Shown piece after piece: positions 1 to 61,608 of a DNA stretch of 61,608 nt. The stretch comes from a virus (taxonomy: Duplodnaviria > Caudoviricetes), in IMG/VR virus record IMGVR_UViG_3300025120_000048, positions 1-61,608 of that record. One strand, given 5' to 3'. Each line of letters begins with the position of its first letter. Position 1 is the stretch's first letter. The notes beneath the pieces were generated by a model that made no database searches, was not told the origin of the DNA, and worked only from the letters and a program-made list of their open reading frames with translations. The translations under genes were made by a program, and so were the position numbers.

Positions 1-2
1 CA

Positions 3-176
3 GTTGAAACTCCTGAACGAGCAAAAATTTGGAGAGATAGTGAATTAAAAGGATCTGATTATATAGTTCCATTAACTGACCATCCTGATCATGCAGCAAC
101 TATAACATATAGACAAGAATTAAGAGACTGGCCATCTACAGATGCCTTTCCAGACACTAAACCTATAAAACCTTAA
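3..176 (+). CDS. 3' part of a tail-fibre assembly chaperone-like protein (truncated by window edge)
   Basis: Manual translation ...WRDSELKGSDYIV...YRQELRDWP...FP...P*; this R-x3-L-x2-SD...YRQ-x-LRD-x-P pattern is typical of phage tail-fibre assembly proteins. Confidence 0.7.
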   Translation, partial: VETPERAKIWRDSELKGSDYIVPLTDHPDHAATITYRQELRDWPSTDAFPDTKPIKP

Positions 177-178
177 TT

Positions 179-565
179 ATGGCATTAACTAAAGTAAACA
201 CAGGAGTAATAGCTGATGATGCTGTCACTAGTGTTAAGGTTGGTACTGAGTTTACAACAGCATCTGCTTTGACAGCAGCTGCTACTATAAATGTGGATTA
301 TACAACAGCTCAAGTATTTACATTAACACCTAACGCTAATACAACATTAAATATTACAAACCCCGTTATTGGAGTAGCTAAAACAATAATTGTAACTGGT
401 GCAGGTGGAACTTATACAGTAGCATATACAGTTGGTGGTGCTGCGGGTACATTTAATTTAATTGCAGGAGAATATGATGACACTTCAGCAAAAAAGAATT
501 TTATACAAATAACGTGTGTAAGTGCTACTGAATTTTGGTATTCAATTTCACAAATAGCAGTTTAA
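179..565 (+). CDS. Tail-fibre-associated structural protein
   Basis: MALTKV start, IADDAVTSVK motif, Thr/Ala-rich beta-like composition, fibre-module context. Confidence 0.55.
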   Translation: MALTKVNTGVIADDAVTSVKVGTEFTTASALTAAATINVDYTTAQVFTLTPNANTTLNITNPVIGVAKTIIVTGAGGTYTVAYTVGGAAGTFNLIAGEYDDTSAKKNFIQITCVSATEFWYSISQIAV

Positions 566-566
566 T

Positions 567-1496
567 ATGTTTGGACAAGGTTTAGTTTTTGGAGGAATTG
601 CCGGTGCTGCATCGACTTTAGTTGATTTTCTTGTTGTTGCCGGTGCGGGTACAGGTGGTTCAGGACATAGTCAATACTCATCGTTTTCAGCCGTTGGCGT
701 TTCCGCCGGAGGAGGTGGAGCCGGTGGTTTACGAACATCATACGGGTCAACATCTGGAGGTGGTGCGTCGGCGGAATCACAACTTGAATTTTCATCAGGA
801 ACAACATACACAATCACAGTCGGTGCGGGTGGTGCGGGTGGTTCTTCCCCCGGACCAATCAATGGAAATAATACATTAATATCCGGTTCAGATATAACAA
901 CAATCACTTCAACTGGTGGTGGTTGTGGTGCTAAGACACCAACCTTCAGTTCTTCACCAGCGGGAACAGGTGGTTCCGGTGGTGGTGGTGGTTATAATCA
1001 AATAACCGGAGGCGCGGCAACATCAAGTCCAACTCAAGGATTTGCCGGTGGAAATGGTAACGCTAATGCTGCATCCGGTGGAGGTGGTGGAGCCGGTCAA
1101 GTTGGAGAAAATGCCGGAAGTTATGCGTCCGGAGACGGCGGGGATGGTTTAGCAGTTTCAATTACTGGGTCGTCAATATTTTACGCTGCAGGTGGCGGTG
1201 GGGGAAGAGCATCAACCGGCGGAACTCGTGGTCTTGGTGGAAACGGAGGCGGTGGCGATGGTTCTAACATCCGATACCAAAATATGAATGGCGTCGGAAA
1301 TGGTAGCGTCAACACCGGAAGCGGTGGCGGTGGTGCTTTTGATAGCGATTTTCATTCCGGTGGCGGATCGGGTATTGTTATTTTAAGGGTACCAACCGCA
1401 GAATATTCCGGAACTACGACAGGAAGTCCTACAGTAACTACGGATGGATCTGATACAATTTTAAAATTTACAGGAAGCGGTTCTTATACACATTAA
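567..1496 (+). CDS. Glycine-rich tail-fibre/virion protein
   Basis: FLVVAG...GGGGAGG, YTITVGAGG, GGSGIVILR motifs typical of phage glycine-rich domains. Confidence 0.75.
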   Translation: MFGQGLVFGGIAGAASTLVDFLVVAGAGTGGSGHSQYSSFSAVGVSAGGGGAGGLRTSYGSTSGGGASAESQLEFSSGTTYTITVGAGGAGGSSPGPINGNNTLISGSDITTITSTGGGCGAKTPTFSSSPAGTGGSGGGGGYNQITGGAATSSPTQGFAGGNGNANAASGGGGGAGQVGENAGSYASGDGGDGLAVSITGSSIFYAAGGGGGRASTGGTRGLGGNGGGGDGSNIRYQNMNGVGNGSVNTGSGGGGAFDSDFHSGGGSGIVILRVPTAEYSGTTTGSPTVTTDGSDTILKFTGSGSYTH

Positions 1497-1497
1497 T

Positions 1498-1854
1498 ATG
1501 GCACATTTTGCAAAATTAGATTTAAACAATATTGTTACACAAGTTTTAGTAGTAAACAACGATGTTCTTTTAAATGCTGATAATACTGAAAGCGAATACA
1601 AAGGAAAGGTATTTTTAAATTCATTATTTGGAAACGCAACTTGGATACAAACTTCTTATAATGGAAACATAAGAAAACAATTTGCGGCAATTGGTTTTAA
1701 ATATGATTCAACAAATGATGTTTTTATTGTTCCACAACCTTTTGCAAGTTGGACACTTGATTTAAATCACGATTGGCAACCGCCTACACCTTATCCAACA
1801 GACGGGGAATTGTATAAATGGAATGAAGACAATCAATCTTGGGATTCAATCTAA
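1498..1854 (+). CDS. Conserved phage protein accompanying glycine-rich fibres
   Basis: MAHFAK...WIQTSYN...IRKQFA...F..PQPF.SW...W.PP pattern; directly follows the Gly-rich gene. Confidence 0.65.
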   Translation: MAHFAKLDLNNIVTQVLVVNNDVLLNADNTESEYKGKVFLNSLFGNATWIQTSYNGNIRKQFAAIGFKYDSTNDVFIVPQPFASWTLDLNHDWQPPTPYPTDGELYKWNEDNQSWDSI

Positions 1855-1872
1855 TGGAATACATACAAACAA

Positions 1873-1953
1873 ATAGCACCTACACCTAGTATAGTAGGCA
1901 CAGACTCAGTATTAATCTTTACAACTGGAACAGGAACAATAAAATTTAGCTAA
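1873..1953 (+). pseudogene. Orphan C-terminal remnant of a glycine-rich fibre gene
   Basis: Reads IAPTPSIVGTDSVLIFTTGTGTIKFS* with no ATG; resembles the end of 567..1496 (PTVTTDGSDTILKFTGSGSYTH). Confidence 0.45.
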
Positions 1954-1963
1954 AAACAATAAA

Positions 1964-2089
1964 ATGGCAGGAACAGTAGTAGAATCAACAAATGTAGATT
2001 CATCAATTATAAAAACAATAACATTAACACAAGCAGCATATGATGCATTAGGATCGTATAGTGCAAGTACAATATATATAACAACATAA
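1964..2089 (+). CDS. 41-aa fibre-associated microprotein
   Basis: Manual translation MAGTVVESTNVDSSIIKTITLTQAAYDALGSYSASTIYITT; A-rich start context; the motif recurs inside 55250..57637. Confidence 0.65.
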   Translation: MAGTVVESTNVDSSIIKTITLTQAAYDALGSYSASTIYITT

Positions 2090-2099
2090 AATATAAATA

Positions 2100-2966
2100 A
2101 TGGCAATATATTTAGGAGCAACAGAATTATCAACCGGCGGCGGTGGAGGCGGCGGTGGTGGCTTTACAAAAGAATATAATTTAAGAGGTAATATTGCACA
2201 AGGTCGAGTTTATCCTTTTGGATATACAGGTGGCAATACAGCTATTACTATTGATCAAGCTAATACAACCGCTTTAGCTAATGGAACTAAATGTACTCTT
2301 TGGTTTGGTTATCCTATTACAGATGGGCCTTATATTATACAAAAAACAGGTAGTTCTGGAGGAAATTACAACAATTTTGATTTTGTGAGTACTCCACCGA
2401 GTACCACACATAATAATAATACTGTTACTATTTGTAATATTAATACAGATATAGCAGTTAATCCAGCTACAGATTTAGGTTTAGTAGATGGCGCTTCAAT
2501 TGGTTATTTTATAATTGGAGGAGGAGCAAACGGATATGATCCTACCAATCAATCAGGAAGTGCTGGAGGAGGAGGTAATGGAGGAAGATTTACAAGTGGG
2601 ACATTAACTATAGCTACAGCATCAACAAATTTAGTACTAACATGTGGTAATGGTGGTGGAAGATCTCTTAGTGAAGGTAATTCTACAATTGTTTATGGAA
2701 GCACTACACTTTCAACTTCTGGATTTCCTTTTGGAAAAGGAGCATTTCGAACAGATGGATATGGTAACAGTTCGTGGCGTTTAGCTGAAGGTTTTCAAGG
2801 AGTTAATGGCTACGGAATGGGAGGAGGAGCTGGTAATAATATATATGATGTAGGAGGTGTGGGACCCGGTTTTCCTCAAGGTTATGGCTCTGGTGGAGCT
2901 TGTAGCACGTCAACGGCATTTGCAAATCATGGTGGCGGTGCCGGATCAGTAATTTTATATTACTAA
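2100..2966 (+). CDS. Glycine-rich tail-fibre/virion protein
   Basis: MAIYLG start, poly-Gly, IIGGG...GGGGNGG, C-terminal GGGAGSVILYY. Confidence 0.7.
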   Translation: MAIYLGATELSTGGGGGGGGGFTKEYNLRGNIAQGRVYPFGYTGGNTAITIDQANTTALANGTKCTLWFGYPITDGPYIIQKTGSSGGNYNNFDFVSTPPSTTHNNNTVTICNINTDIAVNPATDLGLVDGASIGYFIIGGGANGYDPTNQSGSAGGGGNGGRFTSGTLTIATASTNLVLTCGNGGGRSLSEGNSTIVYGSTTLSTSGFPFGKGAFRTDGYGNSSWRLAEGFQGVNGYGMGGGAGNNIYDVGGVGPGFPQGYGSGGACSTSTAFANHGGGAGSVILYY

Positions 2967-3069
2967 AAAATAAAAAAAACAAGTAATAATATATTATAAA
3001 CCAATATGCTAAAGAAAGCTTACCTTTGGCATTATAATAATTTGTGTAAGCTAAAAAACCAATACCAAA

Positions 3070-3360
3070 ATGACACTATATTACCGGACTAGTACGTGGA
3101 ATAGTCAACCACAAATTTCAGAAGAAACCAAAAACCTTTGGAAGCACATCGCTGATAAAGAAAATTGGCGTATAACCCAATTACCAAACGGATTTTTTCA
3201 AACTGAATATCAAGATTTTAAAATAGATACTGATTGGAATGATGTAACTAGAAGAGAAACATTAGAAGGAGCTGAGGCTGCTATTGATGCTTCAATTGAA
3301 TATTACAAAAAGAAAATTGGTTATCTTGAAGGACCTAAAGTTGTAAAAACTTTCAAATAA
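3070..3360 (+). CDS. Hypothetical protein
   Basis: Clean ORF with AAAATG start context, upstream of groEL. Confidence 0.6.
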   Translation: MTLYYRTSTWNSQPQISEETKNLWKHIADKENWRITQLPNGFFQTEYQDFKIDTDWNDVTRRETLEGAEAAIDASIEYYKKKIGYLEGPKVVKTFK

Positions 3361-3387
3361 ATATTACTAATCAAATTTAATTAAATT

Positions 3388-4941
3388 ATGTCAGACGCAA
3401 TCGTCAAAAACCTTAGCTTTGGAAATGAAGCTAGGGAAAAAGTATTTGAAGGTATAAATAAACTCACTAATGCTGTCAGCTCTACATTAGGAGCTGGTGG
3501 TAAGTGCGTAATGCTGGAAGATGGATCAGGTAAACCTGTTATTACAAAAGATGGAGTAACTGTAGCAGATAGTATTATACTATTAGACCCAGTTGAAAAC
3601 ATGGGAGCAACACTTTTAAAAGAAGCAGCTCGCAAAACAGTTAAAGAAGCCGGAGATGGAACTACTACAGCTACCGTATTAGCTCATGCAATACTTCATG
3701 AAGCCTCTAAAATACATAAAAGTGTAAGTGTAAGAGATGTTAAATTTGGAATTGATTCAGCTCTTAAAAAGACTTTAAAATATTTAGATAAAATTAAAGT
3801 TCCTGTTAAAGGAAATATGATTGATCAAATAGCTACAATATCAACTAATAATGATTCTGATCTTGGTAAAATAATTGGTGATGCTTTTAGAGCAGTAGAT
3901 GAAACAGGTGTAGTTATGATGGAAATGTCATCACTTGCAGAAACAGAAATTGAAATTGTAGATGGTGTTCAATATGAAAAGGGATTAATAAACTCTCATT
4001 TTATAACAAGTAAAGAAAATAGAACAGCTGAATTAGAAAATCCGGAAGTTTTATTAATTGAATCACCAGTAGAAAATGTAAGACAAATACAAAGTATATT
4101 AGAATACGTTATAAAAAACAATAAACCTTTATTAATAGTAGCAGATATTGAGCAACCAGTTATAGCTGCTTTAGCCATGAATAAAGTAAAGGGTAATATA
4201 AAAGTTAATGTTATAAATGCTCCTACATATGGAATAACTAAAAAAGAAATGTTAACTGATTTAGCTATGTTAACGGGAGCAACAATAATTAATGAAGATT
4301 TAGGTGATGATTTAGATTTTATTAAACCAGAATTTTTAGGGACATGCTTAAAAAGTATTACAACAGATGAAGAAACTATAATTCAAGTTTCTGAACCTTC
4401 AGGAGAAGTTTTAAAATCTATAAAACAAATAAAAAAAGATTTAAATAAAAATAAACCTCCCGCTGAAATCATTAGATTAGAAAAACGTTTAGCTCGTTTA
4501 TCGGCTAAAATAGCAATAGTAAAAGTAGGTGCTAATTCAGATATAGAATTAAAAGAAAAATCAGATAGGGTTGAAGATGCAATATGTGCAACTAAAGCTG
4601 CAATAAAAGAAGGTATTGTTCCAGGTGGAGGTATAGCATTACATAACGCGGCTGATTCAATTAAAAATCCATCAACATCTGAAAAAATACTTATAAATGC
4701 AATTAAATATCCATATAAAACAATATTAAGTAATGCGGGTATTACATATGGACCATTTTTAGGTGAAGGTACTGGTATTAATGTAATAACAGGTAAAAGT
4801 TGTAATCTTATTAAAAGTGGTATTATAGATCCACTGCTAGTTACAAAAAGTGCATTATCAAATGCAGTATCTGTTGCAACTACAATATTATCTACAGATT
4901 GTGTAATCAATAATTTAAGAGTTGATGAAGGCAATAGGTAG
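3388..4941 (+). CDS. groEL: Phage chaperonin GroEL
   Basis: ITKDGVTVA, AGDGTTTATVLA, KVGA..E.KE..DRVEDA..AT.AA..EGIVPGGG, GIIDP motifs; lacks the GGM tail. Confidence 0.95.
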   Translation: MSDAIVKNLSFGNEAREKVFEGINKLTNAVSSTLGAGGKCVMLEDGSGKPVITKDGVTVADSIILLDPVENMGATLLKEAARKTVKEAGDGTTTATVLAHAILHEASKIHKSVSVRDVKFGIDSALKKTLKYLDKIKVPVKGNMIDQIATISTNNDSDLGKIIGDAFRAVDETGVVMMEMSSLAETEIEIVDGVQYEKGLINSHFITSKENRTAELENPEVLLIESPVENVRQIQSILEYVIKNNKPLLIVADIEQPVIAALAMNKVKGNIKVNVINAPTYGITKKEMLTDLAMLTGATIINEDLGDDLDFIKPEFLGTCLKSITTDEETIIQVSEPSGEVLKSIKQIKKDLNKNKPPAEIIRLEKRLARLSAKIAIVKVGANSDIELKEKSDRVEDAICATKAAIKEGIVPGGGIALHNAADSIKNPSTSEKILINAIKYPYKTILSNAGITYGPFLGEGTGINVITGKSCNLIKSGIIDPLLVTKSALSNAVSVATTILSTDCVINNLRVDEGNR

Positions 4942-5185
4942 AAATTTAATAATAAATAAGACAGCTAAAGAAATATCTAAAACAGAAGGAGGATTGCTTT
5001 TAGCGGATGCTCATAAAGATGATGTAAGATATATAGAAGCAGAAGTAATATCAGTAGGTGATGAAGTTGAAGGCATAAAACAAAAAGATAAAATATATTT
5101 TGATAAACATGCTGGACATATTATAGAAATAAACAAAACAGCTTATCATGTTATAAAATCTTCTGATATAGTTGTAGTGTTATGA
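4925..5185 (+). CDS. groES: Co-chaperonin GroES
   Basis: KTEGGLLL mobile loop, AEVISVG, DKIYF, SDIV; overlaps the groEL end. Confidence 0.85.
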   Translation: MKAIGRNLIINKTAKEISKTEGGLLLADAHKDDVRYIEAEVISVGDEVEGIKQKDKIYFDKHAGHIIEINKTAYHVIKSSDIVVVL

Positions 5186-5628
5186 AAAAGCTTGAGGCAA
5201 GTGAATTAAGAGATATAAACTTGCTAAAACATTATAGAATAATTCGAAAGTGGGCTTGTCGTAATAACAATTTAAATGATGCTGATTTAGAGCTTTTAAT
5301 TTATTTTGATTGCACTAAATTATTTACAAAACAAGATTATAAGATAGGTACGTACGCTTACAGCTGGGATAATAAGCGCTGGAACAGATTATTGAAAGAG
5401 AGTTGGATTGAAGTATGGAGACGTCGGAATCAAACTACTCAAAAGTATAACATATACAAAGTTTCATTTAAGTGTAAACAGCTAATAAGTAGAATGTACC
5501 GTATTATGCTTGGTGAAGAAGATATTCCTAGTAGTGAAAAAAGAAATTCAATTATGAGGGGTAAAACTTACACTGATATTGTTTTGCAAACTGCAATAAA
5601 AAATGTAAATAATGATAAAAATAGATAA
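5182..5628 (+). CDS. Hypothetical protein, possible winged-helix fold
   Basis: ATGA-coupled to groES; helix/wing pattern seen by eye only. Confidence 0.5.
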   Translation: MKKLEASELRDINLLKHYRIIRKWACRNNNLNDADLELLIYFDCTKLFTKQDYKIGTYAYSWDNKRWNRLLKESWIEVWRRRNQTTQKYNIYKVSFKCKQLISRMYRIMLGEEDIPSSEKRNSIMRGKTYTDIVLQTAIKNVNNDKNR

Positions 5629-5629
5629 T

Positions 5630-5872
5630 ATGAAAAAAGAAGAATCAGCATTTAGTTATTTAGGAGCTGTTGATCCTATGGGAACAACATTACCTTCTGC
5701 TGACTTACAAGGAATTATGCCAATTCCAGGACAAGCAAGTAGGGGTCCTGCTATGTCTCCCTCACCATTTACTCCTAGAGAAATGCAAACTGGAGCACAA
5801 ATATTTGGACAACCCATACCTAATTCATTTGATAGAGAAATACCAACAACAAATTTAAATAATACACAATGA
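5630..5872 (+). CDS. Small Pro-rich hypothetical protein
   Basis: Start moved to ATG 5630 (just after the upstream stop); SAF and SPF motifs. Confidence 0.55.
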   Translation: MKKEESAFSYLGAVDPMGTTLPSADLQGIMPIPGQASRGPAMSPSPFTPREMQTGAQIFGQPIPNSFDREIPTTNLNNTQ

Positions 5873-6141
5873 AAGAAGATAAAGCATACAATGCAGCATC
5901 AAAAAATAAAAAAGTAGGAATAGTAGGTGAATCACATATATGGGACGGGCCTTTAAGTCAAGACAATCGTCAGCACGCACCAGGTTCTAGTAGTGGTATT
6001 AATGGAATGGAAGTTTCTAAATATCCTACAAAAGCATATCCTGCAGGTACACCTATTACTTCAATAGCTCAAGCTAATAAAGGAGGAGATGCAAATGCCC
6101 TTAAGTCTGTAAAAAGATATACAGGTAATGCTAAATTTTAA
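5869..6141 (+). CDS. Small hypothetical protein
   Basis: ATGA overlap with the previous ORF. Confidence 0.6.
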   Translation: MKEDKAYNAASKNKKVGIVGESHIWDGPLSQDNRQHAPGSSSGINGMEVSKYPTKAYPAGTPITSIAQANKGGDANALKSVKRYTGNAKF

Positions 6142-6148
6142 ATCGACA

Positions 6149-6301
6149 ATGACGGATTTGAAGCTTTACATTATAAATGGTGCATCGCTGATGGTTTCAT
6201 TAATGAGCATCGACGCATATTTAAAAATAACTTTATTGCTTTTAACAATTGGTTATACTATTCATAAGTGGTATATTTTGAGTAAAAGCGCTAAAAAATA
6301 A
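6149..6301 (+). CDS. 50-aa membrane protein, possible holin
   Basis: Manual translation MTDLKLYIINGASLMVSLMSIDAYLKITLLLLTIGYTIHKWYILSKSAKK; hydrophobic with basic tail; immediately before the endolysin. Confidence 0.55.
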   Translation: MTDLKLYIINGASLMVSLMSIDAYLKITLLLLTIGYTIHKWYILSKSAKK

Positions 6302-6306
6302 GTAAT

Positions 6307-6774
6307 ATGAAAAGTAAGTATATTAGTGAACATATAACTTACAGTGAATCTATAAAATCCTCAACCGCAATACGAAAAGGTATTGAAAATATACCAACAG
6401 AATATCAAATGCAAAACATGAGCCAAGTAGCTGATAAAGTATTTGAACCACTACGCGAATGGGTTGGAGGACCAATTAAAGTAACTTCGTTTTTTCGCTG
6501 TGAAAAATTAAATAAAGCAATAGGAGGGAGTTCCCGGTCACAACATTGTGAAGGAAGAGCAATTGATGTAGATGATATATATAATTATAAATCTAATGCT
6601 GAAATGTTTCATTTTATAAAAGACAATTTAGATTTTGATCAATTAATATGGGAATATGGAGATTCTCATAATCCCGACTGGGTACATTTTAGTTTTATAT
6701 CAGAAATGGAAAATAGAAAAAGAATACTCCAAGCTTTTAGAATAGATGGTAAAACACAATATAAAATAATATAA
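6307..6774 (+). CDS. Peptidase M15-family endolysin
   Basis: TS.FR...N..IGG...SQH..G.AID and WVH zinc-ligand motifs. Confidence 0.85.
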   Translation: MKSKYISEHITYSESIKSSTAIRKGIENIPTEYQMQNMSQVADKVFEPLREWVGGPIKVTSFFRCEKLNKAIGGSSRSQHCEGRAIDVDDIYNYKSNAEMFHFIKDNLDFDQLIWEYGDSHNPDWVHFSFISEMENRKRILQAFRIDGKTQYKII

Positions 6775-7094
6775 TGCCGTACGTACAAACAAATTCACCA
6801 TTCCTTAAAAAATCAAAGCCCCCTGCTCCTTCAAAAAAGAAGTCATTAGGCTATTATAATAAAGCTAAGTCTACAGGTACAGGAGCTGCGGCTGGGGGAG
6901 GAATGTCTGAAAAAGGCGTTAAAAAATATAAAAGAGATAATCCAGGTAGCAAACTGCAAACGGCAGTTACTAAAGATCCTAAGAAAATTAAAAAAGGAAG
7001 TAAAGCTTGGAAAAGACGTAAATCATTTTGTGCTCGATCTAAAGGATGGAAATCTAAAAGAGGTAGAGCTGCACGACGTCGATGGAACTGCTAA
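6774..7094 (+). CDS. Basic conserved phage protein (RRKSFCAR type)
   Basis: GGMSEKG...NPGSKL...RRKSFCAR...RRWNC. Confidence 0.7.
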   Translation: MPYVQTNSPFLKKSKPPAPSKKKSLGYYNKAKSTGTGAAAGGGMSEKGVKKYKRDNPGSKLQTAVTKDPKKIKKGSKAWKRRKSFCARSKGWKSKRGRAARRRWNC

Positions 7095-7104
7095 AATAAA
7101 AATT

Positions 7105-7287
7105 ATGAAAAAATTTCCACAAATTAAAAAAGCAAACAGAGGTAAATTTACAACATGGGCAAAAGCTAATGGTTTTAAAGATGCTTGTTCTGCAGCTTCA
7201 GCAGTGATGAAAGCAAAAAAAGGTAAGTATAGTAAAGACGTTAGAGAAATGGCAAACTATGCAAATAACTTTGGTTGCAAAAAATAA
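7105..7287 (+). CDS. Small basic protein
   Basis: Start moved to ATG 7105 (AAATTATG context); NRGKFT...ANYA motif. Confidence 0.6.
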   Translation: MKKFPQIKKANRGKFTTWAKANGFKDACSAASAVMKAKKGKYSKDVREMANYANNFGCKK

Positions 7288-7308
7288 TTAATAATTAAAA
7301 TTAAACAA

Positions 7309-7521
7309 ATGGGAACTAAAATAACTAAAGGCAATGTACGTGCCGCAATGAGAGATGATAAAGCTCACATTGATTATTTAAAGAGAGATGTACTTGATGA
7401 TCAGCGTAAGGGTGGTAAATATAAAGATATTAATCAAACAGCTGATGAAAAACATATTTCAAAACTAGCAGGGGACATCAAGAGTGATGGATCTTTTTTA
7501 AGTAAACACATGAAACACTAA
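7309..7521 (+). CDS. Small hypothetical protein
   Basis: ORF with A-rich start context in a tightly packed operon. Confidence 0.6.
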   Translation: MGTKITKGNVRAAMRDDKAHIDYLKRDVLDDQRKGGKYKDINQTADEKHISKLAGDIKSDGSFLSKHMKH

Positions 7522-7525
7522 TATT

Positions 7526-7795
7526 ATGAAAAAAATGGGATACAATCAAAGCAAACACCCTTTAAGCATGAAGGGCGTAACAGATAATAATAAATTTGGA
7601 GCACCTTTAAATGGTAATGCCTTTGGAGGAAAAATGGCTGAATATAAAGCAAAAGGAATGAGCAAAGAAGCTGCTGCTAAACAAGCTGCGGCAGATTTAA
7701 AAGACATGCCTGTTGATAATAGAGGTTCTGCGCTTGCAAATCTTAACAAAGGTTACGGATCAAAAATGGGTAAACCTGCTAATTCAAAAAAATAA
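7526..7795 (+). CDS. Small basic protein
   Basis: Shares MP.DNR and SAL.NLNKGY motifs with neighbours. Confidence 0.6.
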   Translation: MKKMGYNQSKHPLSMKGVTDNNKFGAPLNGNAFGGKMAEYKAKGMSKEAAAKQAAADLKDMPVDNRGSALANLNKGYGSKMGKPANSKK

Positions 7796-7796
7796 C

Positions 7797-8537
7797 ATGA
7801 AAAAAAATTCAGCTCTTTTTAATCTTAATAAAGGTTATAAAACTCCCTTAGAAGTTGACGGATTAATTATAAAAGCTTTAAGAAGTATAGGTACTAAAGA
7901 AGTTGCAGATAAAGTGCAACAAAGAAGAAGAGCTTCTGGTAATCTTACTATGGCTGAATTAGCTGCTAAAAAAACGTCTACATCCAATAAAGCCAATTTA
8001 GGTCCTGTTGGATCTGCAAAAAATGATTTTGGTCCTATGACTGAAAAACAAGCTAACTATGCATCTAATCAGTTAAAACCACCAACTCAAATAAAATCTA
8101 TTGGAACAAGTGGTGTGCAAAATGATGGATCCGGAAATGAAGGATTTGGTATAGGCTCTTCAGCTAAAACAAAGCCGGCGGTAAAAACAAAACCAAAAGT
8201 AAAAGCAAGAAAGAAAGTTAAAGCTGTAAAAACTACTAACACTTATGCACAAAAAATTAAAACTGATGGACCAAAAGTTAAATCTGCAGAAGCAAAAGCT
8301 GATTTAAAAATTATGCCTATTGTTAAAGATGCAACAAATTCTAGAAAAAGTAGAAGATTAAAAAAGACTATTGCAAAAGCTAGTCAAGCAAGAGCTAAAG
8401 GTGAAAAAGCTATTAAAAATATTAAGTCTTCAAGTAGTACATCTGATATTGCTAAAAATCAATCAAAAGCACTTAAGCAAAGAAGAAAATATGATAGAAT
8501 GGCTAAAAGAGCAGAACGTATTGGAAAAAGAATGTAA
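7797..8537 (+). CDS. Lys-rich basic protein
   Basis: Start moved to ATG 7797 (MKKNSALFNLNKGY); very basic, low complexity. Confidence 0.6.
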   Translation: MKKNSALFNLNKGYKTPLEVDGLIIKALRSIGTKEVADKVQQRRRASGNLTMAELAAKKTSTSNKANLGPVGSAKNDFGPMTEKQANYASNQLKPPTQIKSIGTSGVQNDGSGNEGFGIGSSAKTKPAVKTKPKVKARKKVKAVKTTNTYAQKIKTDGPKVKSAEAKADLKIMPIVKDATNSRKSRRLKKTIAKASQARAKGEKAIKNIKSSSSTSDIAKNQSKALKQRRKYDRMAKRAERIGKRM

Positions 8538-8550
8538 TAAAAATAATTAA

Positions 8551-8733
8551 ATGAAATCAAGAGGATTAGGTGATACAGTAGAAAAAATTACTACTGCTAC
8601 AGGAATTAAAACAATTGTAGATAGAGTTTCAGAAGGATTAAACATTCCCTGTGGATGCAGTCATCGTAAAGAAGCATTAAATAAAATGTTCCCATATAAA
8701 CAACAACAAAAAAGTGGCATTCAGTTTGACTAA
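8551..8733 (+). CDS. Conserved small phage protein (GLGD...CGC type)
   Basis: GLGDTVEKIT...PCGC..RK..LN motif. Confidence 0.7.
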   Translation: MKSRGLGDTVEKITTATGIKTIVDRVSEGLNIPCGCSHRKEALNKMFPYKQQQKSGIQFD

Positions 8734-9028
8734 CCCCCCATATACTATTGATAACACTCCTATCTATAATGTAGATTTAGGTGACGGTGTTTTAGGTAAG
8801 GCTAATCGAAATGGTAGCATCTTAGTTAATAAAGATATTACTGATAAAGATCAGTTAAGAAATGTTATAAACCACGAGCAAGTTCATTTAGATCAAATGC
8901 GTCGTGGTGATTTAGATTATAATGATTCTGCAGTATTTTGGAAAGGTAAAACATATCCGCGCGCAACAATGAAAGAAGGTGCTTTAAATTTACCGTGGGA
9001 AAAAGAAGCGTACAATAAAACAACTTAA
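8714..9028 (+). CDS. Small zincin-like metallopeptidase
   Basis: HEQVH (HExxH) plus PWEKEAY third-ligand motif; GTG start. Confidence 0.7.
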   Translation: MAFSLTNPPYTIDNTPIYNVDLGDGVLGKANRNGSILVNKDITDKDQLRNVINHEQVHLDQMRRGDLDYNDSAVFWKGKTYPRATMKEGALNLPWEKEAYNKTT

Positions 9029-9038
9029 TATAAACAAA

Positions 9039-9524
9039 ATGAATAAAGATTTAAAATATATGCCTATTGACAACAGAGCTACTTCTGATGGAAGCCCTTT
9101 TAGAAATAATGCAATTAAAAAAATGGAATCTAGTGCATTATTTAATCATATAGATGGTCATAAAAAAGATCCATTTGGACCAGCACCAAAAGGTTTTGAA
9201 GATTCAAGAACAGGCTCTAATAAAAAAGAAGTGGGTGGATCTGCTCGCACATTAGGATCTTTAGAAAAAGAATTTGAAACAAAAATGAGTGGTAGGCAAT
9301 CAACTCCCTCAGTTAAAGGACCAGATAGATTAACTCAATTTCAAGCTCAAAAGTCCGCTGATGCTTATGGAAGATTAAGTAGAACAGACCCAAATCAAGC
9401 AAAAAGAATTTCAAGTATTGCTAAACAAAGAGGTATACAACCGGGTGATCTTTCAAAAATGAAAAGATTACAAGAATTAAAAATACAAAGAATGAATGCT
9501 AAAAGTTCTGTTAAGAAAAATTAA
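9039..9524 (+). CDS. Basic hypothetical protein
   Basis: Contains MPIDNR, SPF and SALFN motifs. Confidence 0.6.
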   Translation: MNKDLKYMPIDNRATSDGSPFRNNAIKKMESSALFNHIDGHKKDPFGPAPKGFEDSRTGSNKKEVGGSARTLGSLEKEFETKMSGRQSTPSVKGPDRLTQFQAQKSADAYGRLSRTDPNQAKRISSIAKQRGIQPGDLSKMKRLQELKIQRMNAKSSVKKN

Positions 9525-9527
9525 ATC

Positions 9528-9908
9528 ATGTGGCAGGTATTACTTGGGTTATTAAAAGGTGGTCGTGGAGGTAAAACACCAATAGGTAATTTAGCCTGGG
9601 ATATACGGGAAGCAATAAAAGGCAAAGAATTAGATCCTAATGAATTAATATCTTTACAAACTAAAATAAATGAAATTGAAGCTGGTCATAGAAGTATATT
9701 TGTTGCTGGTTGGAGACCGTTTATTGGATGGATTTGCGGAATTGCTTTAGCTTATAATTTTATTATACGCGATTTATTTATATGGATATTAAAACCTATT
9801 GATATTCCACCAGCTTTACAAATGGAACATTTAATGACAGTATTATTAGGTATGCTTGGTCTTGGTGGCCTACGAACTTTTGAAAAAATAAAAGACAAAA
9901 CAAAATAA
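9528..9908 (+). CDS. 3TM-type holin
   Basis: WRPFIGW, TM segments, LGMLGLGG.RT.EK. Confidence 0.8.
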   Translation: MWQVLLGLLKGGRGGKTPIGNLAWDIREAIKGKELDPNELISLQTKINEIEAGHRSIFVAGWRPFIGWICGIALAYNFIIRDLFIWILKPIDIPPALQMEHLMTVLLGMLGLGGLRTFEKIKDKTK

Positions 9909-9946
9909 AATAATTATATTTACAAATAACAATTAAATTTAATAAA

Positions 9947-10204
9947 ATGAAAAAAGTGGAAACTACATCTATTTCTTCTGAGGAATTAGAAAAGATTCAA
10001 AAACAGCAAGAAACTTTAAGCGATACCATAAAAGCTATAGGTCAATTAGAATCTCAAAAGCATGCATTACTGCATCAGCAAGCTGGACTTAGTCAAGAAA
10101 TTGAAGAATTTAAACAAGAACTTGAAACTAAGTACGGCAGAATAAGAATTAATATTGAAGATGGTTCTTATACTGAAATACCTGAAGAAGAAAACAAAGA
10201 ATAA
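9947..10204 (+). CDS. Coiled-coil hypothetical protein
   Basis: Heptad-like Q/E/L pattern, LETKYG.I.INI.DG end. Confidence 0.65.
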   Translation: MKKVETTSISSEELEKIQKQQETLSDTIKAIGQLESQKHALLHQQAGLSQEIEEFKQELETKYGRIRINIEDGSYTEIPEEENKE

Positions 10205-10206
10205 TA

Positions 10207-10434
10207 ATGTCTTCTATTATTAGAAAAATAAGTATTGGAGCTGATTACAAAAATGAAGCTATGCATTATGCTATAGGGCAACAAGTTTATGGGGGCCATG
10301 AAATAGCTTATATTTTATTTGAAGATCAAGATAGTTCATATAATATTCATATTAAAAAAAATAATGAAATAATGCCCTGGAAAAAATTTAATTCTAATAT
10401 GGCAATTTCAGTAGAATACGATCTACAGTATTAA
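10207..10434 (+). CDS. Conserved hypothetical protein
   Basis: IIRKISIG.DYK..AMHY..GQ; tightly packed ORF. Confidence 0.65.
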   Translation: MSSIIRKISIGADYKNEAMHYAIGQQVYGGHEIAYILFEDQDSSYNIHIKKNNEIMPWKKFNSNMAISVEYDLQY

Positions 10435-11040
10435 ATGAAAAGTATATACGATTTTATTATAGAACCTGCAGGGGAACGATACAATAATGAAATTAAAATT
10501 AAAAATAAAAAATTAATTTTAAATACATCTATTGAAAACTGGAAAGCAATAAATAGAATTGCTTTAGTAATTGAAACACCCATTGCATATTCAACTAAAG
10601 TAAAAAAAAACGATTTAGTAGTTGTTCATCAAAATGTTTTTAGAAAGTTCTATAACATGAAAGGTAAACAACAAAATAGCCGATCGTGGTTTAAAGAAAA
10701 TCAATATTTTTGTGATATAAGCCAAATGTATTTATATAAACAAAATAATAAATGGAATACAATTTCTGAACGTTGTTTTGTAAAACCAATACTTGATACA
10801 AACACTTTAACGCTTGATAAAGAAAAAAAGCTTGTTGGTATATTAAAATACGGTAATAAGTCCTTAAAAGCTACTGGAATTAATCCAGGAGACTTAGTAG
10901 GATTTACACCAAATAGTGAATGGGATTTTATTATTGATAATGAAAGACTTTATTGTATGCAATCTAATGATATAGTAATCAAATATGAATACGAAGGAAA
11001 CGAAGTTGAATATAATCCAAGCTGGGCAAAAAGCAGTTAA
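10435..11040 (+). CDS. Putative tandem GroES-like protein
   Basis: C-terminal INPGDLVGF...FIIDNERLYCMQSNDIV resembles the GroES C-terminal half; the N-half has a similar VKKNDLVVV. Confidence 0.5.
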   Translation: MKSIYDFIIEPAGERYNNEIKIKNKKLILNTSIENWKAINRIALVIETPIAYSTKVKKNDLVVVHQNVFRKFYNMKGKQQNSRSWFKENQYFCDISQMYLYKQNNKWNTISERCFVKPILDTNTLTLDKEKKLVGILKYGNKSLKATGINPGDLVGFTPNSEWDFIIDNERLYCMQSNDIVIKYEYEGNEVEYNPSWAKSS

Positions 11041-11257
11041 AGAATTAATTAAAGTAGCTGAAGAAAAAATTGTTACAGGAGGAGACGATGATATATCTGC
11101 AGATAGATTAAAAAATGCAGCAGCAACAAAAAAATTAGCAATATTTGATGCATTTGAAATACTTACACGTATTGAAGCTGAAAAAAATTTATTAGAAAAC
11201 AAGCCATTAGATAAAAAAGAATCATTTGGTGGATTTGCTGAACGAAGATCAAAATAA
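10985..11257 (+). CDS. Putative terminase small subunit
   Basis: Small helical protein translationally coupled to the large terminase; position only. Confidence 0.45.
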   Translation: MNTKETKLNIIQAGQKAVKELIKVAEEKIVTGGDDDISADRLKNAAATKKLAIFDAFEILTRIEAEKNLLENKPLDKKESFGGFAERRSK

Positions 11258-13464
11258 TGTACGCTCAAACATTAGCTCAAAATGTTTCCCCAATAAAACC
11301 TAATATAATAAAAAAAAATAATAGGTATAAAAAATGGGAGTATGGTTATAATAAAGAACACAATATAATTGTAATAAGCAGAAACGGTACTATTGGGAAT
11401 ATTGTTAAAATACAAAATTTAGTAGTAGCCTTGCCAAAAGAACCTAAAGTTGTTGAAAACAATAACAATATTTGGGAACCTCATATTTTTCCAAAAGAAT
11501 TATCTCAAATTAAAAGCATATTTGAATGGGAAACATACCCAAGTAATTTTAAAGATAAATGGTATGATTATATCAATAGAGAATTTACAAGGCGTGAAGA
11601 AGGTTATTGGTTTATTAATAATAAAATTCCTACTTATATTACTGGCTCTCATTATATGTACCTGCAACACACCAAAATTGATGTTGGGAAGCCAGACTTC
11701 AGAGAGGCTAATAGATTCTTCTTCATTTTTTGGGAAGCCTGCAAAGCCGATAAACGATGTTATGGAATGTGCTATCTTAAAAACCGTAGATCCGGTTTTA
11801 GCTTTATGTCTTCAGCAGAAACCGTCCATCAAGCTACAATTACTTCAGACGCACGGTTTGGGATATTGTCCAAATCAGGTTCTGATGCTAAGAAAATGTT
11901 CACAGATAAAGTTGTACCCATATCAGTTAACTACCCGTTTTTTTTCAAACCAATACAAGACGGAATGGATCGACCCAAGTCAGAGCTTGCATACAGGGTT
12001 CCAGCATCAAAGTTTACTAAAAAGAGTATTACTGAAACCAGTGAAAAACAAATATTAGAAGGATTAGATACAACTATTGATTGGAAAAACACTGGAGACA
12101 ATAGTTATGATGGTGAAAAATTAAAATTATTAGTACACGATGAATCAGGCAAATGGGAAAGACCTGACAATATTCTTAATAATTGGCGAGTAACAAAAAC
12201 TACATTAAGATTAGGTAGTAAAATTATAGGTAAGTGTATGATGGGATCAACATCTAATTCACTTGATAAAGGCGGAAAAAATTTTAAAAAATTATATTAC
12301 GAATCTGATGTTACAAAAAGAAACCGCAATGGACAGACTAGCTCAGGATTATATAGTTTGTTCATACCTATGGAATGGAACTACGAAGGATTCATTAATA
12401 CTTATGGATTTCCTGTATTCGAAACACCCGAACAAATTGTTCAAGGTATCGACAACGAAGAAATTGATATAGGAGTAATACAACATTGGGAAAACGAAGT
12501 TGATGGTTTAAAAGATGATCAAGATAGTTTAAATGAATTATATCGGCAATTTCCAAGAACAGAAGATCATGCTTTTAGAGATGAAGCTAAACAAGCTTTA
12601 TTTAATTTAAGTAAAATTTACGAGCAAATAGATTATAACAATGATTTGCGTAATACAAATGTAATAAGTCAAGGTAATTTTCAATGGTATAATGGAATTG
12701 TAGATACAAGAGTTATCTTTACTCCAAATAAACAAGGAAGATTTAAAATAAGTTGGATACCACCATATAATCTTCAAAATAGAACAATAGAAAAAAATGG
12801 AATTAAATACCCCGGAAACGAGCACCTGGGTGCTTTTGGTTGTGATAGTTATGATATTTCTGGTACGGTTGATAGGAGGGGTTCGAATGGATCACTTCAT
12901 GGGCTAACAAAGTTTTCAATGGAAGAAGCTCCATTAGATCAATTTTTTTTAGAATATATAGCCAGACCACAAACAGCAGAAATATTTTTTGAAGATGTAT
13001 TAATGGCATGTGTTTTTTATGGAATGCCAATACTTGCAGAAAATAATAAACCAAGATTATTATATCATTTTAAAAGAAGAGGTTACAGAGGCTTTTCAAT
13101 GAATAGACCTGATAAAAAATTTAGTAAATTATCTGTAACAGAAAAAGAAATTGGTGGAATACCTAATTCAAGTGAAGATATAAAGCAGGCTCATGCAGCT
13201 GCTATAGAATCTTATATAGAAACTAAAGTGGGTTTTTTAGGAGAAGGATATGGCGATATGTATTTTCAAAGAACGTTAGAAGATTGGGCAAAGTTTAATA
13301 TTAACAATAGAACTGCTCATGATGCATCAATTAGTTCAGGACTTGCAATAATGGCTTGTAATAAAAATAGATATGCACCTGTGAGTAAAAGAATTAAAAC
13401 CACAATAAATTTAGGTATAAAAAAGTACAATAATGATGGTAGTACCTCAAAAATTATAAAATAA
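11257..13464 (+). CDS. Terminase large subunit
   Basis: KNRRSGFS Walker A-like, LLVHDESGK Walker B, MGSTS, nuclease GCDSYD and HD..IS motifs. Confidence 0.9.
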   Translation: MYAQTLAQNVSPIKPNIIKKNNRYKKWEYGYNKEHNIIVISRNGTIGNIVKIQNLVVALPKEPKVVENNNNIWEPHIFPKELSQIKSIFEWETYPSNFKDKWYDYINREFTRREEGYWFINNKIPTYITGSHYMYLQHTKIDVGKPDFREANRFFFIFWEACKADKRCYGMCYLKNRRSGFSFMSSAETVHQATITSDARFGILSKSGSDAKKMFTDKVVPISVNYPFFFKPIQDGMDRPKSELAYRVPASKFTKKSITETSEKQILEGLDTTIDWKNTGDNSYDGEKLKLLVHDESGKWERPDNILNNWRVTKTTLRLGSKIIGKCMMGSTSNSLDKGGKNFKKLYYESDVTKRNRNGQTSSGLYSLFIPMEWNYEGFINTYGFPVFETPEQIVQGIDNEEIDIGVIQHWENEVDGLKDDQDSLNELYRQFPRTEDHAFRDEAKQALFNLSKIYEQIDYNNDLRNTNVISQGNFQWYNGIVDTRVIFTPNKQGRFKISWIPPYNLQNRTIEKNGIKYPGNEHLGAFGCDSYDISGTVDRRGSNGSLHGLTKFSMEEAPLDQFFLEYIARPQTAEIFFEDVLMACVFYGMPILAENNKPRLLYHFKRRGYRGFSMNRPDKKFSKLSVTEKEIGGIPNSSEDIKQAHAAAIESYIETKVGFLGEGYGDMYFQRTLEDWAKFNINNRTAHDASISSGLAIMACNKNRYAPVSKRIKTTINLGIKKYNNDGSTSKIIK

Positions 13465-15876
13465 ATGAATGTATATACAAACCCTAATAGCTCATTTCCA
13501 AGTCAAGTAGTAAGCAATGAAGAAAAAGCCAGTATAGATTATGGTAGACAAGTTGCTCATGCTATAGAAAGAGAGTGGTTTAATCAAGGTAGAAGTAATT
13601 GGAATAGATACCAAACTTCTTGGAATAATTACCACCAATTAAGATTGTATGCCAGAGGTGAACAATCAATTCAAAAATATAAAGATGAATTATCTATTAA
13701 TGGTGATTTGTCTTATTTAAATTTAGATTGGAAACCTGTACCGGTTATACCAAAGTTTATAGACATTGTAGTAAATGGTATTTCAGATAAAGATTTTGAA
13801 ATAAAAGCTTTTGCACAAGATCCAGCATCATTACAAGAAAAAACAGAATATGCAAGAAGTGTATTAAGAGATATGTATACACAAGAATTGCAGGGGATGG
13901 CTAATAAATTATTAGGTGAGGATTTTTCTAATTCACCTATAGCTGCAGAACAATTGCCAGAAACTCCAGAGGAGTTAGAAGTTATGATGCAAACTAGCTA
14001 TAAACAATCTGTAGAAATAGCTGAAGAAGAAGCTATAAATAATGTGCTTGCTAATAATAAATATGATAACATTAAAAAAAGATGTGTATATGATTTAGCT
14101 GTATTAGGTATTGGTGCTTCAAAAACATCATTTAATGTAACAAACGGAATTGTTGTTGATTATGTTGATCCAGCTTATTTAGTTTATTCATATACCGAAG
14201 ATCCTGATTTTGAAGATATATATTATGCTGGTGAAGTAAAATCAATAACAATACCAGAATTAAAAAAGCAATTTCCGTATATTTCTGAAGAAGAATTAAA
14301 AGATATACAAAATATGCCAGGTAATAAGCAATACGTTTCAGGCTGGGGTAATTATGATGAAAATACAGTTCAAGTATTATACTTCGAGTATAAAACTTAC
14401 ATGAATCAAGTATTTAAAATAAAGCAAACAGAAAGTGGATTAGAAAAAGTAATTGAAAAACCAGACACTTTTAATCCTCCCCCAAATGATAATTTTGAAA
14501 GAGTTTCAAGAACAATTGAAGTATTATATGATGGAGTTAAAGTATTAGGTAATAATACAATGTTAAGGTGGGAGTTATGTGAAAACATGACTAGGCCTTA
14601 CGCAGATACTACTAAAGTTAAAATGAATTATGCTGTTACGGCACCTAGAATGTATAAAGGTCGTGTAGAATCGCTAGTAAGTAGAATTACGGGATTTGCT
14701 GATATGATTCAATTAACTCATTTAAAATTACAACAAGTAATGTCTAGAATAGTTCCTGATGGAGTATTTTTAGATATGGATGGATTAGCAGAAGTGGATT
14801 TAGGTAATGGTACAAATTATAATCCAGCCGAAGCTTTAAATATGTATTTTCAAACAGGTAGTATTGTAGGAAGATCTTTAACACAAGATGGCGAATTAAA
14901 TAGAGGTAAAGTTCCTGTACAAGAACTAACTTCCTCTGCGGGCCAAGCAAAAATAAATTCATTAATTGGTACATATCAATATTATTTGCAAATGATAAGA
15001 GATGTTACCGGATTAAATGAAGCAAGAGATGCAAGCACCCCTGATAAAAATGCATTAGTTGGATTACAAAAAATAGCAGCAAATCAATCTAATATTGCAA
15101 CTAAACATATTTTAAAATCTAGTTTATTTTTAACATTAAGAATATGTGAAAATATATCATTAAGAATTGCTGATTGTTTAGAAAATCCATTAACTAATGA
15201 ATCATTAAAACAAAGTATTTCAAAATTTAATGTTAAAACATTAAATGAAATAAAAGATTTAAATTTATATGATTTTGGTATATATTTAGAATTAGAACCA
15301 GAAGCAGAAGAACAAGCCCAATTAGAACAAAATATTCAAGTTGCATTACAATCAGGTGGAATTGATTTAGAAGATGCAATTGACATAAGACAAATTAAAA
15401 ATTTAAAGCTTGCTAATCAAACTCTTAAATTTAAACGTAAGAAAAAACAAGAAGCAGTTGAAGCACAGCAATTAGCTAATATAAATGCTCAAGCTGCCGC
15501 AAATGCAAAAGCTTCTGAAGCAGCCGCATTAGCAGAAGTACAAAAGCAGCAGGCTATTACAGCTGAAAAAGTTAGCATTGAACAAGCTAAGTCACAATTT
15601 GAAATTGAAAGAATGCGTACAGAGTCTCAAATTAAAAGAGAACTTATGGCAGAGGAATTTAATTATCAGGTTCAATTAGCTCAAGCTAAAGGTAAATCTG
15701 AAACAAATAAAGAAAAAGAAATTGAAGATCGTAAAGATCAACGTGTTCGAATACAAGGAACACAACAATCTGAGTTAATAGATCAAAGACAAAATGATTT
15801 ATTACCTAAGAATTTTGAATCCGCTGGAAATGACAACTTAGACGGATTTGGATTAGAACAATTTAATCCTAGATAA
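13465..15876 (+). CDS. Portal protein
   Basis: 803 aa directly after TerL; PVIPKFIDIVV; coiled-coil C-terminus. Confidence 0.8.
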   Translation: MNVYTNPNSSFPSQVVSNEEKASIDYGRQVAHAIEREWFNQGRSNWNRYQTSWNNYHQLRLYARGEQSIQKYKDELSINGDLSYLNLDWKPVPVIPKFIDIVVNGISDKDFEIKAFAQDPASLQEKTEYARSVLRDMYTQELQGMANKLLGEDFSNSPIAAEQLPETPEELEVMMQTSYKQSVEIAEEEAINNVLANNKYDNIKKRCVYDLAVLGIGASKTSFNVTNGIVVDYVDPAYLVYSYTEDPDFEDIYYAGEVKSITIPELKKQFPYISEEELKDIQNMPGNKQYVSGWGNYDENTVQVLYFEYKTYMNQVFKIKQTESGLEKVIEKPDTFNPPPNDNFERVSRTIEVLYDGVKVLGNNTMLRWELCENMTRPYADTTKVKMNYAVTAPRMYKGRVESLVSRITGFADMIQLTHLKLQQVMSRIVPDGVFLDMDGLAEVDLGNGTNYNPAEALNMYFQTGSIVGRSLTQDGELNRGKVPVQELTSSAGQAKINSLIGTYQYYLQMIRDVTGLNEARDASTPDKNALVGLQKIAANQSNIATKHILKSSLFLTLRICENISLRIADCLENPLTNESLKQSISKFNVKTLNEIKDLNLYDFGIYLELEPEAEEQAQLEQNIQVALQSGGIDLEDAIDIRQIKNLKLANQTLKFKRKKKQEAVEAQQLANINAQAAANAKASEAAALAEVQKQQAITAEKVSIEQAKSQFEIERMRTESQIKRELMAEEFNYQVQLAQAKGKSETNKEKEIEDRKDQRVRIQGTQQSELIDQRQNDLLPKNFESAGNDNLDGFGLEQFNPR

Positions 15877-15908
15877 TTTTTTATTAATCAATTTTATACT
15901 ATTATATT

Positions 15909-17117
15909 ATGTCAACAACACCAGAAATTAAAGAGGGGGATTTCAAAATAAAGAAAAAACCTAAAATGAAAAAGCTTGGGAAAAAAAACGAAATTACAAA
16001 AGTAAATTTGGTTGAACCTAAAGTTGAAAAAGAAGAAACAGTTACAAAAGTAATTGTACCTAACGAAAAAAAAGAAGAAGATGCCGTTCAGGAGCAAAGC
16101 ACAAATGAAGTGGATGTTCGCAAATCATCCGAAAATGGCAAAAAAGTGGTTGAAGGAAACAATGAACCCGAAACTACTGCCAAAGATTCTAAAGAAGAAA
16201 CAGTCTTAGAAGAAATTGTTGAAATTGGGGACAAAGAAGAAACCAAGCAAGAAACAATTAAAGAAGAAATTAAAGAAGCGGTAAAAGACGAAAGAATTTT
16301 ACCCGAAAATATTGAAAGCTTAGTTTCATTTATGAAAGAAACTGGTGGAAATATTGAAGATTATGTTCGACTAAATGCAGATTATAATAATGTTAATGAT
16401 AAAACGCTTTTAAGAGAATATTATAAAAATACTCGTCCTCATTTAGATTTTGAAGAAATTAGCTTTCTTATGGAAGATGAATTTGAATATGATCAAGACG
16501 TAGATGATGAGCGAGATGTACGTAAAAAGAAATTAGCGTACAAAGAAGAGGTTGCAAAAGCCAAAAGTTATTTGGATGAGCTTAAAAGTAAATACTATCA
16601 GGAAATCAAGTTGAAACCTGGTGCTACTCAAGAGCAACAAAAAGCTTTAGACTTTTTTAACAGATATAATGAAGAACAAGATGTCGCTAAACAGCAGCAT
16701 GAACAATTTAAATCTAATACTAAACAATTATTTAATAATGATTTCAAAGGTTTTGATTTCAATGTAGGTGATAAAAAGTTTAGATATAAAGTTCAAAATA
16801 CAGATCAAGTTGCTGATAATCAATCTAATATCAACAATATTATTGGGAAGTTCCTAAATGATAAAGGTGAAGTTGTGGATACTAAAGGTTATCATAAAGC
16901 TATGTATGCAGCATCTAATGTAGATAAAATTGCAAATCATTTTTATGAACAAGGAAAAGCTGATGCAGTTAAGAACGTTATTGATAAATCCAAAAATGTT
17001 AGCACAGAGCCTAGAGCTACTGCTGACGGAAATGTATTTGTTAATGGTCTTAAGGTCAGAGCTATAAGTGGACTTGATTCTTCAAAATTAACAATTAAGA
17101 AAAAAAGATTCAATTAA
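15909..17117 (+). CDS. Putative capsid scaffolding protein
   Basis: Acidic/charged helical protein between portal and capsid; HFYEQGKADA motif. Confidence 0.6.
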   Translation: MSTTPEIKEGDFKIKKKPKMKKLGKKNEITKVNLVEPKVEKEETVTKVIVPNEKKEEDAVQEQSTNEVDVRKSSENGKKVVEGNNEPETTAKDSKEETVLEEIVEIGDKEETKQETIKEEIKEAVKDERILPENIESLVSFMKETGGNIEDYVRLNADYNNVNDKTLLREYYKNTRPHLDFEEISFLMEDEFEYDQDVDDERDVRKKKLAYKEEVAKAKSYLDELKSKYYQEIKLKPGATQEQQKALDFFNRYNEEQDVAKQQHEQFKSNTKQLFNNDFKGFDFNVGDKKFRYKVQNTDQVADNQSNINNIIGKFLNDKGEVVDTKGYHKAMYAASNVDKIANHFYEQGKADAVKNVIDKSKNVSTEPRATADGNVFVNGLKVRAISGLDSSKLTIKKKRFN

Positions 17118-17136
17118 AAATTAAAAATTAAAAATT

Positions 17137-18573
17137 ATGGCAACAGTTCCAGTGGCCCCAGTATTTGGGTCAATTAAACCGTCTCAAAAGCAACAGCTTT
17201 TAGAGACAAATTATTTAAGTTTCACCGATGGTAACAATGACTTCGCGCAACAATACCTTCCTGAAATTTATGAACAAGAAGTAGAGCGTTATGGAAACAG
17301 AACATTATCTGGCTTCTTAAGAATGGTTGGTGCAGAAATGCCCATGACTTCTGACCAAATCGTATGGTCTGAGCAAAACCGTTTACATATTGCTTATGAT
17401 GGATGTACTCACTCAGCTGCAGTAGCAGATGATATTACATTTGCTGTAGGTGGTGCAGGTGCAGCATTTGTTGAAAATGTTATTTCTGTAAATCAAACTA
17501 TCGTTATTATGAATCCAGCTAATGGAGCAGAAGTTAAAGCTCTTGTAGTTGCAAGCGTAACAGCAGGTGGTGTGGCTAGTATTTCTGTTAAATCGTATAC
17601 ATCAGCTAATGTTGCTCCTACGATTGCACAGGCTACAGCAGGATTAAAAATATTTGTTTATGGTTCTGAATATAGAAAAGGAACTACAGACAATGATATT
17701 AAAAGTGTAACTCCAAGTTTTACACAGTTTCAAAATTCTCCTATCATTATTAAAGAAAAGTATGCGATCAATGGATCTGATACTGCTCAAATAGGATGGG
17801 TTGAAGTAGCAACTGAAGATGGAACATCTGGATTCTTATGGTATTTAAAAGCTGAATCAGAAACTCGTTTACGTTTTGAAGATTACTTAGAAATGGCTGT
17901 AGTTGAAGGAGAATTAGCAGCAGCTGGTTCTGGTGTTGCAGGAATTGCAGGTATTGCTTATGGTGGTACTCAAGGTTTATTTGCAGCTATTCAAGATAGA
18001 GGTAATGTAGTAAGTGGCTTCGTTGCTGCTGGTGGATTAGGTACATTTGACAATATCCTTAAAAATTTAGATACTCAAGGAGCTATTGAAGAAAACATGC
18101 TTTTCTTAAATCGTTCTACGTCTTTAGATTTTGATGATATGTTAGCTACTCTTTCTGCTGGTGCAAATGGAGGAACAGCTTATGGATTATTTGAAAACTC
18201 TGAAGAGATGGCATTAAATCTTGGATTTACTGGTTTCCGTAGAGGTTCTTATGATTTCTATAAAACTGATTGGAAATACTTAAATGATGCTTCTACTAGA
18301 GGTGCAATGGCAGACAATCCTATTGATGGTGTCCTTGTTCCAGCTGGTACATCAACTGTATATGACCAAATCTTAGGAACTAATATCAGACGACCTTTCT
18401 TACATGTACGTTACCGTGCATCTGAAGCGGATGATAGAAGAATGAAGTCTTGGTTAACAGGATCTGTTGGAGGTGCATATACATCTTCATTAGATGCGAT
18501 GGAAGTTCATTTCCTATCTGAAAGATGTTTAGTAGTTCAGGCTGCAAACAACTTCGTATTATTTACTAAATAG
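17137..18573 (+). CDS. Major capsid protein
   Basis: 478 aa after the scaffold, highly-expressed-type codons (CGT, TTC, AAC), followed by a terminator hairpin. Confidence 0.8.
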   Translation: MATVPVAPVFGSIKPSQKQQLLETNYLSFTDGNNDFAQQYLPEIYEQEVERYGNRTLSGFLRMVGAEMPMTSDQIVWSEQNRLHIAYDGCTHSAAVADDITFAVGGAGAAFVENVISVNQTIVIMNPANGAEVKALVVASVTAGGVASISVKSYTSANVAPTIAQATAGLKIFVYGSEYRKGTTDNDIKSVTPSFTQFQNSPIIIKEKYAINGSDTAQIGWVEVATEDGTSGFLWYLKAESETRLRFEDYLEMAVVEGELAAAGSGVAGIAGIAYGGTQGLFAAIQDRGNVVSGFVAAGGLGTFDNILKNLDTQGAIEENMLFLNRSTSLDFDDMLATLSAGANGGTAYGLFENSEEMALNLGFTGFRRGSYDFYKTDWKYLNDASTRGAMADNPIDGVLVPAGTSTVYDQILGTNIRRPFLHVRYRASEADDRRMKSWLTGSVGGAYTSSLDAMEVHFLSERCLVVQAANNFVLFTK

Positions 18574-18592
18574 TAGATTATACATATTATTA

Positions 18593-18625
18593 TTCAGGGG
18601 GCGCAAGCCCCTTGGGTAATTTTTT
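18593..18625 (+). terminator. Intrinsic terminator after the capsid gene
   Basis: AGGGGGC-GCAA-GCCCCTT hairpin followed by a T-rich run. Confidence 0.7.
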
Positions 18626-18652
18626 ATATTAACTTTTAAATTATATTATATC

Positions 18653-19477
18653 ATGGCTAAAAAAGCTAAAAATATTGATGCTCCAGTAATTGAACAGGAA
18701 GCACCAGTGGTAAAAGAAACAATTAAAAAATCCACTAAACCACAGTGGGAAATTAAAGACAGAAATTATTATTTAACAGGAAATAAAAGTCCTTTAACAT
18801 TAACAATACCTTCTCGTCATACAACTAAAGTTCCATTACTATGGTTTGATTCTAAAACTAATGAACAAAAGGAACTAAGATATGCAACTAATCAAACTTC
18901 TCCATTTGCTGCGGAGCAAAAAGGTGAAGCAACATTAGGGCATATTATTTTTAAAGACGGAACATTAACAGTTTCAAAAGAAAAACAAAATTTGCAAAAA
19001 TTATTGTCATTATATCATCCAAAGTTAAATGTTGCATATACAGAATTTGATGCAATAGAAGAAGCTAAAGATGAATTAGATGATTTAGAAATGCAAATTG
19101 ATGCGTTAAATGCTGCTAAGAATATTGATATAGATCATGCAGAAGCAATCTTAAGAGTTGAAGTAGGTTCTCAAGTAACCACAATGAGCTCAAAAGAAAT
19201 AAGAAGAGATCTATTATTGTTTGCTAAACGTAAACCAGATTTATTTTTAGATTTAGCTGCTGATGATAATGTTGAGCTACGTAATATTGCAATTGTAGCA
19301 CAGGAATCAGGTATTATAAAATTATCACAAGATCAAAGAACATTTTCTTGGGCTTCAAACGATAAAAAATTAATGACCGTTCCATTTGATGAAAATCCAT
19401 ATTCAGCAATGGCGGCTTTTTTCAAAACAGATGAGGGTACTGAGGTATTTAAATCTATTGAGAAAAAATTAAAATAA
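18653..19477 (+). CDS. Conserved virion-module protein
   Basis: 274-aa ORF in the structural block; function not recognised. Confidence 0.6.
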   Translation: MAKKAKNIDAPVIEQEAPVVKETIKKSTKPQWEIKDRNYYLTGNKSPLTLTIPSRHTTKVPLLWFDSKTNEQKELRYATNQTSPFAAEQKGEATLGHIIFKDGTLTVSKEKQNLQKLLSLYHPKLNVAYTEFDAIEEAKDELDDLEMQIDALNAAKNIDIDHAEAILRVEVGSQVTTMSSKEIRRDLLLFAKRKPDLFLDLAADDNVELRNIAIVAQESGIIKLSQDQRTFSWASNDKKLMTVPFDENPYSAMAAFFKTDEGTEVFKSIEKKLK

Positions 19478-19487
19478 CATGTAATAT

Positions 19488-19525
19488 TAATATAAGGGGG
19501 ATATAAAAATTATCCTCCTATATTA
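19488..19525. terminator. Intergenic hairpin
   Basis: TAATATA-A-GGGGGATA...TATCCTCC-TATATTA imperfect inverted repeat. Confidence 0.45.
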
Positions 19526-19540
19526 AAATAATAAAAAATA

Positions 19541-20299
19541 ATGGCTATAAACGTAAACACCGTATATCAAACCGTTTTATTAATATTAAATAAAGAACAA
19601 AGAGGTTATATGACACCTCAAGAATTTAACAATATTGGTAATCAGGTTCAGCTTGAAATATTTGAAAAGTATTTTGAAGATTTAAATCAGCAAATACGTG
19701 TTCCACAAGCCGATACAGATTATTCAGATAGAATAACAAATTTAGATGAAAAAATATCTATTTTTAAAACATTTGGAAATGCTACGTATGATTCAACAAC
19801 GAATCCAGCAACTCCATATTTTACATTACCTACAACTGATGGTTTTGGTGACACCATAACATTTTATAGATTAGGCACTGTATTATATAATGATGAAGTT
19901 GAACTTCAAAGACTTCAAAGAGGTGATTTTTATTATATTAATAAATCACAATTAACAAAGCCGTCTACTTCTTGGCCTGTTTATTTATATGAAAATAATA
20001 AACTTTTTGTAAAACCAACTGAAATAGTTTCTAAAATAACTGTTGATTTTATAAGAAAGCCTAAAGACGTTATATGGGGATTTGATGTAGGAGGTTTAGG
20101 CCAATATATATATAATTCAACTCCTTTTAATGCGGCAACACAACCAACTGGATCAATAAATTTTGAATTGCAAGATTCTGAGCAAACAGAAGTGATATTA
20201 AGAATATTAATATATGCAGGAATAGTTATTAGAGATCCACAAATTATTCAAGCAGCAACTCAACAAGTTCAAATGGACGAAATAAATAAAAAAAGCTAA
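19541..20299 (+). CDS. Putative head-tail adaptor/ring protein
   Basis: LNKEQRGY.TPQEFN motif; position after the capsid. Confidence 0.6.
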   Translation: MAINVNTVYQTVLLILNKEQRGYMTPQEFNNIGNQVQLEIFEKYFEDLNQQIRVPQADTDYSDRITNLDEKISIFKTFGNATYDSTTNPATPYFTLPTTDGFGDTITFYRLGTVLYNDEVELQRLQRGDFYYINKSQLTKPSTSWPVYLYENNKLFVKPTEIVSKITVDFIRKPKDVIWGFDVGGLGQYIYNSTPFNAATQPTGSINFELQDSEQTEVILRILIYAGIVIRDPQIIQAATQQVQMDEINKKS

Positions 20300-20305
20300 T
20301 AAATT

Positions 20306-21538
20306 ATGGCAGAAGTTGACGGTGGTTTAATAACCGAAACAAATAGACAATATTACGAAGGTGCTCAAAGCTTTAAGGTTGCAGCTAATCAATTATCTTT
20401 TACTACAACTTTTAATACTAATTTAGTATATGGTAATTTTTCACCTACAGATTCAAAATTTGGATTAAATAATTTTGTTCTTTATACAAGTTTAACTGGG
20501 TTGCCCGGTAGTTTTGTAGAGTATATACAAGAATATAGTATTTTTCAAAATACAATAACTTTTGCAAATGCTTTAGTAACTGGTAGTTTTATTGTTGTAC
20601 AATTAAAAACTCAAACCGGTGGCGAATATGGCAATAGAGATGCTTTTGGAAAAACAACTCAAGAAAATTATGGAAGTTATCAATATACATCTATGAATGA
20701 TGTAATTAATAATTTTATGATTGCATATGTAGGTGCTGGAAAGTTAATACCAAGTGTTAAAAGAACAGATGTATTGTTTCATGCTAAAAGAGGATTACAA
20801 GAATTTAGCTATGATACTTTAAAAAGTATTCATTCTTCAGAAATGACAGTTCCGCCTACCCTTTCAGTTCCTTTGCCACAAGATTATATTAATTATGTGG
20901 GTTGTTCATGGATTGATAGATTAGGAGTTAAACATCCTATATATCCTACAACTTTAACAACAAGACCTTATAGTACACCTTTACAAGACAATGATGGTAT
21001 ACAAACCTCTGGTTCTTATGATCAAGGACTTGAGGGTTCATCTCAAACTAATGAAAGATGGGATAAAGCAAACCCAAGATTATTAAGTGGAGGTATTACA
21101 ACTGAAGATATTAATAATGGATTAGCACCATTAGATATATGGAATTTTGATTGGGGTTATGGAGGATTTTATGGACAACGTTATGGGTTAGACCCAGAAT
21201 TAACGCAAGTTAATGGATGGTTTACAATAGACGAAAGAATGGGTAAGATGTCTTTTTCAAGTGATTTAAATGGAGCATTAATAATTTTAGAGTATATATC
21301 AGATGGTGTTGCTTATGATGCGACAATGAAAGTACCTAAAATGGCTGAAGAAGCATTATATGCTCATATTAGTCATGCTATATTAGCTAGCCGCATTAAT
21401 ATACCTGAATATGTAATTAACAGATTAAAGCGTGAACGAAGCGCTAAATTAAGAAATGCTAAAATTAGATTATCTAATATTAAATTAGAAGAATTTACTC
21501 AAGTAATGACTAATAAATCCAAGTGGATTAAACACTAA
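20306..21538 (+). CDS. Putative tail ring/adaptor protein
   Basis: LPQDYINYV, ILEYISDG motifs; position. Confidence 0.6.
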   Translation: MAEVDGGLITETNRQYYEGAQSFKVAANQLSFTTTFNTNLVYGNFSPTDSKFGLNNFVLYTSLTGLPGSFVEYIQEYSIFQNTITFANALVTGSFIVVQLKTQTGGEYGNRDAFGKTTQENYGSYQYTSMNDVINNFMIAYVGAGKLIPSVKRTDVLFHAKRGLQEFSYDTLKSIHSSEMTVPPTLSVPLPQDYINYVGCSWIDRLGVKHPIYPTTLTTRPYSTPLQDNDGIQTSGSYDQGLEGSSQTNERWDKANPRLLSGGITTEDINNGLAPLDIWNFDWGYGGFYGQRYGLDPELTQVNGWFTIDERMGKMSFSSDLNGALIILEYISDGVAYDATMKVPKMAEEALYAHISHAILASRINIPEYVINRLKRERSAKLRNAKIRLSNIKLEEFTQVMTNKSKWIKH

Positions 21539-21544
21539 AATTAA

Positions 21545-24500
21545 ATGGCTGAAGTAAAAAATGCTTTTATTAAATCCAAAATGAATAAAGATCTTGATGC
21601 TAGATTGCTACCATCAGGTGAATATAGAGAAGGAATTAATATACAAGTTAGTAGATCCGAAGGAGCTGACGTTGGGGCCTTACAAAATGTAAGAGGTAAT
21701 AAATTACTTTTAGATTTTGCAGCATTAACAGGCGCACCTAATCTGACTACTATAGGACAATTTACGGATGTTACTAATGAGGTAATTTATGTTTTTTTAA
21801 CAAATTATGTTCCACCTTCAACTAATCCTAATGCTTTTAATCCTACCGCAAGTAATTTTGTTTATTCTTATAATGTAAATTCAAATACAGCTACTCCTTT
21901 ATTACAAGGTGCATTTTTAAATTTTGCTACAACTAATTTAATTATTGGTGTAAATGTTTTAGAAAACTTTTTATTTTTTACAGATAATAGAAATCAACCC
22001 CGTAAAATAAATATTGCTTCTGCAGCACCTATACCTCCAGCCACAACACCTACTTATTACACTAAAGAAGAACAAATATCAGTTGCTAAATATAATCCAT
22101 TTGAGCCTATACAACTTTACAAAGAAACAGGTGCAAATACAGGCATTTATGAAACAGCTATGTATGATAGAACTAGCCAAAATTTACCAAATGGCACACC
22201 AAATCCATATTATGCAGCTAATTATCCTGGAGATCCAAATTATTTAAATGATAAATTTGTAAGATTTAGTTATAGATTTAAATTTGATGATAATGAATAT
22301 TCATTAATTGCACCGTTTACTCAACCTGCTTTTATACCAGATCAAGATGGATATTTTTTAAATAATACTACCCCTACTGGTAATTCTAAAGATGAAAATT
22401 CAGCTTATAGAAGTACAATAGTAGATTTTATGGAAAATAAAGCAGATAATATTTTGTTACAAATTCCACTACCTTCTAATGCAAATCAATTAAACGATAG
22501 CTTTAAAGTAAATGAAATTGAAATTTTATATAAAGAATCCGATGGAACTACAATAAAAGTTATAGATACTATTGATATACAAACTGCAGATTTTGTGTCT
22601 AATACTACAGACATTGTTCAATATAATTATCAAGCCAGAAAACCTTTTAAAACATTACCAAATGCAGATTTAATCAGAGTATATGATAAAGTACCTGTAA
22701 AAGCTTTTGGTCAAGAAATTATTAGCAATAGAGTTGTATATAGTAATTTTCAAGATAAACATACTCCACCTGCTAATATAGAGTATTCAGTAAATGCATC
22801 TAATAAATCCGCATTTAATGTTTCAGGAACGAATGAAACACAATGGGATACAAGTATTACTGAATATCCTATGCATACTTTAAAACAAAATAGAAATTAT
22901 CAAATTGGTATTGTTTTATCTGATAAATTTGGAAGAACATCTTCTGTAATTTTATCTTCTGTAACAGCAGACGACGTTACTGAAAGCGGTAGCGTATTTA
23001 AAGGATCTACATATTACCATCCTTATAAAACATCAAGTAATAATTTACCTGCTACTTGGCCAGGGGATTCATTAAAAGTTTTATTTACAAGCGAAATTAC
23101 TGGTGGTGGTGCGGGATTATATAATGGAAATACTGGATCAGCTAGTTATAATCCACTTGGATGGTATTCATATAAAATTGTTGTAAAACAAACAGAACAA
23201 GATTATTATAATGTTTATTTACCTGGTATTTTAAATCAAGATCCTGGAGGTTTATTAGATGATCCTAAAAATACTGTTTCTTATATAACTCTTTTAAATG
23301 ATAATATAAATAAAGTACCACGTGATTTAAGCGAAGTTGGGCCAGAACAAAAACAATTTAGAAGTTCTGTACAGTTGTTTGGAAGAGTTACTCCTGATGC
23401 TTCAACTAATATTCCAGCTTTTAATGAACAATATTATCCTGGTCAATCATCTGATACAGTATCAACTATTGGAGAACAAAATGATATATTAGGAACAACA
23501 ACAGATTATTCAGATATTTATCAATCTAAATCTAATCCTTTATTAGCAAGATCAACACAAGGAAATTCTATTAACCCTATAGGCGCGGATATACATGCTT
23601 CAGGCAATTATAATATACTTTTAGGTATATACGAAACAAGTCCTGTGTTATCACTGTTAGATATTTATTGGGAAACATCTACAACAGGTCTTATATCTGA
23701 TTTAAATTTAGCAATTAATACAGGTAATCAAAATCCAACAGGATTTAGCATTATTACTTATGCTCAATCTGAAGCAAATGCAATAGGTACAACAATTACA
23801 AATGATTTTTGGCCATTAGATTTAACTGATAACCCTATACCAACTTCTCAAGTTGATATAAATACTATAGTAGACGGAACTGGGGCTAATAGAACTGGAA
23901 TAATAATAATTAAAACAGCTGGAGGAGCTACAACTCCAAATGGAGCAACATATTCGCAAGATTCTTATGTGTTACAAACTTCGGCATATTTCTTTTTTAA
24001 CTCGGATCCTAATCAAAATAATTTTACATTTAATTTTAATGTTCAAGATTTAGGTAATGCTTCTTCTACAATAATAGATTACCAAGCTAGCTTAGCAAAT
24101 GCTACACCTCAAATAACTAACTGCCCTTCAACTATAGCTGTTGTTCCAGGAACACAAAACATATTTACATTTACAGGAAATAATGGCTCAAATACAAGTG
24201 GAAGTTACACAAGTCAAGGTTTAGTATGGAGCTTAGTTAATGATGACGCAACGTCACCTATAACAATTGATTCATCTACGGGTGTATTACAAGATTTAAC
24301 AGGAACTGCTACAGGATCTTTTTCTGGAACAGTTACATTAACTGATGCAGATGGAGGATCAGCTAATGGTGCGTTAAGTACAACATGTGCAATAAATACC
24401 ACAGTTGGAGCTGAGCCTGCTAATGGAGCTTTTGCTGATTGCAAAAGTATTACGGGCGGTTTAGGGGCAATAAGTCAAGGTTTTTATTGGGTATCTGATG

Positions 24501-25849
24501 TAACCAATGCAGCTCAACAAAGTCCTATAATAGATAATTTAAGACAACCTATAACTGCATTACAATTAAATGATAATTTAGCTTCACCAACAGAAGTTGC
24601 TGTTACTGTAACAAATTCTAATTGTCATACATTACAATCTCAACCACCCGTTATAACTAATAAAAATAATAATATTATTTATAATAGTAATCAATCTGCA
24701 AGTAATCTAACACAAGGTACTGCATATATAAGTGTTGATTTTCAATTAGAACAATATAGTGCTTTTCAATTATCTGGAAATAATATTGGTTTACCTGCAT
24801 CCGGAACAGATTGGTCACAAGGTCCTTATGTAACTTGGCCTTGCTATTTACAATATCGCCCTAATGCTGCAAGTCCTTGGGTAAGAGCAACTGATATAGA
24901 AAATAAACAAATATTTTTTGGAGGTGCTCAAGAAGTAAATTATGAAGCTAGTTCTGTAAATTCTGGTTTTAATATATTTTCTTCAGATACAAGTTCTAAT
25001 ACAATAAATAAAGAAGGTGTTATAAATCAATCTACAACTGCAACTCCTGTTTTAGGAAATAATTTTGTAAATGGAATTGACACTACGGATGTAATGTCAG
25101 TTATGACCCAATACTATGCAGCTGGATCTCCCACTCCTAATTATACTAGATTATTTGGAAAAGCAAATAGAACTTTTGCAATTGGTAAAGATCAAGGATA
25201 TAAACAAGAATCAGATAAATTTGGAGATTATAGACTTATAGTTGGTTATCCTTGGGGACAAGCTCAATATTATAATGGAAATTATGTTGGTCAAAATGCT
25301 GCTGAAGGGGTAGTTACCGTAAATTTAAATATTTTAAATCCATCTTCAACAAACGTAAGATGCCCTGAAACAACATCTGTTTTTTATAATGGTAATCGTT
25401 ATAAAATAACAGTAAAATATGGAGATTTTTATTATCCTAAAGATTATCCTACTTGCTCTTCATCATCACCAACATTTTTTGAATATAAAGTTTCATCAAG
25501 TGGCGATAGTGCAAGTATTAACTCATTAAAAAATTCAACTCCATCAGTGTCAGTATTTGCAAAAGAATGGCATTGTAAATATGTTACTCAATTTTATACA
25601 GATTCAGCATTATCAACAAAATGGACACCAACTAGTCAATCATCAGGCAAATGGCATACTTATATTCCTGCATTTAGTAATACTAAAACAGGTAGAGATG
25701 GAACATGGAATTCATGGGTAAAAGGAGAAGGCCAACCAATTACAAATAATTTTGCTTATACTGATCAAGATAGAAGATGGGCGGCACAATTTAATGCTAC
25801 TGGAGAAAAATTAACTAGGACTGCAACACCTTCAGAAACTGGTCAGTAA
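21545..25849 (+). CDS. Tail nozzle/stabilisation protein, N-terminal chain with Ig/cadherin-like extension
   Basis: KMNKDLD.RL...GEYR start, LFFTDNRNQPRKIN, RFSYRF, YQIGIV..DKFGR motifs. Confidence 0.65.
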   Translation: MAEVKNAFIKSKMNKDLDARLLPSGEYREGINIQVSRSEGADVGALQNVRGNKLLLDFAALTGAPNLTTIGQFTDVTNEVIYVFLTNYVPPSTNPNAFNPTASNFVYSYNVNSNTATPLLQGAFLNFATTNLIIGVNVLENFLFFTDNRNQPRKINIASAAPIPPATTPTYYTKEEQISVAKYNPFEPIQLYKETGANTGIYETAMYDRTSQNLPNGTPNPYYAANYPGDPNYLNDKFVRFSYRFKFDDNEYSLIAPFTQPAFIPDQDGYFLNNTTPTGNSKDENSAYRSTIVDFMENKADNILLQIPLPSNANQLNDSFKVNEIEILYKESDGTTIKVIDTIDIQTADFVSNTTDIVQYNYQARKPFKTLPNADLIRVYDKVPVKAFGQEIISNRVVYSNFQDKHTPPANIEYSVNASNKSAFNVSGTNETQWDTSITEYPMHTLKQNRNYQIGIVLSDKFGRTSSVILSSVTADDVTESGSVFKGSTYYHPYKTSSNNLPATWPGDSLKVLFTSEITGGGAGLYNGNTGSASYNPLGWYSYKIVVKQTEQDYYNVYLPGILNQDPGGLLDDPKNTVSYITLLNDNINKVPRDLSEVGPEQKQFRSSVQLFGRVTPDASTNIPAFNEQYYPGQSSDTVSTIGEQNDILGTTTDYSDIYQSKSNPLLARSTQGNSINPIGADIHASGNYNILLGIYETSPVLSLLDIYWETSTTGLISDLNLAINTGNQNPTGFSIITYAQSEANAIGTTITNDFWPLDLTDNPIPTSQVDINTIVDGTGANRTGIIIIKTAGGATTPNGATYSQDSYVLQTSAYFFFNSDPNQNNFTFNFNVQDLGNASSTIIDYQASLANATPQITNCPSTIAVVPGTQNIFTFTGNNGSNTSGSYTSQGLVWSLVNDDATSPITIDSSTGVLQDLTGTATGSFSGTVTLTDADGGSANGALSTTCAINTTVGAEPANGAFADCKSITGGLGAISQGFYWVSDVTNAAQQSPIIDNLRQPITALQLNDNLASPTEVAVTVTNSNCHTLQSQPPVITNKNNNIIYNSNQSASNLTQGTAYISVDFQLEQYSAFQLSGNNIGLPASGTDWSQGPYVTWPCYLQYRPNAASPWVRATDIENKQIFFGGAQEVNYEASSVNSGFNIFSSDTSSNTINKEGVINQSTTATPVLGNNFVNGIDTTDVMSVMTQYYAAGSPTPNYTRLFGKANRTFAIGKDQGYKQESDKFGDYRLIVGYPWGQAQYYNGNYVGQNAAEGVVTVNLNILNPSSTNVRCPETTSVFYNGNRYKITVKYGDFYYPKDYPTCSSSSPTFFEYKVSSSGDSASINSLKNSTPSVSVFAKEWHCKYVTQFYTDSALSTKWTPTSQSSGKWHTYIPAFSNTKTGRDGTWNSWVKGEGQPITNNFAYTDQDRRWAAQFNATGEKLTRTATPSETGQ

Positions 25850-25878
25850 TTAATATAATAAATAAGTAATAATAAAAT

Positions 25879-27309
25879 ATGGCAGCAGTAGTAGAAGTTA
25901 AATATTTTAACAGCTTTATATTAAGAAAAGTTGTAGATGCAAGCGGCGATAATGTTATTTGGAATGGTATTAATGGTTCAGCTAAAGCTATACCACAAGA
26001 TGCTACAGCAAATCAATCAAAATCATGGTTTATTGAAGAAGCTAGAATACGTGGTGGTTATAATAATACTAATGTAGACTATGGAGTACGTGCCTATTTA
26101 GTTGAATCTGAACCAAATGCTATACACAAACAAAATTCATTAATATATTCAGGAATATTTAATTCAAGAACAGGTATTAATGATACAAATGTATTTTCAG
26201 TTGGTGAAGACATTACTAAGTCTGTTGATCCAGCTAATGGTTCAATACAAAAGTTATATGCAGAAGATACAAATCTTGTTATATTTCAAGAAAATAAAGT
26301 TAATAGAGCTTTAATTGATAAAGATGCAATCTATTCAGCTGAAGGTAATGCTACTGTAACTACTGGGCCTAATGTAATTGGTCAAATACAAGCTTTTGCT
26401 GGAAACTTTGGTATAAGTAAAAACCCAGAAAGTTTTGCAGTATATGGCTATAGAAAATATTTTACTGATAAAGAAAGAAATGCTGTACTAAGATTGTCAG
26501 TTGATGGTATATCAGAAATATCTAAATATGGGATGTATGATTTTTTTAGAGATAACTTAAGCTCATTAAATAGTACAACTACAAGTGGTAAAGCAATGGG
26601 TATGTGGGATATTTACAATAAACAATATGTATTATCATTACAACCAGATATGAATAAGGCACCAGCACCTAACCCTACATATCATACATTATCATTTAAT
26701 GAAGATGTAAAAGGATGGGAAAGTTTTTATACATATAAGCCAACATTAGGAACAAGTTTAAAAAATAACTTTTATACTTTTAACGATGCAGCATTATATA
26801 TTCATTACAGCCCTGATGTAAGCCATGGAACGTTTTATGGTGCTACCAGCTCATCTTCTATAGAGTTTGTATTTAATCCTCAAGTAAGCTTATCAAAAGT
26901 CTTTAAAACAGTTAATTATGAAGGTGATAATGGATGGCAAGTTGATAGTTTTAAATCAGATTTACAAAAAGTTGGTAATCCTATAGCTGTATCTGCTATA
27001 AATCAAGATGTAACTACAAAAGTATATAGTTATAATGAGGGTGCTTATGATAATTATGGCAATCAATTTCCTAATGTATTAACTCCGCCAATTAATTATG
27101 CCGGATTTGTACGTATGGAAAACAAATACAAAGCTAATTTAGTAAACAATAGTGTAGCTGCAGCAGGTGAAGTAATATTTGGAAATGCCGTTACAGGTAT
27201 TAAAGGCTATTTTGCAACAGTTAAAGTATCTACTGATTCTGTTACTGATCCTGGAGGTGCAAAAGAATTATTTGCTGTATCTTCGGATTATATAGAATCA
27301 TCTTATTAA
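25879..27309 (+). CDS. Tail nozzle/stabilisation protein, C-terminal chain
   Basis: GSIQKL, FGISKNPESF, YFTD..R..VLRL, W.SFYTY.P beta-propeller-like motifs. Confidence 0.6.
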   Translation: MAAVVEVKYFNSFILRKVVDASGDNVIWNGINGSAKAIPQDATANQSKSWFIEEARIRGGYNNTNVDYGVRAYLVESEPNAIHKQNSLIYSGIFNSRTGINDTNVFSVGEDITKSVDPANGSIQKLYAEDTNLVIFQENKVNRALIDKDAIYSAEGNATVTTGPNVIGQIQAFAGNFGISKNPESFAVYGYRKYFTDKERNAVLRLSVDGISEISKYGMYDFFRDNLSSLNSTTTSGKAMGMWDIYNKQYVLSLQPDMNKAPAPNPTYHTLSFNEDVKGWESFYTYKPTLGTSLKNNFYTFNDAALYIHYSPDVSHGTFYGATSSSSIEFVFNPQVSLSKVFKTVNYEGDNGWQVDSFKSDLQKVGNPIAVSAINQDVTTKVYSYNEGAYDNYGNQFPNVLTPPINYAGFVRMENKYKANLVNNSVAAAGEVIFGNAVTGIKGYFATVKVSTDSVTDPGGAKELFAVSSDYIESSY

Positions 27310-27719
27310 TGGAAATAGAAAAATTAAATGACGATATTGTTTTAGTACATAATAATGGTAAAATAGCAACTCATGATGCTTTTCCTGTTAAACATACTTT
27401 TGCAGATCAAATTTATTTAAGAGAAATGAAAATGCACGCTGGAGGCATTGTACTAGGTGCAATACACACATTTGATCATGCATGGTTTTTAACTGAAGGC
27501 ACTGTATCTATTAAAACAAATGATAAAATAATAAAATATTCAGCACCTTTTTATAAAAAATCTAAAGCTGGTGATCAAAGAGTAATATATGCCCATACTA
27601 ATAGCACATTTGTAACGGTACATAAAAATCCTAATAATATTAAAAACATTGAGGAATTAGAAAAAATATTAGCTTCATCTAGTTATGAAGAATTTAAATT
27701 TAAAACAAGTAAATTATGA
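27309..27719 (+). CDS. Cupin-like protein
   Basis: HTF..QIY.RE....G....G.IH...H...L..G pattern. Confidence 0.55.
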   Translation: MEIEKLNDDIVLVHNNGKIATHDAFPVKHTFADQIYLREMKMHAGGIVLGAIHTFDHAWFLTEGTVSIKTNDKIIKYSAPFYKKSKAGDQRVIYAHTNSTFVTVHKNPNNIKNIEELEKILASSSYEEFKFKTSKL

Positions 27720-28483
27720 GTATGTTAATAGTTGGCATCGCTTCAGCGGCAGTTTCATTAGGTGGTACTATTATTGGCGCTGTTGGAGCTAAAAAACAGC
27801 GTAAAGCAGAAGAAAAAGAAAAAGAAAGAATAGGTAGAAAAATGAATGCTTTAGAAAGTAAAAGGCAACCTATTATTAATCCTTATGCTAATGTAAAAGA
27901 TCTTAGTTCAATGGCTACCGATCTTAGTGGAATGATGTCTAATCCTTATGGTGATTTAGGTGTTGCTACTGGTGCTGCTGAAATACAAATGGAGCAATCA
28001 GATTTAGCATTAGCTAATACATTAGATACTTTAAGGGCAACTGGTGCTAGTGCTGGTGGTGCAACTGCTTTAGCTCAAGCGGCATTACAAAGTAAAAAAC
28101 AAGTTTCTGCAGATATTGAAAAACAAGAATTAAGTAATGAAAGATTAAAAGCACAAGGAGAAGCACAATTACAACAAGTTAAATTAAGTGAAGCTCGAAG
28201 AGTTCAAGGTGCTCAATTAAGTGAAGCTCAAAGAATGCAATCAGCTGATGTTGCTGGGCAACAATTTATGTTTGGTCAAAAAGAAATAAGAGAACAAACA
28301 CAATTAGATAGACTAGCAGGCCAACAAGCTCAAAGCCAAGCAAATATTAATCAAGCAAGAGCAGATCAAGCTTCTATAATATCTGGTGGTATGAGTTCTT
28401 TAGGAAATATAGGAGCTTCAGTTGCGGGTAATTACCAAGGCGGATCTGTTCCTGGTCCTGGTGGAAGTGGTAAACCAAGTTAA
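27716..28483 (+). CDS. Putative ejection/pilot protein 1
   Basis: Hydrophobic Gly/Ala N-terminus, Ala/Gln-rich coiled coil; position after the tail genes. Confidence 0.55.
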   Translation: MSMLIVGIASAAVSLGGTIIGAVGAKKQRKAEEKEKERIGRKMNALESKRQPIINPYANVKDLSSMATDLSGMMSNPYGDLGVATGAAEIQMEQSDLALANTLDTLRATGASAGGATALAQAALQSKKQVSADIEKQELSNERLKAQGEAQLQQVKLSEARRVQGAQLSEAQRMQSADVAGQQFMFGQKEIREQTQLDRLAGQQAQSQANINQARADQASIISGGMSSLGNIGASVAGNYQGGSVPGPGGSGKPS

Positions 28484-28501
28484 GATTATAAAAAATAAAT
28501 T

Positions 28502-30067
28502 ATGAGTTATAGAAATCCACAAATAGTACAGCCTAGTAAAGCAGGTCAGATATATGCAGCAGGTTTAGAACAAGTTGGGAAGCAAGCGGCTAGAGGCATT
28601 GAAATGTATGCTAAAAAACAAGAAAAATTACTTAAAGAGCAAGAAGCAGCTTTAAAAAAAGAACAAGATTTATTTAATAGAGTTGATCTTGAAAAAGCTA
28701 AAATGAATGCTAATTTTCAACAGCAAACAAAAAAATACCAACTATCAGATGAATTACGACCAATAGCTGATAACGCTATAAAACAATATGGAGATGCTAA
28801 AATAGCTTTGCTTACTGAAACAAATCCTCAAAACAGAGCATATTATAATAAATTATTACAAAATTCTTATACAACACTAATAGATGCAGAAGCTTTCGTA
28901 GGTTCTATGCAAGCTGATGGCCAAAATTATTTAAGTATACAAAACAAAAACGAGTTAGGATATACTAAAGGTATTGCTGGAGAAAATGAGCAAGAAAGAT
29001 TAATAAATCAAGAATTTATACAAGTAGCAAGTGGTAGACAACCCGGAGGAACAGTTAGAATGATCCAATTAGAAGATGGTTCTATGGACATGATGGCTTA
29101 CCGTGAAGATGGATCCTTAATACGAAGTTTAAATTCAGTAAAATATTTGCAATCTGGCAATAGTTTATTATACGATATACCTGATACTAAAACAGAGTTT
29201 TTAAAAGACGTAGACAAACAAATACTTAATGATCAAGGTGGTTATAAAGAACAATTTTTAAATACAGAAGAAAGTATTACAACAACAATTGGTGGAGATA
29301 AATATAAACAACTATATAAAACAATAAATAAAGAGGCTATTGTTGATGCTTCATCTGCAACATTAGATGGACAAGTTGCTGCTTATTATGGTTTAGACAA
29401 TCAACAAAAAAGAAATGTTTGGAAAAATCAATTAAATCAATCAACTGAAGTTCCGTTAACAGATAATGAAGAAGGTGTAAGAAAAGCTTATACTGAACTT
29501 TTATTAAATGATATTGCATCTCAAAAAGATGTAATTCAAATTGAAGGTGATTTTGCTCTTGCAACTACTAAAAGACAATTAATTGTTCCACCAAAGCCTA
29601 CAAAAGCATCTAAACCTAGTAAAAAAGAAATAACTGCCGGCAAAATGGCTAATGATATATTAGCAGAAGGTAATGTATTTAATTTTCCTAGAGCACCTCA
29701 AAGTAATGTAATACAAACTATAGGCAATTTAGAAATTAAAGAAAATGATACTGCTCTTGAATCAACTTTAAATCGCATGGGCTTTAATGTTAAAACAGCT
29801 AGAGACGAAGACGATAAATTTGTAGGTTATGATATTAATTTAAAAGGAGCTCCAAAAACTTCAAGAATAGAATTAGATATTAATAAACCAATTAGTAAAA
29901 AAGATTTTTATAGAGAATTATTAATTGCTTCTGGTTATGATGTGCCAACCGCTAAAAGCGTTGCAGATGATTTATTAAACGCATTAACAATACAAGGCGG
30001 CTTTACTCCGCCAACTCAAGATGAAATGAATGCAGCTGATTTATTACAAAAATATACAACAAAATAA
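28502..30067 (+). CDS. Putative ejection protein 2
   Basis: Helical Gln/Lys-rich 521-aa protein between the pilot-like and giant genes. Confidence 0.5.
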   Translation: MSYRNPQIVQPSKAGQIYAAGLEQVGKQAARGIEMYAKKQEKLLKEQEAALKKEQDLFNRVDLEKAKMNANFQQQTKKYQLSDELRPIADNAIKQYGDAKIALLTETNPQNRAYYNKLLQNSYTTLIDAEAFVGSMQADGQNYLSIQNKNELGYTKGIAGENEQERLINQEFIQVASGRQPGGTVRMIQLEDGSMDMMAYREDGSLIRSLNSVKYLQSGNSLLYDIPDTKTEFLKDVDKQILNDQGGYKEQFLNTEESITTTIGGDKYKQLYKTINKEAIVDASSATLDGQVAAYYGLDNQQKRNVWKNQLNQSTEVPLTDNEEGVRKAYTELLLNDIASQKDVIQIEGDFALATTKRQLIVPPKPTKASKPSKKEITAGKMANDILAEGNVFNFPRAPQSNVIQTIGNLEIKENDTALESTLNRMGFNVKTARDEDDKFVGYDINLKGAPKTSRIELDINKPISKKDFYRELLIASGYDVPTAKSVADDLLNALTIQGGFTPPTQDEMNAADLLQKYTTK

Positions 30068-30078
30068 AATAGTTTAAT

Positions 30079-33000
30079 ATGAATGAAATAGAAGCTATTG
30101 TTCAGCGCATGATTGATGCAGGTGAATCTGAAGAAAATATTGCAGCTGTTATAAAATATTATGAATCCCAAGAATTGGGAAAGCAAACTCCCACAGCACC
30201 GGGTGCGGTTGTGGAGGAAACTGTAGCACCCGTAAGCGCAGATACGGAATTAGTTTCGGAAACCGTTTCTTCGGATTTACCGTCAGCTGAAGTATCTGGT
30301 TTTGAATCTATAAAAAATTCATTATATAATATTGGAACAGACTTTGGAAGAGTTGCTGATTTTTGGACAGGAGATTCAGCTGCTTTAGATATTGCAAGTG
30401 CTGCTATAGCTAACTCTGTTTTTGGTGAAGAAAATGTAGAAGAATTTATTAAAGAAAATAAAGACAATAAATTTATTACAGAAGGATTAGGTACTGAAGA
30501 AATTTTAGAAAAAATACCAGAAAGAGAAAAAGAAAAACAATTACGTAAACCTACTCTTGAAATTATTGAAAGCTTTAAAGAAGGTGAGTTTTTAAAAGGA
30601 GGAGCTGCAATAGCAAGTGCTTTTTTAAATACAGTAGGATCAGCAGCTTATGGTGTTTTAACTGCAGGGGCTGGATATTTCATGGACTATGCAGCAGATA
30701 ATTATATAGAATACAATAAAGGATTAGCTAAAAGAAAAGGAAAATCATTAGAACAACTTATACAAGATGACGAAGCAGATACAGCTAAACCTATGGGTAT
30801 TGCATACTTCCAAGCTTTTGCTGAAAATACTGGTCTTGGTAAAATGATTGCTCCGTTAAAAAAAGAAGCTGCTAAATCAATATCTAAAACTATTATTGGA
30901 AGACAATTTGGTGCTAAAGGATTAGCGGTTTTAGGAGCCGCAAGAGTTGAAGCTGGAACTGAAATGTTCCAATATGGTGCTGAAGAATATAATAAAAAAT
31001 TAGGTGAAACTGGTAGTCAAAAAGAGGCTGCTGGAGAATTTGTTAATGCTGTATTTTCACAACAAGGATTTGAAAGCGGATTACAAGGAGCTTTTGGAGG
31101 TGCAGGTATGAAAGGAGCTAGATTGTTAGCTAGTAGTAATTCAAGACCACCTTCGGACGTTAAAGCAATAAATCAAGAACTTGAAGAACTTACTGTTTTA
31201 AATAAACAATATAATCTTTCAAGATCACCAACAGTAAAAGAAGGTATACAAAATCAAATAGACGAAGTTAAAGCTAAAATAACTACTCGTGTAACAGAAA
31301 ATAATGATAAAATAAATAAACTATCTGATACACAAATTGATGAAATAAATAATTTAGGAGATTTAGCTAATACACAAATTTCAAAAGTTCAAAAGTTAAA
31401 TGAAGAATTTGATGAAGGTAAGATTAATAGAAAACAATATAATACAGCTTTAAAAGGATTTAAAACAGCATATGAAGATTCTCAAAATAGGATTAATAAT
31501 ATTATGCTTGAAAAAAACATTGAAAAAGCAACACAAGCTGTTTCAGAAATATCTGATATAAATGTTGAATCTTTTGAAAATGCTGCAGCTATAAATGAAT
31601 TTTTACAGCAAAACATACCAGGCAAAGTAAGTCAAAAAGCTTCTGAACAGCAAGCATTTATTATACAAAATCGTAATACAGGTAAACAAACTATTGTAAT
31701 AAATAAAGAAATAGCTAAAAAAGACCAAGCAGTTACAGCTCCTTTCCATGAAGTTTTACATGCGTTGCTTTACAAAACCGTTAAAGGTAATCCCGAAGCT
31801 CAGCTTAATTTAGGAAATGCTCTTAGTAAATATTTAAATAAAATTGATGTTAATCAAGTTAAGGATAGTAAATACGCTCAAAGATTAAATCAATATAAAA
31901 ACAAATCTGCTGAAGAACAAGCAGAAGAAGCTATAACTTTATTTTCTGATGCATTAGCTACGGGTGATATTACTTTTAATGAAAATATATTTACTAAAAT
32001 AGGTGATGTAATAAGAAGAACTCTTCAAGCTGCTGGTGTTAAAGTTAAATTTAATACTGGTAGAGATGTATATAATTTTGTTAAGGATTACAATAAAAAT
32101 ATTTCAGAAGGTAAATTAAGTAAATCTCAAATAGCATTAACAGAAACAAAAGCAACAGGTAAGTTAACAGAAACAGAAGCAGAAACTGTTAATGAAATTG
32201 AACCACAAACTGTTAAAGAAGATGAAACAGGTGAACGTGGTCTGTTTGATTTGCTTAAAGCAATAAAAGAAGCTGAAAGTATTGTAAAAGAATCTAAAGC
32301 TGATATTGCATCTGACAAAGTTCAAGAATTATACGATGCAAAAGGTGTAGATAGTGCTCTTGAAATAATTAATTTATTCAAACCTATAACAAATAAAATA
32401 GTACAAAAAAGAAGAGATGCTCCTAATTTTGATAAAGAACTTTTAGAAAGTGAAATTGAAATAGGTCAAAGAGGAATATTAGATTTAATTAGAGCATATA
32501 AACCAGATTCAGGTGTGCCATTAGCCGCTTATATAAACAAATATTTACCAGCTAGAGCTATAGAAGCTTCACGTCGTATATTAGGTGAAAAGTTTACAGA
32601 AGATGTTACAGAAGCTAGAGGTGTTGCAGCAACAGAAGTTACAGATGATATTGTAACACAGTCACAAGATAAAGAATCTAAAGATGCACGTAAAAGTTTA
32701 AGAAGAGAAATAAATTTAAATGAAGCAGCAGTACAGGAAGTACGTGATTCAGTTAAGAAAACATTTGGTACTAAATTACCGCCTGTTGATAGTAAAAAAT
32801 TTAAAGCAGCTTTAACAAAAAGTTTTAGAAATGATTTAACTAAAACATTTAAAAATTTATTAGGTACTGGTGTTGCATATAAGCAATACTTAGATGATAA
32901 TTTTGAAAAAATATTTAAAGCTATTCCTCAACAAACACTTAATAAAAAGTTTTCTGGTTTATTTACTGAAGAAGTTATAAATGAAGAAGGTAAACAATTA

Positions 33001-36000
33001 AGAGAAAAAACACAAATAGGTAAAAAAGTATTTAAACCAAAATCTGAAATAACTAAACAAGAGTTTATTGATTACTTTACTGGGCCTAGCGTATATGCTA
33101 ATTTAGCAAACTCACGTAAAACATCGTTATCACAATTACTTGCAGATGAAATAGCTTTAGATGCTACAATGGAGGTTATACAAAAACCTGAAGTTGCAGA
33201 AAAAAGAGAATTTTTAGATAAAGAACAAAAAACTGAAGAAGTTAGTAGAATTATTGATAGACCAATAGATTTTAAATTTTCTAAATCATTAAATAATGGC
33301 CTTAGTATTATTGGTAATCATGATTCATTATTGTCTATTAAATATTCTAAAACTTCTAGAAAAAATTACGAAAATATATTAAAAGCTAAAAGACCAGAAT
33401 TAAAAGATATACCTAAACAAGTTGATAATTTATTTGATTGGGTTAATAAACTAGATGTACCCAAAAACAAAAAAAGTAAATATGAAAAACTAGCTTTATT
33501 TTACATGGGTAATGGTTATTTAATTTTACCTGAAGATGGATATAAAGTTGAAGATGCTATTAAAATTGCTGCTAATAAAAAATTAGATCCTTTTAGTTTT
33601 AAAAATCCTAATGAATTATTAGAAAAGTTTTCAGGAGTAATTAAACCTAAAAGAATTAATCCAGATAAATTTTTAAACAAAACTTTTTTAGATAAAAGAA
33701 GATTTAAAGATGGAATAGATGTTTATGAAGTTATAAATACTAAACAAGCTCAACTAGATGTTAGAAAAATAATTGATTCTAATTGGGGTGAAAAAGCTAA
33801 TCCTTGGTGTATTGCTGCTAGTATAGATGGAAATTTAGATGAAGCATTTAAGTATTGGAAAAGCTATGGAAGTGGTAAAGAAATAGCTTTTAAAGATGGT
33901 AAGCTATTAGCTTTTAAGGCTAATAATCAATGGTGGGACCGCATGGACCAACCAACAGATAATTTAATTTATAAATTACCAAAAAACAAACAAGGACTTA
34001 GGGAAATTAGATCATTAGATACTGATTCACTTGTTTTAAATTCATCACTAAATAACGCAAATAATGTTAATAGTAAGTTTGAAGGTTATATAAAAGGTTC
34101 AAAAGAATCAAATAATTATGAATTATATAATAAAAATAAAGAACTTACTACATTTTATAAATATGCTTCTGATAAACAAGAAATATTTAACAATAATATA
34201 AAAAACGGATTATATCAAAAGTGGCTTGATGAAGATGAAAATGCTAAATTTGATATGACATTTTATAAAATAGTTCCAAATGGAATTGCTGAAATGGATA
34301 TTGAAGATTATTATCCGGATCCAAATTCAGAATTTAATTCAATACTCCCTTGGGAAATAGTATCAAAAACAAATTTTTTAAAATCACAAAAAGAGGTAAC
34401 ATCAAATAGAGCAGTAGATAAATATATAAATAAAGGTACACACACATTTAAAAGTGGTAAAAACATATATAAAGTTTTTATAGATAGCAAAAACAAATTA
34501 ATAATTAGAGAATTTAATGGAGTAAAATTTATTTTAGGTCAAGATTTAATGCAAGACGCACTTCGCAAAGCTGAATTTAATATAGAAAATTTTAAAGCTT
34601 TAAAAAATGGAGAAGAAGTTAAAAATCCTTTTAATTTTAATTCGAATTCTGCTAATATTCCATTAGAAATAAGACAATTAATAGCAGATAGTGCTTTTCT
34701 TATTGATTCAAAAGGACAACCTATAGTAAATCAAAGTAAACTTAAAAGTTACACAATAAAAAGTGCAAATACAATTAAATTTTCTAAATCACTTTCAGAA
34801 GATTTTAATAAAATACTTGAAGACAAAACAGGTATTTCTGCAGATAAAGTATATGATCAAGCAACAGCTAATGCGGCTGGTGCGAAAAAAGGAAGATTTA
34901 AATTTTTTATCCCACCTTCTGCTGAAGATTTTGTTGGTTTATTATATGCTACTCTAGGAAAAGGTAAAAAAGGTGATAAACAAATGGATTTTTATAAAAA
35001 ATCTTTATTAAATCCTTATGCTAAAGCAATGGGAGAAATAGCTAAAGAGCGTGTTGCGTTAACCGCTAGATATAAAGCTATTGCTAAAACATTTAAAATA
35101 GCTCCTAAAAATTTACGTAAAAAAATTGAAGGTGAAGAATTTACTAGAGAACAAGCTGTCCGTGTATATATGTGGAATAAAGATGGCATTGAAATACCCG
35201 GTTTAGAATTAAAAAATGCTGATAAACTAATTAAATACGTTGAAAAAAACAAAAAATTAAAAGATTTTGGAGATCAATTATTAGCTATGCAACCAGATGG
35301 ATTAGCAACACCAACAGCTGGTTGGACTTCTGGTTCAATTGACCAGGATATATTAGCTTCATTAAATACAATCAAAAGAAAACAATATTTAGAAGATTGG
35401 CAAAGTAATGTTGATGCTATTTTTAGTAATGAAAATTTAAATAAACTTCAAGCAATTTATGGTAAACCATATAGAATTGCATTAGAAAACATACTTAAAC
35501 GTATGGAAACTGGTCGTAATAGATCTTATGGTGGAGATGCTCTTACTACTAGACTTACTAATTGGATTTCAAATTCTGTAGGTGCTATTATGTTTTTTAA
35601 TACAAGATCAGCTGTACTTCAAACAATATCATCAATTAACTTTATTAATTGGTCTGATAATAATTTATTAGCTGCAGCAAGTGCATTTGCTAATCAAAAA
35701 CAATATTGGTCTGATTTTGCAAAACTAATGAATTCTGACTTTTTAAAAGACAGAAGAGGCGGTTTAAAAATAAATGTAAATGAAACTGATATTGCTGAAA
35801 TGGCTGCAAATGATTCAAATAAAGCTAGAGGAGTTATAAGTGGTTTACTTAAATTAGGATTTTTGCCTACACAAATTGCAGATAGTTTTGCTATTGCATC
35901 AGGTGGTTCAACATTCTATAGAAATAGAATTAAATCATTAATGAAAGAAGGCATGCCAAAAGCTGAAGCAGAAAAACAAGCGATGATTGATTTTAGTGAA

Positions 36001-36798
36001 GCAGCTGAAGAATCACAACAATCAAGTAGGCCTGATAGAATTAGTCAGCAACAAGCGGGTCCATTAGGACGCATGATACTAGCTTTTGCAAACACACCTG
36101 CTCAGTATGCTAGATTAACTAAAAAAGCTATTTTGGATCTTAAAAATAGACGTGGTGATGCTAAAGCTAATATTTCAAAGATAATTTATTACGGAGTAGC
36201 ACAAAATATCATATTTACAGCATTACAGCAAGCTTTATTTGCAACATTGTTTGATGATGAAGAAGAAGAAAAAGAATCTGATAAATATATAAAAGGTGCT
36301 AATAGCATGCTTGATAGTTTTTTAAGAGGTATTGGATTTGCCGGAGCAGCAGTTTCTGTTGTAAAAAATATAGGATTAAAAATTGTAGAGCAATCTAAAA
36401 AGAAAAGCCCTAAATATGAAGATGCGGCATTAAAATTATTAGATATATCACCACCTATATCCTCTAAAATTTCTAAACTGCGATCTGCGGGTAGAATTTA
36501 TTCATGGAATAAAAAAGAAATAAATGAAAAAGGATTAAGTTTTGATAATCCAGCTAATGAAGCTATAGGTAAATTAACATCAGCATTTATTAATTTACCA
36601 CTTGATAGAGCTATACAAAAAGCAGATAACATACAAAATGCTTTAGCAGAAGAAACAGATACATGGCAAAGAATTGCACTATTAGCTGGTTGGAAAGATT
36701 GGGAATTAGGAATGCAAGAAAAAAAGAAAAAGAAATCTAAAGGAACAAGAAGCAGAACACGTACACGAACAAGAACTAGAACAAGAAAAAGAAATTAA
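30079..36798 (+). CDS. Giant multi-domain putative ejection (polyvalent) protein with zincin and sigma region-2-like modules
   Basis: 2239 aa; HEVLH at 31747-31761; sigma2-like segment 32365-32577; PWCI..QWWD module; helical Gly/Ala-rich ends; (RT)n tail. Confidence 0.7.
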   Translation: MNEIEAIVQRMIDAGESEENIAAVIKYYESQELGKQTPTAPGAVVEETVAPVSADTELVSETVSSDLPSAEVSGFESIKNSLYNIGTDFGRVADFWTGDSAALDIASAAIANSVFGEENVEEFIKENKDNKFITEGLGTEEILEKIPEREKEKQLRKPTLEIIESFKEGEFLKGGAAIASAFLNTVGSAAYGVLTAGAGYFMDYAADNYIEYNKGLAKRKGKSLEQLIQDDEADTAKPMGIAYFQAFAENTGLGKMIAPLKKEAAKSISKTIIGRQFGAKGLAVLGAARVEAGTEMFQYGAEEYNKKLGETGSQKEAAGEFVNAVFSQQGFESGLQGAFGGAGMKGARLLASSNSRPPSDVKAINQELEELTVLNKQYNLSRSPTVKEGIQNQIDEVKAKITTRVTENNDKINKLSDTQIDEINNLGDLANTQISKVQKLNEEFDEGKINRKQYNTALKGFKTAYEDSQNRINNIMLEKNIEKATQAVSEISDINVESFENAAAINEFLQQNIPGKVSQKASEQQAFIIQNRNTGKQTIVINKEIAKKDQAVTAPFHEVLHALLYKTVKGNPEAQLNLGNALSKYLNKIDVNQVKDSKYAQRLNQYKNKSAEEQAEEAITLFSDALATGDITFNENIFTKIGDVIRRTLQAAGVKVKFNTGRDVYNFVKDYNKNISEGKLSKSQIALTETKATGKLTETEAETVNEIEPQTVKEDETGERGLFDLLKAIKEAESIVKESKADIASDKVQELYDAKGVDSALEIINLFKPITNKIVQKRRDAPNFDKELLESEIEIGQRGILDLIRAYKPDSGVPLAAYINKYLPARAIEASRRILGEKFTEDVTEARGVAATEVTDDIVTQSQDKESKDARKSLRREINLNEAAVQEVRDSVKKTFGTKLPPVDSKKFKAALTKSFRNDLTKTFKNLLGTGVAYKQYLDDNFEKIFKAIPQQTLNKKFSGLFTEEVINEEGKQLREKTQIGKKVFKPKSEITKQEFIDYFTGPSVYANLANSRKTSLSQLLADEIALDATMEVIQKPEVAEKREFLDKEQKTEEVSRIIDRPIDFKFSKSLNNGLSIIGNHDSLLSIKYSKTSRKNYENILKAKRPELKDIPKQVDNLFDWVNKLDVPKNKKSKYEKLALFYMGNGYLILPEDGYKVEDAIKIAANKKLDPFSFKNPNELLEKFSGVIKPKRINPDKFLNKTFLDKRRFKDGIDVYEVINTKQAQLDVRKIIDSNWGEKANPWCIAASIDGNLDEAFKYWKSYGSGKEIAFKDGKLLAFKANNQWWDRMDQPTDNLIYKLPKNKQGLREIRSLDTDSLVLNSSLNNANNVNSKFEGYIKGSKESNNYELYNKNKELTTFYKYASDKQEIFNNNIKNGLYQKWLDEDENAKFDMTFYKIVPNGIAEMDIEDYYPDPNSEFNSILPWEIVSKTNFLKSQKEVTSNRAVDKYINKGTHTFKSGKNIYKVFIDSKNKLIIREFNGVKFILGQDLMQDALRKAEFNIENFKALKNGEEVKNPFNFNSNSANIPLEIRQLIADSAFLIDSKGQPIVNQSKLKSYTIKSANTIKFSKSLSEDFNKILEDKTGISADKVYDQATANAAGAKKGRFKFFIPPSAEDFVGLLYATLGKGKKGDKQMDFYKKSLLNPYAKAMGEIAKERVALTARYKAIAKTFKIAPKNLRKKIEGEEFTREQAVRVYMWNKDGIEIPGLELKNADKLIKYVEKNKKLKDFGDQLLAMQPDGLATPTAGWTSGSIDQDILASLNTIKRKQYLEDWQSNVDAIFSNENLNKLQAIYGKPYRIALENILKRMETGRNRSYGGDALTTRLTNWISNSVGAIMFFNTRSAVLQTISSINFINWSDNNLLAAASAFANQKQYWSDFAKLMNSDFLKDRRGGLKINVNETDIAEMAANDSNKARGVISGLLKLGFLPTQIADSFAIASGGSTFYRNRIKSLMKEGMPKAEAEKQAMIDFSEAAEESQQSSRPDRISQQQAGPLGRMILAFANTPAQYARLTKKAILDLKNRRGDAKANISKIIYYGVAQNIIFTALQQALFATLFDDEEEEKESDKYIKGANSMLDSFLRGIGFAGAAVSVVKNIGLKIVEQSKKKSPKYEDAALKLLDISPPISSKISKLRSAGRIYSWNKKEINEKGLSFDNPANEAIGKLTSAFINLPLDRAIQKADNIQNALAEETDTWQRIALLAGWKDWELGMQEKKKKKSKGTRSRTRTRTRTRTRKRN

Positions 36799-36800
36799 TT

Positions 36801-36977
36801 ATGACATATTTAATAATAATACTTACTATTTTAACATTACTTTTATTAATTACAATAGGATACCATTCTAGAAAAATTAAAGATAGTAATAGAAATTTTA
36901 TTCCAGATTTTATTGACAAAATAATTACTAAAATAAAAAGAGTGTTTAACTATATTAAAAAAACGTTTTTAAAATGA
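36801..36977 (+). CDS. 58-aa membrane protein
   Basis: Manual translation MTYLIIILTILTLLLLITIG...DSNRNFIPD...; N-terminal TM; ATGA-coupled to the next gene. Confidence 0.55.
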   Translation: MTYLIIILTILTLLLLITIGYHSRKIKDSNRNFIPDFIDKIITKIKRVFNYIKKTFLK

Positions 36978-37321
36978 GTTCAAGAGGAGCAAAAGATTTA
37001 AGACATTATGCTGGTGCAGCGGGAATATTTTTATTAATTATATTCTTATTATTATTTTTATCATTTAATCAAATACCACCAGTTAACAAAGATGTATTTG
37101 TAAGTATCGTGGGAATGATGGTGGGTTCAATGTCTGTGGTTATATATACAATCATAGGTAAAAATCCCGAAGAGGTTGAACAATTAAAAAATAAAAATGA
37201 ATCATTACAAGCTACCGCGGATCAAATGGAAAAAAGAAATGATCAATTAGAAGCAATGATTATTAAAATTCAAGACGATATTATTAAAAAATTAACTTGT
37301 GAAAGCTGTGAAAAGAAATAA
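36974..37321 (+). CDS. Two-TM plus coiled-coil membrane protein (lysis-related?)
   Basis: Two hydrophobic segments, coiled coil, terminal CxxC. Confidence 0.6.
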   Translation: MSSRGAKDLRHYAGAAGIFLLIIFLLLFLSFNQIPPVNKDVFVSIVGMMVGSMSVVIYTIIGKNPEEVEQLKNKNESLQATADQMEKRNDQLEAMIIKIQDDIIKKLTCESCEKK

Positions 37322-37466
37322 ACTACCCCTGTCAGTATTAGGGTCACCCCTTGCAAAAAAGGATAATTGCTATAGAAAAGCAAAAGCAAAATACAGAGTA
37401 TTCCCGTCTGCTTATGCATCGGGTTATATTGCTAAATGCCGTAAACGAGGCGGAAATATAAAATAA
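37308..37466 (+). CDS. Small basic conserved phage protein (PSAYASG type)
   Basis: GTG start; ...GSPLAKKDNCYRKAKAKYRVFPSAYASGYIAKCRKRGG. Confidence 0.65.
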   Translation: MKRNKLPLSVLGSPLAKKDNCYRKAKAKYRVFPSAYASGYIAKCRKRGGNIK

Positions 37467-37468
37467 TT

Positions 37469-37588
37469 ATGAAAAAAACAACCTTACAACAAATATCAAG
37501 AGAGCTAAAAAAAGCTTCAGCTATGCACAAAGGCCAGGCTTTAAAAATAGATAAAATGCTTAAGACATTATCTAAAGAAAAAAAATAA
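37469..37588 (+). CDS. 39-aa basic protein
   Basis: MKKTTLQQISRELKKASAMHKGQALKIDKMLKTLSKEKK; TAATG-coupled to the next gene. Confidence 0.55.
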   Translation: MKKTTLQQISRELKKASAMHKGQALKIDKMLKTLSKEKK

Positions 37589-37869
37589 TGGCTGTAAAGA
37601 AAACAAAAAAAGGTGCTAATCTTAAACGATGGTTTAAAGAAGAGTGGGTAGATGTACGCACTGGTAAACCGTGTGGAAGATCTAAAGGTGAAAAAAGAGG
37701 TGTGCCTTATTGTAGACCTAAAAAAAGAGTATCATCTGCTACACCTAAAACAGCATCAGAAATGTCAGCTGCACAAAAAAAGAAAAAAATAGCAGAAAAA
37801 AAACGATTAGGACAACCAGCTGGTAAACCTAGAAGAGTTAAATCGTTAAAAAGGAACAAAAAAAAATGA
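37588..37869 (+). CDS. Basic conserved phage protein (LKRWFKEEW type)
   Basis: LKRWFKEEWVD...PCGR...YCRP..RVS..TPKT. Confidence 0.7.
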   Translation: MAVKKTKKGANLKRWFKEEWVDVRTGKPCGRSKGEKRGVPYCRPKKRVSSATPKTASEMSAAQKKKKIAEKKRLGQPAGKPRRVKSLKRNKKK

Positions 37870-37889
37870 GCACCACACTCAAAGTTCCT

Positions 37890-37934
37890 ATAACTAGATT
37901 GGGAGGTATGGATAAAACCTCCCTTTCCAGTTAT
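37890..37934. terminator. Hairpin at the convergence of the two transcription arms
   Basis: ATAACT..GGGAGGT...ACCTCCC..AGTTAT inverted repeat between convergent stops. Confidence 0.6.
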
Positions 37935-37936
37935 GT

Positions 37937-39682
37937 CTATCCATCACAGGATAAACAATCGGGATCCATAGCTTTAGCAGCTATATCTCCTCTAAGTACT
38001 GATTCAGTACGCATATAATATAAAGTTTTAATTCCTTTTTTCCATGCTTCCAAATGTATTTTATTAATCCATTTTGGTTCAGCTACAGAAGGAAAAGCTA
38101 AATTTAAACTTACTGATTGATCTATATAATCTTGACGTATACCAGCTTGACTAACTAATTCAAGTTGATTAATTTCTTTAAATGTTTTAAATACATTTTT
38201 TACAGGCTCACCATCTTCTTCGGTAAGTCTTCCAAGGTGATCGTAAAACCATCCATCGAGTTCTTTAATGTCTTGTACGGATCCGCCATCTTCAAGAATC
38301 TTATCCCAAGTTTCTTTAACATCAATTCCAATTTTTCTAAATAATTTTTTAAGTTCATTGTTTTTTCTTATGAATGTACCTTTAGCTGATTGTTCTGTAA
38401 ATACATTAGCAGCCCAAGGTTCAATTCCTGGTGATATATTACCACTAAGTTTACTATTAGATACTGTTGGGGCTACAGCTCTTAAATGAGTATTACGCAT
38501 TTCAGTTCCTGCACACCATAATGGTTCGCCATATACTTCAGCAAGCTTACGTGAAGCTCTTTCTGTTTCAATTTTAATTTTACTAAATATTTCTCTTGTT
38601 TTAAATTGAGCTAATAAACTTTCAAATGCAATACCTTTTTGTTGTAATAATGTATGCCATCCTAATACGCCTAAGCCTAACGCCCTACCTTTACTTGCAG
38701 ATCTTACAGCATTATCAAAACCTCTCATATTTTTAGCACGTTGAATAAACTCTTCCATAACGCCATCTAAAAACCATGTAGCATCATATACTAAGTTTGT
38801 GTTTTTCCATTCATCGTATTTAGCTAAATTTAATGAAGATAAACAGCAAACAAAAGAATGAGATTCATCTGTATGTAATGTTATTTCAGAACATATATTT
38901 GTCATATGAACTTTGAGCCCATTTGATTTATACGCTTTTGGGTTACTCTTGTTTGTATTTCCCTTAAAGAGAATATAAGGCTCTCCAGTTGCTTTACGTT
39001 TTTGTAATAATTTTGCCCATTTTTGTCTAGATTCTGGATCTCCTTGCTCAAGTCTTCGCATAAACTTGTCACCGACCACAGCGCACTGGTGTAAATTAAG
39101 TGATTGTCTGTTAACATCTCCTTTTGGTTCTCTGATCTCCAACCATTCTTCAAAGTCGGGGTGATCAATATTGATGTTAACTGATGCAGCTCCTCTGCGG
39201 ACAGATCCTTGATTAGTGGCAAGTATAGTTGAATCGTATATCTTGCAAAATGGCACCACTCCATCAGACGTTCCATTACCTGTAATTTTAGCACCGGCAG
39301 GACGAATCATATTTATTCCGATACCTACACCCCCACCGTGTTTTGCAAGTAACATCATTTCTAAATTTTTTTGACCTATGTCTGCAATTGAATCCGCAAC
39401 ATCAATCCCAAAACAACTAATAGGTAAACCTCGATCTGTACCTGTATTTGACAGCACAGGTGAAGCTAAACATAACCAACCTTTCCATATATAATCAAAA
39501 AACTTTTCAGCAAGCTCAGGTTTGTATAAACGCCTAGCAACAGCTTTACTTACTCTTTCATAAGCATCTTTTGGTGATTCATCTAATACTAAATAACCAC
39601 CACTTATAGTTTTTTTATATACTTCAGTATCTCCCCATGAAGGATAATCAACACCTTTTTTCCAGTTATTATTCCAAGCCAT
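37937..39682 (-). CDS. nrdA: Ribonucleotide reductase class I alpha subunit (short, no ATP cone)
   Basis: PISCF, GGGVG, QGSVRRGA, TNICSEI, APTVS, KTLYY, C-terminal CLSC. Confidence 0.93.
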   Translation of the reverse strand: MAWNNNWKKGVDYPSWGDTEVYKKTISGGYLVLDESPKDAYERVSKAVARRLYKPELAEKFFDYIWKGWLCLASPVLSNTGTDRGLPISCFGIDVADSIADIGQKNLEMMLLAKHGGGVGIGINMIRPAGAKITGNGTSDGVVPFCKIYDSTILATNQGSVRRGAASVNINIDHPDFEEWLEIREPKGDVNRQSLNLHQCAVVGDKFMRRLEQGDPESRQKWAKLLQKRKATGEPYILFKGNTNKSNPKAYKSNGLKVHMTNICSEITLHTDESHSFVCCLSSLNLAKYDEWKNTNLVYDATWFLDGVMEEFIQRAKNMRGFDNAVRSASKGRALGLGVLGWHTLLQQKGIAFESLLAQFKTREIFSKIKIETERASRKLAEVYGEPLWCAGTEMRNTHLRAVAPTVSNSKLSGNISPGIEPWAANVFTEQSAKGTFIRKNNELKKLFRKIGIDVKETWDKILEDGGSVQDIKELDGWFYDHLGRLTEEDGEPVKNVFKTFKEINQLELVSQAGIRQDYIDQSVSLNLAFPSVAEPKWINKIHLEAWKKGIKTLYYMRTESVLRGDIAAKAMDPDCLSCDG

Positions 39683-39908
39683 CAAGATCTAATTTTTTTT
39701 CATTAGCTTTTGATTTTTCTTTTTCATCAATGTCTTTCATTTTTTTTACAATTTTTTGCCATTCATCTTCTCCCATAAATAATTGTAACGCAGTTATAGT
39801 ACCGCGAGATAAGCTATCAAGCTTAACAAAGTCATTAATTATTTGTTGCATTACTTTAGTTAATGATGCAATTTTATTTTGCATTTCAATTAAATTCTTT
39901 TCTTTCAT
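39669..39908 (-). CDS. Hypothetical protein
   Basis: ORF inside the nrd operon overlapping its neighbours. Confidence 0.6.
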   Translation of the reverse strand: MKEKNLIEMQNKIASLTKVMQQIINDFVKLDSLSRGTITALQLFMGEDEWQKIVKKMKDIDEKEKSKANEKKLDLDGLE

Positions 39909-40032
39909 TTTTTTTAATTTGATTTAATGCTTGTTGTAAATGTTCTTTTTCCCAATGCATTCTATACTCAAAACCCCCGGAAAATGTTTTATTACATTGG
40001 CTACATTTAATTATTTTAGTCTTTTGGTTCAT
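39886..40032 (-). CDS. 48-aa C2H2 zinc-finger microprotein
   Basis: Manual translation MNQKTKIIKCSQCNKTFSGGFEYRMHWEKEHLQQ...; TAATG-coupled to the nrdB stop. Confidence 0.6.
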   Translation of the reverse strand: MNQKTKIIKCSQCNKTFSGGFEYRMHWEKEHLQQALNQIKKNERKEFN

Positions 40033-41000
40033 TACCAAATATCTTCAAAATCTTCTCCTTCGTTTGCTTTAGAATAATCGGTTGGGCGTACTGCAAAAAA
40101 ATCAGTATGAGTATGACCACCGGTAAGATGATAAAACCAATCAAGTTTGTTTGCTCCTTTACTGTCAAAACTAAAGTACTTCCCGAGGTGCGTGTATCCA
40201 AGTTCTTGTAACTTTTCATTAAGTCTTTTTCGAATAAATTGTTTGAGATCGTAGGCTTTAAGATTTTCAATATCTCCTTGTTCGAACATTTTATCAATAT
40301 ATCGTTCTTCTGCTTTAAGCATTGACTCTGCTGCATTTATTATATCTGTTTTACAATCTTCTAATAATTTATTATTTTCTTGACACATATGTCTAAATAA
40401 TTGACAACCCATTTTACTATGCAATGATTCATCGCGAACAGACCATTTCATTTGTTGACCAATTCCTTTTAATAAATTTCTTAATTGAAAAGAATATAAT
40501 ACAGCAAAAGCAGAATAAAGACTGACTCCTTCAGCAAAAGCAGAAAAAATAGCCAAGGACTTTGCGATACCAACCAACTTAGTTCCTTCATAAGCGACGA
40601 GGTTGTTAAATCGCTCCATAGTTGCTTCATCTTGTAAAAAAGCTTCAAAATTTTCAAGTCCAAGTGTTTCATTTAAATAAGAATAAGCTACTGCATGAAT
40701 TGTTTCTTGTGAACCAAACATCATGGCCATTTGTTTTATTTCATGCTTAGGAAACCATGATACAACTTTTTGCGTCCAATAATCAGATACCGCACACTCT
40801 GTTTGAGCAAACCCCAAAAGTATATTTCCCACCAAATTTTTTTCACCTTTGGTAAGCTTTTCATTCCAATCCTTAACATCACCTGACATTGGTATCTCGG
40901 TATGTAACCAAAATGCTTGAGCTTGTTTAAGCCATCCCTCAGTATAGTATTCTGGATATTCAAATGGTTTGTATGGAATTCTTTCATCAAATAAACTCAT
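40032..41000 (-). CDS. nrdB: Ribonucleotide reductase class I beta subunit
   Basis: KPFEYP, FW...E, ETIH...Y, EG..L.S.F, RDESLH, DFF..R.TDY. Confidence 0.93.
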   Translation of the reverse strand: MSLFDERIPYKPFEYPEYYTEGWLKQAQAFWLHTEIPMSGDVKDWNEKLTKGEKNLVGNILLGFAQTECAVSDYWTQKVVSWFPKHEIKQMAMMFGSQETIHAVAYSYLNETLGLENFEAFLQDEATMERFNNLVAYEGTKLVGIAKSLAIFSAFAEGVSLYSAFAVLYSFQLRNLLKGIGQQMKWSVRDESLHSKMGCQLFRHMCQENNKLLEDCKTDIINAAESMLKAEERYIDKMFEQGDIENLKAYDLKQFIRKRLNEKLQELGYTHLGKYFSFDSKGANKLDWFYHLTGGHTHTDFFAVRPTDYSKANEGEDFEDIW

Positions 41001-41003
41001 ATT

Positions 41004-41138
41004 TTATCTTTCAACTTTTAATGCTATATCTACAAAAGGTAAATATATAACATGTTCAATAAATGTTTTTTCAACATAACTTCTCATCCCAATAAGAACT
41101 CCGGGATATAACCCTATAGATAAATCCCAGCTTTTCAT
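41004..41138 (-). CDS. 44-aa hypothetical protein
   Basis: MKSWDLSIGLYPGVLIGMRSY...; ATGA-coupled. Confidence 0.55.
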   Translation of the reverse strand: MKSWDLSIGLYPGVLIGMRSYVEKTFIEHVIYLPFVDIALKVER

Positions 41139-41269
41139 CGTCCTTGTCCTTTATATAATTTAATATAATTTTTACTATGTTTTAACCCCGAAGTTTTAGT
41201 TTTAGCATGCACACCGGGCCTACGCACTTTAGATTTTCTATTATAATTGTTTAATACTAATTTAGCCAT
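41135..41269 (-). CDS. 44-aa basic protein ending YKGQGR
   Basis: MAKLVLNNYNRKSKVRRPGVHAKTKTS...YKGQGR. Confidence 0.6.
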   Translation of the reverse strand: MAKLVLNNYNRKSKVRRPGVHAKTKTSGLKHSKNYIKLYKGQGR

Positions 41270-41435
41270 AACATTTTATATTGTATTTATCATGTATTTC
41301 TACTATTTCTCTATACTTAACATATCCCCTACTGTTTATAGACCATCTTATCCATTTTTCAATTTGTCTTTCAGCGTAGCGTTTTCTGGCTATGTCTTTT
41401 TCTTTTGCAATATTATTTGAATAACCTTGTCGCAT
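41262..41435 (-). CDS. 57-aa hypothetical protein
   Basis: Open frame fills the gap between the endonuclease and the next ORF; start uncertain. Confidence 0.45.
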   Translation of the reverse strand: MRQGYSNNIAKEKDIARKRYAERQIEKWIRWSINSRGYVKYREIVEIHDKYNIKCYG

Positions 41436-41848
41436 TCAGCTTGATTTTGTGGTTTATATAATGTGTAGCCAGGAAATTGTTCAGTCATTAATTTTTTAAA
41501 TAATTTCCATCTAATCGGAAATGATTCATTAGGCCTACCTTTAGTTTCAATTATAAAATTATCTCCTATAAAATCAGGAGTGTATTTAATTGGCAATATT
41601 CTTTTACAACCTCTATTTTTAAATTCGCCTTTACTATTTGCTTGTCTTTCATATACTTCATTTTCAAAATGAAATCCATTTATAAGAACAAAAGTTTCAC
41701 CTTCGTATTTGGATTTTACTTTTGCTTTTTTTAAAGCCATATACATATAACGTTCTAAACCAGAAGCAAAATTAACACCATCATAAGATATTTTTTTTGA
41801 TTGTACAGGTCCTCGTTTTTTATAGCTCTTCCGCGTCTTTAACATAAC
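41390..41848 (-). CDS. T7 endonuclease I-like PD-(D/E)XK nuclease/resolvase
   Basis: FASGLE, YE, YTPDF, IIETKG motifs; start moved to MLKTRK. Confidence 0.75.
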   Translation of the reverse strand, partial: VMLKTRKSYKKRGPVQSKKISYDGVNFASGLERYMYMALKKAKVKSKYEGETFVLINGFHFENEVYERQANSKGEFKNRGCKRILPIKYTPDFIGDNFIIETKGRPNESFPIRWKLFKKLMTEQFPGYTLYKPQNQAECDKVIQIILQKKKT

Positions 41849-42047
41849 ATTCTTCAATTTCTTCTCGTAATACTGATCTAGCTTTTTCAAGATAATTAAC
41901 AGCATCCATTAATTCTTCTTGTAAATGTTGTAACCATTTGTCTAAAGTTTGATCATCATCTGCTAAAGTTACGCCGTATTTTTTAAAACCAACATCAGAT
42001 CTAGACTTAATTTTATTAATAACTTGTTCTATAATTTTATCTCTCAT
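41820..42047 (-). CDS. Small all-alpha NTP-pyrophosphatase-like protein
   Basis: R...G..KYG..L...W..H.QEE.MDA..Y pattern. Confidence 0.55.
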   Translation of the reverse strand: MRDKIIEQVINKIKSRSDVGFKKYGVTLADDDQTLDKWLQHLQEELMDAVNYLEKARSVLREEIEECYVKDAEEL

Positions 42048-42808
42048 AATGTGTTTTTTACAAAAGTTCCGTTTTGCATACTTCCTGTACGATTTACAAT
42101 TTGATCATACGAATGTCTAATACAAGTTTCAATGTTATTACCCGTAAGCTCTGCAAAATTTGTTAATACAACTACTGCATCACCTATTGCATCAATAATT
42201 TCTAATTGATCTTCTTTTAAAACAGCTTCAGATAATTCTCCAATTTCTTCGTACAATTTAATTAATTGAGTTTTAGAATCACCTTTAGCATATATACCAC
42301 GATCATCTGCCCACTTTCTAATAAGATTAAAAAGCTCATCTAACGGTATAGGTGGTTCAGCTAATAAGTCTTCATAAAAAGCTTTATTATAAATGTAGCA
42401 TCGGTCGCTGTTATACATAGATGTTTTAGCATTTTTGCATATCCATTTAATAGTTTTTTTATTTAAAGAAAATATGCTTAGATCTGTAACCCATTCCATT
42501 CCTAAGTTTTTATTTAAAACTTTTTTTAAATCAACGGTTTCACATGGAAATGTTGTTGTTTGAGTAGTTACGTTTATTTTCATAAAATTTGATTGTTTTA
42601 ATTTTAAATCACTATATTTTTGTCTATCAATTTTATAGCCGTAATCATGTTGAAGTTCTATTTCTTTTTCAGATATATAATTAATATCATCACTAGAATC
42701 TAAAACTTCATATTCACCTTCTTTATAACCTTGTATAAGTGTAACTCTATTTTTTAAATTACGTGTAACACCAATTTTTTTACCAGGTATATGATAAATA
42801 TAATACAT
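42044..42808 (-). CDS. GIY-YIG-like N-terminus fused to MazG-like NTP pyrophosphohydrolase
   Basis: YIY...KIGVT.N...R at the N-terminus; W...RG...KL.EE.GEL...DAIGD..VVL at the C-terminus. Confidence 0.7.
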   Translation of the reverse strand: MYYIYHIPGKKIGVTRNLKNRVTLIQGYKEGEYEVLDSSDDINYISEKEIELQHDYGYKIDRQKYSDLKLKQSNFMKINVTTQTTTFPCETVDLKKVLNKNLGMEWVTDLSIFSLNKKTIKWICKNAKTSMYNSDRCYIYNKAFYEDLLAEPPIPLDELFNLIRKWADDRGIYAKGDSKTQLIKLYEEIGELSEAVLKEDQLEIIDAIGDAVVVLTNFAELTGNNIETCIRHSYDQIVNRTGSMQNGTFVKNTL

Positions 42809-42811
42809 AAT

Positions 42812-43348
42812 TTAATTATTAAAATCTGCCATTTTGTCGTATTTAGCTACAACAAAAAAAGTATCTCGACTTGAAGCTATTCCAAAACCTATTTTATTAC
42901 ATTTTTTACATAAAATTTGTTCTGTAGTTAGTTTATTAATATCATCATCAGATAAAGTCCAAAAAACAGAAGCGTGAGCCATTAAATTTTCTGTTTCTTT
43001 AAACCAATTTTTTGGAGCATAAAAAATTAATTCACCTTTTTTATCATCTATTTCTGAATGTTTAGGTTCATTTATAATAGCTAAATAATCAGCCCATTTT
43101 TGTGCTTCTATTGATAATTTTTCATCAAATTCTAAAGGTTTATATTCAAAATAAGATCTAGTAACATTTTGATAATTTATAGCTTTATATACATTTTTTA
43201 AAAACAATTGTTTTTGTTTATTTTCAATTTCTAAATAATCATTTACTGTTAAGGCATCTCTTTTTATTTTTGATTTTGCAAAATTTATACCTCCATATTG
43301 AGCTATTCCTAAAAAAGGAATTAGCATTAATAATAACATTTTTTTCAT
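42812..43348 (-). CDS. Secreted CAP/SCP-domain protein
   Basis: Signal peptide; N..R.....PL..D..L...AQ.WA..LA, HS, GE, IGFG, VVA.Y. Confidence 0.7.
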   Translation of the reverse strand: MKKMLLLMLIPFLGIAQYGGINFAKSKIKRDALTVNDYLEIENKQKQLFLKNVYKAINYQNVTRSYFEYKPLEFDEKLSIEAQKWADYLAIINEPKHSEIDDKKGELIFYAPKNWFKETENLMAHASVFWTLSDDDINKLTTEQILCKKCNKIGFGIASSRDTFFVVAKYDKMADFNN

Positions 43349-43358
43349 AATATTTAAT

Positions 43359-44189
43359 TTAATTGTTATCTCCTACTGATAGGGGTGCTTTAATTGGATT
43401 ATGTGGATTATACTGTTTTAGTATAATGTCTTCATGACAAGGTATAAAAATATTTTTATTGTTTACTATTTTTAAACCTTTTTTTACCTCCACAACAGGT
43501 AAATTTTTAAAATTTCTTGATAATTGTAGTTTAGCTTGATCTAAATGATTATTATATAAATGGCAATCCCCTAATTGACCTATTAAATTTCCTGGTTTAA
43601 AGTTAAATTCTTTACACAATAATAAGATTAATAAACCATACATAGCTATATCATATGGTAACCCTAAAAATACATCAACAGATCTTTGTTGCCATATTAA
43701 ATCTAATTTATTATTATTTACATAAACCTGAAACCCATAGTGACAAGGAGGTAAAGCCATATCATTAAAATCAGCAGGGTTCCAAGCGTTAAGGAGTAAT
43801 CTTCTTGAGGTGGGATTCTTTTTGAGGTTATCAATAATATATAACAACTGATCAAAACCATTGAAATTTCGCCATTGATTACCATATATCTTCCCAAGAT
43901 TTCCATCTGTCCTACCACTTCGTTCATAGTCGGCATCCCAATAATGAACATTATGTTTATGAAGATATTCAAGATCTGTGCGCCCTTGTAATATCCAGAG
44001 TAACTCTGTAATCGCATGTTTAAAATATATTTTTTTAGTTGTTAATAATGGAAAACCTAAATCCATATTATGTTTAATACTTCTTCCAAAAACAGATATT
44101 GTACCAGTTCCGGTTCTATCTGCTTTTTGTTTTCCACTATATAAAACCCCTGATAATAATCCTCTATATTCATCTTGTATGCTTATCAT
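43359..44189 (-). CDS. thyA: Thymidylate synthase
   Basis: DRTGTGT, FPLLTTK, ELLW, MALPPCH, QRSVD.FLG.P, GDCHLY; start moved to MISIQ. Confidence 0.95.
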   Translation of the reverse strand: MISIQDEYRGLLSGVLYSGKQKADRTGTGTISVFGRSIKHNMDLGFPLLTTKKIYFKHAITELLWILQGRTDLEYLHKHNVHYWDADYERSGRTDGNLGKIYGNQWRNFNGFDQLLYIIDNLKKNPTSRRLLLNAWNPADFNDMALPPCHYGFQVYVNNNKLDLIWQQRSVDVFLGLPYDIAMYGLLILLLCKEFNFKPGNLIGQLGDCHLYNNHLDQAKLQLSRNFKNLPVVEVKKGLKIVNNKNIFIPCHEDIILKQYNPHNPIKAPLSVGDNN

Positions 44190-44457
44190 AATAATATTTT
44201 TTGGTTTTATATACTTCTTGCCAAATTTCATGCACAAGATATGTCTTAGGTGTTTTATATATAGTTTTATAATCACTTCCTAAAGAAACAGCTACACGCC
44301 ATTCTTCAGGATAAAATCCGTGTGTGATAGGACTAGGTGAAATTCTTATATTATTTTTAATACAAAAATTATCCCATTTAAGTTGTTCATCTGTAGCTAT
44401 AAAATCCGTGCCTAAGCCTTTGTAATTTTTTCTTTTTTTAATAGCTGCTATTCCCAT
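44170..44457 (-). CDS. Hypothetical protein
   Basis: Overlaps both neighbours by a few codons. Confidence 0.6.
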   Translation of the reverse strand: MGIAAIKKRKNYKGLGTDFIATDEQLKWDNFCIKNNIRISPSPITHGFYPEEWRVAVSLGSDYKTIYKTPKTYLVHEIWQEVYKTKKYYYDKHTR

Positions 44458-46157
44458 GGTAAATCTTCATTTTTTAAATCATCTATAGGAATATAATCAC
44501 CTGATATGTGATCCCATTTAAAATGAGCTTCGGCTTGGTTTTCTCCTAAATTTTGAAATTTAACTTTAAGAACTTTAACTTTTACTGTTTTACGCTCATA
44601 ATCCCTATGAACTAATAGGCCGTGATAACTAGCATCATACCATTCACCACCACCTTTAATGCTATACATAGTTGGTTCATCAATAGTACCATCATCTTTT
44701 TTATACATTTTTGTTGGGTGAGCAACAACTATTACTAATACATCATATTTTTTAGCAAAAGCTTCTATACGCGTTAAGTATTCCATAGTTGCATCAGGTA
44801 TACTCATTGCACTTGCCCCATTCATTTTTACTTTATTATACGGATCAATAACTAAACATTTAATTCCTTTACGTTTAACAAGTTCAGCACCTTTAAGTAA
44901 TACTGAATCTAAATCATATCTTTCATTTTCAATAAAATAAAAATTATCATTTACTGATTCAGTAATATCATTCCATTTATTAGATCCAATATCACTTTTT
45001 TCAGGTAACCAACCACCTAGCTTTCTTATAAGCTTATGTGCATGTAAAAAAGTAGGTTTATTTTCAGGAGAAGCAAAAGCAGTTTTCCATCCATATTTTA
45101 AGTAGTATCCCACAGCCATTCGATCAACAAAATCAGACTTGCCACTGCTAGGCACGCCTGTAACGGTGATGAATTGTCCTGTGTAAGTAGAGAATATACT
45201 ATCAAAGTTATTAAGGCCGACTTGATAACCCGGTTTAAAACCTTCTTCAATAAATTCTTGTAGTTCATCATTTACATCATTTAAAGTTAAAACATTTTCT
45301 AAAGGAACAGGGGCAGCTTTATCAATAAGCCTATTGAGCATAGCAGAGCCGTAAGCCATAATATATTCGTTAGCATCCTTGAGGTCTCCAAAGCTAATCG
45401 TATAGCATATTTCTGCTCCAAAACGTCTAATGAATTCTTTTTGTAAATTCTGACCGGCTTCGTCTTGATCGACTGCAAGTATAATTTTGGTTTTGTCTTC
45501 GAAATACTCAATGCAGCTATCGAGGTAATCAAGATTAAGCTTATTAATAGTAGCTCCGTTTGGAACGCTGACCACACTATTAACCTTAGCCTCCACAAAA
45601 GATAAAGCATCAATTTCGCCTTCAACAATAACAACATAATCATGGCCGATAGTGCTGTCAATATTATAAAAAACCTTTTCGGCTCCTTTAACCAATTTAA
45701 AATTTTTTCTTCCATCTCTATATTTTATATTTATTAATTCATTATTTATAAAATAATTAAATTGAATTGTATTTTCATTTTGATTTGTTTGTGGCATCCA
45801 TTCAGATCCTTCACTTATTTTTAATTTAGTAAGTGTTGATTGTGAAATACCACGATTTTCAAACCATTTAATTGCATTATTAGTTAAATTTGTTTTATTA
45901 GTCCATTCAGGTTTTATATAAACCTTTTCGCTAGCGCCTTTGCGCTGAAATGTGTGTAATTGAAATGTTTGATCACAGTTATGACAAGTTCCTAAGCCTC
46001 TACCCCAATCGTAAGATGCACATTGTGCTTTCTTATTTTTATCTTTACGACTAGAAGAGCACAGAGGACAAGTGCCTTGTGCTTTTCCAACTTCTAAGTC
46101 GTATTGATTAAACTGGTCGATCAAAAATCCATTGATCTCCGAATTATTTATATCCAT
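44448..46157 (-). CDS. T7 gp4/Twinkle-like primase-helicase
   Basis: CxxC...CxxC Zn ribbon, EGEID and DQD TOPRIM motifs, GVPSSGKS Walker A, LVIDP, VAHP. Confidence 0.9.
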   Translation of the reverse strand: MDINNSEINGFLIDQFNQYDLEVGKAQGTCPLCSSSRKDKNKKAQCASYDWGRGLGTCHNCDQTFQLHTFQRKGASEKVYIKPEWTNKTNLTNNAIKWFENRGISQSTLTKLKISEGSEWMPQTNQNENTIQFNYFINNELINIKYRDGRKNFKLVKGAEKVFYNIDSTIGHDYVVIVEGEIDALSFVEAKVNSVVSVPNGATINKLNLDYLDSCIEYFEDKTKIILAVDQDEAGQNLQKEFIRRFGAEICYTISFGDLKDANEYIMAYGSAMLNRLIDKAAPVPLENVLTLNDVNDELQEFIEEGFKPGYQVGLNNFDSIFSTYTGQFITVTGVPSSGKSDFVDRMAVGYYLKYGWKTAFASPENKPTFLHAHKLIRKLGGWLPEKSDIGSNKWNDITESVNDNFYFIENERYDLDSVLLKGAELVKRKGIKCLVIDPYNKVKMNGASAMSIPDATMEYLTRIEAFAKKYDVLVIVVAHPTKMYKKDDGTIDEPTMYSIKGGGEWYDASYHGLLVHRDYERKTVKVKVLKVKFQNLGENQAEAHFKWDHISGDYIPIDDLKNEDLPWE

Positions 46158-46466
46158 TTAGAACGGTAAATCTGGTGTTGCTGGTTGTTTTGGTTGATTT
46201 ACTTGATTATTATCATCTCTTGGAGCTGCAGCTACATTGTCACCATTAGTCCAAACAACTTGAACATTGCCTAAATAATTTTTAGCTTCTTTATTGTCTC
46301 GTTGTTCTTTTGATTGTGAATCTGTAATTGGTCCTTGATTACCAAATTGATCAACTTCATCATTTAAAGTTATTGTAATAGGATAATACTTTCCTTTTTT
46401 ACCTACAATAATTTTAGATTTATCGATTGCGTCTAAATTGATACTTGATTTAATTATTGATGCCAT
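46158..46466 (-). CDS. Putative single-stranded DNA-binding protein
   Basis: GKKGKY...D.FGN...YLGN core and C-terminal DLPF tail. Confidence 0.7.
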   Translation of the reverse strand: MASIIKSSINLDAIDKSKIIVGKKGKYYPITITLNDEVDQFGNQGPITDSQSKEQRDNKEAKNYLGNVQVVWTNGDNVAAAPRDDNNQVNQPKQPATPDLPF

Positions 46467-46480
46467 TAGATTAAATTTAA

Positions 46481-47212
46481 TTATAATGTTTGATTTTCAA
46501 AATACTGTTCTGGATCAAATCCAGGAGTATTATAAACTAATTTATAGTTTGCGGCTGCCTCTTGTACTTTCCTGTATCCGCTATTAATAAAATCAGGTGA
46601 GCAGTCAAAGAATTTTGGAATTAAAGTATTTTTATCAATTGCAATAAAAAGCATTTCATAACCAAATAATTCTTGATATATAAAGGCTTGACTGTTATAA
46701 CCATACTTATATGCGCTTGATTTAAAATTACTTACATCATTTGTAGTTTTTAAATCAATAATCATTTTTTCATCATGATTTACAACATCAGCTTTTCCTT
46801 TCCACATAAGCTCTTCAATTTTTTTAATTTGAGGAACTTCATATTCAACATTACCTTCATTAATAAAGTAATTAATCATTTCATGATTGCGTGTTTTTTC
46901 AATCATTAGTTGAATCTTATCAACTTCATGTTCTAATAAACACATTTCACCATCTGATAATTCTTTATATTTTTTTGTATTACGTGTTGAACTTTGTATA
47001 ACTCTGTATTTTTTTAATTTATCCGGTTCTAAAATAGCAGTGTGATAATAACCTCCAACTAAAAAAGCTGGTCGCATTTCTTGAGGTTTATGTAATGATA
47101 ATGGATCTTTAATTAAAGTATTTACATTACTATTACTTAAAAACTTTTGACCAAATGAACCATAATAATGCTCATCTTCTTTAAGCTTTTTAATTATCTC
47201 TGCTTTATTCAT
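46481..47212 (-). CDS. RecE-like PD-(D/E)XK exonuclease
   Basis: LSNS, G...H..ILEP, KGKAD, IDLKTT, Y..QA..Y. Confidence 0.8.
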   Translation of the reverse strand: MNKAEIIKKLKEDEHYYGSFGQKFLSNSNVNTLIKDPLSLHKPQEMRPAFLVGGYYHTAILEPDKLKKYRVIQSSTRNTKKYKELSDGEMCLLEHEVDKIQLMIEKTRNHEMINYFINEGNVEYEVPQIKKIEELMWKGKADVVNHDEKMIIDLKTTNDVSNFKSSAYKYGYNSQAFIYQELFGYEMLFIAIDKNTLIPKFFDCSPDFINSGYRKVQEAAANYKLVYNTPGFDPEQYFENQTL

Positions 47213-47733
47213 TAAAGAGTTGTTATAGCTTTTTCTATTTTATCATCAACATTATATTTAGCTTTTATAATATTTAAAGCTTTCTTTTTATCTGGTGATT
47301 TAGCAATATAATCTTTAGCTTTTTCAATTTGCTCTTCATTCATTAAAGGATTATCATTGTCTTGAGTATCATCAATAAGTAAAAGATTGCCTAATGCATA
47401 TTTTTTACCATAAGATGAAGCAGAGCCAAATTTTTGTGGCATAGCCATTCCTTTTTGATTAAGATCAACACCTACAAGAGCTGTTTTAAATATAAAATTT
47501 GATGATTCGTTGTCTGTAATTGTTGCAGTTGATTTAAAAGTTGGTATCCCTGCAATTTCTGTTAATTCCCCTTCGTCAATAGTAAAGTTTACTTTGTATT
47601 TAATTATGAAAGGTTTTAATGCTTCAAGTATATCTTCAGCGTTTCTAAAGTTATAATTCCCAAAGTTATTTCTTCTTTTTTTAGCCACTTTGAGTTCGGC
47701 TTGGATGGTTGCTAATTTTTCGTTTATTTTCAT
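47212..47733 (-). CDS. ERF-family single-strand annealing protein
   Basis: K...NNFGNY.FR..EDI...LKP, Q..GSASSY.KKYAL...IDD..D.D. Confidence 0.85.
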   Translation of the reverse strand: MKINEKLATIQAELKVAKKRRNNFGNYNFRNAEDILEALKPFIIKYKVNFTIDEGELTEIAGIPTFKSTATITDNESSNFIFKTALVGVDLNQKGMAMPQKFGSASSYGKKYALGNLLLIDDTQDNDNPLMNEEQIEKAKDYIAKSPDKKKALNIIKAKYNVDDKIEKAITTL

Positions 47734-47777
47734 TCGTTTGTGTTTTAAATTAGTAATTGGTATTTTGGTATTTGATG

Positions 47778-48539
47778 TTAAAGATAATCAAAAATTTGAT
47801 TTGACTCAACATTTTCAATTAATTTTTTTACTGCTTCTTTTTTTATTTCTGAAATTCTCACATAAGCACTCGGCCCTTCAATTTTTAATAAATCCGCTAT
47901 TTGATTAGCGCTATGCTTATCACAATCAAGACCATAGCTTAATCTTAAGATTTCATATTCTTTTTTATTTAAATGTTTTTTAAGTAAACTTTGCAAATAT
48001 ATATTCATTAAACCAATATTATACGGCTCAGATTGATCAGGTATTTGATATAAGCCATAATCGTCATCTTCATTAATTTGTTCATCAATACTTAAAAATA
48101 TTGAATTAAAAAACATAGCTACCATCTTTTGATTTTTACCATTGTCTTTTCTTATTTCATTTAATTTGTGTTCTGGTATTCTTATATCACCTCTATTAAT
48201 ATCTATGGCTCTTCTTATTGCGCCTTTAATTCTCTTTGATAAAAATGATTTAAGAGTTTTTTCAGGTTCAGTTGATGCTTCTATTGTTTCCCATATAATT
48301 TTATCTACGGCTCTAATTAATCCTAAGCTTCCATCTTGAATTAAATCATTAATACTCATTACGCCACTTGCTTGTTGAGAAGTTGCAAATTTACGCCCGA
48401 TATTTTCGACTAATGGTAAAAACATTGTAATTAATTCGTTTCTGTTATATTCTTTTAATTCTTTTAGCTCGATATTATTTATTGAATCTGTTAAATCTAA
48501 TTTATATCGGATATAATTTCTTACATTATATTTTTTCAT
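47778..48539 (-). CDS. Sigma-70 family RNA polymerase sigma factor
   Basis: LPLVENIGRKF...DLIQDG.LGLIRAVDK, RI.GAIRRAI...IRIP, region 4 L...E..IL.L.YGL...IA..L. Confidence 0.85.
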   Translation of the reverse strand: MKKYNVRNYIRYKLDLTDSINNIELKELKEYNRNELITMFLPLVENIGRKFATSQQASGVMSINDLIQDGSLGLIRAVDKIIWETIEASTEPEKTLKSFLSKRIKGAIRRAIDINRGDIRIPEHKLNEIRKDNGKNQKMVAMFFNSIFLSIDEQINEDDDYGLYQIPDQSEPYNIGLMNIYLQSLLKKHLNKKEYEILRLSYGLDCDKHSANQIADLLKIEGPSAYVRISEIKKEAVKKLIENVESNQIFDYL

Positions 48540-49155
48540 GTTGCTCGTTCAATAACATTTTTTCTTTCTTTAGATTATTGCTCATGGTCCTGTAAATTGT
48601 TCTAGTTGAACAATGTAAAGCTTTTGAAAGGTTTAAAATGGTTATTTTACGGTTGCTTTCATTTATAAATAACATTGATTCATATATATCTGATTCAGTT
48701 ATTTTTTTTGTTTTACCAATTATATGGCCAACTATTTTAAGCTTCTCTTGTAAAGATAAAATACAATTATCTTTAAATATTATTTTTCTTAATTTATTTT
48801 TAGGTGGTTTATCTAAATCGGCTGTGTTTACTTCAACAATTATTTTTTCTAATATTAATGAAGGTACATAAAATTGTACAAATCCATTTTCTTTATTACA
48901 TATATATGATGCTACTTCTGTAAAGTTTTTTAAATTAAGCTTTGGATTCAAATACCATATAACTAATAAATGCCATTTTAAAGATCGGTATGTTGTTATT
49001 TTTGCTTTACTTCTAAATAGTTCATAACATTGGTAAGTACCTTTATTGTAATATACGCCCCATTCAAATACCTGTGATGGTTTATCGGTTGTTGGGTTTT
49101 GACGGTAAATAATCTTTCTTTGGGTTAAATATCCAAAGCGTCGGTCATATGACAT
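48526..49155 (-). CDS. DNA-binding protein with C-terminal HTH (possible replication initiator/regulator)
   Basis: KIT...LSKALHCSTRTIYR helix-turn-helix. Confidence 0.55.
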   Translation of the reverse strand: MSYDRRFGYLTQRKIIYRQNPTTDKPSQVFEWGVYYNKGTYQCYELFRSKAKITTYRSLKWHLLVIWYLNPKLNLKNFTEVASYICNKENGFVQFYVPSLILEKIIVEVNTADLDKPPKNKLRKIIFKDNCILSLQEKLKIVGHIIGKTKKITESDIYESMLFINESNRKITILNLSKALHCSTRTIYRTMSNNLKKEKMLLNEQHEKI

Positions 49156-49194
49156 TAGCCTACTACTATTTATATATAATTACCTATTGTCACA
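49148..49194. repeat. Inverted-repeat site IR1
   Basis: TATGACATTAG-N25-CTATTGTCACA; the left arm overlaps the start codon of 48526..49155. Confidence 0.75.
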
Positions 49195-49211
49195 TTTTTA
49201 TTAGTGACTTA

Positions 49212-49490
49212 TTATAAATTTTTTAATTTTTCTTTAATTCTATTTATTTTGTTTAAAACAATATTAGCTTTTAAATATTCTTCGTGATCAATATATCTTT
49301 TTTCTAATTGATAAAGTCGGTCTAATTGCAAATATAATAAATCCTCTTCTGAAACGGCACGACGGATTAAATCTTCATGGTCTACAGTATAAGTCTTATT
49401 GTTTTCTTCTTCAGCTAAATTATCATAATGCTCAACTAATTTTTTAAAAATCATATTGGAAATTCTATAAATTTCATCATCTGATAACAT
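49212..49490 (-). CDS. Hypothetical protein
   Basis: Helical ORF, TAATG-coupled. Confidence 0.6.
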   Translation of the reverse strand: MLSDDEIYRISNMIFKKLVEHYDNLAEEENNKTYTVDHEDLIRRAVSEEDLLYLQLDRLYQLEKRYIDHEEYLKANIVLNKINRIKEKLKNL

Positions 49491-49645
49491 TATTCAATTT
49501 CTTCCATTGTTAATATTTGAGATATAATTTGTTTTGCAGTACCTGAAAATTTAATTTCATCTCCATATAAATCAATCCAAGTTAAATTATATAAATCCGG
49601 TTTAATTCTTTTTTTAAACATAGTGTTAAATTTATTTCCAGCCAT
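49490..49645 (-). CDS. 51-aa hypothetical protein
   Basis: Manual translation MAGNKFNTMFKKRIKPDLYNLTWID... Confidence 0.5.
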   Translation of the reverse strand: MAGNKFNTMFKKRIKPDLYNLTWIDLYGDEIKFSGTAKQIISQILTMEEIE

Positions 49646-49649
49646 AGTT

Positions 49650-49814
49650 TTATATTACGTGATTAAATTTTTCTTTATATATTTTAGCTTGCTTTAAATT
49701 AGCAAAATCTTCATAGCCTCCTCTTATTCCATCTTTATGTTGCCATAAAACTCTGTAAGGAAAGTGTTTAAAAACAGTATTAACTAATTTTGTTTTATAA
49801 CAATTCAAATCCAT
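49650..49814 (-). CDS. 54-aa hypothetical protein
   Basis: Manual translation MDLNCYKTKLVNTVFKHFPYRVLW... Confidence 0.45.
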   Translation of the reverse strand: MDLNCYKTKLVNTVFKHFPYRVLWQHKDGIRGGYEDFANLKQAKIYKEKFNHVI

Positions 49815-50019
49815 ATTTTTTTCTTATAGTTGAATTATAATACATTCCTATTGATTTATTTGTTCTAAATCTATCATATACTTTTAAAGGTACATTTTTA
49901 TAAAGATATATTCTTCCGTTTCTAAATTCAACGGTTAATTGTTTTGTGTCTTTTTGATAAGTTACTACACTTATTGCTTTTGATTTTACTTCTAATGTCT
50001 CTTTAATTGTTTTTCTCAT
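49795..50019 (-). CDS. KTSC-domain protein
   Basis: V.S.AI..V.Y.....L.VEF.NG..Y.Y..VP...Y.......S.G.YYN..IR. Confidence 0.85.
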   Translation of the reverse strand: MRKTIKETLEVKSKAISVVTYQKDTKQLTVEFRNGRIYLYKNVPLKVYDRFRTNKSIGMYYNSTIRKKYGFELL

Positions 50020-50425
50020 TTTCTAATTTATTTAATTTAATTTCTATTTGTTCTATTTTTTTTATAAGTTCATCAATACTTATTTTATATTTAACTTTAT
50101 TTAAAGAATATTTTTCTTCTATAATCTCTTTTAAATCGTCATAAACTTCATCCATATAACGATCAATCTTAGCTTCCACATTATATTTTTTTAATCCATT
50201 AATAACTGTTGCATGGTCTCTATTTACGGCTCTACCAATGGCTGATAAGCTTTTATACCTACATAAGTTTTTAGCTAGTTTAAAGTATATAAAACGAGCT
50301 TGGGATAGCTCTCTGGTTCTAGTTTTTACACCAATATCATGTATTTGCAATTCTTTTTCAACTAAATTTTTTATATCTACAGCTGAAACTAATTTTTTTA
50401 ATATATATTTTTTTCCTATGTTCAT
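50003..50425 (-). CDS. DnaA domain IV-like HTH protein
   Basis: R.RE...AR.I...LA......SL..IG....RDHATVI signature. Confidence 0.8.
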   Translation of the reverse strand: MNIGKKYILKKLVSAVDIKNLVEKELQIHDIGVKTRTRELSQARFIYFKLAKNLCRYKSLSAIGRAVNRDHATVINGLKKYNVEAKIDRYMDEVYDDLKEIIEEKYSLNKVKYKISIDELIKKIEQIEIKLNKLENEKNN

Positions 50426-50440
50426 TTATAAAATTTATTT

Positions 50441-50474
50441 ATTATTATCTAATTTAATACGTATTTGCTTCGTG
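50441..50474 (-). promoter_or_regulatory. Early promoter-like motif P1
   Basis: Minus strand CACGAAGCAAATACGTATTAAATTAGATAATAAT, 16 nt from ATG 50425. Confidence 0.7.
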
Positions 50475-50666
50475 TTACTTTATTCTTAACTCATCACCAT
50501 TATTGTATCTTATCCAGATTTCAATATTTGTAATTTCTTTGTCTAATGCTTCATTGTATCCATCAACGGGATCATCACTTGTTGAAAAATAACCTCCTTT
50601 AAAATCAGGATAATCTCCTTCAATATAAAACGTATCTATATCTTTAAATTTGTATTCTTGTTTCAT
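50475..50666 (-). CDS. Small acidic hypothetical protein
   Basis: ORF in the early operon. Confidence 0.55.
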   Translation of the reverse strand: MKQEYKFKDIDTFYIEGDYPDFKGGYFSTSDDPVDGYNEALDKEITNIEIWIRYNNGDELRIK

Positions 50667-50808
50667 ATCTTAGGCTTTCTTTCTTTATTTGGTTTGTGTA
50701 CATAATACCCAACGATCGGATTGACTAAATAATTCCACCAATCCGAAGGAAATTTTTTTGCATCTGTTATTATTAATTTTTTTTTGTCTATATATTTTTT
50801 TTGCATTT

Positions 50809-51018
50809 TTATAAATTAAATATTGTTTCCATATCTCGCCAGTCATAACATTCTTTATTAGGAAGCTTAGCAAGTTTTTTAAAGTATCTGTCTCGTGTTT
50901 CTTTAATACCCAATTGGGCTCCTATAGTAATTGAAATCCATATTATAGCAATATACTTTAATACGCTTTTAAAAATAGGATTAGAAAGCTTATTTATCAT
51001 CTTCTTCATTGTGTTCAT
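50809..51018 (-). CDS. Small single-TM protein
   Basis: Hydrophobic YIAIIWISITIGA segment; start uncertain. Confidence 0.5.
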   Translation of the reverse strand: MNTMKKMINKLSNPIFKSVLKYIAIIWISITIGAQLGIKETRDRYFKKLAKLPNKECYDWRDMETIFNL

Positions 51019-51307
51019 CTATATAGTCTTGTACTTCACTATCAGGCAAATATATTTCTATGTCTGATATATATACAATTGAATCTTTGTCAAGCTCTTT
51101 AATTCGATCAATAATTTGATCAAAAGATGGTTCATAATAATATACATCATATTCAAAATCAAGGTTTCTTGCGTCTTGTGTTATTACGTGTAATGTATAA
51201 CCATCTGCGGTATTCCATTCACCTATTTCAAGTTCAACACCGGTTTTGTAATCTTCTGAAATTTCGGCCACACCTAAAAGCATGGCCAGTTTTTTTATGT
51301 TATTCAT
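50990..51307 (-). CDS. Highly acidic protein
   Basis: About 28 D/E in 105 aa by manual count. Confidence 0.65.
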   Translation of the reverse strand: MNNIKKLAMLLGVAEISEDYKTGVELEIGEWNTADGYTLHVITQDARNLDFEYDVYYYEPSFDQIIDRIKELDKDSIVYISDIEIYLPDSEVQDYIDEHNEEDDK

Positions 51308-51308
51308 T

Positions 51309-51539
51309 TTATTTGTTTTTAGTTATTAAATCTTTATTTTTTGGTTCAGGTCTAGTATAACGATTTTCAGCATAAGCTCTAAGCTCAATTGTAAAATAGT
51401 CAACTATATCAGATAATTCAAAGCCATCATCTATTAAAGGTTTCATTTGTTCAGCATTTAATTCCATTGTGTATTTGCCAATTATAGTAGACATGCGATC
51501 GAATTTTGCTTTGTAATCAAAGTAAGTTTGTAAGTTCAT
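51309..51539 (-). CDS. Hypothetical early protein
   Basis: Directly downstream of motif P2. Confidence 0.65.
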   Translation of the reverse strand: MNLQTYFDYKAKFDRMSTIIGKYTMELNAEQMKPLIDDGFELSDIVDYFTIELRAYAENRYTRPEPKNKDLITKNK

Positions 51540-51563
51540 TTTATTTATTTTTTAAGGTTCATA

Positions 51564-51597
51564 TATATTATCCAGAAGCTTACGTATTTGCTTCGTG
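51564..51597 (-). promoter_or_regulatory. Early promoter-like motif P2
   Basis: Minus strand CACGAAGCAAATACGTAAGCTTCTGGATAATATA. Confidence 0.75.
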
Positions 51598-51789
51598 TAT
51601 TGTTAATCCTAATTCATTCGCAACATAATTAATATGCTTTGAAGTGGCTGGGCTTGAGGTCATACCTCTTACATTCCATTTTAATTTGTAAAGTTTATTA
51701 TCTTTAATCTCAGCAACACGGGTATTATATGAGATTATGTCATTGCCGATCTGTTTTAGATTTACTTTGTATTTGTCAAATGTTTTCAT
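51580..51789 (-). CDS. Conserved small phage protein
   Basis: SYNTRVA...S.AT.KHIN pattern. Confidence 0.65.
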   Translation of the reverse strand: MKTFDKYKVNLKQIGNDIISYNTRVAEIKDNKLYKLKWNVRGMTSSPATSKHINYVANELGLTIHEANT

Positions 51790-51986
51790 TTTATCATTTT
51801 TTTAATTAATGTAAATAAGAGTTGTTGTTTTATTTTAAATTCTAATTCAAATAAATCAGGGTTTTTAAAATTCTCATCATTATTATCTGTGAGTTGCCAA
51901 TGTATTGTTTTATCAATGTGATATTCAACTTCTTCAATGCATTGATTCGCAATTTTTGATATCATATTTTTCATATTAGTATCCAT
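51786..51986 (-). CDS. Hypothetical early protein
   Basis: Coupled ORF. Confidence 0.55.
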   Translation of the reverse strand: MDTNMKNMISKIANQCIEEVEYHIDKTIHWQLTDNNDENFKNPDLFELEFKIKQQLLFTLIKKMIK

Positions 51987-52176
51987 ATTTGTTGTAATGT
52001 TTAATTGTTTCCAAGCTTGCTTTATTAAACGCGCTTACTCTTTGTCTATACTTTTCATCAGTACAATACTTTTTCATAGCATACACATTTGTTTGGCCAT
52101 GATCGGTACCATATTGTTTTTCAAAGTCTGCTATTTGTAATAGCTTTGCATCAATCATTTTTTTAGTTATATCCAT
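51976..52176 (-). CDS. Hypothetical early protein
   Basis: Start moved to MDITKK at 52176, 19 nt below motif P3. Confidence 0.6.
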   Translation of the reverse strand: MDITKKMIDAKLLQIADFEKQYGTDHGQTNVYAMKKYCTDEKYRQRVSAFNKASLETIKHYNKYGY

Positions 52177-52194
52177 TTTATTTTGTTTTACGTT

Positions 52195-52228
52195 TATATT
52201 ATCCAATTCAATCCGTGTTTGCTTCGTA
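52195..52228 (-). promoter_or_regulatory. Early promoter-like motif P3
   Basis: Minus strand TACGAAGCAAACACGGATTGAATTGGATAATATA. Confidence 0.75.
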
Positions 52229-52369
52229 TAGGAATAAAGCTCCTTCGTGACATGCCCCACACATTCCTGTATTGTATTTATCTATTTCACCTAAAGGAGA
52301 TTCACCACAGCAATTTGATAACCATTGCCCATTTCTTTCTAATCCTAAGTAGATCATATTATTCATCAT
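52208..52369 (-). CDS. 53-aa Cys-rich (Zn-binding?) protein
   Basis: Manual translation ...WLSNCCGESP...GMCGACHEGA...YEANTD. Confidence 0.6.
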   Translation of the reverse strand: MMNNMIYLGLERNGQWLSNCCGESPLGEIDKYNTGMCGACHEGALFLYEANTD

Positions 52370-52370
52370 A

Positions 52371-52706
52371 TTAATTCCAAATTGTACTATCAGTTAAAAC
52401 TTTTTCCATCTCATTCCATTGGACCGTGTCATTAGATTCATTTAATGCATCCCACAAAGCATTGTATCCAGCTTGATGCCAATTGTTAGGTCTACCAAAA
52501 TCTAAATGTGTATCAAAAATATCGTAGTTTAATTCGTCACAATATTCTTTGCATTCATAAGTGTTAGTTGTTTTGTTGTCAATCCATTCAGTTTTTAAAG
52601 TATCTAAATCATTAGATTCGTTTATTTCTCCTTGATGAAATGCATACCATGCATCATCTGAAAATTCCTGGGCTATCTCGTCTATTTTATAATTTGAATT
52701 GTGCAT
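52371..52706 (-). CDS. Acidic protein, possible Ocr-like DNA mimic
   Basis: 24 D/E versus 6 K/R in 111 aa; I....DL.......DN....Y pattern. Confidence 0.55.
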   Translation of the reverse strand: MHNSNYKIDEIAQEFSDDAWYAFHQGEINESNDLDTLKTEWIDNKTTNTYECKEYCDELNYDIFDTHLDFGRPNNWHQAGYNALWDALNESNDTVQWNEMEKVLTDSTIWN

Positions 52707-52718
52707 TTTATTTTGGTT

Positions 52719-52934
52719 TTATTTGTTATATAATATGTCTGCTAATGTTTCACCAATTTCAGAAAAGTATTGGGCTTTGCCTATCATTTCTAGCATTGCT
52801 TCACTTTCCATTTTGGAGAGGTCATTGCCATCTTCATCTTTGCCATTAGTATTTATTAATTGCTCTGCGTAGTCTATACAATCTTGCAAATCTAAGTTTG
52901 TATTGTGAAATCTACAGTGGGTCATATTGCTCAT
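52719..52934 (-). CDS. Conserved small phage protein
   Basis: MSNM..CRF.NT..DL.DC...LS..E pattern. Confidence 0.65.
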   Translation of the reverse strand: MSNMTHCRFHNTNLDLQDCIDYAEQLINTNGKDEDGNDLSKMESEAMLEMIGKAQYFSEIGETLADILYNK

Positions 52935-52953
52935 CTTTCTTTGGTTTTAAGGT

Positions 52954-53133
52954 TTATATGGTTTTATATTTTTGTATTAATTTAGTAATGTCTTTTAAGT
53001 TTGAGAAGTGATAATGGTATATAACTTCATCTTTGTAATTAAGTACTGTGAAATCATACATTTTAAATTCAGGTGCATAAGCAATTTGAAAAAATGTTTG
53101 TGATTTTGGATTGTTATTAAAATATTTAGACAT
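52954..53133 (-). CDS. Hypothetical early protein
   Basis: Start moved to MSKYF at 53133, 23 nt below motif P4. Confidence 0.55.
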   Translation of the reverse strand: MSKYFNNNPKSQTFFQIAYAPEFKMYDFTVLNYKDEVIYHYHFSNLKDITKLIQKYKTI

Positions 53134-53155
53134 TTTATTTGTTTTTATGTTCATT

Positions 53156-53189
53156 TATATTATCCAATTCAACACGTGTTTACTCCGTG
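53156..53189 (-). promoter_or_regulatory. Early promoter-like motif P4
   Basis: Minus strand CACGGAGTAAACACGTGTTGAATTGGATAATATA. Confidence 0.75.
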
Positions 53190-53375
53190 TTTTTACACTT
53201 CCGTCAACAGACATAAAAAAATATCCCTAATTTAATGCTAAATAACTCTTAAAGCATTGAAATAAATAAACTTATTAAAATCCTCTTTATCTCCCAAAAG
53301 GGGGTAAAATATTTGTATTGTAACAAAGTGTTGTATATGTAACACTTTATGTGTATTTATATAATACCAATTATA

Positions 53376-53422
53376 TGTGACATTAGGTAGTTATATATAT
53401 ATAATAACAGGCTATTGTCACA
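53376..53422. repeat. Inverted-repeat site IR2
   Basis: TGTGACATTAG-N25-CTATTGTCACA with (TA)n in the spacer. Confidence 0.75.
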
Positions 53423-53582
53423 CTACAATATAAGTTTCTTTAGCTTCTTTTCTTAATTTATACAAGAGGTCTAATTCTTCTTTGAATGAATCCATATCTT
53501 TTGTAAAATTATTTGTACCGTTTGAAATATAAACAAACAATGCTTCTATTAAAATTCCTTCTTCTTTGTTATTAATTTTCAT
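53418..53582 (-). CDS. 54-aa early protein (paralogue of 54113..54256)
   Basis: MKINNKEEGILIEAL...; below motif P5. Confidence 0.65.
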   Translation of the reverse strand: MKINNKEEGILIEALFVYISNGTNNFTKDMDSFKEELDLLYKLRKEAKETYIVV

Positions 53583-53596
53583 AAGTGTATATTTAT

Positions 53597-53630
53597 TTTA
53601 TTATCCAACTAAGCACGTGTTTGCTCCGTA
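53597..53630 (-). promoter_or_regulatory. Early promoter-like motif P5
   Basis: Minus strand TACGGAGCAAACACGTGCTTAGTTGGATAATAAA. Confidence 0.75.
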
Positions 53631-53638
53631 TGGGCTTT

Positions 53639-53670
53639 AAAAAAAAACCTCAACTAAGGGAGAGGTTTTT
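53639..53670 (-). terminator. Intrinsic terminator
   Basis: AAAAACCTC...GAGGTTTTT hairpin with a U-tract on the minus strand. Confidence 0.65.
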
Positions 53671-53685
53671 ATTTTTTAATTTAAT

Positions 53686-53883
53686 TTATTTTGTAAAATC
53701 GTAGATTCTTAAATACCATTCTTCTATATTTTCATTATATTTCATTTCACAATTTTCTTTAACTATTACATTTTCCATTATTATTTTTTCATTAAAGATT
53801 TGTTCTTTTGTACCATAATAATCTGTTTTAAAGATTTTATTTAATTCTTCTTTAACTAAACTATTTAATATTTGTGAATTCAT
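53686..53883 (-). CDS. Hypothetical early protein
   Basis: Between motif P6 and the terminator. Confidence 0.6.
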   Translation of the reverse strand: MNSQILNSLVKEELNKIFKTDYYGTKEQIFNEKIIMENVIVKENCEMKYNENIEEWYLRIYDFTK

Positions 53884-53906
53884 ATTTATATTTTTAAAGT
53901 TATAAT

Positions 53907-53940
53907 TATATTATCCAAGTTAGGACGTGTTTGCTTCGTG
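53907..53940 (-). promoter_or_regulatory. Early promoter-like motif P6
   Basis: Minus strand CACGAAGCAAACACGTCCTAACTTGGATAATATA. Confidence 0.75.
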
Positions 53941-53948
53941 CTTGATAT

Positions 53949-53976
53949 AAAAAAACCTCAACACAATGTGAGGTTT
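53949..53976 (-). terminator. Intrinsic terminator
   Basis: AAACCTCA...TGAGGTTT hairpin with a U-tract on the minus strand. Confidence 0.65.
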
Positions 53977-53984
53977 AATTTATT

Positions 53985-54116
53985 TTATTTTATAATTTCC
54001 CAATCAGAATTTTCAAATTGATAACTGAACTCACTATCCCAGAGCATTTCTTCCATTACTTTATTTATTTCTTTTTCACTTAAATGTGTTTCTAATGTAA
54101 TTTTAATATTTCTCAT
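53985..54116 (-). CDS. 43-aa early protein
   Basis: MRNIKITLETHLSEKEINKVMEEMLWDSEF...; ATGA-coupled. Confidence 0.55.
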   Translation of the reverse strand: MRNIKITLETHLSEKEINKVMEEMLWDSEFSYQFENSDWEIIK

Positions 54117-54256
54117 ATTTTTATTCTTAGTAAATTTAACAATTCAATATCTTCCTTATAATCTTCCATATCAACAGAAAAATCATCTGTTAAATGCTCA
54201 AGGGAAAAATGTAAATGCTCAAGTAAAAGTAATCTTTGTTTATTATTAATAGTCAT
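54113..54256 (-). CDS. 47-aa early protein (paralogue of 53418..53582)
   Basis: MTINNKQRLLLLEHL...; below motif P7. Confidence 0.65.
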   Translation of the reverse strand: MTINNKQRLLLLEHLHFSLEHLTDDFSVDMEDYKEDIELLNLLRIKI

Positions 54257-54279
54257 AATGTATAGTTTTAAGTTATAAA

Positions 54280-54313
54280 TTTATTATCCAAATCAGGACG
54301 TGTTTGCCCCGTG
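54280..54313 (-). promoter_or_regulatory. Early promoter-like motif P7
   Basis: Minus strand CACGGGGCAAACACGTCCTGATTTGGATAATAAA. Confidence 0.75.
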
Positions 54314-54329
54314 TTCGGTCGACCTCGAG

Positions 54330-54355
54330 TCGGGCTCGAAGTGCGGGATGAGGTT
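54330..54355. repeat. GC-rich 26-bp repeat, copy A
   Basis: TCGGGCTCGAAGTGCGGGATGAGGTT; 22/26 identical to 54621..54646. Confidence 0.7.
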
Positions 54356-54377
54356 GGCTCGCGGTATCGTGCGAGGT

Positions 54378-54551
54378 CTACCAGGTAGGCCCTGGATCGG
54401 GATTTATCGGGCAGCATAATCCTAGGCTAAGAAGAGTTTCAATTCTATCTTCTAAATAGTCTAGATCCTTTATTTCTTTACTAGTTAAATTATCCATTTC
54501 TATAACAGCATTAATTATTTCTCTGTTGTACTTTTCTATTAGCTTTCGCAT
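54378..54551 (-). CDS. 57-aa early protein
   Basis: MRKLIEKYNREIINAVIEMD...; below motif P8. Confidence 0.55.
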   Translation of the reverse strand: MRKLIEKYNREIINAVIEMDNLTSKEIKDLDYLEDRIETLLSLGLCCPINPDPGPTW

Positions 54552-54574
54552 AATTTATATTTTTAGATTATAAC

Positions 54575-54608
54575 ATTATTATCCAGATCAAGACGTATCT
54601 GCTCCGTA
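54575..54608 (-). promoter_or_regulatory. Early promoter-like motif P8
   Basis: Minus strand TACGGAGCAGATACGTCTTGATCTGGATAATAAT. Confidence 0.75.
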
Positions 54609-54620
54609 CCTGGTTAGCTC

Positions 54621-54646
54621 TCGGGCTCGCAGTACCGGGTGAGGTT
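54621..54646. repeat. GC-rich 26-bp repeat, copy B
   Basis: TCGGGCTCGCAGTACCGGGTGAGGTT. Confidence 0.7.
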
Positions 54647-54803
54647 AAGCCAAATAGCAAATTAGATTGACCGCGCGAGGTGTTACCGGTCCCTCCAGCA
54701 CTTCCTCCAATGCTTGTTGGAAATCTTCTAATTCAATGGTTCCATTTTTGTAACATTCAACATGGAACAATACTTCTTTTTTAATAGTTTCAATTGAGTT
54801 CAT
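54645..54803 (-). CDS. 52-aa early protein
   Basis: MNSIETIKKEVLFHVECYKNG...; below motif P9. Confidence 0.55.
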   Translation of the reverse strand: MNSIETIKKEVLFHVECYKNGTIELEDFQQALEEVLEGPVTPRAVNLICYLA

Positions 54804-54823
54804 ATGTAAAAATTTAATTCAAA

Positions 54824-54857
54824 TATATTATCCAAATTAGTACGTGTTTCCCCCGTA
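54824..54857 (-). promoter_or_regulatory. Early promoter-like motif P9
   Basis: Minus strand TACGGGGGAAACACGTACTAATTTGGATAATATA. Confidence 0.7.
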
Positions 54858-55026
54858 AAAAGTCAAATACTTATACAAAATTTTAACAAAAGTCAAAACA
54901 TTTTTCCTAAAGCTCGAAAACATTGGGGAGGTGGGTAAAATCAAAATAACTTTTCAAAAATTTCTTTGTTAAAAAAATAAAGCGTAGCCCCCACATTATA
55001 TATTTGTAACGTACTTTTTCCATTCA

Positions 55027-55072
55027 GGTGACGTTAGGCTATTATATATAAGAGTAACCCCCTATTGTCGCA
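55027..55072. repeat. Inverted-repeat site IR3
   Basis: GGTGACGTTAG-N24-CTATTGTCGCA in the divergent intergenic region. Confidence 0.7.
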
Positions 55073-55135
55073 TAAAGGGGTGTAAATTTTAAATTTTCCA
55101 TGTAAATATATTTATTATAATAAAGAGAAAGAACA

Positions 55136-55231
55136 ATGGCAGTTTATTTAGGTGATGAAACCGTAGCGACCCTATATTTAGGAGACGAAGCAGTGGCCAA
55201 TATCTACTTAGGCACTGAGACTGTACTATAA
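55136..55231 (+). CDS. 31-aa microprotein of three YLG repeats
   Basis: MAVYLGDETVATLYLGDEAVANIYLGTETVL; repeats use varied synonymous codons. Confidence 0.7.
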   Translation: MAVYLGDETVATLYLGDEAVANIYLGTETVL

Positions 55232-55249
55232 TCAACAAAATTTTATTTC

Positions 55250-57637
55250 ATGGCAATAATTTATAGCTATCCTAACCAGACGAATCCTGTGGCAACTGAC
55301 CTATTATTGGGTACAGATGCAGATGGCAAGAATAATGTAACAAAAAACTTTACAATACAGAGTATTATTGACCTTGTGAACCCAAGTGTTCCAGGTGGTG
55401 GTACCGTTACTAATATATTGACTACTGGAGACACCTTTGTTTCCTTATCGGGTGGCCCTATTACTACAACTGGGACGATTACTGCTGGACTTACTGCAGG
55501 TGGAGCCCCTTCTGCTACTACATTCCTTCGTGGTGACAATACTTGGGCAGCTGTAAACGCAGATAACACTACATACGTAATTAGAAGCACTCAAAGTGGT
55601 GCAAATGCAAACATATTACTCACCGGGTCTGATTTATTGCAGACAACAGTGAGTCTACAGCCAGGACCGTTCATTACATTAACTGATGACGGATTTAATG
55701 GTATAGAAATTTCTGCGGCAAACGTGCCGTTGGGGACAGTAACGAGTGTGGAACCTGGTAAAGGACTTGCAATGGAAACAGGGGTAGCTGAGGTTAACCC
55801 TGAGTTGCAGGTCGAACCTAATGGCCCTAATAATTATATAAGAGTATTTGATACACCTACTACTCCTACTCAAACTGACTTCATTCCTTTTAATCAAGTA
55901 TCATCTGGTAATGTAAAATCAACATCTTTTAGTACAATACCAATAGATGCAGTAGATTTAATAAAAGCATATATAGATACAGGTGATGATGGTGATGTAA
56001 GAAACAATACTGATACATTTACAACTACAGGTGTAGTTAATCAGGTTGTAAGTTTAACTTCGGCTGAATATACAGCTATAGGGACTAAGGACCCTAATAC
56101 ATTATATGTAGTTATAGCATCTAACCCTAGTTTTACTGTTACTCAAAGCTTAATTAATAATATTACAGGTGGTACTGCAGGTGTGGACTACGTATTATCA
56201 GGCCCGGCTGACGGAGCAACACAAGTTGGTGTAGCCGGAACGCCTTATGCGTTTACAGTTACTGCTAGTCCTGCTAGTGGAAAATATTTTTCGAGCGCCT
56301 TCGCCGCTACTAATCCTTCGGGGGCTATATCAGCAGATGCTACAGTCACAAACACATTGACAGGTACGATTGCTGCCATACCGGCTGGCACGTGTACGGC
56401 TACTGCAGTAATTACAAATAATATATCAGGTGGTGGTAATGGATCGGTGAGTGTAACTCCTGGAACAGATGGAGGAACATGTCCTCACACATATTCATTT
56501 ACAGCATCCGCATCTGCTAATTCAGGATTTGCATTTACATCTGGTCCGTTTTTTAACGGATCGGCGAGCGGAACAATCACAGGTACAGCTACAGGTAATC
56601 AAAATGTACCAATATCAGTTACTGGAACTATTGCAGCATCAACAGCCCCGCAGTGTACAGTAACACTAAATGTAGATACAAGTGGAATAACAGGTACAGA
56701 ATTTACATTATCTGGCGATACCACAGGATCTACAAGATCTGGTAATTGTGGTGATGGTTATGCATTCTCAACACAGGCTATTGCAAATTCAGGATATGAA
56801 TGGGCATCAGGGCCTGTTGTAAATAATAATAGTGGTAATCTATCTAATACTACAGTAACTACAACTATAACAGGAGTAATACAGGTATCAACACCTTCAA
56901 CATGTGTTACGACATTAGCACTACAAAATGGTATTATAAACAATTCCGGTGTACAACCTTCAGTTGCTTATACAATAGGTGGTGATATAGCAGGGGCTAC
57001 AGATTCTAGTAACTGTCCAAATTCATATAGCTTTACTACAACAGTAACACCTAATAGTGGTTATCAGTTTACATCAGGACCAACAATAGTAAATGCGCAA
57101 GGAACTTCTAATACATCTGAAATAGTTTTAACAACTATAACAGGAACAGTTGAAGCAATAGCAACAAATATAACAATAACACCTTTACTTGATACTAGTG
57201 GTATAACTGGTACTCAATATAGCACATCCACTCCTGCAGCAGTAGTAGGATTGCCTCCTCAAAATTATAGTTTTACCCCAACAATTACAGCTAATGCCGG
57301 ATATGTATTTACTTCTGGACCTACATTTAATCCACCTCTTCCTGCAACAGGATCAGCAAGTGTAGATACAACAGTAACAATAACAGTTACAGGTACTGTA
57401 GCAACAACTCCGCCGCTAGGAACACAATTAATAAGATGTGATAATAGTACAACGACATGGTACACACCAACAACTAACATATCTTCAGGATTTACTTATT
57501 ATAGTGCTGGAGGAGTTTGTTACAGAAGTATGGGTAATACTTATAGTCTTACTGGATTAACTAGTGTTGGTACTGGTGGAACAGTTTACCCTCCTGGAGC
57601 GCCAGGAAATCCTTGTATTGGGGTTGGACCTTGTTAA
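55250..57637 (+). CDS. Tail fibre/virion appendage protein with tandem Ig-like repeats
   Basis: MAIIYSYP start, FLRGDNTW, about five ~85-aa Thr-rich repeats containing A.SGY.F.SGP. Confidence 0.7.
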   Translation: MAIIYSYPNQTNPVATDLLLGTDADGKNNVTKNFTIQSIIDLVNPSVPGGGTVTNILTTGDTFVSLSGGPITTTGTITAGLTAGGAPSATTFLRGDNTWAAVNADNTTYVIRSTQSGANANILLTGSDLLQTTVSLQPGPFITLTDDGFNGIEISAANVPLGTVTSVEPGKGLAMETGVAEVNPELQVEPNGPNNYIRVFDTPTTPTQTDFIPFNQVSSGNVKSTSFSTIPIDAVDLIKAYIDTGDDGDVRNNTDTFTTTGVVNQVVSLTSAEYTAIGTKDPNTLYVVIASNPSFTVTQSLINNITGGTAGVDYVLSGPADGATQVGVAGTPYAFTVTASPASGKYFSSAFAATNPSGAISADATVTNTLTGTIAAIPAGTCTATAVITNNISGGGNGSVSVTPGTDGGTCPHTYSFTASASANSGFAFTSGPFFNGSASGTITGTATGNQNVPISVTGTIAASTAPQCTVTLNVDTSGITGTEFTLSGDTTGSTRSGNCGDGYAFSTQAIANSGYEWASGPVVNNNSGNLSNTTVTTTITGVIQVSTPSTCVTTLALQNGIINNSGVQPSVAYTIGGDIAGATDSSNCPNSYSFTTTVTPNSGYQFTSGPTIVNAQGTSNTSEIVLTTITGTVEAIATNITITPLLDTSGITGTQYSTSTPAAVVGLPPQNYSFTPTITANAGYVFTSGPTFNPPLPATGSASVDTTVTITVTGTVATTPPLGTQLIRCDNSTTTWYTPTTNISSGFTYYSAGGVCYRSMGNTYSLTGLTSVGTGGTVYPPGAPGNPCIGVGPC

Positions 57638-57664
57638 AATAATAAAAAAACAAAAAAATAAATA

Positions 57665-60600
57665 ATGGCAATAATTTACAGTTATCCCCAAGCGACGCCA
57701 AAAGCATCAGACTTTATAATAGGTACAGTAACTTATGATGCGGCATCGTCTAATCCTGAAAGGGAAAATCCTACAAGGCAATTTAAGATAGCTGATTTAG
57801 CATCTGTATTGCCAGGTAATCAATATACACTAACTAGCTCTTCACAAGGATCATCTTCACTAATACAATTAACAGATGGAACTGGTGCTTTAAGCGGTAC
57901 AGTAAATGTAACTGCAGGGGCTGGAATAACTTTACAAGCAAGTACAGCTAATAACATTGTAATAACAAATGATGGTGTTGCAAGCTTTACCGCTGCTGCA
58001 ACAACATTTATAAATCCAGGTTTAGCTGTTGTAAGTGGGGTAACATCAATTGCTCCGTATCTTACAGCAACAGGTAGTCCTGGCGGAACTAATTATTTAC
58101 GAGGTGATAATACATGGTCAATACCAGTAACTACGCTTGATACTACAGATGGTACATTTGTAAATTTAACACCCAACACTGCATCAACAGGTTCAGTTGT
58201 TGTAACGGCTGATCTTTCAGCAACGGGAACACCTGGTAATAGTAATTATTTAAGAGGAGATAATCAATGGTTCACTCCTGTTAATAGTCTTACAACTACG
58301 GATGGTACTTATATAAATCTTACACCTAATACAGCAGCAACAGGAACAGTAACAGTAACAGCTGATTTATCTGCAACAGGTTCAGCTTCTAATCAAACAT
58401 TTTTACGTGGCGATAATGTGTGGGCAACCCCAGGTGGAGGTGGTACAGTAATAGGTACGGGTACTGCTGGTAAAATAACTAAATGGATTGCTACATCAGA
58501 AGTAGGAGATTCTATAATGACAGAAATAGCTACTACTATATCGGTAGCTGGCAATATTAGTACACAAGGTGCTGAAATAAATAAATATCTTACAGATGGT
58601 GCGGGAAATAACGGTACAGACGGACAATTACTTTCAAGTACAACGGTAGGAGGAGATAAAGAGGTGGCATGGATAGATGCCCCTGCTTCAGGGGTAGTTA
58701 CAATAAATACTACTACACCTAATCAGTTAGCTATTACTAATGCTTCAGGACCAACTACTACATTAGATATAACTACACAAGCTATAAGTGGAGCTGGTTC
58801 AACAGGACTAGCAACTGGCGCCCAAATTGCAACTTATGTAACAACTAATATAAATAATAAAATACAAAATATTGTTGATCCCACAAGTGCTCAAGATGCG
58901 GCAACTAAAAATTATGTAGATACAAGTATAGTCGGTTCAGGATCTTTAATATTTCAAGGTGGATATAATGCATCTACAAATACACCTGATTTAACTACAT
59001 CACCAAACTCTATTAAAAAGGGATGGACATATGTTGTTACAGTTGCAGGTGATGCAAGTGGCTTTTGGAGTCCTACTTTAGGAATAGGTGATTTAGTAAT
59101 AGCTAATCAAGATAATCCTACTTCAGCAAGTGAATGGACAGAAGTTCAAAGTAATATAGACGTTGCTACAGATACAATACAAGGTATTGCTAATTTCCCA
59201 ACAGCTGGAGGTTTATCGGTAACAGCAGGTGCTGTATCAATGCCAGATACCGGAGTTACTGCAGGATCATATACAAACTCTGATATTACTGTAGATGCAA
59301 AAGGTAGAATCACTACAGCATCAAGCGGGTCTGCTGGAGGTGTTACATCACTTATAGCAGGATCAGGTATATCAATATCTTCAAGTACGGGTAATGTTAC
59401 TATAACTAATTCAGCTCCCGCATCTGCTAGCCAAGTAAGTGGTGGAGGTACGCAACATTATGGTGCTAAATGGACTACAACATCAGGAGCAATAACATCA
59501 AGCCCAATATTATTTGATTCATCTGGAGGAACAGGTGCATACATGGATTTAGGTAGATTATCCAATCCAAATAATGGAGGACAAATGCAGGTACGTGTAT
59601 CTACATTAAGTTTATATTCTCAATTTTTAGATGCAAATCAATCCGCAGGAACAGCAGGTCAACTATTGTCTTCTACTGCTAGCGGTACTGATTGGGTAGA
59701 TGCACCAGTTGGGGAAATATATACATTATTATCTGCAACAGATGGTTCTAATGTAGATTTAAAATTAGATGCTACAAGTGCTGGAGGAGCAGATTCAACA
59801 GTTCAATTTACTGCAGGCAGCAATATGACCATTACTCAAACTAGTGGAACTGATATTACGTTTGCAGCAGCTGATGAAATAAATGAAATAATAGTTACAG
59901 TTCAAAGTGTAGGAGGAAGTAATAAATATTTTATAGATGGTGCGCAACAAATTTCATTAGAACTTGTAGCAGGTATAACATATAGATTAGATCAATCTGA
60001 TTCTTCAAATAGTACACATCCATTAAGATTTTCTACAAATCCTAACAATAGTCCATCAGCACCTTATACAACAGGTGTTACAGCAGTAGGTACTCCTGGA
60101 TCTGCTGGTGCATATACACAAATAATATTAGAACAAGATACACCTAAACTTTATTATTACTGTACTAATCATTCGGGAATGGGTGGTGAAGTTATAGATC
60201 CAAGAGCAGCTGGACCATTTACATCATTTACAGCAACTGATGGAACATTTATAAACTTCACTCCTAATACATCACAAACAGGTGCTATAACATTAACAGG
60301 CGATTTAAATGCTACAGGTACACCAGGATCTCAATCATTTTTGCGAGGAGATAATCAATGGGTAATACCTTCTACATATTCATTTGATGTTTCTGCAGAT
60401 GCTGCAGCGCCAGGAAATAATAATCCTCAAACTGTTCCAGATGCAGGACAACTAAGAATAATAGGCAATTCTAAAGGTTTAACAAGCACTATTTCATATT
60501 CTAATCCTGTTGTTACTACAGAAATAACCCCTGATTATACAACATCAAGTAATATAATATTATCAGCAGCAGATGGCACATCAGATACACTTATAGATGC

Positions 60601-61426
60601 AGACGATATTATATTTAGTAATGGTAATACTGTAAAATACGCTAATCTTTCACAGGTTAAATCATATATTGGTGGAGTAAGTTCTTCACTAGTTAAAAAT
60701 GATTATACAGGAGATGGCACAACAACTGATTTTACATTATCTAATGCACCATTTTCAAATTTATACACTAATGTATTTATAAATGGTGTTTATCAAGAAA
60801 AAGAAACATATACAGTAACAGGTACAACATTAGCATTTTTAACTGCACCTCCAAATAATTTATCTATTGAGGTACTAACAACAGTAGCAAGTAGTGTAGT
60901 TCCAGGGGCAAATAGCTTAAGTAATTTCCAAACCACAGGTGATGGAACAACAATTGCATTTAATTTATCAGCCGCTCCTGCAAATGAAAACTTTACTAAT
61001 GTATTTATAAATGGAGTATACCAAAATAAAACTACATATAATATAGCAGGTACCACATTATCATTTACGTCAGGTGCACCGGCTACAGGAGATATTATAG
61101 AGGTCATGATTATTACAAGTGCATCGCTTGTTAATCTTACTCCTTCTAATTATGCTACTCAAACAATATCAACAAGTATAACAGGAGTTAAAAATACGTT
61201 ATATGTATTTACAGCAAATTTAACATTAACATTACCCGCTACGCCTGCAAATGGGGATTCAATAAAAATTAGTAACTTGTCGGGAGTTGCAACATGTATA
61301 CTTGCAAGAAACGGAAGTTTAATAATGGGCAGTGCAACAGATTTAACATTAAATAATGCAGCAGCAAGTTTTGAATTAATATATTCTGGTGCGACAAAAG
61401 GTTGGGTAATTATAGGCCCACAATAA
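57665..61426 (+). CDS. Long mosaic tail fibre protein
   Basis: MAIIYSYP start, LRGDN.W repeats, DAATKNYVD, ITVDAKGRIT, cupredoxin-like YCTNHSGMG, two GDGTT...VFINGVYQ repeats. Confidence 0.8.
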   Translation: MAIIYSYPQATPKASDFIIGTVTYDAASSNPERENPTRQFKIADLASVLPGNQYTLTSSSQGSSSLIQLTDGTGALSGTVNVTAGAGITLQASTANNIVITNDGVASFTAAATTFINPGLAVVSGVTSIAPYLTATGSPGGTNYLRGDNTWSIPVTTLDTTDGTFVNLTPNTASTGSVVVTADLSATGTPGNSNYLRGDNQWFTPVNSLTTTDGTYINLTPNTAATGTVTVTADLSATGSASNQTFLRGDNVWATPGGGGTVIGTGTAGKITKWIATSEVGDSIMTEIATTISVAGNISTQGAEINKYLTDGAGNNGTDGQLLSSTTVGGDKEVAWIDAPASGVVTINTTTPNQLAITNASGPTTTLDITTQAISGAGSTGLATGAQIATYVTTNINNKIQNIVDPTSAQDAATKNYVDTSIVGSGSLIFQGGYNASTNTPDLTTSPNSIKKGWTYVVTVAGDASGFWSPTLGIGDLVIANQDNPTSASEWTEVQSNIDVATDTIQGIANFPTAGGLSVTAGAVSMPDTGVTAGSYTNSDITVDAKGRITTASSGSAGGVTSLIAGSGISISSSTGNVTITNSAPASASQVSGGGTQHYGAKWTTTSGAITSSPILFDSSGGTGAYMDLGRLSNPNNGGQMQVRVSTLSLYSQFLDANQSAGTAGQLLSSTASGTDWVDAPVGEIYTLLSATDGSNVDLKLDATSAGGADSTVQFTAGSNMTITQTSGTDITFAAADEINEIIVTVQSVGGSNKYFIDGAQQISLELVAGITYRLDQSDSSNSTHPLRFSTNPNNSPSAPYTTGVTAVGTPGSAGAYTQIILEQDTPKLYYYCTNHSGMGGEVIDPRAAGPFTSFTATDGTFINFTPNTSQTGAITLTGDLNATGTPGSQSFLRGDNQWVIPSTYSFDVSADAAAPGNNNPQTVPDAGQLRIIGNSKGLTSTISYSNPVVTTEITPDYTTSSNIILSAADGTSDTLIDADDIIFSNGNTVKYANLSQVKSYIGGVSSSLVKNDYTGDGTTTDFTLSNAPFSNLYTNVFINGVYQEKETYTVTGTTLAFLTAPPNNLSIEVLTTVASSVVPGANSLSNFQTTGDGTTIAFNLSAAPANENFTNVFINGVYQNKTTYNIAGTTLSFTSGAPATGDIIEVMIITSASLVNLTPSNYATQTISTSITGVKNTLYVFTANLTLTLPATPANGDSIKISNLSGVATCILARNGSLIMGSATDLTLNNAAASFELIYSGATKGWVIIGPQ

Positions 61427-61446
61427 AATAAATAAATAAATAAATT

Positions 61447-61608
61447 ATGAGTAATTTTACAGATTTTTTTCCAGCAGCAGGCGGTGGTGGATTAACACCA
61501 AAGTTTGAAGAATTTAATTCTTCTAGTACATTTACGCCTACTCAAGCTTTAATTGATGCTGGAGGATATATAGAAGTATTTTTAGTAGCTGCAGGAGGAA
61601 GGTCTCAA
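61447..61608 (+). CDS. 5' part of a glycine-rich fibre protein (truncated)
   Basis: MSNFTDFFPAAGGGG...EF.SS.TFT...VFLVAAGG. Confidence 0.6.
   Translation, partial: MSNFTDFFPAAGGGGLTPKFEEFNSSSTFTPTQALIDAGGYIEVFLVAAGGRSQ

Follow-up and report, generated by a model that had tools for sequence, protein, structure and literature searches.

Little is known of how transcription begins in phages of Bacteroidota, because the host sigma-A reads unusual promoters. Known solutions are a polymerase packaged in the virion, as in N4, crAss-like phages and phiKZ, or covalent modification of the host RNA polymerase (RNAP), as by T4 Alt. Podoviruses also have ejection (internal virion) proteins, e.g., gp14-16 of T7 and gp7/16/20 of P22. 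According to the main text of Iyer et al. (2017; PMC5512222), the virion RNAPs of N4-like phages are always fused to zincin-like metallopeptidases (MPTases) within polyvalent proteins, for which processing and a transcription "jump-start" were proposed. The word "sigma" occurs 0 times in that main text, and the literature that we searched contained no report of a virion or polyvalent protein that carries a sigma domain. A further point of reference is T4 gp55, which is described (PMC7892883) as having a sigmaR2 homology domain only, binding the clamp helices and reading a -10-like element.

Here we analyzed a 61,608-nucleotide stretch of DNA from a virus of the Caudoviricetes (IMG/VR record IMGVR_UViG_3300025120_000048, positions 1 to 61,608; hereafter, the window). 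By its ORF list and the PHROG matches of neighbouring genes, the + strand structural module of this virus ends with the gene of a giant protein, whose parts are as follows:

11257, + strand: terminase, structural module upstream of the giant
13465, + strand: portal, same module
17137, + strand: capsid-type protein, same module
21545, + strand: 1434-aa structural protein, same module
30079..36798, + strand: giant ORF of 2239 aa (ORF list and translation)
31561..32178, + strand: zincin-like (gluzincin-type) metallopeptidase domain, aa 495-700
31747-31761, + strand: HExxH motif, aa 557-561 (HEVLH)
31927-31929, + strand: candidate third ligand, the downstream Glu E617
32287..32298, + strand: K-E-S-K motif, aa 737-740, at the border of the zincin-like and sigma-like domains
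32299..32613, + strand: sigma-70 region-2-like (sigma2) domain, aa 741-845
32365-32577, + strand: core matching regions 2.1-2.4, aa 763-833 (IINLFKP...EASRR)
32689..33273, + strand: Lys-rich helical region, aa 871-1065, after an acidic linker (from the conservation profile)
33274..33285, + strand: K-F-S-K motif, aa 1066-1069, closing the sigma-like module
33286..34776, + strand: lineage-specific insert of ~497 aa, aa 1070-1566
34777..34788, + strand: second K-F-S-K motif, aa 1567-1570, opening the C-terminal module
34789..36795, + strand: conserved C-terminal module, aa 1571-2239, with a basic K/R/T tail at its end

The giant is thus a multi-module protein with an MPTase-type module, encoded together with virion genes, which is the architecture of polyvalent proteins. 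Like those of N4-like phages, it is very large, multi-domain and virion-gene-encoded, with an HExxH zincin beside a transcription-type module (PMC5512222, main text); unlike them, it has a sigma2-like domain where they have a polymerase. A preliminary description of this DNA had reported neither a DxDxD-type polymerase motif in the protein nor an RNAP gene in the window. In agreement with this, no D.D.D string occurs anywhere in the giant, and no RNAP family was matched in 31 window ORFs with Pfam or in 10 with PHROGs alone, a scan that is not exhaustive.

Searches of the whole giant against Pfam and PHROGs returned 0 families, and its whole-family profile (A1) gave just two matches in the PDB, both spurious. 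Relatives were numerous: of 8000 candidates, 1050 proteins matched at E<=0.001, and the family, which is uncultured, has 419 clusters at 50% identity. Conservation along the protein is uneven. The C-terminal module shows 45-85% identity across about 105-114 family members and had no match in PDB, Pfam or PHROG, nor by tblastn in cultured phages; the insert is missing from nearly all relatives (coverage of 0-20 sequences over aa 1081-1560); and some but not all members retain the Lys-rich helical region together with the sigma-like domain. A single weak hydrophobic segment was detected in the giant.

The most conserved stretch of the family is the sigma2-like domain (80% identity over aa 801-840), which is an independent unit in many giants, where query stretches 1-135 and 1-159 were matched. 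The preliminary description had drawn its likeness to sigma-70 region 2 by eye, from a peptide that is indeed found where it was placed, 31747-32577 translating in frame 1 to aa 557-833. The residues that it proposed for fold comparison (~740-1065) disagree with its own nucleotide coordinates, which put the sigma-like core at aa 763-833. To compare the domain with known proteins, we searched a 39-sequence family profile of it (A2) against 177,635 PDB sequences and obtained 12 matches at E<=10, of which ranks 2-4 were sigma factors whose region 2.1-2.3 aligned in register (8b3z_A, SigE, E=0.049; 8vjl_B, sigma-K, E=0.17; 5h6x_A, RpoS, E=0.21). In these alignments the family's nearly invariant I53, G59, Y67 and L75 coincide with sigma signature positions, and the G..G(I/L) motif, the F/Y before D/K-P and the Tyr at the "TYA" position are both conserved and aligned. 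The acidic helix D/E-E-I-E, which resembles region 2.2, is kept across the family. At the paired Trp positions of region 2.3, placed by the sigma70 residue numbering, the domain has K-Y/F, and these positions vary across the family.

The phage also encodes a sigma factor of its own, which lies outside the giant and matches Pfam Sigma70_r2 at E=1.6e-5 over aa 36-112. An hhalign comparison of this free sigma with the embedded domain gave P=0.0017 and spanned exactly the Pfam r2 range of the free sigma. When A2 was run against the 118 ORFs of the window, the free sigma was also the top-ranked non-self ORF (E=0.32), and in one relative, G014, it likewise ranked first among 155 ORFs (E=0.034). With BLASTP, the region-2 piece of the segment matched the free sigma at E=0.22. 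With Pfam Sigma70_r2, the window's own sequence had no match at E<=1 and 1 of the 39 members matched (E=0.021), while a six-frame search of the window with PF04542 found the free sigma only and not the embedded domain. Alignments of A2 by hhalign to 25 Flavobacteriaceae ECF sigmas (P=0.2) and to all 28 sigmas of two Flavobacteriaceae MAGs (P=0.27) were in register with region 2 and not significant, and a search of 4 MAGs with A2 (E<=10) brought up no bacterial sigma. As a control, hhalign was run over sliding windows with a shallower alignment, and the relevant windows reached P=0.08-0.09 vs. 0.02 for the best unrelated window, and phmmer of aa 708-974 against the PDB returned a kinase fragment only (E=0.79). 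Neither the Atlas nor hhalign detected a sigma region 4 or another recognisable DNA-binding part next to the domain: aa 881-1080 had no usable named Atlas match, and windows 881-1040 and 921-1080 aligned to regions 3-4 of the phage sigma over short stretches only (P 0.25-0.34).

Structure prediction pointed to the same family. The AF2 model of the sigma-like domain had a pLDDT >90 over about 100 residues (93-96 at residues 11-90) and has the helical bundle of sigma domain 2 with regions 2.1-2.4. Foldseek against the PDB, a check proposed in the preliminary description, returned almost wholly sigma factors and holoenzymes, 3 of the best 50 matches listed being clearly unrelated. The best structure was the SigE N-terminal domain (prob 0.99, TM(target) 0.71, rmsd 2.8 A), and against BFVD phage sigma factors stood at ranks 2-4, 7 and 9 (prob up to 1.00); no match in either library reached E<=0.001, all E-values being at least 0.0056. 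Among named neighbours in the ESM Atlas, 27/30 were Sigma70_r2, with a score of 0.97, where a score of at least 0.95 arises about once in 100 shuffled proteins. Since profile, AF2/Foldseek and ESM Atlas agree, the likeness to sigma region 2 exceeds a pattern seen by eye. Set beside region 2 of PF04542 (group 3: SigE, SigK, RpoS), the domain is alike in predicted fold, helix order and the signature G..G(L/I) and (F/Y)-D/K-P..G..(F/L)..Y in register; unlike it, the domain falls below the Pfam threshold, is without regions 3 and 4, and sits inside a 2239-aa protein. A complex predicted for sigma-like residues 1-105 with residues 150-450 of the Swiss-Prot entry RPOC_FLAJ1 scored 0.68, 0.62 and 0.23 in three runs vs. 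0.46 for a control with chain 1 replaced, and so weighs neither for nor against binding.

T4 gp55, a protein of 185 aa, is alike in having a region-2-type domain without region 4. Its contact with the clamp helices is made by acidic residues of one helix, as described in PMC7892883, and the acidic D/E-E-I-E stands at the matching place here. By its description, gp55 is unlike the embedded domain in that it is a free protein made in the cell with no virion-protein part; its full activity requires gp33 and the sliding clamp.

The zincin-like domain immediately precedes the sigma-like domain in 225/262 members. The HEVLH motif that was said to precede the sigma-like stretch does so, and the putative metal-site residues are invariant: H557, E558, H561 and E617 (domain H63, E64, H67 and E123) were present in 36/36 sequences, and in 232 aligned stretches from the 225 members having the zincin region, H, E, H and E were each conserved in at least 90%. 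The AF2 model of this domain (mean pLDDT 88.3) has strands at 2-5, 32-36 and 43-48, followed by helix 60-74 bearing HExxH. There was no Pfam or PDB sequence match and no Pfam LPD/MPTase family. The structure nearest to both this peptidase and that of the N4-like proteins is anthrax lethal factor, reported there with an HHpred P=4.1e-4 (PMC5512222, main text) and ranking 1 and 9 by Foldseek here, with E=0.18 (prob 0.33) and 2.9, neither of which is significant. We regard the domain as a probable protease.

Short K-x-S-K motifs recur at module borders of the giant. At aa 737-740, K.S[KR] is kept in 107/113 aligned members and K737 in all 113; K-E-S-K is a candidate processing site. At aa 1066-1069, K is found in 80/81, F in 80/81 and S in 79/81 members, and the strict K.S[KR] in 53/80; at aa 1567-1570, K.S[KR] occurs in 90/103.

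The place of the gene bears on where its product might be found. The gene order from terminase to a giant last gene is common to the window, Elemovirus and Cellulophaga phage phi40:1, and in the latter two the product of that last gene is annotated structural (Elemovirus gp18) or is structural by MS/MS (phi40:1 gp101). The giant resembles these two proteins, as well as podovirus ejection proteins, in being very large and standing at the end of the structural operon. Unlike it, gp18, gp101 and the giant of MW202828.1 have no sigma-like domain and no detectable homology to it by BLASTP or by domain and C-terminal HMMs, nor was the gene just upstream of the giant detectably related to its counterpart in the cultured relatives. 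No family member occurred among 50,697 cultured-phage records. Since the giants of cultured relatives share no detectable sequence or domain with this one, its virion location is a positional analogy. Most likely it would belong to the polyvalent virion proteins, which enter the capsid and leave it together with the DNA.

The preliminary description also linked the embedded domain to a set of candidate early promoters elsewhere in the window, where the relevant features are:

47778..48539, - strand: free phage sigma factor gene, 253 aa
50445..54851, - strand: nine co-oriented copies of TTATCYA-N8-CGTRTNTNC (+ strand spelling), candidate early promoters

The motif was confirmed at 50.4-54.9 kb, with 9 matches vs. 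0.04 expected and 0/100 shuffles reaching 9, and the free sigma gene does lie downstream of the nine copies on the minus strand. The motif consists of two parts, with the upstream box conserved, and a minus-strand ORF starts ~20-30 nt downstream of each copy. The -33/-7 pattern of Bacteroidetes, used in the scan for host-type promoters, was not enriched (5 matches vs. 4.75 expected). Since the free sigma gene is downstream of the nine copies and the host-type pattern is not enriched, a starter would be needed. The motif core, TTATCCA, also resembles a DnaA box, and the gene that follows copy 1 closely on its downstream side encodes a DnaA domain-IV protein.

Co-occurrence of domain and motif among relatives had been proposed as a check. 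The two do travel together: with <=2 mismatches allowed, clusters of the motif were seen in many of 19 relatives that carry the embedded domain, and reversed-pattern controls gave 0-3 matches (G014 had just 2 motif-like copies on the expected strand), and three cultured relatives without the domain had no motif at <=1 mismatch and no free-sigma match. However, a free sigma was present in 19/19 of the relatives with the domain (18/19 by PF04542, the 19th, G014, by the A3 HMM), and therefore, with all three features occurring together, co-occurrence does not tell whether the motif belongs with the embedded domain or with the free sigma.

The sigma-like domain and the probable protease beside it suggest that, along with its DNA, this phage may bring in a module that hijacks transcription. 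The simplest form of this idea, in which a lineage without a virion RNAP injects a zincin-excised sigma module with which host core RNAP fires the nine non-host-type early promoters, appears doubtful. It is weakened because no region 4 was found beside the domain whereas the motif is bipartite with an upstream box, because the motif core is DnaA-box-like with a DnaA domain-IV protein nearby, and because the free sigma accompanies the embedded domain in all 19 relatives. In our best reading, the giant would be a virion protein of the polyvalent kind, and its sigma2 module, a new one that targets RNAP, would either start or inhibit transcription. This reading sets out from what was observed, i.e., the predicted fold, the conserved motifs, the tight linkage of zincin and sigma2 domains and the gene position, and takes the phage to be an uncultured podophage of marine Flavobacteriia related to Elemovirus/Callevirus, and aa 741-845 to be a true but highly diverged domain 2 of the sigma-70 family. 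We infer that the giant may be packaged and ejected with the phage DNA, and that after entry the neighbouring zincin probably cuts out a ~37 kDa module, aa 741-1065, at its K-x-S-K borders. This module, the sigma2-like domain plus the Lys-rich helical region, would then bind through its sigma2 domain to the beta-prime clamp helices of host RNAP, and the host polymerase could thereby be drawn to the incoming DNA, or re-programmed for it, ahead of all phage gene expression. As a whole, from polyvalent virion protein to a zincin-excised sigma2 module acting on host RNAP, this reading has in our judgment somewhat less than an even chance of being correct. Weighing against it are the weak sequence statistics, the failure to find a region 4, the unconserved tryptophan pair, the single weak hydrophobic segment and a virion location argued by gene position.

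Delivery of the module might alternatively serve host shutoff, the sigma2 module being a decoy on the beta-prime clamp helices that blocks host sigma-A, so that host transcription is shut off and another factor reads the nine promoters. This would fit a core-binding/-10-type domain that is present alone, with region 4 not found, as well as the conservation of the acidic region-2.2-like helix where the melting tryptophans are not conserved, and phage inhibitors that displace sigma are known, e.g., P7 (PMC3985653). We consider it unlikely, however, as the highest conservation (aa 801-840) covers the 2.3-2.4-like helix, which contacts DNA in sigmas, and T4 gp55 is described as a sigma2-only protein able to initiate (PMC7892883); by our reasoning, a few copies per virion would also make a weak stoichiometric inhibitor against thousands of RNAP molecules.

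The giant might not be ejected at all, and could be a late polyprotein whose sigma-like piece works within the infected cell, e.g., as a second late sigma, or a capsid protein in which the sigma2 fold is re-used in a structural or DNA-holding role without any link to RNAP. Its packaging is indeed inferred from position, with no homology to giants verified by proteomics; it is expressed as part of the late structural operon; and a complete free sigma is already encoded by the phage. Yet the last-gene position in the virion module is conserved in relatives whose product is in virions, a zincin-plus-effector architecture is typical of injected polyvalent proteins according to the main text of PMC5512222, and regulatory proteins do not typically reach 2000-3000 aa, so that we think this improbable. 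The last alternative concerns the domain itself, which could be a generic four-helix bundle that came by its likeness convergently, with neither sigma descent nor sigma function. Every E-value is above the usual thresholds and small helical domains often yield spurious structural matches; against this, four kinds of test, i.e., the profile search of sequences, the ab initio fold searched against two libraries, the language model and the profile comparison with the phage's own sigma, agree in both family and register, and shuffled proteins rarely reach the Atlas score noted above. Convergence therefore seems very unlikely to us.

If the simple form, with an injected, zincin-excised sigma module firing the nine promoters, is true, phages would have a third route to transcription start, next to virion polymerases and promoters of the host type. 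Carried in a virion protein, a sigma domain would itself be a novel, minimal solution, and the catalogue of effector domains in polyvalent proteins would widen. The 419 clusters of the family occur in many ocean metagenomes, and the lineage is both marine and freshwater; since the family is this large, the mechanism would extend to an abundant group of uncultured viruses. A search for shorter forms of the giant returned 150 proteins, most of them probably cut at contig ends.

Translation of the 2239-aa giant ORF bore out the sigma region 2-like stretch and the HEVLH zincin motif reported in the preliminary description, which lie at aa 763-833 and aa 557-561, the finding as a whole spanning aa 557-833. 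The window is an entire IMG/VR virus record of 61,608 bases, estimated to be 96% complete, and in it the ORF lies downstream of the terminase and portal genes and of several further genes assigned by PHROGs to 'virion structural proteins'. Neither Pfam (E ≤ 1) nor PHROGs (E ≤ 0.01) gave a match to the giant protein itself.

Features of the window
11257-13464, plus strand: terminase large subunit (PHROGs), upstream of the giant ORF
13465-15876, plus strand: portal (PHROGs), upstream of the giant ORF
30079-36798, plus strand: giant ORF, 2239 aa, final gene of the structural block
47778-48539, minus strand: free sigma gene (Pfam Sigma70_r2), co-directional with motif copy 1 and downstream of it
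50003-50425, minus strand: 140-aa ORF with a DnaA domain-IV HTH (PF08299, E = 4e-12), just downstream of motif copy 1
50445-54851, minus-strand orientation: nine-copy motif, about 30 nt per copy, each preceding a small minus-strand ORF by 20-30 nt

A profile of 39 diverse sequences of the embedded domain (A2), searched against all PDB sequences, gave 12 matches at E ≤ 10, with sigma factors at ranks 2-4 (8b3z_A, E = 0.049; sigma-K, 8vjl_B, E = 0.17; RpoS, 5h6x_A, E = 0.21). Positions 24-85 of A2 align to sigma regions 2.1-2.3 in one register in all three, and the nearly invariant I53, G59, Y67, and L75 fall where the sigma signature has its conserved I, G, F, and F. AlphaFold2, run on A2 without templates, modeled residues 11-90 with a pLDDT of 93-96. 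Foldseek comparison of this model with 350,542 PDB chains returned 133 matches at E ≤ 10, but none at E ≤ 0.001; among the best 50 of the 133, ranks 12, 14, and 35 were plainly unrelated, while the rest were sigma factors, holoenzymes, or initiation complexes. The best match was the SigE N-terminal domain (probability 0.99, TM-score by target 0.71, rmsd 2.8 Å over 82 columns), and domain 2 of Mtb SigA was also among the best. In BFVD, phage sigma factors occupied ranks 2-4, 7, and 9, and rank 1 was an uncharacterized 1475-residue piece from an uncultured virus (A0A218ML07_1, E = 0.0056, 21% identity), which may be a member of the giant family or a second, more distant giant with the same domain. 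Sigma70_r2 clusters made up 27 of the 30 named ESM Atlas neighbors at a score of 0.97, where, according to the tool, about 1 in 100 shuffled proteins reaches at least 0.95.

The window's own free sigma was also compared with the embedded domain. Aligned by hhalign with the profile of the free sigma (A3), A2 gave P = 0.0017, with columns 23-93 falling on residues 35-116, i.e., the free sigma's Sigma70_r2 stretch (36-112). When A2 was searched against every ORF of at least 60 aa, region 2 of the free sigma was the best non-self match both among the 118 ORFs of the window (E = 0.32) and among the 155 of a relative, G014 (E = 0.034). However, Pfam Sigma70_r2 matched just one of the 39 A2 members (E = 0.021) and did not match the window's own sequence, leaving the domain below the curated threshold despite its sigma domain-2 fold. 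Against sigmas from two Flavobacteriaceae MAGs, hhalign was in register but not significant (25 ECF sigmas, P = 0.2; all 28, P = 0.27), and the A2 profile matched no bacterial sigma in four MAGs. In a sliding-window hhalign control against A3 with a shallower alignment, windows that contain the domain (P = 0.08-0.09) did no better than the best unrelated window (0.02). We consider the domain very likely to be a true but highly diverged sigma domain 2, with group-3-type and phage sigmas as nearer kin than ECF sigmas. As no region 4 was found, it does not amount to a complete sigma factor. Beyond an acidic linker lies a helical region rich in Lys (aa 871-1065), with no usable named match in the ESM Atlas and no likeness to regions 3-4 of the phage's free sigma.

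The zincin motif ahead of the sigma-like domain proved to belong to a conserved domain (aa 495-700), in which H557, E558, H561, and E617 are invariant in 36/36 diverse sequences and which directly precedes the sigma-like domain in 225 of 262 family members (gap, -2 to 183 residues). Its AlphaFold2 model (mean pLDDT 88.3) has three strands followed by the HExxH helix, with E617 on a later helix, an arrangement that we take to be the gluzincin layout. Foldseek placed anthrax lethal factor at ranks 1 and 9, although not significantly (E = 0.18 and 2.9). The zincin-like 'MPTase' of polyvalent proteins is described as linked to the same factor by HHpred, and N4-like virion RNAPs as always fused to such an MPTase (Iyer et al. 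2017, PMC5512222). Because of the conserved HExxH...E residues, the modeled layout, and this shared link to lethal factor, aa 495-700 are probably a zincin-like peptidase of the polyvalent-protein type.

Terminase and portal place this phage closest, among cultured phages, to podoviruses of Flavobacteriia, the records comprising 68 from Flavobacterium (Elemovirus), 15 from Cellulophaga, 2 from Tenacibaculum, and 1 from Maribacter, plus one uncultured. Contigs of this phage type that carry an RNR gene are binned chiefly with Flavobacteriaceae and Flavobacteriales MAGs. In one Flavobacteriaceae MAG, contig CBDICL010000005.1 (117,301 bases) carries two phage RNR gene copies (L077 and L078) ~65 kb apart, with 90-91% identity to that of the window; the arrangement suggests that the genome of a close relative of this phage, present as a head-to-tail dimer, was binned with a possible host. 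The window also encodes a GroEL-type chaperonin (3388-4941, plus strand; Cpn60_TCP1, E = 2.5e-60), and its minus-strand arm (37937-49155) encodes RNR large and small subunits, thymidylate synthase, a MazG-like protein, a CAP-domain protein, a Toprim-DnaB primase-helicase, a PDDEXK (DUF3799) nuclease, and an ERF recombinase. No DNA polymerase family was matched among the window ORFs scanned.

The order terminase, portal, capsid-type genes, ~1400-aa protein, small genes, ~500-650-aa gene, and giant gene last recurs in MW202828.1 (last product 3859 aa), Elemovirus (gp18, 3694 aa, annotated 'structural protein'), and Cellulophaga phage phi40:1 (gp101, 1691 aa, 'structural protein ... experimental MS/MS'). 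These giants share no detectable sequence with that of the window and lack the sigma-like domain, and the gene just upstream of the giant has no detectable relation to its cultured counterparts. Judged by gene position, the giant protein is probably packaged in the virion. Its combination of a zincin and a transcription-related module in the last virion-operon gene is the architecture described for polyvalent proteins, the class that includes N4-type virion polymerases (PMC5512222); it fits that kind by architecture, its delivery being a positional analogy. T4 gp55, which consists of a sigmaR2-type domain alone, is described as binding the beta-prime clamp helices via an acidic helix, reading a -10-like element, and supporting basal initiation (PMC7892883), and in the giant family an acidic D/E-E-I-E helix is retained at the corresponding position. 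The polyvalent architecture, the gp55 precedent, and the acidic helix favor a reading in which the giant would be packaged and ejected and its sigma2 module would engage the host's RNAP as infection begins, a chain that, as a whole and by analogy, we propose only tentatively. The module might initiate at the nine motifs, recruit RNAP to the end of the DNA as it enters, or block host sigma. The word 'sigma' does not occur in the main text of the polyvalent-protein survey (PMC5512222), and no paper in the library searched was found to describe a virion protein with a sigma domain.

The nine proposed promoters are a real motif: TTATCYA-N8-CGTRTNTNC occurs nine times on one strand against 0.04 expected. 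A hairpin-plus-T-run follows some units (e.g., 53638-53685 and 53946-53993). The free sigma gene lies downstream of motif copies, as had been claimed, and this supports the argument that the sites depend at first on something other than the free sigma. Consistent with the preliminary description, the giant lacks a D.D.D string and none of the 31 window ORFs scanned matched an RNAP family in Pfam. The Bacteroidetes -33/-7 promoter pattern is not enriched. Three points call for caution. First, a sigma2-only module would not explain the conserved upstream box of the motif. Second, the motif core, TTATCCA, is DnaA-box-like, so the protein with the DnaA domain-IV HTH may bind the repeats. Third, the features go together across relatives. 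The three cultured relatives lack the embedded domain, the motif (at ≤1 mismatch), and any free-sigma match. Each of the 19 relatives that carry the embedded domain also has a free sigma (18 by PF04542, G014 by the A3 HMM), and in many of them a related motif is clustered on one strand at ≤2 mismatches (13 copies in G017, 8 in G010, and 7 each in G002 and G004; reversed-pattern controls, 0-3). G018 also has such a cluster. Co-occurrence therefore does not separate the embedded domain from the free sigma as the factor that serves the motif.

Among 8000 candidates scored, 1050 proteins belong to the giant family at E ≤ 0.001. A search of representatives of 50%-identity clusters gave 419 at E ≤ 0.001 (200 at E ≤ 1e-30), nearly all of 1000-3400 aa, and 72 loci are in IMG/VR. 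The family has no member among 50,697 cultured-phage records, where neither the whole giant nor its C-terminal third had a tblastn match. Mapping of the best 120 homologues revealed conserved blocks at aa 480-680, 720-1080, and 1560-2239, and a lineage-specific insert (~aa 1080-1560) with almost no match. Within the middle block, conservation over 40-residue windows peaks at aa 801-840 (80% identity), inside the sigma-like stretch. Since many other giants match just the first 130-160 residues of aa 735-1075, the sigma-like part is an independently moving domain (~aa 741-870). Three short motifs, Φ-K-[EF]-S-[KR], are conserved at module borders within otherwise variable linkers.

Border motifs of the giant protein (plus strand)
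aa 737-740: motif 1, kept in 107/113
aa 1066-1069: motif 2, K-F-S in 79-80/81, strict motif in 53/80
aa 1567-1570: motif 3, kept in 90/103

These enclose a 326-aa unit (sigma2-like domain and helical region) and the lineage-specific insert, and we infer that the K-x-S-K borders are candidate cleavage sites. A metagenomic ORF of 346 aa on a 2243-nt contig (P0387) starts at border motif 1 and ends just past motif 2; it comprises the sigma2-like and helical module alone, and may represent a gene in its own right, a recombinant, or an artefact of assembly. The 497-aa insert (33286-34776, plus strand) is Asn/Lys-rich with KFSKSL at both ends, is missing from nearly all relatives, and matched no family; it looks like a recently acquired module. 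The C-terminal tail (36699-36795, plus strand) ends in KKKKKSKGTRSRTRTRTRTRTRKRN; this Arg/Thr repeat is strongly basic and a potential binder of nucleic acid.
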